From Candidatus Limnocylindrales bacterium (GTDB taxonomy: Bacteria > Chloroflexota > Limnocylindria > Limnocylindrales > CSP1-4), in assembly GCA_035248345.1 (NCBI GenBank), contig DATFHO010000082.1, positions 2,410 to 66,409 on the forward strand: a DNA stretch of 64,000 nucleotides, read 5' to 3'. The notes under the pieces were generated by a model. The model did no database searches. It saw nothing but the letters and a program-made list of their open reading frames with translations, and had not been told where the DNA came from. Positions 1 to 64,000 of this stretch are shown piece after piece; position 1 is the first letter of the stretch, and every line of letters starts with the position of its first letter. Position numbers and translations under genes: made by a program.

Positions 1-740
1 CGAAGCACACCGATCCCGTGGGGCTCGCATCCGCGGACGAGCTGGTGGAGGCGTACCGGCGAGCGCTCGAGACGGACCCCGTCGCCTCGTTCGGCGCGAT
101 CGTCGGCGTGAACCGGGTGCTCGACGGCGCGACGGCGCGTGAGATCGCGGCCAACTCGTACGAGGCGGTGATCGCGCCCGGCTTCGACGACTCGGCGCTC
201 GGGATCCTGCGGCAGAAATCTGGGCTCGAGCTGCTCCACGTCCCGCCCGGCCCGACCGACGGCATGCGCGATTACGGGATCGCCCGCCTCGACGTGAAGC
301 GCGTCGGCGGCGGCCTGCTCGTCGAGACGATGGACGAGCTCGCGCTCGACGGCTCGCAGCTCCAGGTCGTCACGAAGCGTCGCCCGACGCTCGAGGAGCT
401 CACGGACCTGCTGTTCGCGTGGCGCGCCGTGCGACACGTCCGCTCGAACGCGATCGTGCTCGCAAAGAACGCGGCGACGGTGGGCATCGGGTCGGGGCAG
501 GCGAGCCGGCAGGTGTCGGTCGAGATTGCGCTCCGCCGCGCGGGCGATCGGGCGCGCCTGTCCGTGATGGCCGCTGACGCCTATTTCCCCTTCCCGGATG
601 GCATCCAGATGGCCGCCCAGGCGGGCGTCACTGCAATCATCCAGCCCGGCGGATCCATCCGCGATGAGATGGCGATCGAGGTCGCGGACCGGCACCATCT
701 GGCAATGGTCTTCACGGGACGAAGGCATTTCCGGCACTGA
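1..740 (+). CDS. purH: Bifunctional AICAR transformylase/IMP cyclohydrolase PurH, C-terminal part (5-prime truncated by window edge)
   Basis: Reading frame is open to the window edge. The sequence is AICARFT-like and ends ...[13 protein letters not shown], a typical PurH C-terminus. Its stop overlaps the glpX start (TGATG). Confidence 0.85.
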
Positions 741-1753
741 TGGCTGACTCGACGCCCGCCCCCGAGGAGCGACAAGGCATGGAAAAGCTCCTTGCCCTGG
801 AGATGGTCTACGTCACCGAGATGGCGGCGATCGCCAGCGCGCGCGTCATGGGCCGCGGCGACCGGATGGGCGCCGACAAGCTCGCGACCGAGGCCATGCG
901 CAAGGCGATGGACGAGATCGAGATGGAAGGCACGATCGTCATCGGCGAGGGCGAGCGTGACGAAGCCCCGATGCTGTACATCGGCGAGCAGGTGGGCCTG
1001 GCGGGTGACACGGCGCCGGCGATCGACATCGCGGTCGACCCGTTGGAGGGCACGAACCTCGTCGCCACCGGCTCCGCGAACGCGATCACGGTCCTGGCCG
1101 CCTCGGAGCGCGGCGGACTCGTGCACGCGCCCGACACGTACCTCGAGAAGTTGTGCGTCGGCCCGGGCGCCGCGGGCAAGGTCGACATCACGCTGCCCCC
1201 GGCCGAGAACGTCCGCCTGATCGCCGAGGCGCTGGGCCGGCGCATGCAGGACATCACGGTGATCATCCTCGACCGGCCGCGCCACGCCGACCTGATCGCC
1301 GAGGTTCGTTCCACCGGCGCGCGCATCAAGCTGATCACCGACGGCGACCTTTCCGCGGCGATCTCCTGCGCGGTCCAGGGCACGGGCGTGCACGCCGTCA
1401 TGGGCGTCGGCGGGGCGCCCGAAGGCGTGATCACGGCCGCGGCGCTGCGCTGCCTCGGTGGCGAGATCCAGGCGCGCTTCCGGTATCGCTCCGACGAGGA
1501 GCGGGCGCGCGGCGAGCGGATGGGCCACGGCGACGAGAGCAAGATCTACAGGACGGAGGACCTCGCCTCGGGCGAGCACCTCGTCTTCGCCGCGACGGGC
1601 GTCACCCCCGGCGACCTGCTCGAAGGCGTGCGCTTCTTCGGTGGCGGCGCCCGGACGCACTCGCTGGTGATGGCGTACCAGACGAAGACCGTCCGGTTCG
1701 TCGACACCGTCCACATGTTCGACCGGGAGCGCCCGCCGAGCGTGCGGGTCTAG
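740..1753 (+). CDS. glpX: Fructose-1,6-bisphosphatase class II (GlpX)
   Basis: 337 aa with GlpX-like blocks ([46 protein letters not shown]). Confidence 0.85.
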
Positions 1754-1776
1754 GGGACGGATCGGGCGCGGCGAGG

Positions 1777-2484
1777 ATGGCGACCGAGCGGCGGATCCTC
1801 GCGATGGGCGGCGTCTCGCTCCGCCCCAGCTCCACGGACTGGCCGATGCTCCAGTACCTGCTCGACCTCTCCGGTCAGGCACGCCCGAAGATCTGCATGC
1901 TCGCGACGGCCTCGGGCGAGAACCACGAGATGCTCGCGGTCTTCTACGCCACGTTCGCACGCCACACCGAGGCGACGCACCTCGACCTGTTCGGGCGCAA
2001 CGTCGGCGACGTCGAGGGGTTCCTCGGCGACCAGGACGTGATCTTCGTCGGCGGCGGCAACACCGCGAACATGCTCGCGATCTGGCGCGTCCACGGCGTG
2101 GACAAGGCGCTGAAGTCGGCGTGGGCATCCGGGGTGATCCTCGCCGGCTGGTCGGCCGGCGGGAACTGCTGGTTCGAGGGCTCCGTGACGGACTCGTTCG
2201 GGCTCGGCCTCGATCCGCTCAAGGACGGCATGAAGCTCCTGCCGGGCAGCTTCTGCCCCCATTACGACTCCGAATCGCTGCGGCGGCCGCGCTACGAAGA
2301 GCTCGTCTCCACCGGCGCGCTGCCCGATGGGATTGCGGCTGATGACGGCGTGGGTTGCCTGTATGTCGGTCGCGAGCTGGCGGATGTCGTGGCGTCGCTG
2401 CCGGGCCAGCATGCGTACAAGGTCGAGCGGCGGAAGGGCAACACCGTCGAGGAAACGCAGGTTCGAGCGCGCCTGCTCCGGTGA
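1777..2484 (+). CDS. Peptidase E-like S51 family protein
   Basis: ATG at 1777 lies in frame inside track ORF 1153..2484; the upstream part of that ORF overlaps glpX. Motifs FVGGGNTANML and AGWSAGGNCWF (Ser nucleophile context) fit the S51/dipeptidase E family. Confidence 0.65.
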   Translation: MATERRILAMGGVSLRPSSTDWPMLQYLLDLSGQARPKICMLATASGENHEMLAVFYATFARHTEATHLDLFGRNVGDVEGFLGDQDVIFVGGGNTANMLAIWRVHGVDKALKSAWASGVILAGWSAGGNCWFEGSVTDSFGLGLDPLKDGMKLLPGSFCPHYDSESLRRPRYEELVSTGALPDGIAADDGVGCLYVGRELADVVASLPGQHAYKVERRKGNTVEETQVRARLLR

Positions 2485-2891
2485 GCGCCGAGACCGAGCG
2501 ACTGACGCTGGAACGGTTCCTGCGCGAGCTGCCATCGCTCGACGTGCAGCAGCTGCTCGCGATCAGCGCCGCGCACCAGGGCGCGAGTCGGGAGGGACTG
2601 CAGCGGGCGCGCGCGGCCGCCGGGGATCGAGCGCGCGCGGAAGGCGTGCTCGATGAGCTCCACCAGTTGCACGGCACGATCGTGCAGTGGTCCGCCTCGC
2701 AGGGCAGCCCGAGCAAGATCTTCACGCGCGAAGGTGCGTTCGAGCGTGCCGATGTCGCGATGCTGCACGACGTGCGGGAGCAGGTGCGCCCGGCGCTGCT
2801 CGATGCGGCGACGGCGCTGTTCCTGGAGCAGTGGCTCTCTGCCGCGGACCGCCTCGTGCTGGTCGATCCCGTCGAAAGCGTGATGGCGTAG
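2481..2891 (+). CDS. Hypothetical protein
   Basis: GTG start overlaps the upstream stop (GTGA), and codon usage matches the neighbours. No recognisable motif. Confidence 0.4.
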   Translation: MSAETERLTLERFLRELPSLDVQQLLAISAAHQGASREGLQRARAAAGDRARAEGVLDELHQLHGTIVQWSASQGSPSKIFTREGAFERADVAMLHDVREQVRPALLDAATALFLEQWLSAADRLVLVDPVESVMA

Positions 2892-2901
2892 GGCCGGCGG
2901 G

Positions 2902-4011
2902 CTACCGAAGTCGCTTCGAGTAGCGGCACACCTCCGTCAGCGTGCCGCCGAAGTGCGGCTCGCGCACCGTCTCGATGCGCTCCCAGCCGTTGCGTTCGTA
3001 GAAACGCCGGGCACGCGCGTTCGCGGCAAGGACCGTGAGCAGCGCATGGTCGAAGTCGCGTGCGAGCTCCGCATGGGCGAGGTCCATCAAACGCTGCCCC
3101 ACACCGGAGCCCCACCAGCCCGGCAGCACGTACAGCGTCCGAACCGCGCCCGCTTCGGGATGGTCGCGAAACGACCCGATGTTGAGCAGGCCGACGATCA
3201 GGTCGTCGTCGACCGCGAGCCACGTCCGGTTCTCGGGCAGCGGCAGCACCTCCCGCCACAGGTTCGTGCGCCGCTCGAGGCCGCCCGGGTCGGCCGGTCC
3301 GATGCGCCGGTAGCTCGCCTGCGCCGCGGCCGTGTGCGTCCTGGCCACCTCGTCGGCGTCGTCGCCACGCGCCCGCCGGATCTCGATGTCGCCGCCGCTC
3401 GGGCCGAGCCACGTGCCATGCGGGTCGCTCCAGAACCCGTCCGCTCGGACCGCGTCGGGGCCTTCGGCGGCTGCTCGGCGGCCGCGCGCCGTCTCGACGG
3501 TCTCGTGCCACCCCGGGGGGACGAGGCGCGGGGTGAGATCGGCGAGCGGTGCGAGGACGAACAGCCGATCGCGCATCGACGGGTGCGGAACTTCCAGGAG
3601 TCTCGCCGCGGCCCCGGGGTCGATGGCCGCCGAGGCCGGGATCGCGGCGTCGGGCCGCTGCACTGCCAACCGGGCGCGACCGAAGAGCAGGAGGTCCAGG
3701 TCGAGCTCGCGCGGTCCCCAGCGCTCCCGCTTCCGGCGGCCGAACTCGCGCTCGATTCGCTTGAGGGCGACGAGCAGGTCGATCGCGGCGGCCACGGGAT
3801 CCGGGCCGGCGGGCACGTCGAGCGCCACGACGGCGTTGTGGAAGTCGGGCTGGTCGACGACGCCGACGGGCTTCGTGACGTACAGGCGCGACACGCCGCG
3901 ACGCCGGACGCCGGGCAGGCGGTCGAGGGCCGCGACGGCTTCGGCCAGCGTCGCGCGGGCATCGCCGACGTTCGCTCCGAGCCCGATGTACGCCCGAACC
4001 GTTCGAGCCAC
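2902..4011 (-). CDS. folK: HPPK (2-amino-4-hydroxy-6-hydroxymethyldihydropteridine diphosphokinase) fused to a C-terminal GNAT acetyltransferase domain
   Basis: The N-terminal ~170 aa carry HPPK blocks (AYIGLGANVGD, WGPRELDLDLLLF, VPHPSMRDRLFVLAPLADL). The C-terminal ~160 aa are GNAT-like (GSGVGQRLMDLA, ARRFYERNGWE). Confidence 0.8.
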   Translation of the reverse strand: MARTVRAYIGLGANVGDARATLAEAVAALDRLPGVRRRGVSRLYVTKPVGVVDQPDFHNAVVALDVPAGPDPVAAAIDLLVALKRIEREFGRRKRERWGPRELDLDLLLFGRARLAVQRPDAAIPASAAIDPGAAARLLEVPHPSMRDRLFVLAPLADLTPRLVPPGWHETVETARGRRAAAEGPDAVRADGFWSDPHGTWLGPSGGDIEIRRARGDDADEVARTHTAAAQASYRRIGPADPGGLERRTNLWREVLPLPENRTWLAVDDDLIVGLLNIGSFRDHPEAGAVRTLYVLPGWWGSGVGQRLMDLAHAELARDFDHALLTVLAANARARRFYERNGWERIETVREPHFGGTLTEVCRYSKRLR

Positions 4012-4053
4012 CGATCACCTCGACCGATCGACGGGCCCGGCTACAGTCGCCGC

Positions 4054-5115
4054 GTGCAGCCCGTCGCAGTCCGAATCCTGCACCCGACACCCGCATCGAC
4101 GACGGGGCCGTTCGAACGTGCGCTCATCGACGCACGCACTGCGAACGCGGATCGCGTGGCGGCGCTCTTCCGGGCGGCGGGCGCAACGGATGTCGAGATC
4201 GTCTCCGGGCCGCCCGACGGGCGCTCGTTCGGCGCTCGGTTGCGTGGGCTCGTCGCCGGTCTCCCCGTGGGCGGCGGGCTCGTCGTGCTGGGATCGGGGG
4301 CGATCCCGCTCGCGATGCGCGCCGATGCCGAGGCCCTGCTCGAGGCCGCGGGGAGCGGTCTGCGGTGCGCCGTCGCGAACAACGTCTATTCCGCTGACGT
4401 GGTGGCGATCGGGGCAGCGGCGAATCTCGCCTCCGTGCCGGACCTGCCGAGCGACAACGCCCTCCCGCGCTGGCTCCGCGAAGCGGCCGGCTACGAGGTC
4501 ACCGACCTGCCGCGCCCGCGCCTGCAGCTGGATCTCGATTCGCCGCTCGACGTCATCCTCGCTGACTCGGTCCGAGCCGGCACTCCCACGCTCGAGGGCG
4601 TCGACACGAGCGTCGTCCGGGATCGCTTCGAAGCGATCCGGGGCATCTCGCGGGATCCGCATCGGCAGCTCGTCGTGGCAGGCCGAATCTCCTCCGCCAC
4701 CCTGCGGTGGCTGGAAGCCGGAACGGCGTCGCGCACGCGGGCACTGATCGAGGAGCGCGGGCTCCGCGCGATCGGGCTCGCCACGGGCCAGGCACCGCCG
4801 CGATCCATCCTCGGCATGCTGCTGGACGATCGCGGCCCCGAAGCGGTGGGCGCGATCCTCGAGGAGCTGGGCGACGCTGCCGTCGTCGATTCCCGCGTCC
4901 TCCTGGCCCATCGTCTCGGCGCGGACGAAGCAGCGTGGCCGCCGCCGCATGACCGCTTCGCGTCGGACCTGCTGCTCCCGGATTCGATCGGCGACCCGTG
5001 GCTCCGCGCGCTCACCGCGGGTGCCCGCGCCGCCGCCATCCCGATCCTGCTCGGCGGCCACACGCTCGTCGGGCCGGGCCTCCGGCTCGCGGTCGGTGGG
5101 CGAGGCGGTCGATGA
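4054..5115 (+). CDS. Hypothetical protein (function unknown)
   Basis: GTG at 4054 in frame in track ORF 2953..5115. The upstream part of that ORF is antisense to folK. The stop overlaps the next start (ATGA). Confidence 0.4.
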   Translation: MQPVAVRILHPTPASTTGPFERALIDARTANADRVAALFRAAGATDVEIVSGPPDGRSFGARLRGLVAGLPVGGGLVVLGSGAIPLAMRADAEALLEAAGSGLRCAVANNVYSADVVAIGAAANLASVPDLPSDNALPRWLREAAGYEVTDLPRPRLQLDLDSPLDVILADSVRAGTPTLEGVDTSVVRDRFEAIRGISRDPHRQLVVAGRISSATLRWLEAGTASRTRALIEERGLRAIGLATGQAPPRSILGMLLDDRGPEAVGAILEELGDAAVVDSRVLLAHRLGADEAAWPPPHDRFASDLLLPDSIGDPWLRALTAGARAAAIPILLGGHTLVGPGLRLAVGGRGGR

Positions 5116-6356
5116 GCGACTTCCAGGTCGGCCTTCGGCGGGTCCAGGAGCTCGATCCATCGACGCCGCTGCCGGACAGCGACCCCGACCTCGTCGAGCG
5201 CATCCGCGCCGAGATCGTCCAGACGGGCCCGATGACCTTCGCCCGGTTCATGGAGCTCGCGCTCTACGACCCCGAGCGCGGCTACTACACCCGCGCCGAC
5301 ATCGACCAGGGACCGGGCCGCACCGGCGATTTCCTCACCGCGCCCGAAGGCCACCCGATCTTCGGCTGGTCGATCGCGCGATTCCTCGAGGCCGTGTGGG
5401 CCGCGCTGGACCGGCCGGCGCGTTTCGTGGTCCGCGAGCACGGCGCCGGCACCGGCGCGCTCGCCGCTGGGATCCTCGACGGCCTCCGGCGATCGGGATC
5501 GGCGCTGTTCGAGACGGTCGACTACCAGGCAGTCGATGCCGCGCCGACACGGCGCGCCGCGCTCGAGGCACGACTGCGCGACGCCGGCCTCGCCGACCAC
5601 CTCCGCGCCGCGGATGACGTGCCCGCGCCGGGCGCGTTCATTGCGAATGAGCTGCTGGACGCGCTGCCGGTTCACCGGGTCGAGGGCGGCGGCGACGGCC
5701 GCCTGCTCGAACGATTCGTCACGATCGGTTCAGGGGACGATGCGTTCGTCACCGTCCTGGCGGCGCCGTCCACGCCGGCCCTCGAAGCACGCCTCGCTGC
5801 AGAGGGCGTCGCGCTCGCGCCCGGGCAGCCCGCCGAGATCTGCCTCGCGATCGATGGCTGGATCCGCGACGCCATCGCGCCGCTCGAGCGCGGCGTTGCC
5901 CTGCTCATCGATTACGGGCACCCGGCCCACGAGCTCTACGCGGCACACCGGGGCAGCACGCTTCGCGCGTATCACCGCCATCGGGTCCATGCGGACCCGT
6001 TCGTCGCCATCGGCCGGCAGGACCTGACCGCCCACGTCGATCTCACCGCCGTCGAACGTGCGGCGACCGCTGCCGGCATGCGTCCCGCCGGCCGGACGAC
6101 CCAGGGCCCGTTCCTCGCCGACCTCGGCGCGGGCGAGCTGCTCGTCGGCATGCAGACCGCGTCGGACACGACGTTCGAGCGCTACGCCACTGCGCGCGCC
6201 GCGCTGATGCGGATGCTCGACCCGCGCGCGACGGGCGCCTTCGCCGTGCGCGCATTCGAGCGTGGAATGCCGAGAAATGCCCAGCTTCCGGGGTTCGCCG
6301 CGGGGCCATCCCGCGCACCTTCGGCGAGCGAGGCGACCGCGAGGCCGGATCGGTAG
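5112..6356 (+). CDS. SAM-dependent methyltransferase, MidA/NDUFAF7 (DUF185) family
   Basis: Motifs FMELALYDPERGYY, GDFLTAPE, REHGAGTGALA (SAM GxGxG) and ANELLDALPVH are characteristic of the MidA/NDUFAF7 family. Confidence 0.75.
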   Translation: MSDFQVGLRRVQELDPSTPLPDSDPDLVERIRAEIVQTGPMTFARFMELALYDPERGYYTRADIDQGPGRTGDFLTAPEGHPIFGWSIARFLEAVWAALDRPARFVVREHGAGTGALAAGILDGLRRSGSALFETVDYQAVDAAPTRRAALEARLRDAGLADHLRAADDVPAPGAFIANELLDALPVHRVEGGGDGRLLERFVTIGSGDDAFVTVLAAPSTPALEARLAAEGVALAPGQPAEICLAIDGWIRDAIAPLERGVALLIDYGHPAHELYAAHRGSTLRAYHRHRVHADPFVAIGRQDLTAHVDLTAVERAATAAGMRPAGRTTQGPFLADLGAGELLVGMQTASDTTFERYATARAALMRMLDPRATGAFAVRAFERGMPRNAQLPGFAAGPSRAPSASEATARPDR

Positions 6357-6398
6357 AATGGCCTCGGGCGACGGCCGTCTCCGGACGGTTGGTCGCGA

Positions 6399-6842
6399 AT
6401 GCCACGAAGTCCGACAACGGATCGAGTGCCCGGCGTCCACCCCGGATGGCCGGCACGGAGCGAGGATGGCTTGACCGGGATCTGGTACATCATCGGGTTC
6501 GCCTTCGCCGCCGGATCGTTCACGTTCCTCACGTTCGGCGCGGCATGGCTGCTGTCCCACCGGAATCGCGGCGACGTCCACAAGGGCCTGCCGTACGAGT
6601 CCGGCATCGACACCTACGGTGACACCCACGGCCGCTTCGGGCTGTCGTTCTACATCTACGCCCTGCTGTTTGTCGCGTTCGACATCGAGGTCGTGTTCAT
6701 CTACCTGTGGGCCGTCGTGTTTCGAAACCTGCCGGAGCCGCAGGGGTTCACGACGATGCTCGTGTTCGTGGCGATCCTCCTCTTCGGGCTCGCGTACGCG
6801 TGGCGCAAGGGCGTGCTGAGCTGGCGAGGACCGGGCCGATGA
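6399..6842 (+). CDS. nuoA: NADH-quinone oxidoreductase subunit A
   Basis: Three TM segments with the YESGI and FDIEVVFIYLWA motifs. The start is uncertain (alternative in-frame TTG at 6471). Confidence 0.85.
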   Translation: MPRSPTTDRVPGVHPGWPARSEDGLTGIWYIIGFAFAAGSFTFLTFGAAWLLSHRNRGDVHKGLPYESGIDTYGDTHGRFGLSFYIYALLFVAFDIEVVFIYLWAVVFRNLPEPQGFTTMLVFVAILLFGLAYAWRKGVLSWRGPGR

Positions 6843-7582
6843 CCGACGAGACCCGCAACGACGCGACCAGCGCCCCGATGGGCTCCGACCAGACTGGCAA
6901 CGCGCCGGCTGCACTCGTCGTGCCCGGCGCCCGTGCCGTCTCGGAGCCGCTCGTGGTCCGCAACGACCTCTGGGCGCCCGCCGACCCGACCGCGTACGCC
7001 GCGAACGACCTCCAGGTCGACGTCACGCACCTGGCCGAATTCGGCGCGACGGATGCCGGGCGACATGACGATGCGCGCTGGTCCGGCCTGCTCGAGGTCA
7101 TCCCGACCAAGGCGGACTACGTCCTGGACCTGCTCCGCGCCAACAGCCTGTGGCCGCTGCTCAGCGGCCTCGCGTGCTGCGCGATCGAGATGATGTCCTT
7201 CGCGACATCGAAGAACGACATCGACCGGTGGGGCGCATTCCCGTTCCGCGCCTCCCCGCGCCAGGCCGACGTCCTCATCGTCGCCGGCACGCTCACGACG
7301 AAGATGGCCGGCCCGCTCCTGCGCCTGTGGGAGCAGATGCCGGAGCCGAAGTGGTGCGTCGCGATGGGCGACTGCACGTGCTCCGGCGGCCGCTACAAGC
7401 GCTCGTACTCCACGGTCGAAGGCATCGACCGGATCATGCCCGTCGACGTCTACGTGCCCGGCTGCCCGCCCCGCCCCGAGGGGCTGATCTTCGGGATGAT
7501 GAAGCTCCAGCAGCTGGTCAAGGACCGCCGCGGCCACTGGCCGGAGCGCGCGATCGGCCCCACGGTTCCGGCCGGGGTCTGA
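6839..7582 (+). CDS. nuoB: NADH-quinone oxidoreductase subunit B (with long N-terminal extension)
   Basis: N2-cluster cysteines are present (GLACCAIEMM, GDCTCSGG, VPGCPPRPE). ATGA overlap with nuoA. About 60 extra N-terminal residues if the 6839 start is used. Confidence 0.9.
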   Translation: MTDETRNDATSAPMGSDQTGNAPAALVVPGARAVSEPLVVRNDLWAPADPTAYAANDLQVDVTHLAEFGATDAGRHDDARWSGLLEVIPTKADYVLDLLRANSLWPLLSGLACCAIEMMSFATSKNDIDRWGAFPFRASPRQADVLIVAGTLTTKMAGPLLRLWEQMPEPKWCVAMGDCTCSGGRYKRSYSTVEGIDRIMPVDVYVPGCPPRPEGLIFGMMKLQQLVKDRRGHWPERAIGPTVPAGV

Positions 7583-7583
7583 G

Positions 7584-8129
7584 ATGGATCGAGCCCTGGC
7601 GCGCCGCCTCGAGGCGCGATTCGGCCCTGTGCTCCATGGCCCGGCGCGCCAGCGCCACGACCAGACGGAGATCCGCATCGGTGCGGGCGACGTGGTCGCC
7701 GTGCTCCGAGCGCTCCACGATGAATCGGACCTGGCGTTCGTCATGCTGAGCGACCTCGCCGGCGTCGACACCGGCTCGGAGATGCAGGTCGTCTATCACC
7801 TCTGGAGCGCCACCACGAGCGACTGGCTGCGCGTGATCGCCGAAGGCCTCTCCCGCGACGACCCGCGGGTCCCGTCCGCGACCTACCTCTGGCCGGGCGC
7901 GGAGTGGATGGAGCGCGAGACCTACGACATGTTCGGGATCGTGTTCGAGGGCAACCGCGACCTCCGCCGCATCTACATGCCGGCGGACTACACGAGCTTC
8001 CCGTTGCGCAAGGACTTCTACCTGCCCGACGACAGCGCCCGCTCCCCCGGCGCCGGCGTGCGCCACGTCGAACGGACCCACAGCCCGACCGACGCCGCCC
8101 CCGGCGTCCTTCGCCAGACGCGAGCGTAG
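7584..8129 (+). CDS. nuoC: NADH-quinone oxidoreductase subunit C
   Basis: Motifs WPGAEWMERETYDMFGIVFEGN and DLRRI..P..Y fit the 30 kDa subunit family. Confidence 0.9.
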   Translation: MDRALARRLEARFGPVLHGPARQRHDQTEIRIGAGDVVAVLRALHDESDLAFVMLSDLAGVDTGSEMQVVYHLWSATTSDWLRVIAEGLSRDDPRVPSATYLWPGAEWMERETYDMFGIVFEGNRDLRRIYMPADYTSFPLRKDFYLPDDSARSPGAGVRHVERTHSPTDAAPGVLRQTRA

Positions 8130-8138
8130 CCGAGCACC

Positions 8139-9383
8139 ATGACGATCAACACCGGGCAGCGCCCGACGCCGAAGGGCACGCATCGATCGGCCGACGACCC
8201 GAACGTCCTGCTCCAGGACGACTTCGCGGAGTACGAGCCGATCCCGCCGTACCCCCCGCGCACCGAGCGGGAGGCCGAGTTCTACACGCTCGGCGACGGC
8301 GAGATGTTCCTCAACATGGGCCCCCAGCACCCCTCGACCCACGGCGTGCTCCGGGTCGTCCTCAAGCTCGACGGCGAGACGGTCGTCGACATCGACCCGG
8401 TCCTCGGCTACCTCCACCGCGGCGTCGAGAAGCTGATCGAGAACGCGGACTACCACCAGACGATCAGCCAGATGGACCCGCTCGAGTACATCTCGTCGCT
8501 GTTCATGGAGTGGGCGCCGGTCACGGCGTACGAGCGACTGCTCGACGTCCAGGTCCCCCGTCGCGCCGAGTACATCCGCGTGCTGTCGGGCGAGCTCAAC
8601 CGCATCGCCAGCCACGCGCTCTTCCTCGGCTGGTTCGCCCTCGACCTGGGCGGCCTCACGCCGATCCTGTGGTCGTTCATCGAGCGCGACGAGATCGTCG
8701 AGATGCTCGCCGCGCTCACCGGCCAGCGGATGCTCTTCAACTACTTCCGCATCGGCGGCGTGAACGGTGACCTCAACCACGAGTTCATGAGCCGCCTCGG
8801 CGACTGGATGAGCCGCGCGGTCTCCCAGATCGAGGCCGGCATGGGCCTGCTCAACGAGAACGAGATCTTCACCCGCCGTGCCAGCGGCCTCGGCGTCATC
8901 GATCGCGAGACGGCGCTGCGCTACTGCATGACCGGCCCGAACCTCCGTGCGACGGGCATGGCCTACGACGTCCGCCGCGCCCACCCGTACTCGATCTATC
9001 CCGAGCTCGAGTTCGATGTCCCGACGCGCACCGAGGGCGACTCGCTCTCGCGCTACCTCCTGCGCATGGAGGAGATCAAGCAGAGCGTCCGGATCATCGA
9101 CCAGTGCCTCGAGAAGATGCCCGACGGCCCGATCATGGCCAAGCTCCCCCGCCTGCTCCGGCCGCGCCCGGGTCGCGCGTGGTCGGCGGTCGAGTCGCCG
9201 CGCGGCCTGTTCGGGACCTACGCGATCAGTGACGGGACGGACCAGCCGTTCCGCCTGAAGATCCACGATCCGAGCTTCATCCACCTCCAGGCGGTCGGGG
9301 CCCTCCTGCCCGGCAACCTGCTCGCCGACACCATGGCGATCATGGCGAGCCTCGATCCGGTCATGGGCGGGGTGGATAAATGA
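8139..9383 (+). CDS. nuoD: NADH-quinone oxidoreductase subunit D
   Basis: 414 aa with NMGPQHPSTHGVLRVV, GYLHRGVEKL and a C-terminal ...IMASLDPVMGGVDK, as in the 49 kDa subunit family. Confidence 0.92.
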   Translation: MTINTGQRPTPKGTHRSADDPNVLLQDDFAEYEPIPPYPPRTEREAEFYTLGDGEMFLNMGPQHPSTHGVLRVVLKLDGETVVDIDPVLGYLHRGVEKLIENADYHQTISQMDPLEYISSLFMEWAPVTAYERLLDVQVPRRAEYIRVLSGELNRIASHALFLGWFALDLGGLTPILWSFIERDEIVEMLAALTGQRMLFNYFRIGGVNGDLNHEFMSRLGDWMSRAVSQIEAGMGLLNENEIFTRRASGLGVIDRETALRYCMTGPNLRATGMAYDVRRAHPYSIYPELEFDVPTRTEGDSLSRYLLRMEEIKQSVRIIDQCLEKMPDGPIMAKLPRLLRPRPGRAWSAVESPRGLFGTYAISDGTDQPFRLKIHDPSFIHLQAVGALLPGNLLADTMAIMASLDPVMGGVDK

Positions 9384-9519
9384 TCTCTGGGGCCGTCACT
9401 TGGACGTCCGATCCGGGCGTTGCCGTCTGCGCGCGCTCGCTCACGCACCCTGAGGTGCGCTCGCGATCGTGCTCGTCGGCGCCTTCGGCTCGGCTCGCCC
9501 AAGCGCCGGGGAGCTGCTC

Positions 9520-10872
9520 ATGACGGTCATGGCGCGCACCTGGGATCGGCTCACGCTCCCGGGCAAAGCCCTCGCGATCCTGCTGCCGCTGGGGGCGGTG
9601 CTGACGATCGGGCTGATCCTCGTGATCGCCCTGTTCGGCCAGAACATCCTCGACATCCTGATCTTCAACCTGCCGATCGTCCGGTTCGTGTTCGCGGCGA
9701 CGATCCTGTTGCTGCTCGCCCCGCCGATCGCCTTCGTGATCATCTACATGGAGATGAAGATCATCGCCCTCATGAACCTCCGGATCGGGCCGGATCGGGT
9801 GGGGCCGTGGGGGTCGCTGCTGTCGACCGTGCACGGGCTCAAGGTCCTCATGAAGGAGGACTTCACCCCGACCAAGGCAGACGCGGTCGTCTTCACGTGG
9901 GCGCCGGTCATCGTGTTCGGCGCGGCGGCCATGAGCGCGCTGGTGCTGCCGTTCGCGCCGGGGCTGTACGGCCAGGACTTCAACATCGGGCTGCTGTACT
10001 TCTTCGCGATCGGCGGCATGACCGTCGTCGGGCTGCTCATGGGCGGCTGGTCGAGCTTCAACAAGTACTCGCTGCTCGGCGGCATCCGCTCGGCGGCCCA
10101 GATCGTGAGCTACGAGATCCCGCTGACGCTGTCCGTTGTCGGGCTCGTGATCCTGGCCGGGACGATGAGCCTCAACCAGATCGTGCAGCAGCAGGGCGCA
10201 AGCGGCTGGTTCACCGACTGGTACGCGTTCCGGCAGCCCCTCGGCCTGGTCATCTTCTTCATCGCCGCGACGGCGGAGGCGAATCGCACCCCGTTCGACC
10301 TGACCGAGGCGGACTCCGAGATCGTCGCCGGCTTCGCGACCGAGTACTCGGGCATGCGCTTCGGGTTCTTCTTCTTCGCCGAGTACATCGGCGTGTTCAT
10401 CATCTCGGCGCTCACCACCGTGCTCTTCCTCGGTGGCTGGAACGCGCCGTTCCCGGTGCCGCACATCAGCTGGATCATCGATCCGAGCTCGCTCGGGCTG
10501 TGGCTGCTGCTGGGGATCATGATCGTGCCGGTGATCGCGACGCTGCTCTTCGCCGCGCCGGTCTACCTGTTCCGGTCGAAGACCCGCTGGTGGGTCGCGC
10601 TGATCATCGGCTTCGTCGTCTTCAACCTGGTGGCGGGTGGCCTGTTCTTCCTCTGGGCGTACATCAACTTCGACTGGGTGGCGGGCCTGATCTGGTTCCT
10701 CGGCAAGGCGTTCGGGCTCGTGTTCCTGTTCGTGTGGATGCGCGGCACGCTGCCCCGCGTCCGCATCGACCAGCTCATGGGCTTCGCCTGGAAGTGGCTG
10801 CTCCCGGCGGCGCTGCTGAACCTGTTCATCACCGCGGCGGCCATCCTCGTCATCGATCGGATCCGACCGTGA
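9520..10872 (+). CDS. nuoH: NADH-quinone oxidoreductase subunit H
   Basis: Polytopic membrane protein with RIGPDRVGPWG, EANRTPFDLTEADSEIVAGF.TEYSGMRF and RGTLPRVRIDQLM. ATG 9520 is chosen within track ORF 9469..10872. Confidence 0.9.
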   Translation: MTVMARTWDRLTLPGKALAILLPLGAVLTIGLILVIALFGQNILDILIFNLPIVRFVFAATILLLLAPPIAFVIIYMEMKIIALMNLRIGPDRVGPWGSLLSTVHGLKVLMKEDFTPTKADAVVFTWAPVIVFGAAAMSALVLPFAPGLYGQDFNIGLLYFFAIGGMTVVGLLMGGWSSFNKYSLLGGIRSAAQIVSYEIPLTLSVVGLVILAGTMSLNQIVQQQGASGWFTDWYAFRQPLGLVIFFIAATAEANRTPFDLTEADSEIVAGFATEYSGMRFGFFFFAEYIGVFIISALTTVLFLGGWNAPFPVPHISWIIDPSSLGLWLLLGIMIVPVIATLLFAAPVYLFRSKTRWWVALIIGFVVFNLVAGGLFFLWAYINFDWVAGLIWFLGKAFGLVFLFVWMRGTLPRVRIDQLMGFAWKWLLPAALLNLFITAAAILVIDRIRP

Positions 10873-11558
10873 GCATGCTGCCCAGCCTCGTCCCCGGCCT
10901 CGGCATCGTGAAGGGCATGGCGCTCACGCTGCGCCGGTTCTTCCAGCCGAAGGCGACCGTGCTCTATCCCGAGATGCCGGCGGACGTCGCGACGCGCTTC
11001 CGCGGCCGCCTCCAGCTGCTGTACGACGAGTACGGCAGCCTCAAGTGCGAGACCTGCTTCCAGTGCGCCCAGGCCTGCCCGATCGAGTGCATCGACATGG
11101 GCGGCATGGACACGAAAGGCCGGTTCCACGTGCACTGGGGCCCGCCGGAGACGTACGGCGAGCGACGCGAGGAATCGGCGATCCGCCGCTCCGGCCGGAC
11201 CGTGCCGGATCCCGCCTACGAGCACTACCGGCCGTTCGACACGACGACGATCGACGAGATCCTCGACAAGTACGACCACGACCCGAAGCTGATGCTGCCG
11301 ATCCTCGAGGACACGCAGGCGGCGTTCGGCTTCCTGCCGGTCGCAGCGATCAAGCGCATCTCGGAGCGGACCGGCGCCTGGTACGCGATCATCTACGGCA
11401 CCGCGACGTACTACTCGCACCTGCGGTTCGAGCCGCCGATGCCGGCCGAGGCGAAGGGCACGTCGGCGCCCGTCCTCGCGCGTCGCCCGAACGAATCGTC
11501 GTACGTGGACGCGCTCGGGGCGGCGCTCGGCGGCAAGCAGGCGGGGGGTGTGCATTGA
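10869..11558 (+). CDS. nuoI: NuoI-like subunit with a single Cys motif, fused to a cysteine-free NuoE-like N-terminal domain
   Basis: The N-terminus is NuoI-like (ATVLYPE..RFRG, CETCFQCAQACPIEC). The second CxxCxxCxxxCP motif is absent. The C-terminal ~110 aa (IDEILDKYDHDPKLMLPILEDTQAAFGFLP..AIKRISERTG..YGTATYYSHLRFEP) resemble the helical N-terminal part of NuoE and contain no Cys. GTGA overlap with nuoH. Confidence 0.7.
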   Translation: MSMLPSLVPGLGIVKGMALTLRRFFQPKATVLYPEMPADVATRFRGRLQLLYDEYGSLKCETCFQCAQACPIECIDMGGMDTKGRFHVHWGPPETYGERREESAIRRSGRTVPDPAYEHYRPFDTTTIDEILDKYDHDPKLMLPILEDTQAAFGFLPVAAIKRISERTGAWYAIIYGTATYYSHLRFEPPMPAEAKGTSAPVLARRPNESSYVDALGAALGGKQAGGVH

Positions 11559-12919
11559 CCGCGATCCTCCCGACGCCGAAGGAATGGCCGTCCGTGCTGC
11601 TGGCGCGCGCCGGCGCCGGCGACCCCACGGACCTCGACGCAGCGCAGAAGGCCGGTGCGTTCGACGGGCTTCGCCGTGCAGTTCGCGAGCTGGGGCCAGA
11701 CGGCACGATCGAGGAGATCCGGGCGAGCGGCCTGAAGGGCCGCGGCGGCGCGGGCCATCTCACGGCAGACAAGTGGCGCGCCGCGGCCGACACGGAGGCG
11801 CGCGACAGGTACGTCGTCGCGAACGGCTACGGGGCCGATCCTGCCGCGAGCACGGATCGCACGCTCCTCGAGACGGATCCGTATGCGGTCATCGAAGGCC
11901 TGACCATTGCCGCCTTCGCGGTCGGGGCGGAGACGGGCTACATCTCCGTCCGCGCCACCGCGACCGAGGCGATCAGCCGGATGACCGCCGCGCTCGACCT
12001 GGCGTACCAGCACAACCTCGTCGGCGAGGACGTGCTCGGCACCGGGCGGCGCATCGACATCGAGATCCGGTCTGTGCAGGGCGCGTACATGCTCGGCGAG
12101 GAGACGGTCCTCCTGAAGGCCCTCGACGGCAAGCGCGGCCAGCCGGAGCAGCGCCCGCCCCACCCGGCGACGCGCGGCTTCCGCAACGCGCCGACCGTCG
12201 TCCAGAACGTGCAGACCCTCGCTTCCGTGCCCTGGATCCTGCGCAACAAGGCACGCGCCTTCAAGGCGATCGGGCTCGGTGACGCGCCCGGCACGATCCT
12301 CGTCGACGTCCGCGGGCACGAGAAGGCGGGCATCGCGGAGGTGCCTCTCGGCACGCCACTCGGCCGCATCCTGGAGCTGGGCGGCAAGGCCGGCGCCGGT
12401 CGCAAGCTCAAGGCCATCGTCGTCGGCGGCCCGACGGGCGGGATCCTGCCCCCGAGCGCCATCGACACCCCGTACACGTTCGAGGACCTGCGCGGCGTCG
12501 GCGCCCATGTCGGCTCCGGCGCGGTGATCGCGGTCGACGACCGGGCGTGCATCGTGGACCTCGCCCGCCTGCTGACCCGCTTCTCCGCCGATGAGGCGTG
12601 CGGCAAGACCATCCCGTGCCGGATCGGGCTGCGACGCGTCGCGGAGATCGGCGAGCGGCTCACGACCGGCACCTCGCGGGCCGGTGACGTGACGCTCCTC
12701 GAGGACCTCTCCGCGGACATCGTCGCGTCCGCCCTGTGCGATCACGAGCGACTCGCAACACTGCCGATGATGAGCAGCCTCCGCCACTTCCGGCCCGAGC
12801 TCGATGCGCACCTCCTGCGCGGCGAGTGCCCGGCCGGCGTGTGCCGGCCGATCCACCTCGGGACCGCCACCACCGCGACCACCGCCACCACCGCGACCAC
12901 TGCTGGAGCGACCGCATGA
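11555..12919 (+). CDS. nuoF: NuoF-like flavoprotein subunit (divergent)
   Basis: Motifs GLKGRGGAGHLTADKW (FMN loop-like), GAYMLGEETVLLKALDG, NVQTLASVP and DEACGKTIPCRIG (N3 region with its middle Cys missing). TTG start overlaps the upstream stop (TTGA). The C-terminal tail is a (TATTAT)x2 repeat. Confidence 0.7.
   Translation: MTAILPTPKEWPSVLLARAGAGDPTDLDAAQKAGAFDGLRRAVRELGPDGTIEEIRASGLKGRGGAGHLTADKWRAAADTEARDRYVVANGYGADPAASTDRTLLETDPYAVIEGLTIAAFAVGAETGYISVRATATEAISRMTAALDLAYQHNLVGEDVLGTGRRIDIEIRSVQGAYMLGEETVLLKALDGKRGQPEQRPPHPATRGFRNAPTVVQNVQTLASVPWILRNKARAFKAIGLGDAPGTILVDVRGHEKAGIAEVPLGTPLGRILELGGKAGAGRKLKAIVVGGPTGGILPPSAIDTPYTFEDLRGVGAHVGSGAVIAVDDRACIVDLARLLTRFSADEACGKTIPCRIGLRRVAEIGERLTTGTSRAGDVTLLEDLSADIVASALCDHERLATLPMMSSLRHFRPELDAHLLRGECPAGVCRPIHLGTATTATTATTATTAGATA
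12863..12898 (+). repeat. Perfect 18-bp tandem duplication (ACCGCCACCACCGCGACC x2) encoding the Thr/Ala tail of the NuoF-like protein
   Basis: Read directly from the sequence: 12863-12880 is identical to 12881-12898. Confidence 0.9.
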
Positions 12920-15645
12920 CCGACCTGATCGAGCGGCCGCCCAGCGAGGTCACGCGCCGCGACGGCGCGCACGACGGCGATGCGCCCGACGAGCCGAAGC
13001 TCGGCGGCGACCGCTACACGCGCTACGACGGCAAGCCCGAGAGCCGCCCGGACAAGCCCATCGTCCGCGACACGGACACGCCGCTCGAGGACACGCGTGC
13101 CGAACAGCTCATTACGACGCAGAGCCCGCAGCGGCCCCTGAACACGCCGCGCATCCGGATCGAGGTCGACGGGCGCACCGTCGAGGGCCTCGAGGGCCAG
13201 ACGATCCTCGAGGTCTGCCGCGACAACGGCATCGAGATCCCGACCCTGTGCTACGAGCCGAAGCTCCCGGGCTTCGGTGCGTGCCGCATGTGCGTCGTCG
13301 AGGTCGAGGGCGAGGAGCATCCGCCGATCTCGTGCTCGCGCACGTGCGAGGACGGGATGAAGGTCCAGACCCAGACGGAGGAGATCCGCCGGGTCCGGCG
13401 CACGAACCTCGAGCTGATCTTCAGCGACCACAACGCGTATTGCCTGCCGCCCTGCCAGAACAAGTGCCCGAGCCACATCGACATCCCGGGCTTCCTGAAG
13501 CAGAACGCGGAGGGAAACTTCCGCGAGTCGACGCGGATCTTCAAGCGGACGATCCCGTTCCCCTCGGTGCTCGGTCGCGTGTGCCCCGCCCCATGCGAGG
13601 AGCACTGCCGCCGCGACGAGGTCGACGAGGCGATCGCGATCCGCGACTCCCACCGGTACGCCGGCGACATGGTCATCAAGTCGATGCTCGACGAGGACCT
13701 GGACCCGCCGGTCCCGTTCGAGCAGCAGCCGAAGACCGGCCGCCGCGCGGCGGTGATCGGCTCCGGCCCCGCCGGCATGGCGGCGGCGTACTACCTGCTG
13801 CTGTCGGGCCACGACGTCACAGTCTTCGAGCGCGACCCGGCGCCGGGCGGCATGCTCCGGTACGGCATCCCGCAGTACCGCCTGCCGAAGGTCGAGGTCC
13901 TCGAGGCCGAGTACGAGTCGGTCACGCGCCTCGGCGGCAAGATCGTGTGCAACCAGGGCCTCGGGCGCGACTTCACGCTCGACGACCTGCAATACCAGGG
14001 CTTCGACGCGGTCGTCGTGGCGATCGGCTGCTACGACACGAACAAGCTCGGCATCCCGGGCGAGGACGCGCCCGAGGTCCTTGACGGCCTCGAGTACCTG
14101 CGCACCGCCACGCTTGGGCTCCCGTATCCGGAGCACAAGGGCAAGCGCGTCGTCGTCATCGGCGGCGGCTTCACCTCGATGGACTGCTCGCGGACCTCGG
14201 TCCGCCAGGGGGCCAGCGAGGTCACCCTCGTCTACCGCCGCGACATGAAGGACATGCCGGCCGCGAACGAGGTCCACGAAGCCATCGAGGAAGGTGTCAC
14301 GGCGATCTTCCAGGCCGGCCCGACCCGCGTGGTCGTCGACAAGGACAACAAGGTCACCGGCGTCGAGTTCATCCGGATGGCGCTCGGCGCGCCCGATGCC
14401 TCCGGCCGCCGCCGCCCCGAGCCCGCGCCCGGCACCGAGTTCATCATCCCGTGCGATCGCGTCCTGCTCGCCATCGGCCAGGGGCCGGAGCTCGACTGGA
14501 TCGGCCCCGGCTCGACCGGCCCCGTCGCGACGAAGAACAAGCGCCTCGGCGCGGACGCGGTCACGTTCGAGACGGCTCGGCCCGGCGTCTTCGGCACGGG
14601 TGACGTGCGCATTGGCGCCGCGACGGTCGTCCAGGCGATCGCCGAGGGCCGGCGCGCCGCGTACGCGGTCGACGCCTTCCTGCGTGGCAACGACCTGTCA
14701 TCGATCCGCACTCGCCAGACCCTGGCGGAGCCGCAGCCCGAGTTCCTGTCGATCGTGCCGTTCACCGGCGAGGTCAAGGAGCCGCGCTACCGCCTGAAGG
14801 CCCTCGAGGCCGAGGAGCGCAACCACAACTACATCGAGTACGAGATCCCGTACTCGCGCGAGGAGATCGTGGCCGAGTCCACGCGCTGCCTCCAGTGCAC
14901 GTGCGAGGCGATCGGCTACTGCGACCTGCGCCGCCTCGGCATCGAGTACGGCACGACGCTGACCACGCTCGAGCCGGACCCGCACCAGGGCGCCGGTCTC
15001 CGATCCGTCAACGAGAACCGGTTCACGGGCATCAACCACGATTACATCCGGGACGACTCGCACGCGTTCATCCTTCGCGAGCCCTCGCGCTGCATCGACT
15101 GCGGCCGCTGCGCCAACGTGTGCGCCGAGGTCGTCGGTGCTGCGTGCTACGACTTCATGCGGATCGGCTTCGACACGCTCGTGACGACGCCGCTCGACAT
15201 GAGCCTCAACGACACGCCGTGCGTGTCCTGCGGCCGCTGCGCCGAGACGTGCCCGACCGGCGCGCTCATGCCGAAGCCGCGCGTCCTCCAGAAGTACGAG
15301 GTCGACGAGAGCCGCTGCATCCTGTGCGGCATCTGCGTGGACGCATGCCCGTACGACGCCCTCCGCGACGGCCAGGAGTTCGAGCTCTCGCACACCAGCC
15401 GCGAGGACCCGATGATCGACCTGATGGCGATGGCCCAGGTGGATCGCGAGACCGAGGTCACGTACATCCGCAAGGAGCGCGACTGGCTCCAGCGCGCGAT
15501 GGAGGCCGGCCGCTACGTCCCGTCCGACCGCCTGCTCACGGTGCTCCCTGCCAGCCTCTCGCGACCGGCCGGCCCGAGCGCGCACGAGCACGGCGGCGGT
15601 TCCCAGGGTGAGTCGCACGGCGGCTCCCACGCGCACCTGAAGTAG
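12916..15645 (+). CDS. Fusion protein: NuoG-type N-terminal [2Fe-2S] domain, GltD-type FAD/NAD(P)H oxidoreductase, then NuoG-like and ferredoxin-type [4Fe-4S] motifs
   Basis: N1b-like Cys pattern (C-x10-C-x2-C-x13-C in [30 protein letters not shown]). GltD-like blocks ([54 protein letters not shown]). Then [11 protein letters not shown]...[16 protein letters not shown] and [12 protein letters not shown]. The tail is His-rich. No molybdopterin-like C-terminal domain is recognisable. Confidence 0.7.
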
Positions 15646-15653
15646 CCGACCGA

Positions 15654-16265
15654 ATGCGAGCCTGGCTCTACCTTCTCGCGGCGGCCGTCGCCGGCGCGAT
15701 CATCACCACGCCCGCGATCATCGTCCTGATCCTCATGGGCGGGTCGTTCAACGACGCCCTGCTGGCGGGCCTGGCGACGCTGATGCTCGCCTCGGGAATC
15801 GCGGTCGTGACGATGCGCGACATCATCCGGTGCGGCCTCGCGATGATCGTGTGCTTCCTGTCGCTCGCCGGCATCTACGTGCAGCTCGGCGCGCCGATGG
15901 TCGCGGCGGCGCAGGTGATCGTGTACATCGGCGCCATCAGCGTCCTGATCCTGTTCGCGATCATGCTCACCCAGGACAAGGCGGCCCCGGCGCGGCTCGT
16001 GTTCCAGACGCAGGCCACGCCGGCCGCGATCGCCTCGATCATCGTGGCGGTGCTCGTCGCGATCGCCGCGTACGGCACGAACTGGGGCGCCGTCACGACC
16101 CAGATCGAGGCGGCGACGAACACGATCGCCTACTTCATCTTCGGCAACACGTCCGACACGCCGCAGTCGCAGCAGTACGTCCTCGTGTTCGAGGCCGTGA
16201 GCGTGCTCCTCCTCGCCGCCGTCATCGGCGGCGTGTTCCTCGCGAAGAAGGAGCGCACCGACTGA
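15654..16265 (+). CDS. nuoJ: NADH-quinone oxidoreductase subunit J
   Basis: 203-aa polytopic protein in the nuoJ position, with [22 protein letters not shown]. Confidence 0.85.
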
Positions 16266-16582
16266 TGGGCGTCTCCGAGCAGCTCAACACGTACCTGACC
16301 CTGTCCGGGCTGCTGTTCGCGATCGGCTCGTTCGGGTTCCTGGCCCGCCGGAACGCGATCTCGATGCTCATGTCCATCGAGCTGATGCTGAACGCCGTGA
16401 ACCTCGCCATCGTCGCGTTCGGCGCGTTCATCCCGTCGCTGCAGGGGGACGGCGCGGTGATCGCGCTGATGGTCATCGCCGTTGCCGCGGCCGAGGCCAC
16501 GGTCGGCCTTGCGATCGTCATCGCGATCTTCCGCAACCGCAAGACGCCCCTCGTCGACGAGTACGACGCGATGCGCAGATGA
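16265..16582 (+). CDS. nuoK: NADH-quinone oxidoreductase subunit K
   Basis: 105 aa with three TM segments and the [15 protein letters not shown] and [12 protein letters not shown] motifs. Confidence 0.9.
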
Positions 16583-16592
16583 GCGCCGCCCG

Positions 16593-18590
<1,998 letters not shown>

Positions 18591-18593
18591 ACG

Positions 18594-20243
18594 ATGGAAG
18601 CCTGGATCCTGACGCTCGTCACGTTCCTGCCGCTCGTCGGCGCGATCGTGATCGGATTCTCCCCGGTCCGCTGGGCGCGCATCCTCGCGCTCGCGACGGC
18701 GCTGATCACGTGGGCGGTCTCCTTGGTGATGGCCGGCATGTTCAACAGCGGCACGCCCGGGTTCCAGCTGGTCGTCGAGACCTCGTGGATCCCCGCCTTC
18801 GGGATCGAGTACAAGCTCGGCGCCGACGGGCTGTCCGTCGCGCTCGTGGTCCTGACCACGACGCTGACGTGGATCAGCATCCTCGCGAGCTTCGCCCCCA
18901 TCCAGACCCGGATCAAGGAATACATGATCTCGTTCCTGATCCTCGAGGTCGGCATGACGGGTGTGTTCCTCGCCCTCGACACGTTCCTCTTCTACATCTT
19001 CTGGGAAGTCGTGCTCGTGCCGATGTACCTGATCATCGGCATCTGGGGCGGCAAGAACCGCATCTACGCGACGATCAAGTTTGTGCTCTACACGCTGGTC
19101 GGCTCGCTGCTCATGCTCGTGGCGATCCTGGCGACGGCGTTCGCGTACCAGGGCGCGCACCCAGACACCGGCTGGGTGGGCGCGTTCGACTTCGAGGCGC
19201 TCAAGGCCTACGCGGGCACCACCGGCTTCGCCGACGGCCTGCAGCTCCTCGGCTTCGCGGCCTTCTTCCTCGCCTTCGCGATCAAGGTGCCGATGTTCCC
19301 GTTCCACACGTGGCTCCCCGATGCGCACGTCGAGGCACCGACCGCCGGCTCGGTCATCCTGGCCGCGGTGATGCTCAAGCTCGGCGCGTACGGGCTCATC
19401 CGGTTCAACCTGACGTTCTATCCGGACGCGGCGCATACCTACGCGCCGCTGATCATCGTCCTGAGCCTGATCGCGATCATCTACGGCGCGATCGTGGCGA
19501 TGGTCCAGCCGGACCTGAAGAAGCTGATCGCGTACTCGTCCGTCAGCCACATGGGCTTCGTCACGCTCGGGATCTTCGTGTTCCAGGAGCAGGCGATGAA
19601 CGGCGCGATCCTCCAGATGATCAACCACGGCCTGATCACCGGCGGGCTGTTCCTGCTCGTCGGCGTGATCTACGAGCGCACCCACGATCGGACGATCGCG
19701 AAGATGGGCGGCCTCGCCGGCCTGACGCCGGTGTGGGCGGTGACGTTCGGGTTCTTCGTCTTCGCCTCGGCCGGCCTGCCGGCGCTGTCCGGGTTCGTGG
19801 GCGAGTTCCTGACGATGCTCGGAACGTTCGTGGCGAACCCTTGGGCCGCGGCCGTTGCCGCCATCGTGATGGTGCTCGGCGCCGTGTACCTGCTGTGGAT
19901 GTACCAGCGCGTCACCCTGGGTGAGCCGTCGGCGTTCCTGCTCGGCCTGAAGGACCACCTGAGCGACATGACCGCCACGGAGGTGCTCACGCTCGCCCCG
20001 CTCGGCGCCCTGGTCGTGATCTTCGGCCTGTTCCCGGGCGTGCTCCTCACGGTGATCGGACTGCCTGCGAAGGACGCGCTCGAGGCCGTCGCAGGTGGCG
20101 CTCCGATCGCCCTGGACCCGATCGTCCCCGCCCTGTTCTTCGGCGCCGTGGTCGCGATCGTCGTGATCCGGCTGTTCGCGCTGCGCCCCGGCCGTGCGTC
20201 GGGTGAGGACACGGCCGCCCAGCCCGCGGAGGGCGCAGCCTGA
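18594..20243 (+). CDS. nuoM: NADH-quinone oxidoreductase subunit M
   Basis: 549-aa antiporter-like subunit (FAIKVPMFPFHTWLPDAHVEAPTAGSVILA). Confidence 0.9.
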   Translation: MEAWILTLVTFLPLVGAIVIGFSPVRWARILALATALITWAVSLVMAGMFNSGTPGFQLVVETSWIPAFGIEYKLGADGLSVALVVLTTTLTWISILASFAPIQTRIKEYMISFLILEVGMTGVFLALDTFLFYIFWEVVLVPMYLIIGIWGGKNRIYATIKFVLYTLVGSLLMLVAILATAFAYQGAHPDTGWVGAFDFEALKAYAGTTGFADGLQLLGFAAFFLAFAIKVPMFPFHTWLPDAHVEAPTAGSVILAAVMLKLGAYGLIRFNLTFYPDAAHTYAPLIIVLSLIAIIYGAIVAMVQPDLKKLIAYSSVSHMGFVTLGIFVFQEQAMNGAILQMINHGLITGGLFLLVGVIYERTHDRTIAKMGGLAGLTPVWAVTFGFFVFASAGLPALSGFVGEFLTMLGTFVANPWAAAVAAIVMVLGAVYLLWMYQRVTLGEPSAFLLGLKDHLSDMTATEVLTLAPLGALVVIFGLFPGVLLTVIGLPAKDALEAVAGGAPIALDPIVPALFFGAVVAIVVIRLFALRPGRASGEDTAAQPAEGAA

Positions 20244-21742
20244 TGCCGCAGGACATCCTGGTGCTCGGGCCGTTCATCGCCGCGGTCGTCGTCGCGCTGG
20301 CGGTGCTGGTCGTCGACCTTGTGGTGCCCGGCCGGCGCAACCCGGTCATCCTCGTCTCGCTCGTCGGCCTCGCCATCGTGGCGGCCCTCACGATCACGAC
20401 CGGCAGCGCTGTTGCGGGTGGCGATGGGACCGCGCGCGTCACCGCGTTCGGGGGCGCCTACGTCGTCGACGGGCTCACGACGTTCCTGGACCTCATCTTC
20501 ATCGGCATCGTCGCGTTCACGATCGTGTTCGCGCCGGACTACCTCGAGGCGCGCGGCCTGCCCATGGCCGAGTTCTCGATGGTCCTCCTGTTCGCCATGA
20601 CCGGCGCGATGCTCATCGCGGCCTCGGCGGACCTGCTCGTGCTCTTCGTGGCGCTCGAGCTCATGGTGCTGCCGGGCTACATGCTCGCTGGCTACCACAA
20701 GACCGACGGCTACTCGACGGAAGGCGCGATCAAGTACTTCCTCCTCGGCTCGTTCAGCTCGGCGATCTTCCTGTTCGGCCTCGCGTTCACGTGGGGCGCC
20801 ACGGGCACGACGTCGATCGCCGGCGTGAGCGCGGCCCTGCAGGCGATCGCGACCGGCGGTGCCGCCGTCTCGCCCGCGCTCGTGCTCGGCCTCGGATTCC
20901 TGACCACGGGCGTGGCGTTCAAGATCGCCGCGGTCCCGTTCCACTACTGGACGCCGGATGCGTACCAGGGCTCACCGACGCCGGTGACGGGCTACCTGAG
21001 CGTCGGCCCGAAGGTCGGTGCCTTCGCGCTGATCCTGCGCCTGTTCGTGGACGCGCTCGGCCCGCTGCGCGCCGACTGGCTGCAGGTCGTGATCATCCTC
21101 GCCGTCCTCACGATGACCCTCGGCAACCTCGTCGCGCTGACGCAGAACAACGTGAAGCGCATGCTGGCCTACTCATCGATCGCGCACACCGGGTACATGC
21201 TCGTCGGGCTCGCGGCGTTCGCCGCCGGCCAGATCCAGGGGCTGGAAGGCCTGCTCTACTACGGCGCGGCGTACGCGGTGATGAACCTCGGCGCGTTCGC
21301 GGTCGTTGCCGCGATCCAGCGGCGCTCCGGCGTCACGTCCGCGCTCGACACGTTCGCCGGGCTCGCGCGTCGCGAGCCGTGGCTCGCGATCCTCATGACC
21401 CTCTTCCTGCTGTCGTTGACGGGCATCCCGCCCACGGCCGGGTTCTTCGGCAAGGCGTACGTCATCCTCGCCGCCGTGCAGGCCAGCGAGGCCGGCTCGA
21501 CCGCCCTGGGCGTGCTGGCCGTCGTGACCGTGCTGAATGCGGCCGCAGCGGCCTTCTACTACCTCCGGGTCGTCGTGTACATGTTCATGCGCGAGCCGCG
21601 TGCGGACGAGCCGGCGATGGGCCACGGCGCCCTGATGTGGGGCGGCCTCGCGGTCGCCAGCGTCCTCACCGTCGCGCTCGGCCTCATCCCGGGGCCGTTC
21701 CTCGACATCGTCGGCCAGGCCGCCCGCGCGATCGGGGGGTAG
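20243..21742 (+). CDS. nuoN: NADH-quinone oxidoreductase subunit N
   Basis: 499-aa antiporter-like subunit (FKIAAVPFHYWTPDAYQGSPTPVT). Its start overlaps the nuoM stop. Confidence 0.9.
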   Translation: MPQDILVLGPFIAAVVVALAVLVVDLVVPGRRNPVILVSLVGLAIVAALTITTGSAVAGGDGTARVTAFGGAYVVDGLTTFLDLIFIGIVAFTIVFAPDYLEARGLPMAEFSMVLLFAMTGAMLIAASADLLVLFVALELMVLPGYMLAGYHKTDGYSTEGAIKYFLLGSFSSAIFLFGLAFTWGATGTTSIAGVSAALQAIATGGAAVSPALVLGLGFLTTGVAFKIAAVPFHYWTPDAYQGSPTPVTGYLSVGPKVGAFALILRLFVDALGPLRADWLQVVIILAVLTMTLGNLVALTQNNVKRMLAYSSIAHTGYMLVGLAAFAAGQIQGLEGLLYYGAAYAVMNLGAFAVVAAIQRRSGVTSALDTFAGLARREPWLAILMTLFLLSLTGIPPTAGFFGKAYVILAAVQASEAGSTALGVLAVVTVLNAAAAAFYYLRVVVYMFMREPRADEPAMGHGALMWGGLAVASVLTVALGLIPGPFLDIVGQAARAIGG

Positions 21743-21847
21743 CGCCAAACGCCTCGGTTCCGCGATTACCCGCTGCAGCGCCGCCGTGCGAAAGCCGGTT
21801 GGGTGCGTCGACCAAGTGCACCGGACACCGCTGGTACCGTGCCCGAC

Positions 21848-22543
21848 ATGGACACGCGGGGTATCGGCCTGCGCTTTCGCCTGCTCCCCGCCCTGCTGAC
21901 CGCGACTGGCCTGGCGCTGCTCGCCGGCGGGCTCATGTCCTACACGACGGCAGTCGAGCCGGCACCTTCGGCGGTCGCGCTCGCCTCGTATGACCCGCTC
22001 CCGACGATCGCCGGCCCCGTCGTGCTGCCGGACGGCAGCGGCGCGGTCGAGGCGAGCTTCCCGCCGGACCGCGTCGCCACGCGGATCGTGATCCGCCGCC
22101 TCGGGATCGACCTGCCGATCATGCTCCAGACGGACAACTACGGGCTGTACCCGCTGTGCGACGTCGCGCTGTACCAGCCGCTGCTCGGGCAGCCGGGCCA
22201 GGGCCGCGCGACGTACATCTACGCCCACGCCCGTGCCGGCATGTTCCTGCCCCTCCTCACCCGGTCCGAGGCGGGCGACGATGGCGAGAGCATGATCGGC
22301 ATGACCGTCGAGATCTACACGAGCGACAACTGGCTGTTCCTGTACACGATCGCCGATGTCCGGCGGCACACGCTGAACCTCGACGATGCGGTGAACACGA
22401 CGACCGAACGGCTGTGGATGCAGACGTCCGAGGGCACGCACGGCCACGTGCCGAAGCTCCAGGTCGTCGCGAACTTCCTCTCGGCCGAGAAGGTCGATCC
22501 GAGCCGGGCACACCCGCCTGCCCATCCGAGGATCTGCACCTAG
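21848..22543 (+). CDS. Membrane-anchored sortase-fold-like protein; catalytic Cys apparently not conserved
   Basis: N-terminal TM segment. The block order resembles sortases (RIVIRRLGIDLPIM; TYIYAHARAGMFLPL; RLWMQTSEG in the position of the TLxTC motif). This is a low-confidence family call made by eye. Confidence 0.35.
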   Translation: MDTRGIGLRFRLLPALLTATGLALLAGGLMSYTTAVEPAPSAVALASYDPLPTIAGPVVLPDGSGAVEASFPPDRVATRIVIRRLGIDLPIMLQTDNYGLYPLCDVALYQPLLGQPGQGRATYIYAHARAGMFLPLLTRSEAGDDGESMIGMTVEIYTSDNWLFLYTIADVRRHTLNLDDAVNTTTERLWMQTSEGTHGHVPKLQVVANFLSAEKVDPSRAHPPAHPRICT

Positions 22544-22551
22544 GCCTCCGC

Positions 22552-24141
22552 CTACGCCGGCGCGGCTCCCTCCGGTGGCCGCCTGCGCGCCCCGTAGCGC
22601 AGCGCCGGCAGCACCGCGACGGCCATGACGGCAGCAGCGACGAGGAACACGCCGACGAGGATCTGCGCCGCCTCGCCGCTCGCCCACTGCTCGAGGGCAG
22701 CGACGACGAGGCCGTCGTTGAACGGCCGGTCCTGGAGCGTGGCCGGGATGTACGCCTTGTAGGCGTCAGGCGTGGCGGTGACCTCGGCCCAGAGCTGGTC
22801 GATGATCGTCGAGCCGAACGCCGTGAGCGTCGCGAGCCCGATCGCCATCCCGATCTCTCGCGCGACCGTGACGGTGGCCGAGGCGATGCCGTACGCCCGA
22901 TCGCCGAGCGCGGCGACCGCTGCGGCTGACCGCGGCGTCACGGTCAGCCCGAACCCGAGCCCGAACAGCGCCAGCCACAGCGCCACCTCGCCGATCTCCG
23001 TCTCGGGCGTCCACGCGGCCATCCGGATCAGCCCGACGATCGCCGCGGCGAGGCCCGCGACCGTCGTCAAGCGCAACCCCAGTGCGCGGAGGACGAGGCC
23101 GGACGCGAGGGCGCCCACCGCCGTTGCGGCGGCGAGGGAGCCGAGGGCGATCCGTTGCAGGTCCGGACCGCCGTACAGGACGCGGTCGACGAACACCGCG
23201 CCGCCGATGATCGCCGTCGCGAAGCCGTAGCCGGTGAGCAGCGACACGATCGCCGCGGACGAGAAGCCCGGCGCGCGGAACCACGAGGGATCGATGAACG
23301 GGTCCTCGCGCCGCGTCCCGATCCACAGGGCGAGCGCCAGGAACAGCGCCGCGAGTGCACCCAGTGCGGCCGCGAGCACCGGTGAGTCCACCGGCAGCCC
23401 CGGGATCGGCTCGCTGCCTGCGAGCGTGATGCCGACGAGCAGCGCCGCAAGTCCGATGGACACGAACGCGGCCCCCGCGAGGTCGAGGCGCGTCTCGCGC
23501 CGGGGCAGCGACCAGCCCGCGGTGGCGGCCCAGCCGAGGGCGAGCGTCGCCAGCCCGATCGGGACGTTGAGGTAGAAGACGTACCGCCACGGGTCCTCGA
23601 GGGCATCGCGAACCCCGCCCGTGAGCCGCAGCGCGTCGAGCGCGCCGCCGGGGTGGATCGACTGCAGGATCCACGCGCCGGCGAACGGCCCGGCAGCCAT
23701 GCCCAGGAACGTGAGCGCGCCGACGACCCCGAGCGATCGGGCGCGAGCGCCCTCGCCCTGGAACACGTGCGACGCCGCGGCTGTCGCGACCGGCACGAGC
23801 GCGCCGCCGCCCACAGCCTGGAAGAGCCGCGCGGCGATGAGCTCGGCGAGCGTCGTCGAGCGGCCCGCCAGGATGGAGCCGGCGATGAACACGGCGAGCG
23901 CCCACAGGAACACCCGGCGAATGCCGTAACGGTCCGACAGCTGCCCGGCCAGCGGCATGACCACGATCGACACGAGCAGGTAGCCGTTGATGATCCAGGA
24001 CGCCGGTCGGAGCTGGGTCCAGTCCGCGAGGTCGACCACGATCGCCGGCAGCGCGACGGCAGTGATCATGAGCTCGAGCCCGGACAGGAACGCGCCGATG
24101 CTCATGACGGCGAGCAGGACTAGCGCGGTGCCGCGTCCCAT
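22552..24141 (-). CDS. MFS transporter (14-TM drug:H+ antiporter-like)
   Basis: 529-aa polytopic protein with an MFS motif A-like GQLSDRYGIRRV. Confidence 0.8.
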   Translation of the reverse strand: MGRGTALVLLAVMSIGAFLSGLELMITAVALPAIVVDLADWTQLRPASWIINGYLLVSIVVMPLAGQLSDRYGIRRVFLWALAVFIAGSILAGRSTTLAELIAARLFQAVGGGALVPVATAAASHVFQGEGARARSLGVVGALTFLGMAAGPFAGAWILQSIHPGGALDALRLTGGVRDALEDPWRYVFYLNVPIGLATLALGWAATAGWSLPRRETRLDLAGAAFVSIGLAALLVGITLAGSEPIPGLPVDSPVLAAALGALAALFLALALWIGTRREDPFIDPSWFRAPGFSSAAIVSLLTGYGFATAIIGGAVFVDRVLYGGPDLQRIALGSLAAATAVGALASGLVLRALGLRLTTVAGLAAAIVGLIRMAAWTPETEIGEVALWLALFGLGFGLTVTPRSAAAVAALGDRAYGIASATVTVAREIGMAIGLATLTAFGSTIIDQLWAEVTATPDAYKAYIPATLQDRPFNDGLVVAALEQWASGEAAQILVGVFLVAAAVMAVAVLPALRYGARRRPPEGAAPA

Positions 24142-24257
24142 GGCCCGCGAGTGTATGGGCGTGTCGTGGTGCCGTAACTCGCCTGCAACCGGTCGTCGCG
24201 CACGCTGCGGGCCCAGGAGGGCCTACACCCATCGACTCGACGAAGGTCGCCGTCCGC

Positions 24258-25220
24258 ATGGTCGGGGTCGGCAAGCGGTTCAACGGTCACGACGCGGTCA
24301 GCGGTCTGGATCTCGAGATCCCGACCGGTTCGATCGTGGGCGTCATCGGGCCGTCCGGCGCCGGCAAGACGACGACCATCCGGATGATCACCGGGTCGCT
24401 CGCGCCGACGGCCGGCACCGCGGAGGTGCTCGGCGAGCCCCCGGGCCGCCTGAGCCGCGCGACGCGCGAGCGGATGGGCTACCTGCCCCAGAAGTTCAGC
24501 CTGTACCCGGATCTCACGGTTCTCGAGAACGTCGACTTCGCCGCGAGCCTGTACGGACTGCTGTTCGCGCGGCGCTTCCGCCGGCGGCGTGAGGTGCTCG
24601 AGCTCGTCGACCTGTGGTCCGTGCGCGGCCGCCGTGCATCCGCACTGTCCGGCGGCATGCAGCGCCGGCTCGAGCTCGCTGCGGCGCTCGTCCACGAGCC
24701 GGAGCTGCTCGTCCTCGACGAGCCGACTGCCGGCATCGACCCCCTCCTGCGACGCGTGATCTGGGACGAGGTCCACCGCCTTCGAGAGCACGGCGTGACG
24801 TCCGTGGTGACAACCCAGTACGTCACCGAGGCCGAGGAGTGCGACCTCGTCGCGCTGATCTCCGAGGGCCGGCGGGTCGCGTTTGGCACGCCGGAGGAGC
24901 TGCGCCGAAGCGCATTCGGCGGCGACCTCCTCGAGGTCAAGACCGCGAAGGTCTTCGATGTCGCCGCGCTCGAAGGAGCGCCCGGCATCCATGGCGTCCG
25001 GCAGACCGGCCCGCGTGATTTCCGGCTCATCGTCGAGGATGCGGGCGCCGCCACGGCCGACGTGGTCAACACGATGACGAGCGCGGGCGCCGAGGTCGAG
25101 GCGGTCCGCGAGAGCCGCCCGACCTTCGAGGAGGTCTTCGCCACGCTCGTCGAGCAGCACCGTGCCCAGCGCGAAGCCAACCCGGACGGCGAGCCGGCAA
25201 CGGACCAGGAAGCCGCCTGA
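24258..25220 (+). CDS. ABC transporter ATP-binding protein
   Basis: Walker A GPSGAGKTT, signature LSGGMQRRLE, Walker B LLVLDEPT. Confidence 0.9.
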   Translation: MVGVGKRFNGHDAVSGLDLEIPTGSIVGVIGPSGAGKTTTIRMITGSLAPTAGTAEVLGEPPGRLSRATRERMGYLPQKFSLYPDLTVLENVDFAASLYGLLFARRFRRRREVLELVDLWSVRGRRASALSGGMQRRLELAAALVHEPELLVLDEPTAGIDPLLRRVIWDEVHRLREHGVTSVVTTQYVTEAEECDLVALISEGRRVAFGTPEELRRSAFGGDLLEVKTAKVFDVAALEGAPGIHGVRQTGPRDFRLIVEDAGAATADVVNTMTSAGAEVEAVRESRPTFEEVFATLVEQHRAQREANPDGEPATDQEAA

Positions 25221-26410
25221 TGGGCCTGATGAAGGCGCTGGTGCGCATCTTCTCGGTTGCGGGCAAGGAGATCGTCGAGGTCATGCGCCGCCCCGGCGCC
25301 GTCCTCAGCCTGGTGCTCGGGCCGTTCCTGATCCTCGCGATCTTCGGCTTCGGCTATGGCGGCTTCAAGAAGGACCTCGCGACGATCGTCGTCATCGATC
25401 CCTCGTCCTCGCTGCCGCAGGATGCGGCGACCTACCAGGACCTCGGGACGCGCGGCCTGTCGATCCTGGAGGTCACGGGCGACCGTGCCGCCGCCGAGCA
25501 GAAGCTCCGCCTGGGCCAGGCGGACGTCGTCATCGTCGCGCCGACCGACCCCGAGGGCTCGCTCGAGGCCGGCCAGCAGGCCGAGCTGACGGTGATCATC
25601 GACACGACCGACCCGGTGGCGGCGAACTACGCCGCCTTCCTCGCCGACACCATGTCGACCGCGGTCAACCGCGAGATCTACCGCCAGGGCGCCGAGGAAG
25701 GCCAGGCATATGCCATCACGATCGGCGGCAAGGACCTGAGCCAGGTGCCGCCGGATGTGATCGCCTCGCCCACGAAGGCGGTGCTCCAGAACCTGGCACC
25801 GCTTTCGCCGTCGGTCATCGGCTTCTACGGGCCAGCCGCGCTCGCACTCGTCCTGCAGCACCTCGCGGTCACGTTGATCGCCCTGTCGATCGTCCGCGAG
25901 CGCAGCGGCGGCGCGGTCGACCGCTTCCGTTCCTCGCCCCTGCGCGCGACGGAGCTTGTCCTCGGCAAGGTGGCGGCATTCGGGCTGCTCGGCGGCGCGA
26001 TCGCCGCGCTGTCGCTGTGGCTGCTCGTCAGCGTGCTCGGCGTGCCGATGATCGGCGCAGCGAGCAGCGTGGCCCTCGTCGTGATCCTGTTGATCATTGC
26101 GTCCCTTGGGCTGGGCCTGCTGATCTCGGTCGTGTCGGATTCCGAGCGGCAGGCGGTGCAGCTCTCGCTGCTGACCCTGCTCGCGTCGATGTTCTTCAGC
26201 GGGTTCGTGCTGCGGACGGAGGAGTTCTCGACGCCGGTCCAGGTCATGTCGTACTTCCTGCCGGTCACCCACGGCATCTCGCTGCTCCAGGACCAGATGC
26301 TGACCGGCGTGTTCACGACGCCGTGGCAGCTCGTCGCGCTCGGCGCGCTGGGCGCCGCGCTGCTTGCGACGAGCTGGCTCCTCCTTCGCAGGGAGCTCCG
26401 GCCGGCGTGA
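25220..26410 (+). CDS. ABC-2 type transporter permease
   Basis: Large extracytoplasmic loop after TM1 followed by about 5 C-terminal TM segments. Translationally coupled to the ATPase. Confidence 0.8.
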   Translation: MGLMKALVRIFSVAGKEIVEVMRRPGAVLSLVLGPFLILAIFGFGYGGFKKDLATIVVIDPSSSLPQDAATYQDLGTRGLSILEVTGDRAAAEQKLRLGQADVVIVAPTDPEGSLEAGQQAELTVIIDTTDPVAANYAAFLADTMSTAVNREIYRQGAEEGQAYAITIGGKDLSQVPPDVIASPTKAVLQNLAPLSPSVIGFYGPAALALVLQHLAVTLIALSIVRERSGGAVDRFRSSPLRATELVLGKVAAFGLLGGAIAALSLWLLVSVLGVPMIGAASSVALVVILLIIASLGLGLLISVVSDSERQAVQLSLLTLLASMFFSGFVLRTEEFSTPVQVMSYFLPVTHGISLLQDQMLTGVFTTPWQLVALGALGAALLATSWLLLRRELRPA

Positions 26411-27102
26411 CGGCGTGGCCGCGCCGGCGCCTCGGCTCGGCGCTCCTGGGCTTCGGGGCCGTCGGGCTGGCGCTGCTCATCGCGCTTGCGGCGCTGGTGG
26501 CGCTGTCGCTCGACGGCCTTGGACGCGCGGCCACGGACCTTGCGAGCCAGCGCGCGGAGGCCGTCGCGATGCTCGAGCCCGCCGCATCGGCGCTCGACGA
26601 GGCCGCCACGAGCGCGGAGCACGCGGGCGCGAGCCTCAACTCAGCCGGCGGGGCAGCCCGTCAGGCCGCGGATCTCATGAACCAGCTCGCAGGTGCCTTT
26701 GATGGGCTGGCGCAGCTCGGTTCGTTCGACATCCTCGGCGCGCGGCCGTTCGGCGGCCTGACCGGCCAGTTCTCCGGTGTGGCTGCGCAGGCCCGGGATC
26801 TGTCCGCGAGCCTCACCACGACGGCGGTCGCGCTCGACGCGAACGTGACCGACAGCGCGACGGTCGCGAAGGACCTGCGCACGCTCGCCGACCAGCTCGC
26901 GAAGCTTCGCGACTCCGTCGACGACACCGCTGCCGCGCCCGCCTCGGACCCGGCGCGGGCAGGGACGCTCCTCCGCATCGCCATGCTCGTGGTCCTTGCG
27001 CTGCTCGCCTGGCTCGCGGTGCCGGCGATCGCGGCGATCGAGCTCGGCCGCCGCTGGCGACGTGTCCCGGAACCAGGTGCGGAGCGCGATCTCGAGGGTT
27101 GA
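26407..27102 (+). CDS. Membrane-anchored hypothetical protein (Ala-rich helical ectodomain, N- and C-terminal TM)
   Basis: GTG start overlaps the permease stop (GTGA). TM segments sit at both ends. No catalytic motif. Confidence 0.5.
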   Translation: MTAWPRRRLGSALLGFGAVGLALLIALAALVALSLDGLGRAATDLASQRAEAVAMLEPAASALDEAATSAEHAGASLNSAGGAARQAADLMNQLAGAFDGLAQLGSFDILGARPFGGLTGQFSGVAAQARDLSASLTTTAVALDANVTDSATVAKDLRTLADQLAKLRDSVDDTAAAPASDPARAGTLLRIAMLVVLALLAWLAVPAIAAIELGRRWRRVPEPGAERDLEG

Positions 27103-27146
27103 CAGGTCGGGATTATCAACGCATATTGATATAAACCAGCGTTGAT
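27099..27146 (+). promoter_or_regulatory. Putative promoter (TTGACA-N17-CATATT) overlapped by nested inverted repeats (candidate ArsR operator)
   Basis: TTGACA at 27099-27104. TATCAA (27114-27119) pairs with TTGATA (27126-27131). ATCAACGC (27115-27122) pairs with GCGTTGAT (27139-27146). This is an AT-rich island in a GC-rich genome, about 50 bp upstream of the arsR TTG start, which has a GGAG RBS. Confidence 0.55.
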
Positions 27147-27197
27147 CCATCGGCCCGAGGGCCGGGATCCGACACGTTCCCTGATCGGAGTTCCCGC

Positions 27198-27551
27198 TTG
27201 GCACCGTCCCCCGCGCACATCCGCTCGACCATCGCGTCCGTCGTCGACCAGCCCGACGAGCTGCGCGCGCTGCGCATCGTCCACAAGACGCTGGCCGACG
27301 TGAACCGGCTGCGGATCGTCCAGCGCCTGGCGCAGGGCGAGGCAACCGTATCCGAGCTGATCGAGCGGGTCGGGCTCAGCCAGCCGCTGGTGTCGTGGCA
27401 CCTGGGTCGACTCCGCTACGCGGGTCTTGTCTCGACGCGCCGGGTTGGTCGCGAGACGATCTCGAAGCTCATCCCGGAGGCGTTCCGCGCCTTCAACGAG
27501 TACGAGCGCGGCGTCCTCGGCCTCGACCACCGCGAGCAGGCGCCATCGTGA
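27198..27551 (+). CDS. ArsR/SmtB family transcriptional regulator
   Basis: Winged-HTH block LADVNRLRIVQRLAQGEATVSELIERVGLSQPLVSWHLGRLRYAGLV. Confidence 0.85.
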   Translation: MAPSPAHIRSTIASVVDQPDELRALRIVHKTLADVNRLRIVQRLAQGEATVSELIERVGLSQPLVSWHLGRLRYAGLVSTRRVGRETISKLIPEAFRAFNEYERGVLGLDHREQAPS

Positions 27552-28246
27552 CCTCGATCGTCACCCCCGAGGCACGCCAGCGCGTCCGCGGCATCGCGAC
27601 GCCCATTGCGATGTTCCTCGGTCGCCTCGGACTGACCCCGAACGGCCTGACCGTGATCGGCTTCCTGGGGACCTGCGTCGCCGCGTGGGCGGCTGCCAGC
27701 CAGCTCTGGCTGCTCTGTGGCGTGCTCGTCCTCGTCTTCGGGATCTTCGACCTCTTCGACGGGACGCTCGCCCGCGCCACCGGAAAGGTGAGCCGCTTTG
27801 GCGCCTTCCTCGACTCGACGCTCGATCGCGCCGGCGAAGCGATCGTCTACGTCGGGATCGGGATCGGCTGCCTCAACGCGGCATTCGCCGGCGGTGCCGT
27901 CCTCGCGGCCGCCGCGATGGGCGCCGCGTTCATGGTCAGCTACACGCGAGCCAAGTCGGAGAGCCTCGGCTTCACGCCGGGCACGGGCATGGCCAACATC
28001 GGACTCGCGCCGCGCGAGGTCCGGATCGCGATCCTCGTCGTCGGCCTGTTTCTCACCTCGACGGCAGGAGCCTTCGCGAACCCGTGCGTCCCCTCCGCCA
28101 CCGGGACATGCGACATCTTCATGCCCGCCGGATTCGTGTACGGATCGACGTACCTCGGGGGCACGCTTTTCCTCATCTCGATCCTCGCGACGGTCACCGC
28201 GATACAGCGGATGCTCCACGTTCGCGCGCAGGCACGGGAGGACTAG
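27548..28246 (+). CDS. pgsA: CDP-alcohol phosphatidyltransferase (phosphatidylinositol-phosphate synthase-like)
   Basis: CDP-alcohol motif DLFDGTLARATGKVSRFGAFLDSTLDR (DxxDGxxAR...GxxxDxxxD). The assignment to the PIP synthase type rests on context next to ino1/pimA. Confidence 0.8.
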   Translation: MTSIVTPEARQRVRGIATPIAMFLGRLGLTPNGLTVIGFLGTCVAAWAAASQLWLLCGVLVLVFGIFDLFDGTLARATGKVSRFGAFLDSTLDRAGEAIVYVGIGIGCLNAAFAGGAVLAAAAMGAAFMVSYTRAKSESLGFTPGTGMANIGLAPREVRIAILVVGLFLTSTAGAFANPCVPSATGTCDIFMPAGFVYGSTYLGGTLFLISILATVTAIQRMLHVRAQARED

Positions 28247-28298
28247 CCGGCGCGCCCCAGCCCTCGACCAGGAGGGCCTGCCAACCACCCAACCCGAC

Positions 28299-28367
28299 CT
28301 TCGTATGACGTCGACGGTCATGGCCCCGCGGACCCTTCCGCCCGGCCCCGAAATCGGTCATACGAAG
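28299..28367 (+). promoter_or_regulatory. Long-range 11-bp inverted repeat in the ino1 leader (candidate structured 5-prime UTR)
   Basis: CTTCGTATGAC (28299-28309) pairs with GTCATACGAAG (28357-28367). A competing local hairpin is ATGAC-N7-GTCAT (28305-28321). CGGTCAT occurs twice. Confidence 0.35.
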
Positions 28368-28428
28368 CCTCACCGAGCAAGCAACCACCACCAGCGCCAC
28401 ACGACACAGGAGCAAGGAGCACCACCGA

Positions 28429-29691
28429 ATGGCATCGAAGCACGGCAGCAGCAACGGCAACGGCAAGAACGGCCACGCCGAGAACACCTGGGCGGGCGCC
28501 GGGCGCCGGGGCGACGGCAAGATCCGCGTCGCGATCGTGGGCGTCGGCAACTGCGCGAGCAGCCTCGTGCAGGGCCGCTACTACTACGAGAACGCCAATG
28601 ACGACGACTTCGTCCCCGGCCTCATGCACGTCAACCTCGGCGGCTACCACATCAAGGACATCGAGTTCGTGGCGGCCTTCGACGTCGACAAGAACAAGGT
28701 CGGCAAGGACCTCTCCGAGGCGATCTACACGAAGCCGAACAACACGTACGTCTTCCAGCAGGTCCCCCACACGGGCGTGAAGGTCGAGCGGGGCATGACC
28801 CACGACGGCCTCGGCAAGTACCTCAGCCAGATCATCGAGAAGGCCCCTGGCCCGACGGCCGACATCGTCGGGATCCTCAAGGAGCGCGAAGTCGACGTCA
28901 TGGTCTCGTACCTGCCCGTCGGCTCCGAGCAGGCCACGAAGTGGTACGTCGAGCAGGCCCTCCAGGCCGGCGTCGCGTTCGTGAACGCCATCCCGGTGTT
29001 CATCGGCCGCGAGCCGTACTGGCAGCGCCGCTTCGCCGAGGCCGGCCTCCCGGTCATCGGTGACGACATCAAGAGCCAGGTCGGGGCGACGATCAGCCAT
29101 CGCGTGCTGACGCGCCTGTTCATGGATCGCGGCGTCCGCCTCGATCGGACCTACCAGCTCAACTTCGGCGGCAACACGGACTTCCTGAACATGCTCGAGC
29201 GCGAGCGCCTCGAGTCCAAGAAGATCTCGAAGACCAACGCCGTCACGTCGATGCTCGACTACGAGATGGACGCGGACGACGTGCACGTCGGCCCGTCGGA
29301 TCACGTGCCGTGGCTCCTCGACCGCAAGTGGTGCTACATCCGCATGGAGGGCACGACCTACGGTGACGTGCCGCTCAATGCCGAGCTCAAGCTCGAGGTC
29401 TGGGACAGCCCGAACAGCGCCGGCGTCATCACCGACGCCATCCGCTGCCTGAAGCTGGGCCTCGATCGCGGGCTCAAGGGCACCCTCGTGGCTCCGTCGA
29501 GCTACTTCATGAAGAGCCCGCCGCAGCAGATCCACGACGACATCGCGTTCAACCGGGTCGAAGCCTTCATCAAGGGCGAGGACAACGAGACGCTCGTCGG
29601 GACCGAGCCGGCGCCGAAGAAGGCGCTCAAGCGCCTGGCCGGCAAGAAGGCCACCGTCCAGGCGGGCGCAAAGGCGGCGGCCGGCGCGTGA
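28429..29691 (+). CDS. ino1: myo-Inositol-1-phosphate synthase
   Basis: 420 aa with [16 protein letters not shown] (NAD-binding N-terminus) and other typical bacterial/archaeal Ino1 blocks. Confidence 0.88.
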
Positions 29692-30713
29692 GCCCGGCAG
29701 CCGACCGCGGTCGGACGGCCCTCGGCAGCCCGGTGCGGCGCACCGGGCGAGGGCCGCGACTGGTCGAAAAGCTTGCGATCTACGGGTACCGCGCGGGCAC
29801 GTGGCTCATGAGCCGCGTGCCCGTTCGGCTTGCCCGCTGGATCGTGACCATCGGGCTCCAGGCGTCGTTCGTGCTCGTGCCGAGCAAGCGCCGGTACGTC
29901 AACGACAACTTCGCCCACGTGCTGGGCAAGCCGCCGTCGAGCCTGGAGGTCCGGCGGAAGGCGCTCGCCGCCTACCGCTCGTACGCGCGGTACGTCGTGG
30001 AGCTCATGCGACTTCCCCGCCTCACGAACGACGAGGCCGCGGCGCTCGTCGACACCTCGTCGCTCCTGCCCCTGGAGGCGTACTGGAAGCAGAGCGGCAA
30101 GGGCCTCATCCTCACGACCGCCCATATCGGCAACCTCGAGGGCGTCGCCCGCGGCATCGCGCGGCACGGCTGGCCGATCGCGGCGATCGCCGATGACTCG
30201 GCATTCCCCGAGCTGTTCGAGCTCCTGAGCCGCCAGCGCGGCGAATGGGGCGTGAAGATGATCCCGTGGCGGAACCTGCGTGACCTGTTCGGCGTGCTGC
30301 GCCGCAACGAGGTGCTCGCGCTCATCGTCGACTGGGGCTTCAAGCCGGACGACATTCCCGTGCGACTGTTCGGCGAATGGACGACGCTGCCGGCTGGTCC
30401 TGCGGTCCTGGCCGCGAAGTCCGGCGCCTCGCTCGTGCACATCGCGGTGCGCCGCTCTGATGACCGCAAGGGCTTCCAGGTGACGTGGAGCGAGCCGGTG
30501 CTCGTGACCTCCACGGATCCCGCCGAGATCCAGCGGGCCACGCAGGCCGTCGCGGATGCGCTCGAGGCGACGATCGCCGCGGCCCCCGAGCAGTGGTACA
30601 GCTTCAAGCCCCAGTGGCCGCCGACGCCCGCGGACAAGGCTGCGCTTGCCGAGCGCGTGGCGGCGCTCGCTTCCGTGGCGGGGTCCGGTGTCGCCCCGGC
30701 GGCCGCGAGCTGA
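29688..30713 (+). CDS. Lysophospholipid/lipid A-type acyltransferase (LpxL/HtrB/PatA family), copy 1
   Basis: Family-like blocks ([20 protein letters not shown]). The position matches patA in mycobacterial pgsA1-patA-pimA operons. GTGA overlap with ino1. Confidence 0.65.
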
Positions 30714-31720
30714 TGACCGAAGCGATGGCCGATACCGCGCCGGCAAAGGCCGCGCACGTGCCCGCGGATCGCCATGCGTTCAGCGTGCGCGCAGGGCTCA
30801 TCCAGGCCGCGAGCTGGATCGCCTGCCGACTGCCGGAAGGCCCGCTCCTCTCCCTCGCCGACCTCATTGGCCGCGCATGGTTCCAGCTCGCCACCGAGCG
30901 GCGGCGTCGCGCTCGACGCAACCTCACCCGCATCGTCCGCTGGATGGCGGACCACGACCTCGGCTCGGCGGAGGTTCGCGCGGCGGCCATCGACGGCCGC
31001 GCCCTGACCCGGCTCGTCCGCGAGGCGTTCAAGTTCTCCGCGCGCTACTACGTCCAGCTCGCGCGCGCGTCGATCGTCGACCAGGCGTACCTCGATCGAT
31101 GGCTCGACGTGGAGACGCCGGAGGTCCTCGATTCGACGCTCGGCACGCCGGGCGCCCGTCTGTTCGTCGGGCTGCACATGGCGTGGTACGAGCTGCCCGC
31201 GATCATGGCCGCCGAGCGCCGCGGCCAGCCGACGATCGTTCCCTCCGAGACGCTCGGTGATCCCGCGCTGCAGGGGTACATGGTCCGGACGCGCAACCGC
31301 ATGGGCCTCGAGCTCATCGAGCTCTCCGGCGCCAAGCGGCTCCTCAAGCAGGCGCTCCTCGACGGCCGGATCGTCGGCCTCCTCGGCGATCGCGACATCA
31401 CGGGCGGCGGGATCGACACGGAGCTGTTCGGGGCGCCCGCGCCGCTCGCGGTGGGCCCGGCGCTGCTCGCGATGGATACCGGGGTCACGCCGCACGTCTT
31501 CGGTGTGTGGCGGAGTCGCGACGGCGTGTACCACGTGAGCGCGGAGCCGATCCCGATGCCTGCCGAAGGCTCGCGACGCGAGCGTGTCACCGCATACCTC
31601 GCGGCCGAGGCGCGCGCGTTCGAGCAGCACATCGCGCGAGCGCCGGAGCAGTGGCTCGCGATCTTCCACCCGATCTGGCCGGACCTCGAGGCGGATCGCA
31701 CCGCGAAGGCACGCTCATGA
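30713..31720 (+). CDS. Lysophospholipid/lipid A-type acyltransferase (LpxL/HtrB/PatA family), copy 2
   Basis: Paralogous architecture (LFVGLHMAWYE, VGLLGDRD). TGATG overlap with copy 1. Confidence 0.6.
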   Translation: MTEAMADTAPAKAAHVPADRHAFSVRAGLIQAASWIACRLPEGPLLSLADLIGRAWFQLATERRRRARRNLTRIVRWMADHDLGSAEVRAAAIDGRALTRLVREAFKFSARYYVQLARASIVDQAYLDRWLDVETPEVLDSTLGTPGARLFVGLHMAWYELPAIMAAERRGQPTIVPSETLGDPALQGYMVRTRNRMGLELIELSGAKRLLKQALLDGRIVGLLGDRDITGGGIDTELFGAPAPLAVGPALLAMDTGVTPHVFGVWRSRDGVYHVSAEPIPMPAEGSRRERVTAYLAAEARAFEQHIARAPEQWLAIFHPIWPDLEADRTAKARS

Positions 31721-32535
31721 CGGAGCGGCTCGGTCGCGCGGATCTCCACATCCACACGATGGCGTCCGACGGCACCGCAAGCGTCGTCGACATCCTCGAC
31801 CATGTCGAGCGCACGACGCAGCTCGACGTCATCGCGATCACCGATCACGAACGGATTGACGCCGCCCTCGCGGGCCGCGCCATCGCCCGCGATCGCGGCC
31901 TCCGGTTCGAGGTCATCGTCGGCGAGGAGGTCACGACCCTCGGCGGCCACCTGCTCGCGCTGTGGATCGAGGAGCCGATCCGGCCATTCAGGTCCCTCGG
32001 CTCGACGATCGCCGCGGTCCACGACCAGGGTGGCATCGCGATCCCGGCGCACCCGCTCGTGCCGTATCCGCTGTGCGCGCAGGGGTTCCTGCTCCGCCGG
32101 CTCGCGGCCGGCAAGCCGCGCTTCCGACCCGACGCCCTCGAGGCGTTCAACCCGACGACGCTCGGCAAGCCGTGGCACGCGCGCGTGGTCCGGTTCGCCG
32201 ATGAGCTCGGCTTCGCCAAGGTCGGCAACTCGGATTCCCACGCGCTCGACGCGATCGGCTCCGGGTGGACCTCCTTTCCGGGCCGGACGGCGGAGGACCT
32301 GCGCGAGGCGATCCTGGCCGGCACGACCCATCACCACGGCACGTTTCACGCCACGGTGGGCCAGCTCGGCACCTTCGGGCAGCAGCTGCGCAAGTACGGG
32401 CGGGACGCGAAGGCGAATGTCGGCGGCGTGATCCGCCGCGACGGCACGCGGCGCGACCTCGGCTACCCGCCGGAGTACTCGGCGACGGGCGCCGGCTCGC
32501 CCGGATCGGCGGGCTCGCAGGAGGAGCCGCGATGA
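31717..32535 (+). CDS. PHP-domain metal-dependent phosphoesterase
   Basis: Motifs ADLHIHTMASDG, ITDHE, AHP and NSDSH are typical PHP His/Asp metal ligands. ATGA overlaps on both sides. Confidence 0.8.
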   Translation: MTERLGRADLHIHTMASDGTASVVDILDHVERTTQLDVIAITDHERIDAALAGRAIARDRGLRFEVIVGEEVTTLGGHLLALWIEEPIRPFRSLGSTIAAVHDQGGIAIPAHPLVPYPLCAQGFLLRRLAAGKPRFRPDALEAFNPTTLGKPWHARVVRFADELGFAKVGNSDSHALDAIGSGWTSFPGRTAEDLREAILAGTTHHHGTFHATVGQLGTFGQQLRKYGRDAKANVGGVIRRDGTRRDLGYPPEYSATGAGSPGSAGSQEEPR

Positions 32536-33713
32536 AGATCGGGCTCGTCACGCCGTACGTGTACCCGCTCCCGGGCGGCGTGAACCAGCACGTCCGCTAC
32601 CTGTACGAGCACCTGCGCCTGCGCGGCCACGACGTCCGGATCATCTCGACGAAGCACGGCGTCCAGCGCGCGTCGGACGGTGACGTCATCCGGATCGGGC
32701 GCGGCTTCTCGCTGCCGGCCAACGGGTCGGTCGGCACGATCACCGTCTCGCCGCGGTTCCTCTCGCAGGTCCGCGACGTCCTCGAGCGCGAGCAGTTCGA
32801 TCTCCTGCACTTCCACGAGCCGTTCGTGCCGTTCCTGTCGCTCGTCGTGCTCGGCCTGTCGAACAGCGTGAACGTGGCGACGTTCCACGCGTTCGGCGGC
32901 TTCTCGCCCGCATACTCGATCGGGTCGAAGCTCATGGGTCCGTCGGTCAACCGGATCCATGGCCGGATCGCCGTGTCTGCGGCGGCCCGCCACTTCATCG
33001 ACCGCTTCTTCCCCGGCGACTACAAGGTGATCCCGAACGGCGTCGACGTCGGCCGGTTCGACCGCGCGGTCCCGATCGCGCGCTGGCAGGACGGCACGAA
33101 GAACATCCTCTTCGTCGGTCGCTTTGAGCCACGCAAGGGCCTCCTCGACCTCCTGAAGGCGTACCGAATCCTGCGCAAGACCGGCTGCCAGTGCCGGCTC
33201 CTCGTGGTCGGCGGCGGTCCGCAGGAGAAGGAGATGCGCAGGTACCTCATGACCCGCAAGCTCGGCGGCGTCGAGTTCCTGGGCCGGGTCAGCGACGACG
33301 AGCGCGATGCGCTGTTCAAGACCGCGGACATCTACTGCTCGCCCGCGACGGGGCGCGAGAGCTTCGGCATCGTGCTGCTCGAGGCGATGGCCGCGGGGAC
33401 AGCGATCGTCGCGAGCGACATCCACGGCTACAAGGGCGTGGTCCGGCGAGGCCGCGAAGGCCTGCTCGTCCCGCCGGGCAAGCCGAAGGCGATCGCGGGC
33501 GCGCTGGCGCACCTGCTCGGCGACGACGAGCTGCGGGAGCGGATGGCCGCGTCGGGTCTCGAGCGCGCCCAGGAGTTCAGCTGGGAGCGCGTGACCCAGA
33601 AGGTCGAGGACTACTACGGGTTCGTGATCCGGCGCCTCGCCGCCCAGGGGCAGCTGCCCGAGGGCTTCCACGCCGAGGTGCCGCCCTCACCGCGAGTGCC
33701 GACGCCCGTCTAG
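32532..33713 (+). CDS. pimA: GT4 glycosyltransferase, PimA-like (phosphatidylinositol mannosyltransferase candidate)
   Basis: MKIGLVTPYVYPLPGGVNQHV N-terminus and an EX7E region (RESFGIVLLEAMAAG). Operon context with pgsA/patA. Confidence 0.7.
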   Translation: MKIGLVTPYVYPLPGGVNQHVRYLYEHLRLRGHDVRIISTKHGVQRASDGDVIRIGRGFSLPANGSVGTITVSPRFLSQVRDVLEREQFDLLHFHEPFVPFLSLVVLGLSNSVNVATFHAFGGFSPAYSIGSKLMGPSVNRIHGRIAVSAAARHFIDRFFPGDYKVIPNGVDVGRFDRAVPIARWQDGTKNILFVGRFEPRKGLLDLLKAYRILRKTGCQCRLLVVGGGPQEKEMRRYLMTRKLGGVEFLGRVSDDERDALFKTADIYCSPATGRESFGIVLLEAMAAGTAIVASDIHGYKGVVRRGREGLLVPPGKPKAIAGALAHLLGDDELRERMAASGLERAQEFSWERVTQKVEDYYGFVIRRLAAQGQLPEGFHAEVPPSPRVPTPV

Positions 33714-33734
33714 GCCGGCCGTCGTGGCGTCCGG

Positions 33735-36700
33735 TCAGGCCGGCGCGCCGCCCGCCACGTCCGCGTCGTCCGCAACGTTCGATGCCGCAAGCAGGTCGCG
33801 GCGCCGCTCCGCGAGCGCGATGCGCCACGACCACGCGCTGTACGCAATCACGATGCACGTGAAGGTCAGCACCGCGAGCACGACAGCGGGCCAGAACGCC
33901 AGCAACGGCGGCGCAGCCGCACGCTCGTCCGTGTTCACCCAGAACTGGAATGGATACAGGTAGGTCGGCAGGAAGCCCTGGTAGGCGTTGTGGAGCGCGG
34001 CCGGCAGCGGCAGCCCCGAGATGTTCGGGTACCAGAGCACGAACCAGAACGCCATCGCCACCAGCGCGCCAAGGACGAACCGGCGTGCGTCCCGTGCCGT
34101 GGCGACATATGCCGCCACCGGCGACAGGGCCAGCAGGACGAACAGGGCGATCGGCTCGACCGGGATGCCCTCCAGCTTGAGCCCGTCGGTGTCCTTCAGG
34201 ACGCTCGTCACGACGATGAACACAACCGAGGTGACGATCGCGATCACCGCTGCGGTCGCCCAGCGACTGCCGAGCCCGATCCGCGCCAGCGCGGCGCGCC
34301 AGCCGCCGCTCGCCCGCTCGGCCGCGAGGCGCTCGGCGTCATCGTCGTCGGTCGCGGCCAGGAGCTCACGGAGCAGGAGCAGCACGCCGATGCCGACGAT
34401 CACCGCGATCGCAATCGCGCGTGGGGTGATCGTCACATCCGGGATCAGGGTCGGGCAGGCCTGCGAGTCCTTGACCATGTCCTCGACGCGAGCGATCCCG
34501 CACAGTGGCCGGTGGAAGAGCCAGAGCAGGAACGGCCCGAGGACCGCCAGGCCCGCGGCGACGCGCGCCAGGAGCCAGATGCGGCGCGAGGATCCGTGCC
34601 ACAGCTCGGCGAGGAAATAGGCGAGAGCGAGGAAGAGGAACGGCAGGGCGGTGTAGTAGTGGTACTGGAACGCCGCGCGGTCGATGCGGGCCCAGGACAG
34701 CCACTGCACGAAGAACCCGATCGCGATCAGGGCGAGCGCTGCGCTGCGCCGCCGGAACGCCTGCCAGCACACGAACGCCATCGCCGGAACGGCCAGCCAC
34801 CACGCGACGAGGTTGCCGGCGTCGTAGATCGAGGCTGACGTCGCGCCCGCGAAGCCCTCCTCGTAGAACCACACCGGCTTCAGGTCGAGCGCCCACGCCC
34901 ACCACGGCGAGGCTGCCGCGTGGGGCGAGTGCAGGTTGTTGTGGTAGTCGTACATGCCCTGGGTGAGCTCGGCGAGCGTCTGCCCGGTGTGGCCCGGCGG
35001 CCAGTTGTCGAAGATCCGATGGTTCTCGACCAGCGCCCACGGGATGTACGACACGATGTACAGCGCCAGCGGGATCACGAGCAGCCCGACGAACAGCCAG
35101 ATGGCAGGCAGCCCGAACCCGGTGCCGAGGCGGAGCCAGCCGACGGGCGCCTCCGAGGGCGGCTCGAGCACCGCCACCGGGTCGTCCGGTGCGGGCGCGG
35201 CGGCCATCGGGCCGAACCCGAGCCGGCCGAAGAACAGGAACGCCACGTACACGACGGCCGCGCCGAGGAGCGCGAGCATCCCGAGCTCGATCGGCGTGGC
35301 CGAGATCGGCCCGAGCTTCATCGCGGTGGTGGCGGTGCCTCTCGCGATCCCGTACAGGACGATGAGGATGCCGGCGGCGGCGGGCGCCCCGACCGCAAAC
35401 CACTGCTCCTCGATCGTCCACGCGACCGGGTGGATGATGTTCGCGAGGACCGCGATGACGACGACCGCGAACATGATCGTGATGAACACGTAGTTGCCGC
35501 CGGTGGTCGCGTCCGGCCCGACCGAGATGGCGACCCAGCCGAGCGCGGTCGTCAGCACCAGCAGGCCCGCGATGAGGATCAGCCGCCCGAGCGCGCTCCG
35601 GGTCAGGCTCAGGATTCCGAGCCCACCGATGGCGAATGCGGCGACCCACTTCGAGGCCAGCGCGAAGCCGAGGAAGGCACCCATGATCGGCACGCCGATC
35701 GCATAGGCGATCCAGTGCCGTCGGCTGTTGCCGGGATGGAGCCACAGCGCCGCGAAGATCGTGTACGCCGCGACGATCCCCAGCCCGACGTACGAGTCGT
35801 TCATCCCGATGCGGCTCTGGGCGAACAGCATCCCGTCGAGGAACACGACCACCCCGAGGATGACTGCGACGGCGCGGCGCCGGAACAGCAGCCGCGCGAG
35901 CACGTACAGGAACAGCGCCATCAGGACGCCGGCGACCACGCCCGGGACGCGCCACGCGTACGCGTGCCGGCCGATCTGGACCGCGGCGACATGCCCGCCC
36001 GGATCGAACGCGAGGAGCTGCTCGCGGTCCGTCGACGGGTAATCCTGGTTCTCGTCCATCACGATCGCCGCCGGCACGTACGGCAGCTGCGCATCGGCGT
36101 ACACGGAGTTCGCGTGGGGCTCGATGACGTAGATGGTGTCGGCGCCGTTGTCCGGGCCGCCCTGGACCGAGCCTTCGATGTGGACCATCCGGCTCGACAG
36201 GTCGAAGAACGCCCGGCCGGCGCGCTCGCCCGGCAGCGTGAACGTCTGGTCGATGCGCGGGCCTTCGCCGCGCTTGGCGATCACCGTGACCACATCCGGG
36301 CCATCCGGCGACTGCACCGTGGCGTAGATCGGGTCGTCCTGGATGTCGTTGATGCCGACGACGCCACCGACCGGGCCGCCGACGTCGAGCGTCGACGAGA
36401 CGATCCCGGAGTCCCGGTCGATGAACGCCACACCGTTCGCCGTGCCGACCGCGATCCGGTCGTCACTGACGCCCTGGGTCAGCTGCGTGACGCCGCTCAA
36501 CCGGGGGCGCGAGATCTCCGTCGCAGCGCCGGCGTCGATGACGACGAGCTGGCTCGCGTTCGGGTCGGGCGTGGAACCGTCGGTCGTCGTATCACCGGGC
36601 TCCAGCACGGCAACGAGACGATCGCCGTCCCGATTGACGTACAGCTTCTGGATCGGGCCGCCGACGTTCATGAACGCGCGGGAATCGACGTCGACGGGCG

Positions 36701-39110
36701 GCCCGCGGATGCCGTCGAGGGCTCCGACATCGATCGCCCGGATCTCGCCCGAACGCGTGCCGACGTACAGGACGCGGCCGCCCTTGTCGTATGCGAGCGC
36801 CACCGCATCCGGCAGCGCGAGCTCCGCGGCGAGGTCCCGCGTGGCGAGGTTGTAGGCGCGGACCTCGCTGCCCGTCACCACCCACAGGCGGTCGCCGTCG
36901 ACGGTCCCGTTGACCGCGCCGCCGGAGTCGTCCCGGCGCGGCTCGATGGCGGCGTCCAGCACCGCCACGCCGAGCTGGCTCTCCCCGACGACGCGATCCT
37001 CGCCGAGAGCCATCAACCCGACCGCCATCGCGTACTTGGCCATGTGCGGGTGCGTCCACTCGTAGATGTATTTGCTGAGGCCGTACTTCCAGTCCTGGAG
37101 GAACTCGGTCGCGGTTCGCGGGTGGTAGACCTCGTCGAAGTGCATCTGGTACGGCTCGTCGAGCCGCCACATGCGCACCGTGAACAGGCTGACGGCCAGG
37201 ACGGCGAGCATCCACACGTCGAGCTTGTCGAGCCGGCCGCCACGCTCCTTCTCCAGCTCAGCGCTTCGGTCGGCGCGGGTGGGCTCGTCGTTCATGCGCG
37301 CCTTGAGCCAGCCCAGCGGCCCGAGCGTGCCCGCATCCCGTTCCGAGTCCCACTCCGGGACGGCGTACGAGGCGGCGACGGCGCCACCGGCCACGGACGG
37401 GCGCGCGAGGCCGTCGGCCCAGCCCGGGAGCCTTCGGCCCTGGGGTGGGCCCGACCAGCCGACCGGCGCGTCTCCCCGCTCGGCGCCGAGATCGAGGTCG
37501 GCTTCGTCGCCTTCGTCGCCGCCGAGCCAGCCCGCGAGGTTGTCGCGCTCGTCGCGTGGCCGCCCGGCCGTCGCGACGTCTTCGGCGACGCCCTCGACTG
37601 CCTCCTCGCGCAGCTGGAAGAACGCCCAGACCAGCACGAGGACCTGGGTGACAGCTGCGACTGCGACCCCCCATGTCGATGCGAACAGGTCGCCCGTCCC
37701 CAGCCAGTCGGCGATGTTCGGATTGCAGCTGTTCGGATCGGCGCCCGGCGAGCCACAGCCGATGTAGTAGGTCGTGAGAACGACATACATGTTCGCGAAC
37801 ATCGCCGCGGCCGAGAGGAGGTAGGCGATGCGCCAGCGCAGCGAGACGGCCGCGAGCACCGCCGCGATCCCGAAGAACGGGAACAGGTAGCGCTCGTGGA
37901 CGCGCGTCGGCAGCACGAAGAACGCCATGGCGAGGACCGCGAGCCCGATGAGCATCGTGATCCGATCCGGGCGCCGCGCGACGAGCCACAGGACCAGGAC
38001 GGCCGCGATCAGGAAGAGGGCGGCACCGACGATCGACGCCGGGAACGCCCCGATCGTGATCCCCGGGTCGCACGTCTGCGTGCTTGCCGGCCAGCTCGCG
38101 AGGACCCAGTCGCCTATCCGGAACTGGCCTGCCGGCATCGGCCCGATCGTGGAGTCGCAGATCCACGTCTTCGTGAGCGCGAGGCTCTGGTCGACCCCGT
38201 CGCTCACGCGCGTGAGCAGGGCCCACGGGTTGAACGCGTTCACGGTGATGTACGGGTAGCCGGCCGCAGTCTTGAAGATCTGGGCGATCAGGCCGGGCAG
38301 GCTGAGCCCGAACGGCAGTGACACGGCGATCGCCGTGAGGAAGCCGGCGGCGCCCGTCGACAGGATCCGGATGGGACCGCGGACGTTGCGCTCCCATGGC
38401 GTCGTCGTCGCTCGCGGCTCGGGTGCCTCCTCGAGGCCGAATCCGCCCTTCGGCCACAGCGCGCGGCGGATGACCACGATCGCGACGATCGGGATGAGGA
38501 TGCCGAGCTGGGGCTTGATGAGGGCGGCGACGGTCGCGAGGATCGCCGCGCGCTCCGGTCGATCGCGCCACAGCTCGCGCAACGCCAGGACCAGCACGAC
38601 GACACCAACGGAGTCGACCTGGCCCCACACCACGCTGTCGAACCAGGTGATCGGGTTGAAGATGACGAGCGCGGCGCCGACGCGGGCGGCCCGCTCGCTG
38701 CCGCCGAGCTCCCGGACCATCGACCACACGAGGTAGCCGATCGCGAGGTCGGCGAGGATCGGCGGGACCTTGATCAGGTCACCGACGCCGCCGAGGAGGT
38801 TCCCGATGCCGCCGACGATCCACAGGACATACAGGTACCCGGGCGTGTAGTCGTGGAAGAAATCCCGGTCGTAGAACCCGGCCAGCCCGTTGTCCGCCAG
38901 GTTGCTCGCCCAGAACTGGAACGCGCCGAGATCGTTCCTGAAGCCGGATCCGGGGATCAGGTATGCGATGATGAGCCGGAGGATGAGGCCCACGACCAGC
39001 AGGACGAGGATGCCGCTCGCGGCGCCCGCGAACCCGGTCCGTGCCGGCGCCGCCCTCACCGGGTCGGGCTCACCGATTGCGGGACCAGTCAAGTCGGGAT
39101 CGATCTCCAA
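33735..39110 (-). CDS. Giant (1791 aa) polytopic protein: N-terminal GT-C module, acidic linker, then a PMT/GT39-like mannosyltransferase module interrupted by a beta-propeller-like insert
   Basis: Residues ~25-500 form a multi-TM module with the first-loop motif FYDRDFFHDYTPGYLY (ALG6/8- or PimE-like by eye). Residues ~500-625 are a D/E/G-rich linker. From residue ~626 the sequence is PMT-like (MHFDEVYHPRTATEF, THPHMAKY, later SPHAAASPWWAWALDLKPVWFY). A ~340-aa soluble repeat-rich insert spans residues ~705-1045 (nt 35976-36998). The start is uncertain: TTG 39110, or GTG 39059. Confidence 0.7.
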   Translation of the reverse strand: MEIDPDLTGPAIGEPDPVRAAPARTGFAGAASGILVLLVVGLILRLIIAYLIPGSGFRNDLGAFQFWASNLADNGLAGFYDRDFFHDYTPGYLYVLWIVGGIGNLLGGVGDLIKVPPILADLAIGYLVWSMVRELGGSERAARVGAALVIFNPITWFDSVVWGQVDSVGVVVLVLALRELWRDRPERAAILATVAALIKPQLGILIPIVAIVVIRRALWPKGGFGLEEAPEPRATTTPWERNVRGPIRILSTGAAGFLTAIAVSLPFGLSLPGLIAQIFKTAAGYPYITVNAFNPWALLTRVSDGVDQSLALTKTWICDSTIGPMPAGQFRIGDWVLASWPASTQTCDPGITIGAFPASIVGAALFLIAAVLVLWLVARRPDRITMLIGLAVLAMAFFVLPTRVHERYLFPFFGIAAVLAAVSLRWRIAYLLSAAAMFANMYVVLTTYYIGCGSPGADPNSCNPNIADWLGTGDLFASTWGVAVAAVTQVLVLVWAFFQLREEAVEGVAEDVATAGRPRDERDNLAGWLGGDEGDEADLDLGAERGDAPVGWSGPPQGRRLPGWADGLARPSVAGGAVAASYAVPEWDSERDAGTLGPLGWLKARMNDEPTRADRSAELEKERGGRLDKLDVWMLAVLAVSLFTVRMWRLDEPYQMHFDEVYHPRTATEFLQDWKYGLSKYIYEWTHPHMAKYAMAVGLMALGEDRVVGESQLGVAVLDAAIEPRRDDSGGAVNGTVDGDRLWVVTGSEVRAYNLATRDLAAELALPDAVALAYDKGGRVLYVGTRSGEIRAIDVGALDGIRGPPVDVDSRAFMNVGGPIQKLYVNRDGDRLVAVLEPGDTTTDGSTPDPNASQLVVIDAGAATEISRPRLSGVTQLTQGVSDDRIAVGTANGVAFIDRDSGIVSSTLDVGGPVGGVVGINDIQDDPIYATVQSPDGPDVVTVIAKRGEGPRIDQTFTLPGERAGRAFFDLSSRMVHIEGSVQGGPDNGADTIYVIEPHANSVYADAQLPYVPAAIVMDENQDYPSTDREQLLAFDPGGHVAAVQIGRHAYAWRVPGVVAGVLMALFLYVLARLLFRRRAVAVILGVVVFLDGMLFAQSRIGMNDSYVGLGIVAAYTIFAALWLHPGNSRRHWIAYAIGVPIMGAFLGFALASKWVAAFAIGGLGILSLTRSALGRLILIAGLLVLTTALGWVAISVGPDATTGGNYVFITIMFAVVVIAVLANIIHPVAWTIEEQWFAVGAPAAAGILIVLYGIARGTATTAMKLGPISATPIELGMLALLGAAVVYVAFLFFGRLGFGPMAAAPAPDDPVAVLEPPSEAPVGWLRLGTGFGLPAIWLFVGLLVIPLALYIVSYIPWALVENHRIFDNWPPGHTGQTLAELTQGMYDYHNNLHSPHAAASPWWAWALDLKPVWFYEEGFAGATSASIYDAGNLVAWWLAVPAMAFVCWQAFRRRSAALALIAIGFFVQWLSWARIDRAAFQYHYYTALPFLFLALAYFLAELWHGSSRRIWLLARVAAGLAVLGPFLLWLFHRPLCGIARVEDMVKDSQACPTLIPDVTITPRAIAIAVIVGIGVLLLLRELLAATDDDDAERLAAERASGGWRAALARIGLGSRWATAAVIAIVTSVVFIVVTSVLKDTDGLKLEGIPVEPIALFVLLALSPVAAYVATARDARRFVLGALVAMAFWFVLWYPNISGLPLPAALHNAYQGFLPTYLYPFQFWVNTDERAAAPPLLAFWPAVVLAVLTFTCIVIAYSAWSWRIALAERRRDLLAASNVADDADVAGGAPA

Positions 39111-39121
39111 CGAGCGATGAG

Positions 39122-40588
39122 GTGGTCGGGAGCGTAGCAGAGGGCGCCGAGGCTTCCCGCCCCCTCGATGTCCTGGTCGCCTGGTTCGAACGGCTGCCCG
39201 CGATTGCCGTGGGGGCCGGTCTCGTTGCGCTCGCGCTGGCCGCCTACTGGCTCCCCGGCGGGGACCGCTACTACAACCACTTCGTCTGGCAGGCGCTCGC
39301 GTTCCTCCACGGCACGGCGGTGATCGACTGGCCCGTCAACTCCGGCGGATTCCCGAACGGCAACGACTGGATGCAGGATGTCTATCCCCTTCGCGAGCTG
39401 ACGGGCGACCCCTCGACGATCGGCGCCCTCCTGCCGTTCCCTCCGCTGCCGGCTGTCGTGCTCATGCCGTTCGTGGCGCTCTGGGGGCTCGCGACGGACA
39501 TCCGGGCCGTCTCGGTGCTCGTTGGGGCGGTCGACGTCGGGATCGCGTGGTGGGCGCTCGGCCGCCTGCCGGTCTCGCGCACGATCCGGTTCGCGACCAC
39601 GGTCTTCTTCGCCTTCGGCACGGTGTTCTGGTACGCCGCGCAGCTCGGAACGACGTGGTTCTTCGCCCACGTGGTGGCGATTGGCTTCGTCCTCGGCGCG
39701 GTGGGCGTGGCGCTCGGTTCGGACCCCGGCGCGGACGATGAGGTCGAACCGGAGGACAGCCCGACGCCGGCGAGCCTCGGGCGTGAGCTGGTCGCGACGC
39801 TCAAGCGGGGCACGGCGCTGATCGATCGGCGCCAGTTCCTCGCCGGTGTGCTGTTCGGCCTCGCGTGCATGGCGCGGCTCACCGTGGTCTTCGGGGCGCC
39901 GTTGCTCATGCTCGTCGGCGGGACGTCGTGGGCCCGGCGATCGATCTCGGCCGGGATCGGGGCGGCGATCCCGCTGGCGCTGCTGCTCGGCTACAACGTC
40001 GCGACGACCGGGCACCTGTTCCACCCGGGCTACGAATACCAGTACCGGCTCGAGGCCAACGGCTACCAGGCGCTGGGCTACAACCCGGATTGGGACATCG
40101 AGGACGCGCGCTACCTGCCGCAGAACATCGGGATCTTCCTGCTCGCCGCACCGGCGATCCTCCCGGACAACTCGAGCGAGTTCAACACGTTCGGTGACGT
40201 CGGGCTCTGCCAGGGAGCGACCGTCGACCGCGGCCTGTTCGACAACGATTGCCCGCTCCTCGTCCCGAAGCAGGTCGGGATGAGCATCATCCTGACCAGC
40301 CCCGCCTTCCTCCTTGCCGCCTGGGCGTTCCGGCGGCGCTCCCGCCTCGTTGCCGGCTCGTTCATCGCGGTCGCCCTGATCGCGTTCGTCAACCTCATGC
40401 ACTTCAGCCAGGGCTGGGTCCAGTTCGGCTACCGGTTCAGCAACGACTTCGTCGTGTTCGCCCTGCCGCTCGTCGCCCTCGGCATGGAGCGGCGCGGCCG
40501 GGTCGGCTGGCTCGGGATCGGGCTCGTGGCGGCGTCCGTGGTGATCAACCTGTGGGGTGTCATCTGGGGCAACATCCTCGGATGGTGA
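39122..40588 (+). CDS. Putative GT-C fold integral membrane glycosyltransferase (ArnT/PMT-like)
   Basis: About 490-aa polytopic protein with a periplasmic-type first loop. GTG 39122 is chosen because the track start 39041 would overlap the divergent giant gene. The family call is weak. Confidence 0.5.
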   Translation: MVGSVAEGAEASRPLDVLVAWFERLPAIAVGAGLVALALAAYWLPGGDRYYNHFVWQALAFLHGTAVIDWPVNSGGFPNGNDWMQDVYPLRELTGDPSTIGALLPFPPLPAVVLMPFVALWGLATDIRAVSVLVGAVDVGIAWWALGRLPVSRTIRFATTVFFAFGTVFWYAAQLGTTWFFAHVVAIGFVLGAVGVALGSDPGADDEVEPEDSPTPASLGRELVATLKRGTALIDRRQFLAGVLFGLACMARLTVVFGAPLLMLVGGTSWARRSISAGIGAAIPLALLLGYNVATTGHLFHPGYEYQYRLEANGYQALGYNPDWDIEDARYLPQNIGIFLLAAPAILPDNSSEFNTFGDVGLCQGATVDRGLFDNDCPLLVPKQVGMSIILTSPAFLLAAWAFRRRSRLVAGSFIAVALIAFVNLMHFSQGWVQFGYRFSNDFVVFALPLVALGMERRGRVGWLGIGLVAASVVINLWGVIWGNILGW

Positions 40589-42201
40589 GCAGCCCCAATT
40601 TCCCTGCCGGCCTGCGCGAGGGCCTGGCCGGTGCGCGCGCGCTTGCGCTCGCCGCGCCGGTCGTCGTCGCCGCCCTGGTCATCGTCAACGCGTGGAGCGG
40701 ACTCATGCCCGGGGTCGCGTTCTGGGACACCGGCGAGTTCCAGACCGTCCTGCCCCTCATGGGCACGGCTCACCCGACCGGGTACCCGACGTACGTGCTC
40801 CTCGGCTTCCTCGGCAACATCCTGCTGACACCCATCGGCGAGCCTGCCTTCCGCGTCACGGTTCTGTCGCTGCTCGCGGTCGCGGCCGCCGCCGCCGCGA
40901 CCGTCGTGCTCGTCCGGCGCCTCACGGGCTCCACGATCATCGGCATGGCGACGGGCGTCGGCCTCGCCACGACCCCGGTCGTCTGGCTCAACGCCACGCG
41001 GGCGGACCCGCACCCGATCCACCTGATGTTCGTGGCGCTGCTGCTCCTGGCGCTCGTGCGCTGGGAGGAGGGCCGCAAGGGGCTTGCGCGAGGCGAGCTC
41101 ACGCAGGCGCAGGCGGACCGCCGCCTCGTGATCGCGGCCGTGCTCTTCGGGCTCGCCGAGGGCAACCACTCCCTCACGCTGCTGCTCGCGCCACCCATCG
41201 CGCTGTACGTCCTGAGCGTCGAACCGGGAATCCTCAAGCGGCCCGCGTTCTTCGCGACGTGCGTGGTCGCTGCGGTGCTCACGATGGCCCTCGTGTTCCT
41301 GGAGCTGCCGATCCGCGGTGGGCTGATCCCGGCGCCGCTCGTCTACGGCCGGCCCGCCACGTGGGACGGCTTCTGGTACATCGTGTTCGCGCAGCAGTTC
41401 CAGGGCTCCGTCGGCGACATCTTCGCCGACCTCCCGCACAAGCTCGACAAGATCGTCGCCCTCGCGAATGGCCAGCTCGGGCCGCTCGCGCTCGTGGTGC
41501 CGTTCGGATTCCTCGCTTCGGCATGGAAGGCGCCTCGCTACACGCTGCTGACGGGCACGGCGCTCGTGGTGACGGTGCTCTTCAACCTCGCGTACGCGAA
41601 CGCCGACATCGAGCGCTACTACCTCGGGCCGGTGCTGTGGGTGTGGACGTGGATCGGGATCCTGGCCGCACAGGTAGCACGGCTCGTGGCGGCGGCGGCA
41701 TTCCGGCTCGGCTCGTTGTCGCGGGGCGTCTCGCTGGACTCCGAGGCCGCGAAACCCGCCGTCCTCGTCGCAGCCGCTATCGTCGCGGTCGTGATGCTCA
41801 TGCCCACCCTGGAGGACCTCGGTCCGCGCCGAGCCAAGGCGGATCGCTCCGGCGACACCGGCGCGCGGCAATGGCTCGCCGAGGTGCTGCCGACGTCCGT
41901 CATCGCCCAGGATGCCGTCCTCGTGAGCTGGTGGAGCACCTCCACGGCCCTCTGGTACGCCCAGAAGGTCGAGGGCCAGCGGACCGACATCACGATCATC
42001 GACGACCGCACGATGCTCGACGAGGACCTCGGTCGGGCGCCCGACGTCATCAGCTCGAACCTGGGCCAGCGCCCCGTCTACGTCATCCGCCTCGAGGGCC
42101 GCGATACCGATGAGCTCACGAGCCAGTTCGACATGACGCTCGTGGCGAGCGGCGGCAGCCTCGGCGTGTGGCGCGTCGACGGCCGGCTGGCGACGCCATG
42201 A
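40582..42201 (+). CDS. DUF2723/TMEM260-like GT-C membrane glycosyltransferase
   Basis: N-terminal motif PGVAFWDTGEFQTV...AHPTGYPTY followed by multiple TM segments and a C-terminal soluble domain. ATG overlaps the upstream stop. Confidence 0.55.
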   Translation: MVSSPNFPAGLREGLAGARALALAAPVVVAALVIVNAWSGLMPGVAFWDTGEFQTVLPLMGTAHPTGYPTYVLLGFLGNILLTPIGEPAFRVTVLSLLAVAAAAAATVVLVRRLTGSTIIGMATGVGLATTPVVWLNATRADPHPIHLMFVALLLLALVRWEEGRKGLARGELTQAQADRRLVIAAVLFGLAEGNHSLTLLLAPPIALYVLSVEPGILKRPAFFATCVVAAVLTMALVFLELPIRGGLIPAPLVYGRPATWDGFWYIVFAQQFQGSVGDIFADLPHKLDKIVALANGQLGPLALVVPFGFLASAWKAPRYTLLTGTALVVTVLFNLAYANADIERYYLGPVLWVWTWIGILAAQVARLVAAAAFRLGSLSRGVSLDSEAAKPAVLVAAAIVAVVMLMPTLEDLGPRRAKADRSGDTGARQWLAEVLPTSVIAQDAVLVSWWSTSTALWYAQKVEGQRTDITIIDDRTMLDEDLGRAPDVISSNLGQRPVYVIRLEGRDTDELTSQFDMTLVASGGSLGVWRVDGRLATP

Positions 42202-42974
42202 CGGGCGTCGCCGCGGTGGCAGCCGGACCTCGGCTCTCGGAGCTCTCGTACTTCTTCCCGGCGCACAACGAGGAGGCGAACCTCCAGGGGCTCGTCGAGG
42301 AGGCACTCACGACGCTGCCGGCCCTCGCCGACACCTTCGAGATCCTGATCGTCAACGACGGCTCGAAGGACGCCACGAAGTCGATCGCCGACGAGCTCGC
42401 CGCCGCGCATCCCGAGGTTCGCGCCATCCACCACACCGTCAACCAGGGCTACGGCGCCGCGCTCCGCACCGGCTTCGCCAGCGCGCGCTACGACAACCTC
42501 GCCTTCACCGACGGTGACCGCCAGTTCAAGGTGGCGGACCTCGGCAGGCTCATCGACCGGCTCGACGCCGGCACGGCCGATGCCGTCGTCGGCTACCGGA
42601 TCAAGCGCGCCGACCCGCTCATTCGCACGCTGTACGCGAAGGCCTATCGCCTCGCCAACCGCATCTTCTTCGGGCTGAAGGTCCGCGACGTCGACTGCGC
42701 CTGCAAGCTCTTCGCGCGCAGGTCGCTCGAGGGCGTGAACGTCGAGTCAGGCGGCGCGTTCTTCTCCGCCGAGCTGCTCATCAAGCTCCGCGCGCGCGGC
42801 CGTCGCATCGACGAGGTCGGGGTGCCCCACTACCCGCGCACCGCAGGCAGCCCGACGGGCGCGAAGCCGCAGGTGGTGTTCCGGGCCGTGCGCGACTTCT
42901 GGGCGCTGCGCCTGCGCCTCTGGGCGCGACCGACGAAGGCATTGGAGCGCGGCCGCCCCATCCTCGGGCGCTGA
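42198..42974 (+). CDS. GT2 polyprenyl-phosphate glycosyl (mannose/glucose) synthase, Ppm1/DPM1-like
   Basis: Motifs SYFFPAHNEE, ILIVNDGSKD, YGAALRTG and FTDGDRQF (DxD). No C-terminal TM segments. The start overlaps the upstream stop. Confidence 0.75.
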   Translation: MTGVAAVAAGPRLSELSYFFPAHNEEANLQGLVEEALTTLPALADTFEILIVNDGSKDATKSIADELAAAHPEVRAIHHTVNQGYGAALRTGFASARYDNLAFTDGDRQFKVADLGRLIDRLDAGTADAVVGYRIKRADPLIRTLYAKAYRLANRIFFGLKVRDVDCACKLFARRSLEGVNVESGGAFFSAELLIKLRARGRRIDEVGVPHYPRTAGSPTGAKPQVVFRAVRDFWALRLRLWARPTKALERGRPILGR

Positions 42975-42986
42975 CCTCGCGGTCGG

Positions 42987-43625
42987 CTAGCCCCTTCGGC
43001 CTCCGGTGTCGCCCCCGCCCCCGCCGGCGTTCGGGTCGACTTCCAGCGAGTTCACGAAGTCACGGAACATGTCCAGCCGCGGATCGGCCGGCGCATTCCC
43101 GACGCTCTCGAGCGGAGCGCGGCGCCGTCGGGGCCGATCGCCTTCGTCCCGCGCGCTCTCCCCCTCGGTGAGCTCCCCACCCTCGGCAGGCTCGTCCTCG
43201 GCGCCTTCCTCGTCCGGGTCGGCGCTCAGCGCAGCCTGGGCGAGCACGGAGTCCGCACAGTAGATCGGGCTCTCGGTGCGCACCGCGATCGCGAGCGCGT
43301 CGGACGGTCGGGCGTCGACCTCCTCCTCCACGCCATCGCGCTCCAGCACGAGCTGCGCGTGGTACGTCTCGTCGGACAGGTCGGACACGACGACGCGCGC
43401 GACGCGGACGCCGAGCTGCTCGAGCGCCGCCGTGAAGAGGTCGTGGGTGAGCGGCCGCTCGGCCTGGAGGCCCTGGAGCCGCATCGCGATGGCGCTCGCT
43501 TCCCACGCGCCGATCCAGATCGGGAGGTAGCGATCGCCGACGTTGTCCTTGAGGATCACGACATGGCGGCTCGACAGCATGTGGACGCGAACGCTCTCGA
43601 CCACCATCTCGACCAGCCGGGCCAT
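42987..43625 (-). CDS. Bifunctional nuclease (BFN/DUF151) family protein with acidic/Gly-rich tail
   Basis: VVILKDNVGDRYLPIWIGAWEASAIAMRLQG...RPLTHDL block typical of the BFN domain. Confidence 0.7.
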   Translation of the reverse strand: MARLVEMVVESVRVHMLSSRHVVILKDNVGDRYLPIWIGAWEASAIAMRLQGLQAERPLTHDLFTAALEQLGVRVARVVVSDLSDETYHAQLVLERDGVEEEVDARPSDALAIAVRTESPIYCADSVLAQAALSADPDEEGAEDEPAEGGELTEGESARDEGDRPRRRRAPLESVGNAPADPRLDMFRDFVNSLEVDPNAGGGGGDTGGRRG

Positions 43626-43645
43626 GCGGGGATTATCCCATCGGC

Positions 43646-45871
43646 CTAGGTGCCGGGCGTTGCCGTCGGCGTATCCGTTGGGGGCGCCGGCGAGCCGAGT
43701 GCGCCAACGGGTTGCAGGAGGGCTCGTCCGATGCTGTTCTTGCTGATCCAGACGATCGCGTCCGGCTCCTGGTCGAGCCCCGGCTCCACGTAGAACCCGC
43801 GGAAGTCGGACCAGCCCGCGTTGTCGCCCGCGAGCCGGTACTGCCCGACGAACGAGCCGTTGACCTTCGACAGCCCGACGATCCGGTCACTCCCGGGATC
43901 GAAGCCGTAGATGGTGCCGGTGCGCTTGTCCGAGCCGGAGCCGATCAGCGTGTAGGCCGGCGCCGGCCGCAGGATCGAATCGTTCAGCTCGGCCGCTGTC
44001 CAGCCGCCGGTCGCGCCGCCGCTGTAGCGCGCGATCTGGCCATCGATTGTGATCCACACGTCGCCGTCGATGTACATCGAGCTGAGCCCGGTCAGGTCGC
44101 GCGGCGACGAAAGCCATGGCGTCGGGTTGGCGGGGAAGCCCGAGCCGTCCGCCGCGGGCGAGTAGCGGAGGACCTGCTGGGCCGACGGGTCGACGACGTA
44201 CATGTTGTAGAGATTGGATTCGGGGTCGCGGAGGAACGTCCCGATCGCCTTGATGTCGTCGCCCCACTCGGCGGCGCCCGTCACCCGCACGCGCGAGATC
44301 GAGCCCTTGCCCGTCGAGTTCGCTGGTCGCCATCGCCACACGACGTTCTTCGCGTCGACCATGAGCAGGTCCCGCCCACCGACGCCGATGATCTTCGGCG
44401 CACTCTCGGTCGCCCCGGCCGCCTTGTTGCCCTCGCGGAAGATCACGCTCGCCTTGCCGTTCTGCAGGTCGATGCGGTAGACGGTTTTCGTCGCCGCATC
44501 GAGCACGAACGGCGACGGGTCGCCCACCGGACCCTTGACGATGGCGCGGAGGTCCACTGCCGGGTCGTCGGGGAACGTGAAGATCGACGTCGAGGCGACG
44601 TCGGTCATGTGGTAGAGCCGGTCGAGCGCCGCCACGACCTGGGTGCGGATCGGATCGACCGTCGAGGCGGGGACGCCGGCCTGCCGGGCGGCATCGAGCT
44701 TCTGGTACGCCTCGGTGAGGAGCTGGTCGGCCTTCTGGGGGTCGTTCGCGACGAGGTCGATCCCCGGGCCGATGACGCGGTTGAGGTTGTCCCGCGCCTT
44801 GTCGATCGCACCCGCGGCGTTATCGAGGGTCTGGATCGCAGGTCCCTGCGGCTTGTTGCCGCCGAACACGAAGACCGCAATGCCGAGGCCGCCGACCACG
44901 ACGACAAGCGACAGGAGGGCCATCGCGGCGCGGCGCTGCATCTCGCGGCGGGCGCTGAGCGGCGTGACGCGGCGGTCTGCGGCGCCGCGTGCGGGCAGGG
45001 CGTCGAGGCCGCGGGAGAAAAGGCGGTACAGCGCGCCCCCGACGGCGCCCCGGGCCGTCCGCACGCCCGATTGCGCGGCTGCGATCCCGCTCGCGACCGA
45101 ATCCGCGAGCGGGATCGGCGAGCGATCCGGTGAGCCGGCAAGGGGCTCCGCGGGCCGCACGGGCACGGGCACCACGCCCGCGCGAGCGACCGCGATCTCC
45201 GATGCCTCGATGATGAGCGCACCGTCGGTGCCGGTGCCGCCTGCCTCCCGGAACCTGCGGGTCAGCTGCTCGACCGCCGACTGCGGGTGGAGCGTGACCA
45301 GCGCGTCCTTCACCGCGTCGGCGCCGAGCGCGGCGACGACCGATGGCGACACGAGCAGCAGCTGGTCGCCGACGTCGATCTCGCCGCGCCACACATCCGG
45401 CTCGACCTCGGTCGAGGGCAGGCCGCGGTCCCGGTGCGGATCCGGCAGCGTGGACAGGCGTGCGCCGCGGTTCAGGTAGGCCTCCGCAGGCCCGACGGTG
45501 CAGACGTAGAGCTCCGTATCCCGGACGACCGCGAGCGCCACGCCGATCGGGCCCGGGCCGGAGCCCAGCGCGCTCTTCTCGCGCGCGTGCGTCAGGCGCT
45601 TGTTCGCGGCCTGGATGGCCTTGACCAGGCAGACGCGGATCCCCGCCGACTCGTCGTAGTAGTACTCGCTCCGGATCGCGTCCGCGACGAGGCGGGTTGC
45701 CTCGCGGGCTTTCGCGCCGCCGGCCCGCGACGTCACGAGCAGGTACAGGTGGCCCTTCGTGCGCGTCTGCGCACCGACCCGCGGCTCGACATGGAGTGCG
45801 GTGTCCGGCGAATCGGCGGCGCGCTCGGCGTCCGGCACGACACCGAGCTTCATCTGGATTCGATGGGCCAC
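43646..45871 (-). CDS. PP2C-like (apparently catalytically degenerate) domain, single TM segment, then a large extracytoplasmic beta-propeller-like domain
   Basis: The N-terminal ~230 aa have PPM-like block order, but SRAGG replaces DGMGG and VSPS replaces SDG. TM segment AAMALLSLVVVVGGLGIAVFVF. The C-terminal ~400 aa are repeat-rich. Confidence 0.5.
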   Translation of the reverse strand: MAHRIQMKLGVVPDAERAADSPDTALHVEPRVGAQTRTKGHLYLLVTSRAGGAKAREATRLVADAIRSEYYYDESAGIRVCLVKAIQAANKRLTHAREKSALGSGPGPIGVALAVVRDTELYVCTVGPAEAYLNRGARLSTLPDPHRDRGLPSTEVEPDVWRGEIDVGDQLLLVSPSVVAALGADAVKDALVTLHPQSAVEQLTRRFREAGGTGTDGALIIEASEIAVARAGVVPVPVRPAEPLAGSPDRSPIPLADSVASGIAAAQSGVRTARGAVGGALYRLFSRGLDALPARGAADRRVTPLSARREMQRRAAMALLSLVVVVGGLGIAVFVFGGNKPQGPAIQTLDNAAGAIDKARDNLNRVIGPGIDLVANDPQKADQLLTEAYQKLDAARQAGVPASTVDPIRTQVVAALDRLYHMTDVASTSIFTFPDDPAVDLRAIVKGPVGDPSPFVLDAATKTVYRIDLQNGKASVIFREGNKAAGATESAPKIIGVGGRDLLMVDAKNVVWRWRPANSTGKGSISRVRVTGAAEWGDDIKAIGTFLRDPESNLYNMYVVDPSAQQVLRYSPAADGSGFPANPTPWLSSPRDLTGLSSMYIDGDVWITIDGQIARYSGGATGGWTAAELNDSILRPAPAYTLIGSGSDKRTGTIYGFDPGSDRIVGLSKVNGSFVGQYRLAGDNAGWSDFRGFYVEPGLDQEPDAIVWISKNSIGRALLQPVGALGSPAPPTDTPTATPGT

Positions 45872-46022
45872 GATGGTCCTCTGCCAGGGGCTGGTTCGGG
45901 GCGGGGATTATCGCACCTCGGGAGCGTCAGGCCGACGGCCGAGGCATGGCGCTCGTGACGCTCGAGCGGCCCCTTTGGTTGCGCGGCAGGTGCGGGGGAG
46001 CTGGCGCGGCGAGGCTGGCGGC

Positions 46023-46352
46023 TCAGCGCCGCCGGATCGTGACGCGCACCTGGCGCACCGGCAGCCCGGCCGGGGCCCGCGTGAAGGCAGCCGCCAACTC
46101 TCCTGCATGGAGCAGGACCTCCTGGCCCACGATCGGCGCGTCGGCCTCGACGACGAGCGTCTCGCCTTCGACCCGGAGCGCGCGGCACGCGCCGTGTGCG
46201 GCCGGTGCCAGCTCGGCGACGATCGCGTCGAACGTCGACACGAAGCGAGCCTTCCGAAGCTCGTCCTGGAGCCCAAGGCCGGCCGCGGCGGCAGGCATGA
46301 GGTCGCCGATGCGCTGCATCGGGCGGCGCCGTCGAGGCGCGTCCTCGCTCAT
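46023..46352 (-). CDS. DUF721 (DciA-like) protein
   Basis: Small basic protein directly after recF (ATGA overlap). The arrangement parallels actinobacterial recF-DUF721. The start is trimmed to ATG 46352. Confidence 0.6.
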   Translation of the reverse strand: MSEDAPRRRRPMQRIGDLMPAAAAGLGLQDELRKARFVSTFDAIVAELAPAAHGACRALRVEGETLVVEADAPIVGQEVLLHAGELAAAFTRAPAGLPVRQVRVTIRRR

Positions 46353-47506
46353 CGTTCGATGCGAGCCCCGGCGGCATCCGAGCGCACGGACCACGGCGTC
46401 GCGATCGCGCGGAGCGCGGCGTCCAGGTCGTCGAGCGTGGTCGTCGTCACGAACGCCTGTGGGAGCTCGGCGATCCGGCGCACGAGGTGGCCGCGGCGCG
46501 CCGGATCCAGCTCGGAGAACACGTCATCGAGCAGCAGGAGCGGCGGCCGGCCGTCGTGGCTCGTGACGAGGTCGAGCTCCGCGAGCTTCAGCGCGAGGAT
46601 CGCGGTTCGCTGCTGGCCGCGCGACGCGAAGCTCGCCAGGTCGCGGCCTGCCATCGTGAACGCGAGGTCATCACGATGCGGCCCGATCAGCGTGGTGCCG
46701 TTCCACGCCTCCTTCTCCGCCGTCTCGACGAGCCGGCGAGCGAGCGCGTCGCGGGGCGATTCGCCCGGCGCCGCCGGAGCGTTCGTCACGTACTCGATCG
46801 CGAGTGCACCGGTCGCCGCCTCCTCCGGCGCGATCTCGGCGTGGGCATCCGCGAGCGGGCCCGCCAGGTGTCCGAGGAGCGCGTGACGCGCCGCAACGAC
46901 CGCTCCACCGGCATCCAGGAACGGCTTGTCCCAGTACCGCAGCTCGTCGCGGGTCGCCGTTTCCTCGCGGATCGCCCGCAGGAGCCCGTTGCGCTGCTGG
47001 AGCGCGCGGCCGTAGGTGGCGAGCTCTGCGGCGTAGCCGGGGATGAGCGTCGCTGCGAGCTGGTCCAGCGTCCCGCGGCGCAGTGACGGAGAGCCGACCA
47101 CGAGCAGCATGTCCTCGGGCGCGAAGAGAACCACGCGCATCCGCTCGGCCAGGGCGGGCGCACGCCTCGGCACGCCGTTCACGCGGAGGCGCTTTCGTGC
47201 GCCGCTCCCGGCCGCGTGCGAGCCGGGCCGAACGAGTGCGACGTCGATGTCGGCAGCGCCGAACCGCCCCTCGATCCGCGCGATGTCGGCGCCCCAGCGA
47301 ATGAGCTCGGCGTCGGTCGTGGTGCGATGCGAGCTGCCACGCGCGAGCACGACCATCGCCTCGAGGAGGCTGGTCTTGCCCGCGGCATTCGGGCCGTACA
47401 CGAGCTGCGGTCCCGGGTCGAACCTGATGTCCAGCGCCGGATACGCGCGCATGTCGGCGAGCCGAAGCGTGTCGAGGATCACTTGCCTTCCGATCAGTGC
47501 CGTCAT
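46349..47506 (-). CDS. recF: DNA replication and repair protein RecF
   Basis: Walker A GPNAAGKTSLLEA, signature SRGQQRTAILALKLAE, and LLLLDDVFSELD. Confidence 0.92.
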   Translation of the reverse strand: MTALIGRQVILDTLRLADMRAYPALDIRFDPGPQLVYGPNAAGKTSLLEAMVVLARGSSHRTTTDAELIRWGADIARIEGRFGAADIDVALVRPGSHAAGSGARKRLRVNGVPRRAPALAERMRVVLFAPEDMLLVVGSPSLRRGTLDQLAATLIPGYAAELATYGRALQQRNGLLRAIREETATRDELRYWDKPFLDAGGAVVAARHALLGHLAGPLADAHAEIAPEEAATGALAIEYVTNAPAAPGESPRDALARRLVETAEKEAWNGTTLIGPHRDDLAFTMAGRDLASFASRGQQRTAILALKLAELDLVTSHDGRPPLLLLDDVFSELDPARRGHLVRRIAELPQAFVTTTTLDDLDAALRAIATPWSVRSDAAGARIER

Positions 47507-47653
47507 TCGACCACGGGCCCGGTCAGGCGGAGATGGCCGAAGGCCACTCCGAGCACGGCGAGCGAGCGTACGGCGGTACGTGAGCGAGTCGGCGCAGGAG
47601 TCAACGCACGGCCGGCCCGCATCACCGGGCCGTGCCTGCGGCGTTCATGAGCG

Positions 47654-48772
47654 TTAGGACGTGGTCCTCACGGGCATGACGACATGGACATACCCCTCGT
47701 CGCCGATCGGCTTGAAGACGCCGGGCGCCAATGGCCCTTGCAGCTCCAGCGCGAACTGATCCGCGTCGACCCGCTCGAGGACGTCGGCGAGGTACTTCGC
47801 GTTGAACGCGATCGACGTGCCGTCGCCCTCGACCGCCGCGTCGACCTGGCCGACGTGATCGCCGATCTCCGCGTTCGCGCTCACGGTGATCCCGGACTCG
47901 CCGTTCGACGAGATCTGGAGCTTCACGATGTTGGCCGACTCGTGAGCGATGAGCGCCGCCGGCCGAACGGCCCGCAGGAGCTCCTCGCGATCGAGGATCG
48001 CCCGGGTCGTGTGGGCCTTCGGCAGCACCGTCTGGTAGTTCGGGAACTGGCCGTCGATCAACCGGCTCACGAGGTCGATGCCCTCGAGGTGGAACAGGAC
48101 CTGGTTGCGACTCTGGGCGAGCACCACCTCGACCGGTTCGTCCGTGTCGCCGAGGATCCGCATGAGCTCCGTGAGGGCTCGCGCGGGCACGACGACGCTG
48201 GTCTCGCCGACCGGATCGAGCACCGGGATGGTCTTGACCGCGATCCGGTAGTTGTCCGCGGCGGCCAATGTCAGGGTGTCGCCCTCGAACCGGCACAGGA
48301 CGCCGGTCAGGATCGGGCGGGCCTCGTCCGTGGCGGCCGCGAATGCCGTCTCCTCGAGGGCTCGCTTCAGGACGTTCTGGGCGATCCGCGTGGTTGGACG
48401 CTCGCCGGTCGGCTGGATCGACGGGAACTCATCCGCATCGATGCCCTTGACGTTCGACTTGAACGGGCCGGCGCTGACGTGCAGCGTCTCGTTCGCTCCG
48501 GTCTCCAGGTCGATGCGCTGGCCCCCCGGCAACGAGCTCACGAGGTCCGCGAGCAGGCGTGCCGGCACCGTGGTCGAGCCGTCCGTCTCGACCTTGCCCG
48601 GGACCCAGTACACGAGCCCGATCTCCAGGTTCGTGGTGGTGAGGCGGAGGCCGCCGTCCTCCGTCTTGAGGAGGACGTTGGCGAGGACGGGCAGGGTGCT
48701 TCTGTTGGAGACCGCCCGGCTTACGACCCCGAGGCCGCGTGCCAGGTTCTCCTGCATGACCGAGAGCTTCAC
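47654..48772 (-). CDS. dnaN: DNA polymerase III beta sliding clamp
   Basis: 372 aa with N-terminus (V)KLSVMQENLARGL, three-domain clamp length, and position after dnaA. GTG start. Confidence 0.92.
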   Translation of the reverse strand: MKLSVMQENLARGLGVVSRAVSNRSTLPVLANVLLKTEDGGLRLTTTNLEIGLVYWVPGKVETDGSTTVPARLLADLVSSLPGGQRIDLETGANETLHVSAGPFKSNVKGIDADEFPSIQPTGERPTTRIAQNVLKRALEETAFAAATDEARPILTGVLCRFEGDTLTLAAADNYRIAVKTIPVLDPVGETSVVVPARALTELMRILGDTDEPVEVVLAQSRNQVLFHLEGIDLVSRLIDGQFPNYQTVLPKAHTTRAILDREELLRAVRPAALIAHESANIVKLQISSNGESGITVSANAEIGDHVGQVDAAVEGDGTSIAFNAKYLADVLERVDADQFALELQGPLAPGVFKPIGDEGYVHVVMPVRTTS

Positions 48773-48857
48773 GTCAGGTCCACTCCATGGGCGGGGTCGG
48801 TCCAGGATTCGTCGGACGAGGGCTGCGTCGCAGAGGGTTCCCGGCTCCCGCGAAGCC

Positions 48858-49198
48858 GCTTCATTCGGTGTGCGTATCTTCCTTCATTCTTTGACGTACG
48901 TCATCACCGTCATAAGGGTGTGGACGGCGTGGACGGGCGTGCTCGGCCCCGTTTGAGCGCGCGGTGGATGACTCGCGTCGGATGCCGGCGAGCGCCACCT
49001 GAATCGTGGGCGCGCCCCGGGATGACCGGAGGACAACCAGGCTCGACTCGGACCAGCGGATCGGTCGCATTCCCGGATCGTCCACCGCGGTTGTGCCACC
49101 TGTCCGTCATCGCATCCACATTGCGGGAGCATTGCAGGCGCCGCCCTGATCTTGCGATTGCACGGGTCATCCACACAGGAACGCGGTTCGGTGGAGAA
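48858..49198. other. Candidate oriC: DnaA-box cluster plus an AT-richer stretch in the dnaA-dnaN intergenic region
   Basis: Box-like 9-mers with a TCCAC/GTGGA core: 48919-25 TGTGGAC, 48929-34 GTGGAC, 48963-71 GGTGGATGA, 49078-86 TCGTCCACC, 49112-20 GCATCCACA, 49167-75 TCATCCACA, 49190-98 GGTGGAGAA. 48858-48917 is relatively AT-rich. Confidence 0.6.
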
Positions 49199-49251
49199 CT
49201 CGGGGACCGGGAATCCCCGTGCGGGTCACGCGCCGTTCGCGCGCCGGCCCG

Positions 49252-50751
49252 TCAGTCGGCGTAGATCAGCTCGCGAACGGCGGCGATCTCGCGGCGCAGC
49301 TCGTCGTTGCCGGCGGACTCGCGGGTGATCTTGTCGCAGGCGTGGAGCACGGTGGAGTGATCGCGGTTGCCGAGCTCGGCGCCGATGCGCAGGAGCGAGA
49401 CGTCCGTCTCCTCGCGCATGAGGAACATCGCGATCTGGCGCGGCACGACGATCGCCTTGTCCCGCTTCTGGCCACGCAGGGCATCGAGCCCGACGCCGTA
49501 GTACTCGGACACGGCCTTCGCGATCCGCTCCGGCGTGATCTGCCGCTTCTTCGGGTTGTACAGGACGTTCGAGAGCACCGCCTGGGCGAGCTCGATCGAG
49601 ATCGGCATCGCGCCCATCGACGCGTACGCCACGATCCGGTTCAGGGCGCCCTCGAGCTCCCGGATGTTCGAGACGACCTTGCGGGCGATGAACTCGATGA
49701 CGTCCGACGTGATCGGGACCGCGCCCTCCTCGGCTTTGGCGCGGAGGATCGCGATGCGCGTCTCGAGGTCCGGCGAGGTGAGGTCCGCGATCAGGCCCCA
49801 CTCGAAGCGCGACCGGAGCCGCTCCTCGAGGGTCAGGATGGCCTTCGGCGGCCGGTCCGAGCTCAGCACGATCTGCTTGCCGTCCTCGTGGATGGCATTG
49901 AACGTGTGGAAGAACTCCTCCTGGGTCCGCTCCTTGTCGGCGATGAACTGGATGTCATCGATGAGGAGCAGGTCGATCCGACGGTACCGGGCACGGAACT
50001 CGTCGATCTTGCCCTGCTGGATCGACGTGATGAACTCGTTCGTGAACTTCTCCGAGGTCGCGTACACGACGCGCTTCCGCGGGAACTTCGCCATCACCTG
50101 GTTGCCGATCGCGTGCATCAGGTGGGTCTTGCCGAGGCCGACGCCGCCGTACAGGAACAGCGGGTTGTAGGCGTGGCCGGGGCGCTCCGCGACGGAGAGC
50201 GAGGCGGCGTGGGCCAGCCGGTTCGCGGAGCCGACGATGAAGTTCGAGAAGGTGTAGCGGGGGTTGATGTTGGTCGCGCCGCCCTCGCCACCGACCCGGG
50301 TGGGCTCGACACGGACCTGTGGCGACGGCGCCGGCGAGCCCGAGGGGCGCATCGGCGCCGGAGCTGCCTCGCCGATCCGGCTCATCACGCCGGGGCCGAC
50401 CGCCACGCGCGCCGTCCCGTGGCCGTTGTCGCTGCCACTCGGGTCGGCGTCGTGCCCGCTCCTAGCGTCGCCGTCGGCACCGTCCGCGCCACCCATCGCG
50501 GGCTCCGTTGCCCCGACCACGAAGTCAACCTGGACGCCGTAGCCGACGATCCGGCCGAGCGTCTGGGAGATGAGCGAGCGATAGCGGCTTTCCAGCCAGT
50601 CCTTGGCGAAGCCGTTCGGCACCGAGATCCGGAACCGCGTGTCGTCGACCTCGACGAGGGCGGTGTCGCGCAGCCACGTCTCGAAGTTCGCCGGCGAGAG
50701 CGTCACCTGGAGCTCGCCGAGGGCCGCGCGCCAGACCTGCTTGGCATCCAT
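49252..50751 (-). CDS. dnaA: Chromosomal replication initiator DnaA
   Basis: Walker A GGVGLGKTHLMHAIG, box VII and sensor regions, C-terminal HTH (ELGNRDHSTVLHAC.KI). Confidence 0.95.
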   Translation of the reverse strand: MDAKQVWRAALGELQVTLSPANFETWLRDTALVEVDDTRFRISVPNGFAKDWLESRYRSLISQTLGRIVGYGVQVDFVVGATEPAMGGADGADGDARSGHDADPSGSDNGHGTARVAVGPGVMSRIGEAAPAPMRPSGSPAPSPQVRVEPTRVGGEGGATNINPRYTFSNFIVGSANRLAHAASLSVAERPGHAYNPLFLYGGVGLGKTHLMHAIGNQVMAKFPRKRVVYATSEKFTNEFITSIQQGKIDEFRARYRRIDLLLIDDIQFIADKERTQEEFFHTFNAIHEDGKQIVLSSDRPPKAILTLEERLRSRFEWGLIADLTSPDLETRIAILRAKAEEGAVPITSDVIEFIARKVVSNIRELEGALNRIVAYASMGAMPISIELAQAVLSNVLYNPKKRQITPERIAKAVSEYYGVGLDALRGQKRDKAIVVPRQIAMFLMREETDVSLLRIGAELGNRDHSTVLHACDKITRESAGNDELRREIAAVRELIYAD

Positions 50752-51003
50752 GGGTCGATGGGAACTCTCGTTCGGGGGGACGATGTGGGCAGGGAACAGC
50801 GGGGCCGCGAGTGGTGCCGGAGATGGGTGAATGAGGCCGGTTCGTACGCGCTGCCGAGGCTCGGACGGGGCGAGTCGGGCCGGTCGCCGAGGCTTCGGGT
50901 GGCGAAAGGTAGCACTGCCACCTGCGACCCCGCAAGGCGATTCCGCGATACTCCCCGGGGGTATCGGACCGGCGCGTCACCTGCTCCCGCGAGGGTGTCA
51001 CGT

Positions 51004-51033
51004 TTGACGCTGTCGCTGCCCTCGACCTATCAT
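51004..51033 (+). promoter_or_regulatory. Putative promoter of rpmH operon (TTGACG-N18-TATCAT)
   Basis: TTGACG at 51004-51009 and TATCAT at 51028-51033, about 117 nt upstream of the rpmH ATG. Confidence 0.45.
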
Positions 51034-51150
51034 CCGCCGGACGACGAGCGCGCCACGCCCCTGTGTGGGTGTCCGGCGCGTTTGCGTGCCTTCAGGGGTC
51101 GATGACGGACCAGCCCCGAGGCCGGATGGAGAGGATCCCAAGCAGGCACG

Positions 51151-51285
51151 ATGAAGCAGACCTACCAGCCCAAGAAGCGCCACCGCGCCAAGGAACACGG
51201 TTTCCGCGCCCGTATGAAGACGACGGGCGGACGCCGCGTCCTGGCCGCACGCCGGGCCCGCGGTCGCAAGCGCCTGTCGGTCTGA
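51151..51285 (+). CDS. rpmH: 50S ribosomal protein L34
   Basis: Not in the ORF track (44 aa). Translates to [44 protein letters not shown]. Confidence 0.95.
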
Positions 51286-51317
51286 CGACCGAGCGCGGCT
51301 CTCGGCCGCGACTCGTG

Positions 51318-51671
51318 ATGCTTTCCCGCCCGCAGGACTTCGCGGCGCTCCAGGAGCGCGGGACGATCCGATCGCACCCGCTGCTGGCCGCCAGGGTCCT
51401 CCGGACCGATCTCGAGACGACACGTTTCGGCTTCGCGACTGGACGAGCCCTCGGCTCGGCCGTCGTGCGGAACCGCGTTCGGCGGCGACTCCGGGAGGCC
51501 ATCCGGTCGATGCAGCCGTCGTTGCGACCGGGCTGGGACGTGCTGGTGATCGCCCGGCCGGCGATCGTCGGCGCCGACCTCGGCGCGATCGGCACGGCCC
51601 TCGGCCGGCTCCTCGCCCGCGGTGGCGTCATGACGGAGCGGCGGGCGGACGGAAACGTGGGAGAACGGTGA
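51318..51671 (+). CDS. rnpA: Ribonuclease P protein component
   Basis: Basic ~117-aa protein after rpmH with an RNR-like motif (VVRNRVRRRLRE). The start is uncertain (ATG 51318, GTG 51315 or CTG 51282). Confidence 0.85.
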   Translation: MLSRPQDFAALQERGTIRSHPLLAARVLRTDLETTRFGFATGRALGSAVVRNRVRRRLREAIRSMQPSLRPGWDVLVIARPAIVGADLGAIGTALGRLLARGGVMTERRADGNVGER

Positions 51672-51892
51672 CGCAGGTCGGGATCCTGGGACGGGCGGGC
51701 ATCGCGATGATCCATGCCTACCGATTCGCCTTCCAGTGGATGCCCTCCAGCTGCCGGTACGAGCCGACGTGCTCCCGGTACACGGAGCAGGCGATCAGCA
51801 AGTACGGCCTCTTCCGCGGCTCGTTCATGGGCGCGAAGCGCATCGCCCGCTGCCACCCCGGCCATCCGGGCGGCTACGACCCCGTTCGATGA
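51668..51892 (+). CDS. yidD: Membrane protein insertion efficiency factor YidD
   Basis: CRYEPTCSRYTEQAI..YG and CHPGHPGGYDPV motifs. GTGA overlap with rnpA. Confidence 0.92.
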   Translation: MTQVGILGRAGIAMIHAYRFAFQWMPSSCRYEPTCSRYTEQAISKYGLFRGSFMGAKRIARCHPGHPGGYDPVR

Positions 51893-53148
51893 CGACCATG
51901 CCCCGCCGCCGACACGAACTCCTGCGGCTTGCGCTCGCGATCACCGCGATCCTCGCGATCGTCCTGCTCGTCGCCGCGTGCACCCCGATCGAGCCGTCCG
52001 CGGCCCCGGGCGCCTCGCTTGTCCCGGGCGCGACAGCCGCGCCGAGCGCGACCCCGATCGTCACGCCCCCGCCGACACCGCTGATCGTGACCCCGGCCCC
52101 GATCAAGGCGGACCCGGTGAGCCTGCTCGCCGCCCTGTTCAATCCGATCTTCCAGGCGTTCCTGCTGCTCATGGTCGGGCTGCACCAGTTCACCGGTCTC
52201 GACATGGGCATCGCGATCATCCTCACGACCCTGATCGTCCGGACCGCCATGGTCCCGCTGATGCGCCGGCAGATGGTGTCGATGCGCCGTCTCCAGGCCG
52301 TCGGGCCAGAGGTCAAGGCGATCCAGGCCAAGTACAAGAACGATCGCGTGAAGCAGCAGCAGGCGACGATGGCGCTCTACAAGGAGCGCGGCATCAGCCA
52401 GGCCGGCTGCCTCGTCGCCCTGCTCCCGCTGTTCCTCCTGCTGCCGATGTACCAGGTCGTCCGCGAGGGCCTCACGGCCCAGGACCTGACCGAGTCGCTG
52501 AAGGTCTTCGGCGCGCAGCTCGTCCCGCTGACCTGTCCGCCGCCGCAGCCGATCCTGAACGACCTCGGCGTGCTGACCGGGTTCAAGCCGTGCATCGACT
52601 CGACCATCCCCTGGCTCGGCGGCATCGACGCCGCCGGCCATGGCGGCATCATCCCGTTCGGCTTCACGCTGCCGCTCGTCAACATGACCGGCATCTCGAT
52701 CTTCGCGATCGTGTACCTGATCCTCCAGCTGGTCGCGTCGCGCATGGCCCTGCCGGCGCACAACCCCGAGGTGACGCTGGACCAGAACCAGCGCACGCAG
52801 CGCACGATGGCGCTGTACCTCCCGTTCATCACCCTGCTCTACAGCAACCTGATCCCTGTTGGCGTCTTCCTGTACCTCGTCGTATCGACGCTGTACCAGG
52901 TCGTCCAGCAGTTCCTGACCACCGGCTGGGGCGGCTTGTTCCCGCTCTTCGGCCGGACCCCGGGATTCGCCCGGGACCACACCCCGCGCTTCCCGGTCGC
53001 CATGCCCACGGCGGCCGCACCCACCTCGCGTCCGGCGGGAGCGCCGGCGCGGCCAACCCCTGAGCGGTCGGCCATCGACCGGACAGCGTCGGCGAACGCA
53101 ACGATTCGCCAGCGCGGTCGACAAGGCCGGCGAGGGAGACGTCGATGA
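51889..53148 (+). CDS. yidC: Membrane protein insertase YidC (lipoprotein-type signal, basic C-tail)
   Basis: Lipobox LLVAAC, conserved ILTTLIVRTAMVPL and QPEVKAIQAKYKND-like blocks, Arg-rich C-terminus. Confidence 0.9.
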   Translation: MTTMPRRRHELLRLALAITAILAIVLLVAACTPIEPSAAPGASLVPGATAAPSATPIVTPPPTPLIVTPAPIKADPVSLLAALFNPIFQAFLLLMVGLHQFTGLDMGIAIILTTLIVRTAMVPLMRRQMVSMRRLQAVGPEVKAIQAKYKNDRVKQQQATMALYKERGISQAGCLVALLPLFLLLPMYQVVREGLTAQDLTESLKVFGAQLVPLTCPPPQPILNDLGVLTGFKPCIDSTIPWLGGIDAAGHGGIIPFGFTLPLVNMTGISIFAIVYLILQLVASRMALPAHNPEVTLDQNQRTQRTMALYLPFITLLYSNLIPVGVFLYLVVSTLYQVVQQFLTTGWGGLFPLFGRTPGFARDHTPRFPVAMPTAAAPTSRPAGAPARPTPERSAIDRTASANATIRQRGRQGRRGRRR

Positions 53149-54335
53149 GCACGAGCGCCTATCGCGAGTTCACCGGCAAGTCCGTCGAGGAGGCCCTGCG
53201 CATCGCGCGCGAGGACTTCGGCGTCGGGCTCGACGGGCTCGACTTCGAGATCCTGACCCCCGGCAGCCGAGGCGTCCTCGGCATGGGCGCCGAACCGGCG
53301 CGCATCCTGGCCGCCCCGCGCTCCGAGCTCGGTGGCGCCGCCCCGAAGCTCGAGGCCGCGTCGACGCGACCACTGCCGCCCCCTCCGCCCCGCGAGGATC
53401 GCGAGGGTGACGATCGTGGCCCGCGCCGCTTCGGCGATCGGGACCGCGGGAGCTTCGGCGGTGGCCGAGACCGGGATCGTGGCGGCTTCGGTGGCGACCG
53501 CGACCGGGGCCCCCGCCGCGACGATCGTGGCCCGCGTCGCGAGGGCGGTTCCTTCGGTGGCGACCGCGACCGAGCCCCGCGCCGCGAGTTCGCCCCGCAC
53601 GGCGACGCCGGCAGCGCTCCTGCCGAGGCGCGTCCGCCCCGCGAAGACCGACCGCGCGAAGACCGACCCCGGGACGACCGCCCGCGTGAGGATCGGCCGC
53701 CCCGCCGCGACGGCGGCTCCTTCGGTGGCGATCGCGATCGTGGTCCGCGTCGCTATGACGATCGACCGCGTCGCCAGAGCGCCGACCTGACCGAGGGCGA
53801 AGCGGCGGAGGTCGCCGCGGCTCGCGGATCCGTCGCAGCCGAGCGCGCCGAGCTGGAAGCAGCCGAGGCGTCGCCTGAGGCGCTCGCGGCCGGCAAGGTC
53901 ATCCTCGAGCAGCTGCTGGCCCACATCGGATTCGCGGCGCGCGTGGACGTCCAGACCGGCGAGACGAGCCGGCTCAACGTGATCGGCGACGAGAGCGAGC
54001 GCGAGGAGCTCGGTGCCCTGATCGGGCGCAAGGGCGAGCGCCTCTCAGCGCTGCAGCACCTCGTGAACCTGATGCTGTCCCGCGAGATGGGCACGTGGAC
54101 CCGCGTGCTCGTCGACGTCGAGGACTATCGCGGGCGCCGCGAGCGCGCGCTCCGCGAGATCGCCGAGCGCGCCGCGAAGAAGGTCGCCGAGACCGGCAAG
54201 ATGCTCCAGCTGGAGCCGATGCCGGCCCTCGAGCGCCGCTGGATCCACCTGGCGCTCAAGGACAGCGCGGACGTCGCGACGCAGTCGATCGGCGAGGAGC
54301 CGAACCGCCGGATCGTCGTCCTGCCGAGGGGCTAG
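53145..54335 (+). CDS. jag: Jag/KhpB-type RNA-binding protein (Jag_N + KH + R3H) with a long RG/RD-rich insert
   Basis: Jag_N-like N-terminus (GKSVEEALRIAREDFGV), then KH (GALIGRKGERLSALQHL) and R3H (ERRWIHLAL) at the C-terminus. Confidence 0.85.
   Translation: MSTSAYREFTGKSVEEALRIAREDFGVGLDGLDFEILTPGSRGVLGMGAEPARILAAPRSELGGAAPKLEAASTRPLPPPPPREDREGDDRGPRRFGDRDRGSFGGGRDRDRGGFGGDRDRGPRRDDRGPRREGGSFGGDRDRAPRREFAPHGDAGSAPAEARPPREDRPREDRPRDDRPREDRPPRRDGGSFGGDRDRGPRRYDDRPRRQSADLTEGEAAEVAAARGSVAAERAELEAAEASPEALAAGKVILEQLLAHIGFAARVDVQTGETSRLNVIGDESEREELGALIGRKGERLSALQHLVNLMLSREMGTWTRVLVDVEDYRGRRERALREIAERAAKKVAETGKMLQLEPMPALERRWIHLALKDSADVATQSIGEEPNRRIVVLPRG
53388..53774 (+). repeat. Imperfect tandem repeats encoding RG/RD/PRED low-complexity region (SFGGDRDRGPRR and REDRP units) inside jag
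   Basis: Residues ~82-210 contain SFGG(G/D)RDR four times and (P)RED/DDRP four times in tandem. Confidence 0.8.
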
Positions 54336-54465
54336 TCGAGCTGTGCTGCGCCGCCGCGATCCCGACCAGGCGAAGGCGGCGCGAGCACGGAAGGCGAGCG
54401 CACGTCAACGTGCGTGAGCCGACGCACGGAGCGCCAACGCCCGGATGGGCGGGAGCGCGGCGGCG

Positions 54466-54882
54466 CTAGAAGTCGACGTCCTCGTTCGAGGCGTCGGTCG
54501 GCGTGAACAGCGTCATCTGCATGCCGTCGGGCGTGCGGACGCGCGCGTTTCGGTCGCCCCATGGCGTGAGCGCGGCCGCGGCCTCGAGGGTTGCGCCGGC
54601 CCGGACGAGCGCGTCGGCAGCCGCGCCCGCGTCATCGACGTGGATCGCGAAGCGGATGACGCCTGACGTCCGGCGCCCGACCTCGATGGCATCGAGCGTC
54701 TCGGCCTGCTGCTGATCGAACAGCTCGAGCGTCGCGCGCCCGGCCTCCAGGATCATCCCGCGCCCGTTCGAGCGGTTCCAGGCGTCGCGGACCTCGAGCC
54801 CGAGCGCGTCGCGGTAGAAGGCGACCGCGCGATCGAAGTCGTCGACCGTGAGCGCGATCCTGAGCTCCCGAACCGCCGGCAT
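54466..54882 (-). CDS. VOC/glyoxalase family protein
   Basis: 138 aa with VDDFDRAVAFYRDALGLEV and a paired beta-alpha-beta-beta-beta pattern. ATG 54882 lies within track ORF 54466..55290. Confidence 0.7.
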   Translation of the reverse strand: MPAVRELRIALTVDDFDRAVAFYRDALGLEVRDAWNRSNGRGMILEAGRATLELFDQQQAETLDAIEVGRRTSGVIRFAIHVDDAGAAADALVRAGATLEAAAALTPWGDRNARVRTPDGMQMTLFTPTDASNEDVDF

Positions 54883-54925
54883 CGCTCGACGGTAGCAAAG
54901 GCCCGGCAATGCCAGAATCCGCGGC

Positions 54926-55390
54926 ATGACGAACGACCGAACCGCTCCCTGGTCTGATTTCGCAACCGCCTCACCCGAGATCGCGGCGAAAGGCGCCCGG
55001 CACCTGGACCGCGCCGAGGGCGCCGCGCTCCTCGCCACCGTCAGGGGCAGCGACAACGCACCGCGCATCCACCCGGTCACCGTCGGGATCAAGGAGGGCG
55101 GACTGTACGTGTTCGTCCTCGATTCCGCGAAGCGAGTCGACCTCGCCGAGGATGGCCGGTACGCGCTCCATGCCCACCAGGACATGGCCGCTCCGGACGA
55201 GTTCTCGGTGCGCGGCCGCGCGGCGCTGGTCCCGCAGGGCACGGTTCGCGACAAGGTCGCGAACGGCTGGTTCTTCGAGGTCGACGACACGTACTGGCTG
55301 TTCGAGCTGCAGATCCAGGCGGCGATCCTGGGTGAGCGCGCCGCCGACGAGTGGCCGCCGCGCTACAAGCGCTGGTCGTCCGCCGGCTGA
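54926..55390 (+). CDS. Pyridoxamine 5-prime-phosphate oxidase-like (split-barrel flavin/deazaflavin-binding) family protein
   Basis: 154 aa. The family resemblance (LATVRGSDNAPRIHPV...) is moderate. Confidence 0.55.
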   Translation: MTNDRTAPWSDFATASPEIAAKGARHLDRAEGAALLATVRGSDNAPRIHPVTVGIKEGGLYVFVLDSAKRVDLAEDGRYALHAHQDMAAPDEFSVRGRAALVPQGTVRDKVANGWFFEVDDTYWLFELQIQAAILGERAADEWPPRYKRWSSAG

Positions 55391-55407
55391 GGCAAGGTCA
55401 GGATCAC

Positions 55408-56619
55408 GTGCGCCGCGCGTCCCTCGCCGCCGAGCTGCTCGCGTCCGCGTTCTTCGTCGCAGCCGTCGCCGGCTGTGGACAATCGACGGCGAGCCCGGCC
55501 GCGCCGCCGGTGCTCGGCATCGACTGGGCTCGAGTGACATCCGTCGAACGCCCGCAGGTGTACGAAGAGACGGTCGCGCCGAGCTACGTGGGCAAGCACC
55601 CGATCCTGCGGATCGCGGGCCAGGCGATGATGACCGACCTCATCGCTCGCGCCGGCGGCGGATTCGCCGCCATCGGCTACGTCCCGCCCGACTGGCACCC
55701 CACGGCCTGGACATCCGAGGACGGCTCCACGTGGACGCTCCGACCGATCGAGGACACGTCGTTCACGTTCCCTGTCTCGCTGGCCCGCGGCGCCGACGGC
55801 ACGCTCGTCGCCGTTGGCCGTTCGGCGTCCGACCCCGTCGCGTGGACCTCGCCGGACGGCGTGACCTGGACGCGCCACGATGTGCCGGTGCTGGGCACGG
55901 ACCGGACGGCCGAACGAATGACGTCGGTGGTCGCGACGGCGAAGGGCTTCGTGGCCGGGGGCTCGGTCGGCTCGGAGCTGCTCGATCGACACGCGCGCTT
56001 CTGGACCTCGCCGGACGGCGCCACGTGGACCCCGGACCTGGATGACGAGGGGACGTTCGCCAATGCCGAGGTTCGCTCCATCGCGGTCCTCGGCGACGGC
56101 GGGCTGGTCGCAGTCGGTGTCGTCGGATCGTTCCAGCAGCCGACCGGCGCTGTGGCGTGGACCTCACCGGACGGCCTGAGCTGGAACCGCATCGAGGACC
56201 CCGCGTTTTCCGGCGCGATCCTCGTATCGGTGATCGGCGGGTCGCCTCACGGTCTGGTGGCAGTCGGATCGGACCTGGATCGCAGGAATGCGGTTGCGTT
56301 CACATCCGCCGACGGGCTCGCGTGGACGCGCTCCCCGGACGAGCCGAGCCGGCAGCACAGTGGCGGGTATGCGTGGATGACGGACGTCACGGTCGTCGGC
56401 GACCAGATGATCGCGGTAGGAACGCTCCAGGGACTCCAGCGCGGCACGGCCATCTCGTGGGTCTCGAAGGACGGCATGAGCTGGCAGCAGGCGCATTCGG
56501 CGCCGGTGCAGGAGGGCGCCGAGTTCTACGCGGTCATCCCGGGCGGACCAGGCGCGCTCGTGGTCGGCGACTTCGGCGCGCCGGACTCGTACGTGCCCGA
56601 GGTGTGGCAGAGCCCATGA
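55408..56619 (+). CDS. Lipoprotein with six BNR/Asp-box repeats (beta-propeller)
   Basis: Lipobox VAAVAGC. Six spaced copies of the SxDGxxW-type motif (WTSEDGSTW, WTSPDGVTW, WTSPDGATW, WTSPDGLSW, FTSADGLAW, WVSKDGMSW). Confidence 0.75.
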   Translation: MRRASLAAELLASAFFVAAVAGCGQSTASPAAPPVLGIDWARVTSVERPQVYEETVAPSYVGKHPILRIAGQAMMTDLIARAGGGFAAIGYVPPDWHPTAWTSEDGSTWTLRPIEDTSFTFPVSLARGADGTLVAVGRSASDPVAWTSPDGVTWTRHDVPVLGTDRTAERMTSVVATAKGFVAGGSVGSELLDRHARFWTSPDGATWTPDLDDEGTFANAEVRSIAVLGDGGLVAVGVVGSFQQPTGAVAWTSPDGLSWNRIEDPAFSGAILVSVIGGSPHGLVAVGSDLDRRNAVAFTSADGLAWTRSPDEPSRQHSGGYAWMTDVTVVGDQMIAVGTLQGLQRGTAISWVSKDGMSWQQAHSAPVQEGAEFYAVIPGGPGALVVGDFGAPDSYVPEVWQSP

Positions 56620-56622
56620 AAG

Positions 56623-56656
56623 AACAGGACCCCGGCGCCATCTCCGGGGTCCTGTT
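56623..56656. terminator. Perfect 13-bp stem hairpin between convergent genes (candidate bidirectional terminator)
   Basis: AACAGGACCCCGG (56623-35), an 8-nt loop, then CCGGGGTCCTGTT (56644-56). The U-tract is weak (CUUUC on the minus-strand transcript only). Confidence 0.6.
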
Positions 56657-56677
56657 GCAGGGAAATGCGAGCGAGGG

Positions 56678-57628
56678 TCAGTTCACCGTGATGCCGGCCC
56701 AGAGCTCCTCACCGACGACCGAGCGGATCCAGTCCAGCGACTGCTGGAGGTCCGTCCGGTAGTAGTAGCCGGTGCCGCGGCAGCCGGCGTTGAGCCAGCC
56801 CCACGAGCTCACGGCGACGATCTGGTTGCTGGTCGACGGCCAGAAGACCGGGCCGCCGGAGTCGCCGTTGCAGGTGCCGCTCTGGTCGAGGCCGTTCCCA
56901 TTCGCCTCGAGGGTCCAGCCGCCCGAGTTGGATGTCCGGAGGTTGTTGAAGGTCATGTCGCCCTGCAGGCGGATGCGGAACGAGATCGTGTAGGCCGACG
57001 GGCCGGTGCCCGCGTTCGGGCCCTTGGCTGGCGTCAGGTGGCGGAGGCTCAGGCCGTAGCCGGAGACGCGCATCGTCGGGTCCTGCGTGCCGCGCGCCGT
57101 CTGCAGCGTGTCGACCGTGTTTGCGCCGGCGAGCTCGCCGTACTCGTCGAGCTGGATCGGCTGGTCGAGGATCACGACCCCGAGGTCGTGGATGTTCGGG
57201 AACCCGGCGAAGTTGTCGAAGCCGTAGTTGTACATCGTGCTCGATTCGGCGCACCAGCCATCGGCGATGCCGTCACCGAGCGTGCCCGTGCACGAGTCGG
57301 GGTAGCCGGTCACCGGGTCGTGCTCGGTCGCCGCGTCGTAGTGCGACCCGACGTCCTGCAGGATCCACACGCGGGCGTGCGCCGCGACCGCGCCGTCCGG
57401 CAGGGAGTCGTCATTGGTGCAGTGGCCTGCCGTGAGCAGGACCGTGGGCGAGAGCAGCTCACCGGTGCAGCGGTGAATGAATTCCCAGTCGCTGTCGTAG
57501 AACGCGACGAGGCCCACGAAGGTGTGCTCGGCGTCGTCGCGGTAGTCGCCCGTGATGGCCGCGGCGGGCGCGACCATGGCGGCTCCGAGCACCACGGCCG
57601 ACGCGAGCGCGATGAGAGTCCGGCGCAT
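56678..57628 (-). CDS. Secreted trypsin-like serine protease (S1 family)
   Basis: Signal peptide plus catalytic triad contexts LTAGHC, DLGVVILD and CNGDSGGPVF. Confidence 0.88.
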   Translation of the reverse strand: MRRTLIALASAVVLGAAMVAPAAAITGDYRDDAEHTFVGLVAFYDSDWEFIHRCTGELLSPTVLLTAGHCTNDDSLPDGAVAAHARVWILQDVGSHYDAATEHDPVTGYPDSCTGTLGDGIADGWCAESSTMYNYGFDNFAGFPNIHDLGVVILDQPIQLDEYGELAGANTVDTLQTARGTQDPTMRVSGYGLSLRHLTPAKGPNAGTGPSAYTISFRIRLQGDMTFNNLRTSNSGGWTLEANGNGLDQSGTCNGDSGGPVFWPSTSNQIVAVSSWGWLNAGCRGTGYYYRTDLQQSLDWIRSVVGEELWAGITVN

Positions 57629-57652
57629 GCAGTCTCCTCCTGTCGACTTTTG

Positions 57653-58864
57653 ATGGCGGGAGTGCCGACATATTCCGGCGGTTGCCGAGACCTGTCAACC
57701 GCACTGCCGAAAAGAGACGGCACGGTGGTGCGGTGTGACACCGGGTTGCCTACCGGGACTGTCGGTGATCCGTATGCTTCGGACGTGCAGTCGATCCCCG
57801 TTCTCGTGCAGGCCGGCACCGGCTACGACCTGCTGCTGTCCGGCCCCTGCATCGCGGACAAATCGACCGAGCGGCGAATCACGGCAGCCGCCGACATCCG
57901 TCGACGGGCCGAGGCGATCGATGACGGGGCGCTCGTTCGCGCGTTCGCGCAGATCGGGCGGGATCCGTTCATCAACCTGATTGGCTTCGCGCACGCGAAG
58001 ACGGAGCAGCCGAGTGCCGCCGCCGTGGTCAAGGCCGTGCGCGAGACCGACGCGCGCGAGGTCCTGCTCTCGATGGTCGGCTATTACCGGCGCGCGTACC
58101 GCCTCGCAACGCCGCCGGACATCATCCGCGATGCCGCCGACGGCGATCGCGCGGCAATCCGCGAGTTCCAGCGGAGCTCGTACCCGCACATCGGCCACTG
58201 GCAGGCCACCCTGCGCAACCTCCTCGGCCGTCCAGCTGTGGAGGTGCGCGGTCAGCTCGCCGATGCCCTCGGCCGGTGGCACACCGAGGGCTTCGCCGAG
58301 ATGGAGCCCGAGATCGATGCGGCGCAGCGTGCCGACGCCGAGCGGGTCGCGGCCGTCGCCGCAACCCGTGATTTCGATGACGTGCTTGCCCAGCTGATCC
58401 CGGGCATCACCTTCGCCCAGGAGCTCGGCCAGTCGCTCGCGGTCCTCGCGCCGTCGACGATCATCCGGCCCGGCTGGGCGATGACCGACTTCGGGCAGAC
58501 CCTCGTGATCGCGTATCCGGCGGAGCCGACGCGGGTTTCACCCTCCGAGCCCCCACCGCGTCTGGTGCTCATCGCAAAAGCACTCGGCGATGAGCTGCGG
58601 GTCCGCGCGCTGCGCGAGCTTCGGACGGGGCCACTATCGGGGAGTGAGCTGGCCCGCCGGATGGGCGTCCCGCGGACGAGCCTGCAGCACCACCTCGGGA
58701 TCCTCGTGAACGCCGGCCTCGTGCGCCTCGCGACCGACGACGCCCGATGGGGCCAGCTCGAGCTCCGGCCCGAGGCGATCGACGAGCTCGCCACGCTGGC
58801 GAACGACTGGATCCTCGATGCCGGGGCCGCGCCCCAGCCACCGGCCAGCGGCGGCTCGATCTAA
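57653..58864 (+). CDS. ArsR-type winged-HTH regulator with large N-terminal domain of unknown function
   Basis: C-terminal block ALGDELRVRALRELRTGPLSGSELARRMGVPRTSLQHHLGILVNAGLV. The start is uncertain (ATG 57653 or GTG 57785). The upstream part of track ORF 57038.. is antisense to the protease gene. Confidence 0.65.
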   Translation: MAGVPTYSGGCRDLSTALPKRDGTVVRCDTGLPTGTVGDPYASDVQSIPVLVQAGTGYDLLLSGPCIADKSTERRITAAADIRRRAEAIDDGALVRAFAQIGRDPFINLIGFAHAKTEQPSAAAVVKAVRETDAREVLLSMVGYYRRAYRLATPPDIIRDAADGDRAAIREFQRSSYPHIGHWQATLRNLLGRPAVEVRGQLADALGRWHTEGFAEMEPEIDAAQRADAERVAAVAATRDFDDVLAQLIPGITFAQELGQSLAVLAPSTIIRPGWAMTDFGQTLVIAYPAEPTRVSPSEPPPRLVLIAKALGDELRVRALRELRTGPLSGSELARRMGVPRTSLQHHLGILVNAGLVRLATDDARWGQLELRPEAIDELATLANDWILDAGAAPQPPASGGSI

Positions 58865-58894
58865 CCGACGCGCTTCGCCCCCCATGGGCCGCGG

Positions 58895-61402
58895 CTAGCG
58901 CGCCTCGATGTTCCGGAACGCGTTCCAGTCCGGGATGGGCCGGCTGAGGATCCATGCGAACGCCACGGCCAGCAGCGGCATCACCACCAGCGCGCCCGCG
59001 ATCTCGATCCCGGGCACGGCCATCGGCGCGTCGCGGCTCGTGAAGATCCCCCAGATCGGCAGCAGGCCGGCGGGCACCGCCAACAGGCCCGCGACGAATG
59101 CCAGCACGGCTGCGCGAGCCGCAGCGATGCGGCGCCTGAGTCGGGGTTCGGCACCGAGCGACAACAGTGTCCGCTGGTCCGGGCGAGACTCGGCCTCGCC
59201 GAGCGCGAGCGCGATGCCCGTGACGCTGAGCGAGAACAGCAGGACCATCGCGATGAGCAGCAACCGGAAGCCCTGGCCGGGACGAACCGGCGCGCTGTCC
59301 TGGTACGCGACGGTATCGAGATGTTGCCCCGCGATCGCCGTCGCGCGGTCGAGCTCAGCGCCGCTGACGGCATGTGCGTACTGCACGACATAGGTCTCCG
59401 GCCCCCCGTAGTCGCTGAAGGCCGACTGGACCATCCCGAGCTGCTTGATGACGGGCTCCGGGATGAACGCGTCCGGCAGGACGCCGCCCGAGACGCTGAC
59501 CGGAATCACGCGGACCGGGACGTCGATCGTCTCCGGGTCGGCCGTCCCGTCCTCGGAGTAGATGAGGATCCGCATCGTGGTCGCGACGGCAACGCGGTCA
59601 GACACGATCACCGCGCGCCCTGCCGCCAGATCCGCCGCGCCCTCCTGCGCATGCGCAAGGGCGAGCAGCTCGGGGGTTGCGCTCGATGCGTGGATGACCT
59701 GGTACGGCTGGAACGCGCCCGGCGTGCAGTTCGTGCACTGATCGGCCTGGTTGATGAGCTTCCCGTCGGCGCCGCGCGCATCTGGCAGGGTGAAGGCGAC
59801 GAACGCCCCCGAGTTGGTCGGCACGAGCTGTCCGACGGTGGTCGCCGAGGCAACGCCAGGCTCCTGGAGCAGCTCCTGCGCTGCCTGGGATGCGCCGGCG
59901 CCGCTGACGCGGATCTGGTCGGGCCAGAGCGTCGGGCGCCAGCCGCGCAGGTCCTCGGCATCCCGGCTCGCCGACCACGCGCCGATCGCGATCACGGCAG
60001 CGAGCCCCGCCAGCACCGCCGTCACGATCGGCGCGTTGCGGGATCGTGCGCGGGCGGTGTCGCGAAATGCGATCCGCGATGTCAGTGGCAGCCGTCGAGC
60101 GACCCTGTCCAGCTGCTCGAGCAGCCACGGTGCGCAGGCGCCGAACCCGAGCGTGCCGAGGACCGCACCGCCGAGGATCAGGTACTGGCGGATGTCGCCG
60201 TCGTCGAACTCGAAGGTGGCGCCTGCGATCGTCAGCCCGAGCCCGACTGCGACGACGAGCACGCCGAGCCACAGACCTCGTCCTGCTGATCGGTGCGCCG
60301 GCCGTCGGCCGGACAGCGCGAGCAGGACGGGTGTCCGGCTTACGGTTCGTGCGGGGAGCCAGGCAGCGACGAGCGACGCCACGAGCCCGATGGCCATGGG
60401 CCCGAGGATCCCCGAGGCATCCACGACGAGCGGCGGGTTCCGGTGCTGCGTCAGGTTGTCGAGGAATGGGTGGAACGCGCAGCTCGCGGTGAGCCCGCCG
60501 ATCACACCCGCGACGCACGAGACCAGCCCCAGCATGAGCGCCTCGAGGAGCACCGAGCGCGAAAGCTGGCCCGGCGTGGCGCCGGTCGCGGCGAGCAGCC
60601 CGAGCTCGCGCTGCCGGCGCCGGATCGAGACCGCGAACGCCGCCGAAGCGATGAGCGCAGCTTCGACCAATGCCATGGTGCCGAGGATGAGGATGGTCGG
60701 GCTCGCGTCGACCGCGGAGCCCGACTGGCCCCGAACCTCCAGGCTCATGACGGGCTCGCCGGTCGCGGGATCCTTGATCTCGCCACCGTACGCGCCCGGA
60801 TCCTCGCCGTTCGGAAGCCGGATGAGCCACCCGGCCGAGTCCATCTCACCCGGCACGTACGCCGTCGGGTCGACGACCACGCTCCGATCTGCCAGGTACA
60901 GGGGGTTCTCGATGATCCCCACGATCGTGCGATCCGGCTGGTCCTCGACGGAGATCCGGTCGCCGATTCCGAGCTTCGCGATGCGCGCGACCTCCGTCGA
61001 GATGGCCGCCTCGGACGTGCCGGCAGGTGCGCTGCCCTCGAGCAGCGTGTAGATCCCTGCCGCGAGGCCGCCGATGTTCGCCGCCCGCAGCGTGGCCGAA
61101 GGCCGCGCGCCGGGCAGGACCAGGCGGATCTGCCCTTCGGCGTACGGCTCGAGCTGGCTGCCCTCGGGCAGGCGGCTTCGGACGAGGTCCACCCTTCCGA
61201 CGCCCTGCGCGATGAGATCCGCTTCACCGAATCGTGCGGTCGCCCAGCGCTCGGCGGGGATCGCCGTCGTCCGCAGGATCGCGATCGCGCCCACCATTGC
61301 AGCCACCGGCAGGGCGATCAGCAGCACGATGAGCAGGCTGCGCAGCCGGTGGCGCGTGATGTCGCGCCAGCCGATCCGTGCGAGCGCGCGCGTCCCGGCC
61401 AC
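58895..61402 (-). CDS. ABC transporter permease with two FtsX-like domains (MacB type)
   Basis: 835 aa with two 4-TM FtsX modules, each preceded by a large extracytoplasmic domain. Confidence 0.8.
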   Translation of the reverse strand: MAGTRALARIGWRDITRHRLRSLLIVLLIALPVAAMVGAIAILRTTAIPAERWATARFGEADLIAQGVGRVDLVRSRLPEGSQLEPYAEGQIRLVLPGARPSATLRAANIGGLAAGIYTLLEGSAPAGTSEAAISTEVARIAKLGIGDRISVEDQPDRTIVGIIENPLYLADRSVVVDPTAYVPGEMDSAGWLIRLPNGEDPGAYGGEIKDPATGEPVMSLEVRGQSGSAVDASPTILILGTMALVEAALIASAAFAVSIRRRQRELGLLAATGATPGQLSRSVLLEALMLGLVSCVAGVIGGLTASCAFHPFLDNLTQHRNPPLVVDASGILGPMAIGLVASLVAAWLPARTVSRTPVLLALSGRRPAHRSAGRGLWLGVLVVAVGLGLTIAGATFEFDDGDIRQYLILGGAVLGTLGFGACAPWLLEQLDRVARRLPLTSRIAFRDTARARSRNAPIVTAVLAGLAAVIAIGAWSASRDAEDLRGWRPTLWPDQIRVSGAGASQAAQELLQEPGVASATTVGQLVPTNSGAFVAFTLPDARGADGKLINQADQCTNCTPGAFQPYQVIHASSATPELLALAHAQEGAADLAAGRAVIVSDRVAVATTMRILIYSEDGTADPETIDVPVRVIPVSVSGGVLPDAFIPEPVIKQLGMVQSAFSDYGGPETYVVQYAHAVSGAELDRATAIAGQHLDTVAYQDSAPVRPGQGFRLLLIAMVLLFSLSVTGIALALGEAESRPDQRTLLSLGAEPRLRRRIAAARAAVLAFVAGLLAVPAGLLPIWGIFTSRDAPMAVPGIEIAGALVVMPLLAVAFAWILSRPIPDWNAFRNIEAR

Positions 61403-61404
61403 GA

Positions 61405-62115
61405 TCAGGCGGCGTTCGCGGATGCGGGACGCGCCTCGTCGACGATCCGGCCGTCGCGCAGGAACACGACCCGATGCGCCCAGGCCGCGTGCGCAGCGTC
61501 GTGGGTGACGAGGATCGCCGCGCCACCGTCGTCGCAGTGCTTCCGGAGGAGCCGCATGACGGATTCGCCGGTCATCGAGTCGAGGGCGCCCGTGGGTTCG
61601 TCCGCGAGGAGGATCGGTCGGCCGCCCACCAGGGCGCGCGCGATTGCCACCCGCTGCTGCTCGCCTCCCGAGAGGTCATCCGGAAACCGGTTTGCGAGCT
61701 CCCCGAGGCCGACGGAGCCGAGCGCATCGAGCGCAGCGTGGCGCGCCGCGCCGACCGACCGCCCGTCCAGCTCCAGCGGGATCGCCACGTTCTCCGCCGC
61801 GGTGAGGCCCGCCAGCAGGTTCAGATCCTGGAACACATAGCCGACGGTCCGACGCCGAAGGATCGCGAGGTCTCGGGACTTCATGGTGCCGACGTCCTTG
61901 CCGTCGACGATCACGCGGCCCTCGCTCGGCTTGTCCAGGCCGCCGACGAGCGAGAGGAGCGTCGTCTTGCCGGAGCCGCTCGGGCCCATGACCGCGAGCA
62001 GCTCGCCCGCCTTGACCTCGAGCGACGTCGGGTGGAGTGCGACCACGCGGGTGTGGCCGGCGCCGAACCAGCGCGCCGCGCCCTCCAGCTGGACCATCGT
62101 CGCTCCGGTCTTCAT
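61405..62115 (-). CDS. ABC transporter ATP-binding protein (MacB/LolD-like)
   Basis: Motifs GPSGSGKTT, LSGGEQQRVAIARAL and LLADEPTGALD. ATG 62115 overlaps the padR stop (ATGA). Confidence 0.9.
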   Translation of the reverse strand: MKTGATMVQLEGAARWFGAGHTRVVALHPTSLEVKAGELLAVMGPSGSGKTTLLSLVGGLDKPSEGRVIVDGKDVGTMKSRDLAILRRRTVGYVFQDLNLLAGLTAAENVAIPLELDGRSVGAARHAALDALGSVGLGELANRFPDDLSGGEQQRVAIARALVGGRPILLADEPTGALDSMTGESVMRLLRKHCDDGGAAILVTHDAAHAAWAHRVVFLRDGRIVDEARPASANAA

Positions 62116-62684
62116 CGGTCGCCCTCCCCTGTGCCGGCGCCGATGCCGGCGCCTGCGATGACGCCCAGCGCGCGAAGCCGCGCGTCGCACGCGTCGAGCC
62201 AGCGGATCTCCGCCTCGGTTCGGAAGATGAGGGCGTCGAGCAGGATCAGGAACGCGACGTCGCGCTGCGGGTCCGCCGCGGCCTTGCGCTGCGTGTACGC
62301 CTGGAGCTGCTCCACCGACGCACGTCGTTGTCGCTGCAGCAGGCCCGTGAGATCCACGGATCCAGCCGCCGTCGCGAGGAGCACCTTGATCGTCAGCTCG
62401 TCCCGCGATGGCTCCTCGAGCACGACCGGGCTCTCGAACCACGACTCGAGCTCCGCGCGACCGGCGTCGGTGATCCGATAGTCGCGCCGGTCGTCATCGC
62501 CCGCGCCGTCGGTCGCGATCGACTCGACGAGGCCCTTCTGCTCGAGCCGCTGAATCGTCGTGTAGACCTGCCCGATGTTGAGCAGCCACTGGTTGCCGGT
62601 CCGGCGCTCGAACGTGGACTTGAGCTGGTAGCCGTGGCTCGGCGCTTCGGCCAGCAACGCGAGGATTCCGTACCTGACTGACAT
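62112..62684 (-). CDS. PadR family transcriptional regulator
   Basis: ILALLAEAPSHGYQLKSTFE...GQVYTTIQRLEQKGLV winged-helix block. Confidence 0.88.
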   Translation of the reverse strand: MSVRYGILALLAEAPSHGYQLKSTFERRTGNQWLLNIGQVYTTIQRLEQKGLVESIATDGAGDDDRRDYRITDAGRAELESWFESPVVLEEPSRDELTIKVLLATAAGSVDLTGLLQRQRRASVEQLQAYTQRKAAADPQRDVAFLILLDALIFRTEAEIRWLDACDARLRALGVIAGAGIGAGTGEGDR

Positions 62685-62695
62685 CGGCGGGAGAA

Positions 62696-62712
62696 TACAT
62701 ACTCAGTATGTA
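62696..62712. promoter_or_regulatory. 17-bp palindrome TACATACT-C-AGTATGTA (candidate PadR operator)
   Basis: Perfect 8+1+8 palindrome 12 bp upstream of the padR start. It contains an ACAT...ATGT core reminiscent of PadR operators, in an AT-rich patch. Confidence 0.6.
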
Positions 62713-62821
62713 CTACGCAAGTGGCGCATGGATGCGCCCTCGCGACGAGGATGGAGAGGGTCGCGCAAGCCATTCGGAGCGAAGGTGGATGAAGACATCC
62801 CCCGCACCCAAGGAGCGACCC

Positions 62822-63016
62822 ATGGACACCCTGCGCGACGCCGATCGCCTCGAGATGCGCGACGGCGAGGATTTCGTCTGCCCGACCTGTGGCTGCGAGA
62901 TCACGATCAAGCACCACGGCGACCCGGCGAAGATGCCAAGCATGCGGACCTTCACGTGCTGCTGCGGCTCCACGATGCAAGCCGAGCATCCGGAGCACGC
63001 CGGCCAGCAGGGCTAG
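62822..63016 (+). CDS. Small (64 aa) Cys-rich protein with desulforedoxin-like CxxC...CC motif
   Basis: AGGAG RBS (62811-15) 6 nt before ATG 62822. Motif FVCPTCGCEITIKHHG...FTCCCGSTM. Confidence 0.55.
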   Translation: MDTLRDADRLEMRDGEDFVCPTCGCEITIKHHGDPAKMPSMRTFTCCCGSTMQAEHPEHAGQQG

Positions 63017-63277
63017 GCGCAGACGATGCCGACCGATGATCGGGCGCGCGAGCGCCAGGACAACCTCCGTCCAGAGGCCGAGAACCAGGCCGCGGCGATG
63101 CGACCATCCGAGGACGTGATCGAGCTCGGGCCGCCCGATGAATCGAACGCCGGGGAAAGCGCCGACACGGGCGCCGGAACCGGCGGCGCAACTGAATCGG
63201 GCGGCCGGCCTCGACACAATGAGGGAGCCCACCTCGGCAACCAGCCCAACAGCTAGCGCCCGGCCCGGCGCTCGCAG

Positions 63278-63970
63278 CTACGCGGTCGGGTCGAGCAGGA
63301 TCTTGCCGGTCGCCGGATCGATCACGATGGGCAGGCTGGTCAGCGGCGCCGGCGCGGGCCCGTCGAGCACCGCAGCATCGTTCTCGGCGTCGAAGATCGC
63401 GTCGTGGCATGGGCAGAACAGCACGTGGTCGCGCTTGTCCCATTCCACCGTGCAACCCGCGTGGGTGCACACGGCGTCGAAGGCGACGAACGAGCCGTCC
63501 TTCTTCTGCACGATGACCGCGGGATCGCCGGCCGGAAGCGGCGCCGGCGCGTTGAAGGGCACCATGAACGAGACCGCCCCTTTGCTCGTGACGGCAGCGA
63601 CGGTCGAAACCGGGATGGCGCCGGGCGGCACCGTTGGTGGGGCGGCCGACGGCGATGGGGGCGTGGCTACCCCGGTCGCCGGCGGTGTCGTTCCGGTCGC
63701 AGTCGCCGCCACACTCGGATCCGCCGTTCCGCCAGGGCCCGCACTGGGGCCGCCGCCGAGGCCATGGCTACGCGAAGCCTCGCCGGTGACCACGCCGAGT
63801 GCCCGGATGAACGGCGTGAAGGAGGCAATGATCGCGGCGATCGCCGCGAGGGTCGCGGTCTGCAGGAACACCCGCCGCTCCGGCGAGACATCAGTGCGCC
63901 GGGCGGCCGCCGCCGAACTCGAACGCCACCGCGCCGGCACGAGCCACTCGCCCGGCCCGCCGATCAGCAA
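63278..63970 (-). CDS. Rieske [2Fe-2S] domain protein with Tat-type signal and Pro/Thr/Ala-rich linker
   Basis: CTHAGCTV and CPCHDAIF Rieske boxes. RRVFLQTATLAAIAAI is twin-arginine-like. The start (TTG 63970) is uncertain and lies near the window edge. Confidence 0.8.
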   Translation of the reverse strand: MLIGGPGEWLVPARWRSSSAAAARRTDVSPERRVFLQTATLAAIAAIIASFTPFIRALGVVTGEASRSHGLGGGPSAGPGGTADPSVAATATGTTPPATGVATPPSPSAAPPTVPPGAIPVSTVAAVTSKGAVSFMVPFNAPAPLPAGDPAVIVQKKDGSFVAFDAVCTHAGCTVEWDKRDHVLFCPCHDAIFDAENDAAVLDGPAPAPLTSLPIVIDPATGKILLDPTA

Positions 63971-64000
63971 CGCGATCCAGCCGACGGCGTACGGCAGGTC

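Follow-up and report, generated by a model that had tools for sequence, protein, structure and literature searches.

A Limnocylindria megaprotein that joins GT87-like and GT39 modules with an inserted beta-propeller, a candidate single-chain protein O-mannosylation holoenzyme

Introduction

The minus strand of the window (the whole stretch of 64,000 nucleotides analysed here) carries a frame of 1791 codons, and the question it raises is whether one bacterial gene encodes two membrane glycosyltransferase modules together with a soluble domain, and what such a protein would do. A 2025 structural study of the Mycobacterium tuberculosis Pmt left open whether bacterial PMTs dimerise and what replaces their missing MIR domain, and a preprint of July 2026 replied with a complex, both predicted and recovered by pull-down, in which Pmt is joined by a GT87-like protein and a propeller protein (bioRxiv 10.64898/2026.07.15.738315). 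Our literature searches (Limnocylindria with glycosyltransferase; Chloroflexi with phosphatidylinositol mannoside) found no description of the megaprotein.

Results

Reading frame and conservation

The ORF at 33735-39110 (-) is one continuous coding frame, and its parts are as follows:

33735..39110, minus strand: whole megaprotein gene, 1791 codons plus stop (33735-33737), TTG start at 39110
37596..39038, minus strand: N-module, a polytopic GT-C glycosyltransferase, GT87-like (residues ~25-505)
37236..37595, minus strand: linker, acidic and G/A-rich, putatively cytoplasmic (residues 506-625)
36993..37235, minus strand: PMT TM1 and first part of external loop 1 (residues 626-706), with the DE motif and the H687-P-H689 / K692 juxtamembrane helix
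35973..36992, minus strand: beta-propeller inserted in external loop 1, best read as seven blades (residues 707-1046)
34491..35972, minus strand: PMT core from TM2 onward, Pfam PMT and PMT_4TMC (residues 1047-1540)
33738..34490, minus strand: C-terminal extension with about five more TM helices (residues 1541-1791)

At a G+C content of 70% long ORFs arise by chance, e.g., the antisense ORF of 1133 aa at 34920-38321 (+). In the minus-strand frame, GC3 was 0.83-0.98 in all 60-codon bins, linker included (0.85-0.90 across the linker, in the same frame), and this, together with full-length homologues, bears out the single uninterrupted ORF of 1791 aa proposed in a sequence-only reading of the window. 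The database call (P0001) has 1774 aa, corresponding to a GTG start 17 codons downstream of the TTG; because residues 7-17 are kept in translated homologous loci, sequence conservation favours the upstream TTG, and the start is uncertain by these 17 codons.

The same fusion was sought among homologues and found to be widely conserved in Limnocylindria (Chloroflexota). Identity to the full-length protein is 53-85% in about 110 protein clusters (full-length homologues number more than 110) and 41-85% in 47 loci of species-representative genomes; the homologues are nearly all labelled Limnocylindria or Chloroflexota, and the domain order is mostly retained in representatives at 32-50% identity. 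A paralogous family of the same class consists of short (~1200 aa) GT87-PMT fusions (P0231, P0283-P0400), annotated as ‘phospholipid carrier-dependent glycosyltransferase’. Two apparent exceptions were resolved. P0121 (1274 aa, lacking the N-module) is a truncated call that shares a 90% cluster with a member of 1798 aa. The locus L042, matched only over residues 584-1784, has the N-module, loop 1 and the propeller in a single ORF of 1455 aa, and its frame is broken only inside the PMT core. Because the full-length architecture recurs (in the ~110 protein clusters and the 47 genome loci) and GC3 holds across the linker, a missed stop or frameshift at that point, the hazard foreseen in the sequence-only reading, is excluded; as the source of the fusion, an assembly or annotation artefact is refuted by GC3 and the homologues.

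The linker had been described as rich in D, E and G (nt 37240-37610, i.e., residues 501-624), and it is indeed acidic, rich in indels and modelled with low confidence: it contains 13 D, 12 E and 20 G with a net charge of -11, pLDDT is below 50 at residues 540-587, and mean identity is 0.25 at residues 506-595 (with many indels) versus 0.53-0.79 elsewhere. The final ~30 linker residues, just ahead of PMT TM1, are conserved.

The PMT module

The C-terminal module (C-module) matched Pfam PMT (PF02366; 34.7 bits, cut-off 22.7 bits) at residues 1051-1169 and PMT_4TMC (PF16192; 46 bits, cut-off 32.4 bits) at residues 1378-1537; since the domain is split by the insert, the former match is confined to profile positions 83-197. 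The predicted PMT/GT39-like module with a DE motif was thus recovered above both cut-offs, the motif lying in MHFDEVYHPRTATEF at residues 656-670. Its D659-E660 (in MHFDEVYH) is invariant in 74 aligned sequences, at least 95% conserved in both paralogous lineages, and aligned to FDEV of yeast Pmt4. The score against the NCBIfam equivalog of bacterial Pmt (NF058602) was 24.9 bits against a cut-off of 800, and by these sequence comparisons the C-module is a divergent GT39 subfamily rather than an orthologue of actinobacterial Pmt.

The model of the C-module is confident (pTM 0.86) and helical in its membrane part, with ~19 predicted TM helices versus the canonical 11, i.e., about 8-9 extra, of which about four (residues ~1174-1329) are missing from the short paralogues. 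Its best 50 Foldseek matches were all to the propeller, none ranking the membrane part. The pair C1537/C1552 is invariant, and the C-terminal extension, for which only sub-threshold matches to YbjM and T2SSK and no known family were found, contains a conserved aromatic loop (residues ~1694-1738) that is probably extracytoplasmic. Since the C-module is a very divergent PMT with extra TM helices, a different acceptor is possible.

The propeller insert

The interruption of the PMT module (nt 35976-36998, i.e., residues 705-1045) was located as the sequence-only reading had placed it, between THPHMAKYAMAVGLMAL at residues 686-702 and HAYAWRVPGVVAG at residues 1049-1061, or, in structural terms, between the second juxtamembrane helix (H687-A702) and TM2. 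Its identification as a propeller that is folded and not disordered held as well: the AF2 model has ~29 strands with pLDDT mostly above 90, and the best 50 Foldseek matches were all beta-propeller proteins, mostly of the WD40 type and mostly seven-bladed (target-normalised TM-score 0.6-0.77 against single-propeller chains). Pfam gave only a chance-level WD40 match (E 0.32) and hence no sequence family, the propeller profile matched only marginally (E 1.2e-3) the periplasmic propellers that belong to hybrid two-component sensors of Bacteroides, and the propeller is much less conserved in sequence than the catalytic parts.

An RRR run (residues 1077-1079) comes right after TM2, and the arrangement fits a TM1 that runs from inside to outside and a TM2 that runs from outside to inside. 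Because the propeller is inserted in the same loop as the DE motif, we infer from this connectivity that it is extracytoplasmic and lies beside the active site.

The N-module

The N-module, scanned alone, passed the Pfam GT87 (PF09594) cut-off of 25 bits marginally (25.8 bits, residues 118-209), and in the whole-protein scan its region showed only PMT_2, below cut-off. Searched against all PDB sequences, either as a single sequence or as a profile of 23 N-modules, it gave no match even at E 10, PimE included. The GT-C-like fold that had been proposed for it was recovered by structure prediction: the AF2 model (pLDDT 82.9, pTM 0.81) had as best PDB folds in Foldseek ALG6 (E 5.7e-6), GPI-MT-I (E 1.2e-5), PimE (E 7.7e-5) and ALG3, with target-normalised TM-scores of 0.67, 0.70, 0.62 (9dm5) and 0.70, respectively, so that ALG6, GPI-MT-I and ALG3 fit the fold as well as or better than PimE; PIG-U chains stood at ranks 5, 6 and 8. 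The N-module is GT87-like and not a second PMT; the paralogue P0291 covers profile positions 3-233 of 237 in Pfam GT87 (39.8 bits; short paralogues E 5.5e-10).

Conserved positions of the N-module include D60/F64/W67 in the first juxtamembrane helix, D87-Y88-x-P90, W162-G-Q164-x-D166, K199-P-Q201 and R403-x-H405-E-R-Y408, besides the invariant pair C318/C347 of a beta-rich loop (residues ~300-345). Of the polar residues, D60, D87, K114, D121, Q164, D166, K199, R403, H405 and R407 are kept in at least 95% of sequences in two paralogous lineages of ~32% identity. In GT-C enzymes the catalytic base sits where the first juxtamembrane helix begins; D60 opens this helix (residues 58-74), and K199 lies within the KPQ motif. 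The functional residues of PimE are D58, Y92, D160, Q163, K195 and H321/H322, and the conserved polar residues of the N-module are near them in residue numbering, a correspondence that is positional and not by alignment. The acidic/aromatic motif that the sequence-only reading had singled out in the first loop, FYDRDFFHDYTPGYLY, was found where it was placed (residues 79-94) and its D87, Y88 and P90 are conserved, but D81 and D83 are not; D60, which opens the first juxtamembrane helix, is the likelier candidate for the catalytic Asp. As PimE-like polar residues are conserved, the sequence suggests that the N-module is also catalytic, e.g., in mannose elongation.

Neighbouring genes

The genes flanking the megaprotein gene are:

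28309..33713, plus strand: convergent operon of inositol-3-phosphate synthase, two acyltransferases, PHP phosphatase and GT4 glycosyltransferase
39170..42201, plus strand: two polytopic membrane proteins, divergent from the megaprotein (first ~39170-40588, second ~40585-42201)
42168..42974, plus strand: GT2, polyprenyl-phosphate sugar synthase-like (Ppm1/Dpm1/PpgS/ArnC-like), Pfam Glycos_transf_2

The GT2 gene, 3 kb from the megaprotein gene and syntenic in most loci, found its best NCBIfam matches among polyprenyl- and dolichyl-phosphate sugar synthases, all below cut-off, and is a candidate supplier of the lipid-linked sugar donor. The second membrane protein is a TMEM260-like GT-C. The first has an invariant PFPPLP motif and no Pfam or NCBIfam family; that it is another GT87-like GT-C was rejected, since its profile-profile comparison with the N-module was null (probability 0.8%). 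For both acyltransferases of the operon the best NCBIfam match was phosphatidylinositol-mannoside acyltransferase, and the operon, which is syntenic in essentially all loci long enough to reveal it, is a phosphatidylinositol-mannoside-like glycolipid gene set that could provide the N-module with a lipid acceptor. No phosphatidylinositol synthase gene was seen among the examined neighbours of the locus. Synteny in this class extends over the entire origin-proximal region, so the conserved neighbourhood says little about functional linkage.

Discussion

A probable single-chain holoenzyme

With the reading frame, its class-wide conservation, the family and fold assignments and the position of the insert established, we read the megaprotein as a bacterial protein O-mannosylation holoenzyme in a single chain, with a probability of roughly 55%. 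The organisms are uncultured, and this role is the most likely one judging from sequence and predicted structure, from which we also infer the identity of the sugar, the protein acceptor, the role of the propeller, the activity of the N-module and the packing of the modules.

According to this model, PMT TM1 would take the chain from the cytoplasm to the outside, and external loop 1 would display D659-E660 at the outer face of the membrane, where the GT39 module would move mannose from polyprenyl-phosphate-mannose, probably the product of the neighbouring GT2, to Ser/Thr of exported proteins. The propeller (probably seven blades) would stand in loop 1 beside or over the active site and select or gate acceptor proteins, as MIR domains do in eukaryotic PMTs. 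Tethered through the ~90-residue acidic cytoplasmic linker, the N-module would serve as a second GT-C protomer in cis, the part played by Pmt2 towards Pmt1 and by Rv0051 towards mycobacterial Pmt; in its own right it is probably an active polyprenyl-phosphate-mannose-dependent transferase that most plausibly extends the first O-mannose and may also act on inositol glycolipids.

A more specific version, in which both GT-C modules are active in a two-step assembly line, the PMT module places the first mannose on exported proteins under the guidance of its propeller, and the GT87 module extends this mannose at once or instead mannosylates the inositol glycolipids of the operon, is put forward tentatively. 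The earlier suggestion of two lipid-linked-sugar transfers coupled with a propeller fits both the mycobacterial Pmt/GT87-like/propeller complex and the elongation of O-mannose by PimE. If the GT87 module mannosylates inositol glycolipids, glycolipids of the PIM/lipomannan type and actinobacterial-style protein mannosylation would occur in Chloroflexota, outside Actinobacteria.

It is rather unlikely that, within the same holoenzyme, the N-module is a non-catalytic GT-C partner that holds or presents the acceptor polypeptide or a lipid and stabilises the PMT module. Such a role has been proposed for Rv0051 in mycobacteria, where the GT87-like partner was described as lacking catalytic residues (bioRxiv 10.64898/2026.07.15.738315), and is seen for the GT-C-fold PIG-U in the GPI transamidase, whose PIG-U chains rank high among the fold matches of the N-module; the marginal Pfam GT87 score points the same way, and the mycobacterial precedent does not call for an active N-module. 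However, a set of acidic and basic residues conserved to at least 95% across lineages of ~32% identity is unexpected for a pure scaffold, and D60 occupies the site of the GT-C catalytic bases.

Also improbable is a glycolipid or lipoglycan machine, in which a phosphatidylinositol-anchored mannoside (PIM/lipomannan-like), made by the adjacent operon, would be lengthened by both modules; that the PMT-like module is repurposed to a glycan acceptor and the propeller binds the growing glycan or the cell wall is doubtful to the same degree. The divergence of the C-module, the weak resemblance of the propeller to glycan-sensing Bacteroides propellers, the GPI-MT-I and PimE folds close to the N-module (both enzymes mannosylate inositol lipids), and the inositol-3-phosphate synthase, acyltransferases, PHP phosphatase and GT4 genes adjoining the megaprotein gene in all sufficiently long loci agree with it, but the PMT-like module retains an intact DE motif and intact C-terminal blocks, the operon is convergent and not co-transcribed with the megaprotein, its adjacency is weak evidence in an origin-proximal region that is syntenic throughout the class, and the genes examined beside the locus include none for phosphatidylinositol synthase. 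All GT39 enzymes characterised so far are, to our knowledge, protein O-mannosyltransferases.

That two or three adjacent genes were read as one because a stop or frameshift within the linker was overlooked has next to no probability, although the linker is of low complexity and poorly conserved and spurious long ORFs are common at high G+C, for the frame and GC3 continue unchanged through it, the full-length proteins and genomes are uninterrupted across varied assemblers and sequencing platforms, and both apparent truncations are explained.

Because the same three kinds of components are naturally fused in a different phylum, the Limnocylindria protein lends ‘Rosetta-stone’ evolutionary support to the mycobacterial complex. 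One chain of fixed stoichiometry is an attractive structure target for a bacterial PMT holoenzyme, and Pmt has been put forward as a drug target in tuberculosis. The locus and its inositol-lipid genes suggest that an abundant, uncultured class of soil and freshwater bacteria has a mannosylated envelope like that of actinobacteria.

Comparison with known systems

The mycobacterial complex consists of Pmt (Rv1002c, GT39), Rv0051, Rv3212 and Rv1209 (DivIVA-like); in M. smegmatis, both the GT87-like MSMEG6899 (Rv0051) and the propeller protein MSMEG1929 (Rv3212) were recovered in Pmt-FLAG pull-downs, and an AF3 model has the periplasmic propeller covering the active site of Pmt and the GT87-like protein as the partner of Pmt (bioRxiv 10.64898/2026.07.15.738315). 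Both systems have a GT39 enzyme with the DE motif, a GT-C partner of the GT87 family and a propeller predicted to be extracytoplasmic and near the active site, with polyprenyl-phosphate-mannose as the presumed donor. In Limnocylindria, however, all three are one polypeptide, and the propeller, best read as seven-bladed, lies inside external loop 1 of the PMT, whereas Rv3212 is a separate anchored protein with eight blades that was proposed to select or gate acceptors (bioRxiv 10.64898/2026.07.15.738315). The GT87-like part keeps candidate catalytic residues, reportedly missing from Rv0051, about 8-9 TM helices are added in the PMT part, and there is no DivIVA-like part (no DivIVA match in the Pfam scan of the megaprotein). 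The two propellers are likened by kind of component and not by sequence homology, and their resemblance may be convergent.

A GT39 fused to a GT87 is also found in Paenibacillus, in a different phylum (UniProt V9WAU2; bioRxiv 10.64898/2026.07.15.738315). Relative to V9WAU2 as described there, the propeller in loop 1 and the added TM helices are counted as additional in the Limnocylindria protein. Given the Paenibacillus fusions and the ~1200-aa paralogous family in the same class, the GT39-GT87 fusion as such is not unique to the megaprotein.

The yeast Pmt1-Pmt2 heterodimer (6P25) and Pmt4 homodimers (9E61, 9I5K) share with it Pfam PMT and PMT_4TMC, a loop-1 DE motif, a functional unit of two GT-C protomers and a soluble extracytoplasmic domain that caps the active site or, in the megaprotein, would cap it. 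This cap is an MIR beta-trefoil in the TM7-TM8 loop in yeast but a beta-propeller in loop 1 in Limnocylindria, and the partner is a second PMT in yeast but a GT87-like module here; similarity to yeast Pmt4 is low (E 0.005, mainly in the 4TMC block).

PimE (GT87; 9DM5), a polyprenyl-phosphate-mannose-dependent alpha-1,2-mannosyltransferase that elongates O-mannose on mycobacterial mannoproteins, resembles the N-module in fold, in Pfam GT87, in a conserved Asp that opens the first juxtamembrane helix, and in conserved K, Q and H residues of similar numbering; the N-module differs in its extra beta-rich loop with a conserved Cys pair, and profile searches did not match the two. PimE, of about 430 aa, is free-standing. 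GT-C enzymes with soluble acceptor-binding domains also include TMTC1-4 and TMEM260 (animal O-mannosyltransferases, TPR) and EmbA-C and AftD (carbohydrate-binding domains), but these domains are C-terminal appendages and not a propeller in the catalytic loop, and we know of none of these proteins with a second GT-C module.

Within the class, the short paralogues, ~32-35% identical, have the same domain order, a ~300-aa insert in loop 1 (in P0284 it matches the PQQ_2/BamB propeller family) and the motifs of both catalytic modules, but are without the long acidic linker, about four mid-PMT TM helices (residues 1174-1329 of the megaprotein) and most of the C-terminal extension. The propellers of the two families are essentially unrelated in sequence, with only 2 positions in common at the level of at least 95%, and two paralogous lineages that differ in this way constitute a natural experiment on acceptor specificity.

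A single gene for the fused protein

The window has a G+C content of about 70%, and numerous long ORFs overlap the megaprotein region on both strands. GC3 stays at 0.83-0.98 in every 60-codon bin across the whole minus-strand ORF, the D/E/G-rich stretch included, and this ORF is the real gene. One antisense ORF was rejected as a high-G+C shadow, because the GC3 pattern matches only the minus-strand frame.

Reading frames (position, strand, description)
33735..39110, minus: megaprotein gene, 1791 codons, TTG start
34920-38321, plus: antisense shadow ORF, 1133 aa

Every motif quoted in the sequence-only reading was found in its place in the translated ORF, with the insert (nt 35976-36998) at residues 705-1045 and the linker (nt 37240-37610) at residues 501-624.

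A search of 5.8 billion proteins gave 1466 matches, the best 120 of which were inspected; about 110 of these 120 were 1690-1820 aa long and covered 96-100% of the query at 53-85% identity. Those among the ~110 with a name carry the labels "phospholipid carrier-dependent glycosyltransferase" and "Gpi18-like mannosyltransferase" and come from Limnocylindria or Chloroflexota MAGs (the NCBI taxonomy places Limnocylindrales in the class Limnocylindria, phylum Chloroflexota). Scanning one genome per species revealed 47 loci at 41-85% identity, most of them aligned from residue 1 or 7 to about residue 1770, and the shorter matches were mostly on short contigs or at contig ends. The same fusion recurs in distant homologues: when 50%-identity representatives were searched exhaustively there were 3437 matches, and among those of 900 aa or longer most keep the order N-module, loop 1, insert of about 300-400 aa and PMT core down to 32-50% identity, the remainder starting at or just before the PMT module and resembling truncated gene calls. 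Two apparent exceptions were a frameshifted assembly (locus L042) and a truncated gene call (protein P0121). The sole badly conserved part is the linker at residues ~506-595 (mean identity 0.25, many indels; 0.66-0.79 in the catalytic parts and 0.53 in the insert).

Some close homologues (loci L003, L012, L035, L033, L026 and L046; protein P0380) are from MAGs labelled Dormiibacterota, Patescibacteria group, Thermomicrobiales, Anaerolinea sp. or Udaeobacter. Because they share 46-71% identity (best aligned segment) and synteny, the labels probably reflect coarse or wrong taxonomy or binning, not horizontal transfer.

A shorter paralogous family

Querying with the distant representative P0231 retrieved hundreds of ~1200-aa proteins in Limnocylindria, a short GT87-PMT family (P0231 and P0283-P0400, outside the window) with the domain order of the megaprotein and an insert of ~300 aa likewise in loop 1. 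The insert of P0284 matches the PQQ_2/BamB propeller family, and P0291 matches nearly the whole GT87 model (E 5.5e-10). Absent from these paralogues are the long linker, the bulk of the C-terminal extension and four helices in the middle of the PMT domain, and identity between the long and short lineages is ~32-35%.

Positions conserved at 95% or more in both lineages
N-module: D60, F64, W67, D87, Y88, P90, K114, D121, W162-G-Q164, D166, K199-P-Q201, N294, W296, R403, H405-E-R-Y408
C-module (among others): D659-E660, R665, E669, H687-P-H689, K692, R1100, N1104-D1105, K1154, H1390, H1397

Only two propeller positions reach this threshold, and the propeller sequences of the two lineages are essentially unrelated. 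With many shared positions in the membrane modules and two in the propeller, both modules look constrained like enzymes, and the propeller evolves freely, as might be the case for a specificity domain.

The PMT module and its loop-1 propeller

The C-module matches Pfam PMT and PMT_4TMC, both over cut-off, the PMT match beginning only at profile position 83 (residue 1051) because the insert splits the domain. Its FDEV motif aligns with that of yeast Pmt4, D659-E660 being invariant. With 24.9 bits against a cut-off of 800, the protein is only a distant match to the actinobacterial Pmt equivalog.

An AlphaFold2 model of residues 600-1791, built with a 74-sequence alignment (mean pLDDT 84.4, pTM 0.86), predicts an all-beta domain of about 29 strands at residues 707-1045 (pLDDT mostly >90), with six complete four-stranded blades and a seventh closed by the N- and C-terminal strands. 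All of the best 50 PDB fold matches were beta-propeller proteins, mostly seven-bladed and WD40-type (G-beta, Tup1, WDR91 and a YVTN S-layer propeller among them), with target-normalised TM-scores of 0.6-0.77 against single-propeller chains; the soluble insert is thus modelled as the propeller that had been proposed from sequence. The family alignment A1 gave a marginal profile match for the propeller (35973-36992, minus; profile positions 709-811; E 1.2e-3) to periplasmic propellers of Bacteroides hybrid two-component systems (3OTT, 3VA6), which we take to be glycan sensors.

The propeller lies between the juxtamembrane helix THPHMAKYAMAVGLMAL and TM2 (residues ~1049-1075) and therefore shares the external loop with the DE motif. 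Homology with PMTs of solved structure would put it on the extracytoplasmic side, and the RRR directly after TM2 is compatible with an out-to-in TM2. About 19 transmembrane helices are predicted in the C-module, versus 11, the extra ones being four in the middle of the PMT domain and five in a conserved C-terminal extension for which no family match was found. Two cysteine pairs are invariant (C318/C347 and C1537/C1552), both of which we infer to lie in external loops.

The N-module and its likely activity

The AlphaFold2 model of the N-module (pLDDT 82.9, pTM 0.81) resembled yeast ALG6 best (E 5.7e-6), followed by GPI mannosyltransferase I, PimE (E 7.7e-5, target-normalised TM-score 0.62), ALG3 and PIG-U, all of them GT-C-fold proteins that bind lipid-linked substrates. 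Scanned alone, the module passed Pfam GT87 marginally (25.8 bits versus 25). Its earlier assignment as GT-C-like holds.

In PimE, the catalytic base D58 is at the tip of the first juxtamembrane helix, and Y92, D160, Q163, K195, W319 and H321/H322 are functionally important. D60 of the N-module is at the start of helix 58-74, and D158/Q164, K199 and H405 have residue numbers similar to important PimE residues; profile searches of the N-module against PDB sequences found nothing that would provide a residue alignment, so this correspondence is only suggested by position. Because the polar constellation is conserved, we consider it somewhat better than an even bet that the N-module is itself catalytically active. 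That it is non-catalytic, as is PIG-U and as has been claimed for Rv0051 (the GT87-like partner of mycobacterial Pmt), seems unlikely to us. For an active N-module the most plausible job is O-mannose elongation: according to a 2025 review, O-mannose on mycobacterial mannoproteins is elongated by the GT87 enzyme PimE, and other GT87 members apparently do the same in other actinobacteria. An alternative is that it acts on inositol glycolipids made by the adjacent operon.

Genomic neighbourhood

The window covers the replication-origin region (dnaA, dnaN, recF, yidC, jag), with the megaprotein gene ~10 kb from dnaA.

Neighbouring features (position, strand, description)
~8-22 kb: nuo (complex I) operon
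28309-33713, plus: inositol-3-phosphate synthase, two acyltransferases, PHP-family phosphatase, GT4
39170-40588, plus: conserved polytopic membrane protein, ~470 aa, invariant PFPPLP, first in the divergent operon
43646-45907, minus: 753-aa protein
46349-54335: recF, dnaN, dnaA (minus), then yidC, jag (plus)

Three genes diverge from the megaprotein 5' end, encoding the polytopic membrane protein, a TMEM260-like GT-C and a GT2 that most resembles polyprenyl-/dolichyl-phosphate sugar synthases, with every match under cut-off. The membrane protein had no Pfam or NCBIfam family and gave a null profile comparison with the GT87-like N-module; it may represent an undescribed GT-C family. The 753-aa protein, present in all related loci between a bifunctional-nuclease gene and recF, could be assigned to no Pfam family and matched PP2C phosphatase only faintly.

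In the operon converging on the megaprotein 3' end, this Chloroflexota genome has a set of genes for a PIM-like glycolipid. Its two PatA-like acyltransferases match phosphatidylinositol-mannoside acyltransferase best in NCBIfam, under cut-off, and the PHP protein might dephosphorylate inositol phosphates or PIPs; no phosphatidylinositol synthase gene was found among the neighbouring genes examined. On another reading, to which we give low odds, the megaprotein would build glycolipids or lipoglycans, its PMT module having been repurposed. The order dnaN-recF-...-GT2-TMEM260-like-membrane protein, megaprotein, GT4-PHP-AcT-AcT-Ino1 recurs in essentially every sufficiently long locus (in a few, one of the three divergent genes is not detectable), and adjacency is weak evidence for functional coupling because synteny extends over the whole region in this class.

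Interpretation and comparison with known systems

The most economical reading of the megaprotein is a single-chain PMT holoenzyme. The GT39 module would be the catalytic unit and carry its own propeller cap in loop 1, a functional analogue of the MIR domains and of Rv3212, and the GT87-like module would be a second protomer tethered covalently through the flexible cytoplasmic linker. An assembly or annotation artefact has practically no probability left, the single ORF of the sequence-only reading being upheld by continuous GC3, the ~110 proteins and the 47 loci.

For M. tuberculosis Pmt, a 2025 study named dimerisation and the substitute for the missing MIR domains as open questions. A July 2026 preprint (bioRxiv 10.64898/2026.07.15.738315) reports that, with Pmt-FLAG as bait, the M. 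smegmatis homologues of Rv0051 (GT87-like) and Rv3212 (a periplasmic protein with an eight-bladed propeller) were pulled down together with a DivIVA-like protein. In its AlphaFold3 model Pmt and the GT87-like protein are paired as in Pmt1-Pmt2, with the propeller directly above the Pmt active site, and it describes GT39 enzymes of Paenibacillus that occur in translational fusion with a GT87 enzyme. Our literature search found no paper on the Limnocylindria protein or on a propeller spliced into PMT loop 1.

Very recent literature thus already contains the components and the concept of a GT39/GT87/propeller unit, a GT39-GT87 fusion has been noted in another phylum, and databases list these proteins under generic names. 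What is new is that all three parts are joined in one chain, the propeller sitting inside the catalytic loop, and that this architecture is conserved class-wide as two paralogous forms; new too are the additional helices, the C-terminal extension and a GT87 module whose active site is apparently intact. The megaprotein is not a categorically new system; it is an attractive structural target and a useful independent corroboration of the proposed Pmt complex.
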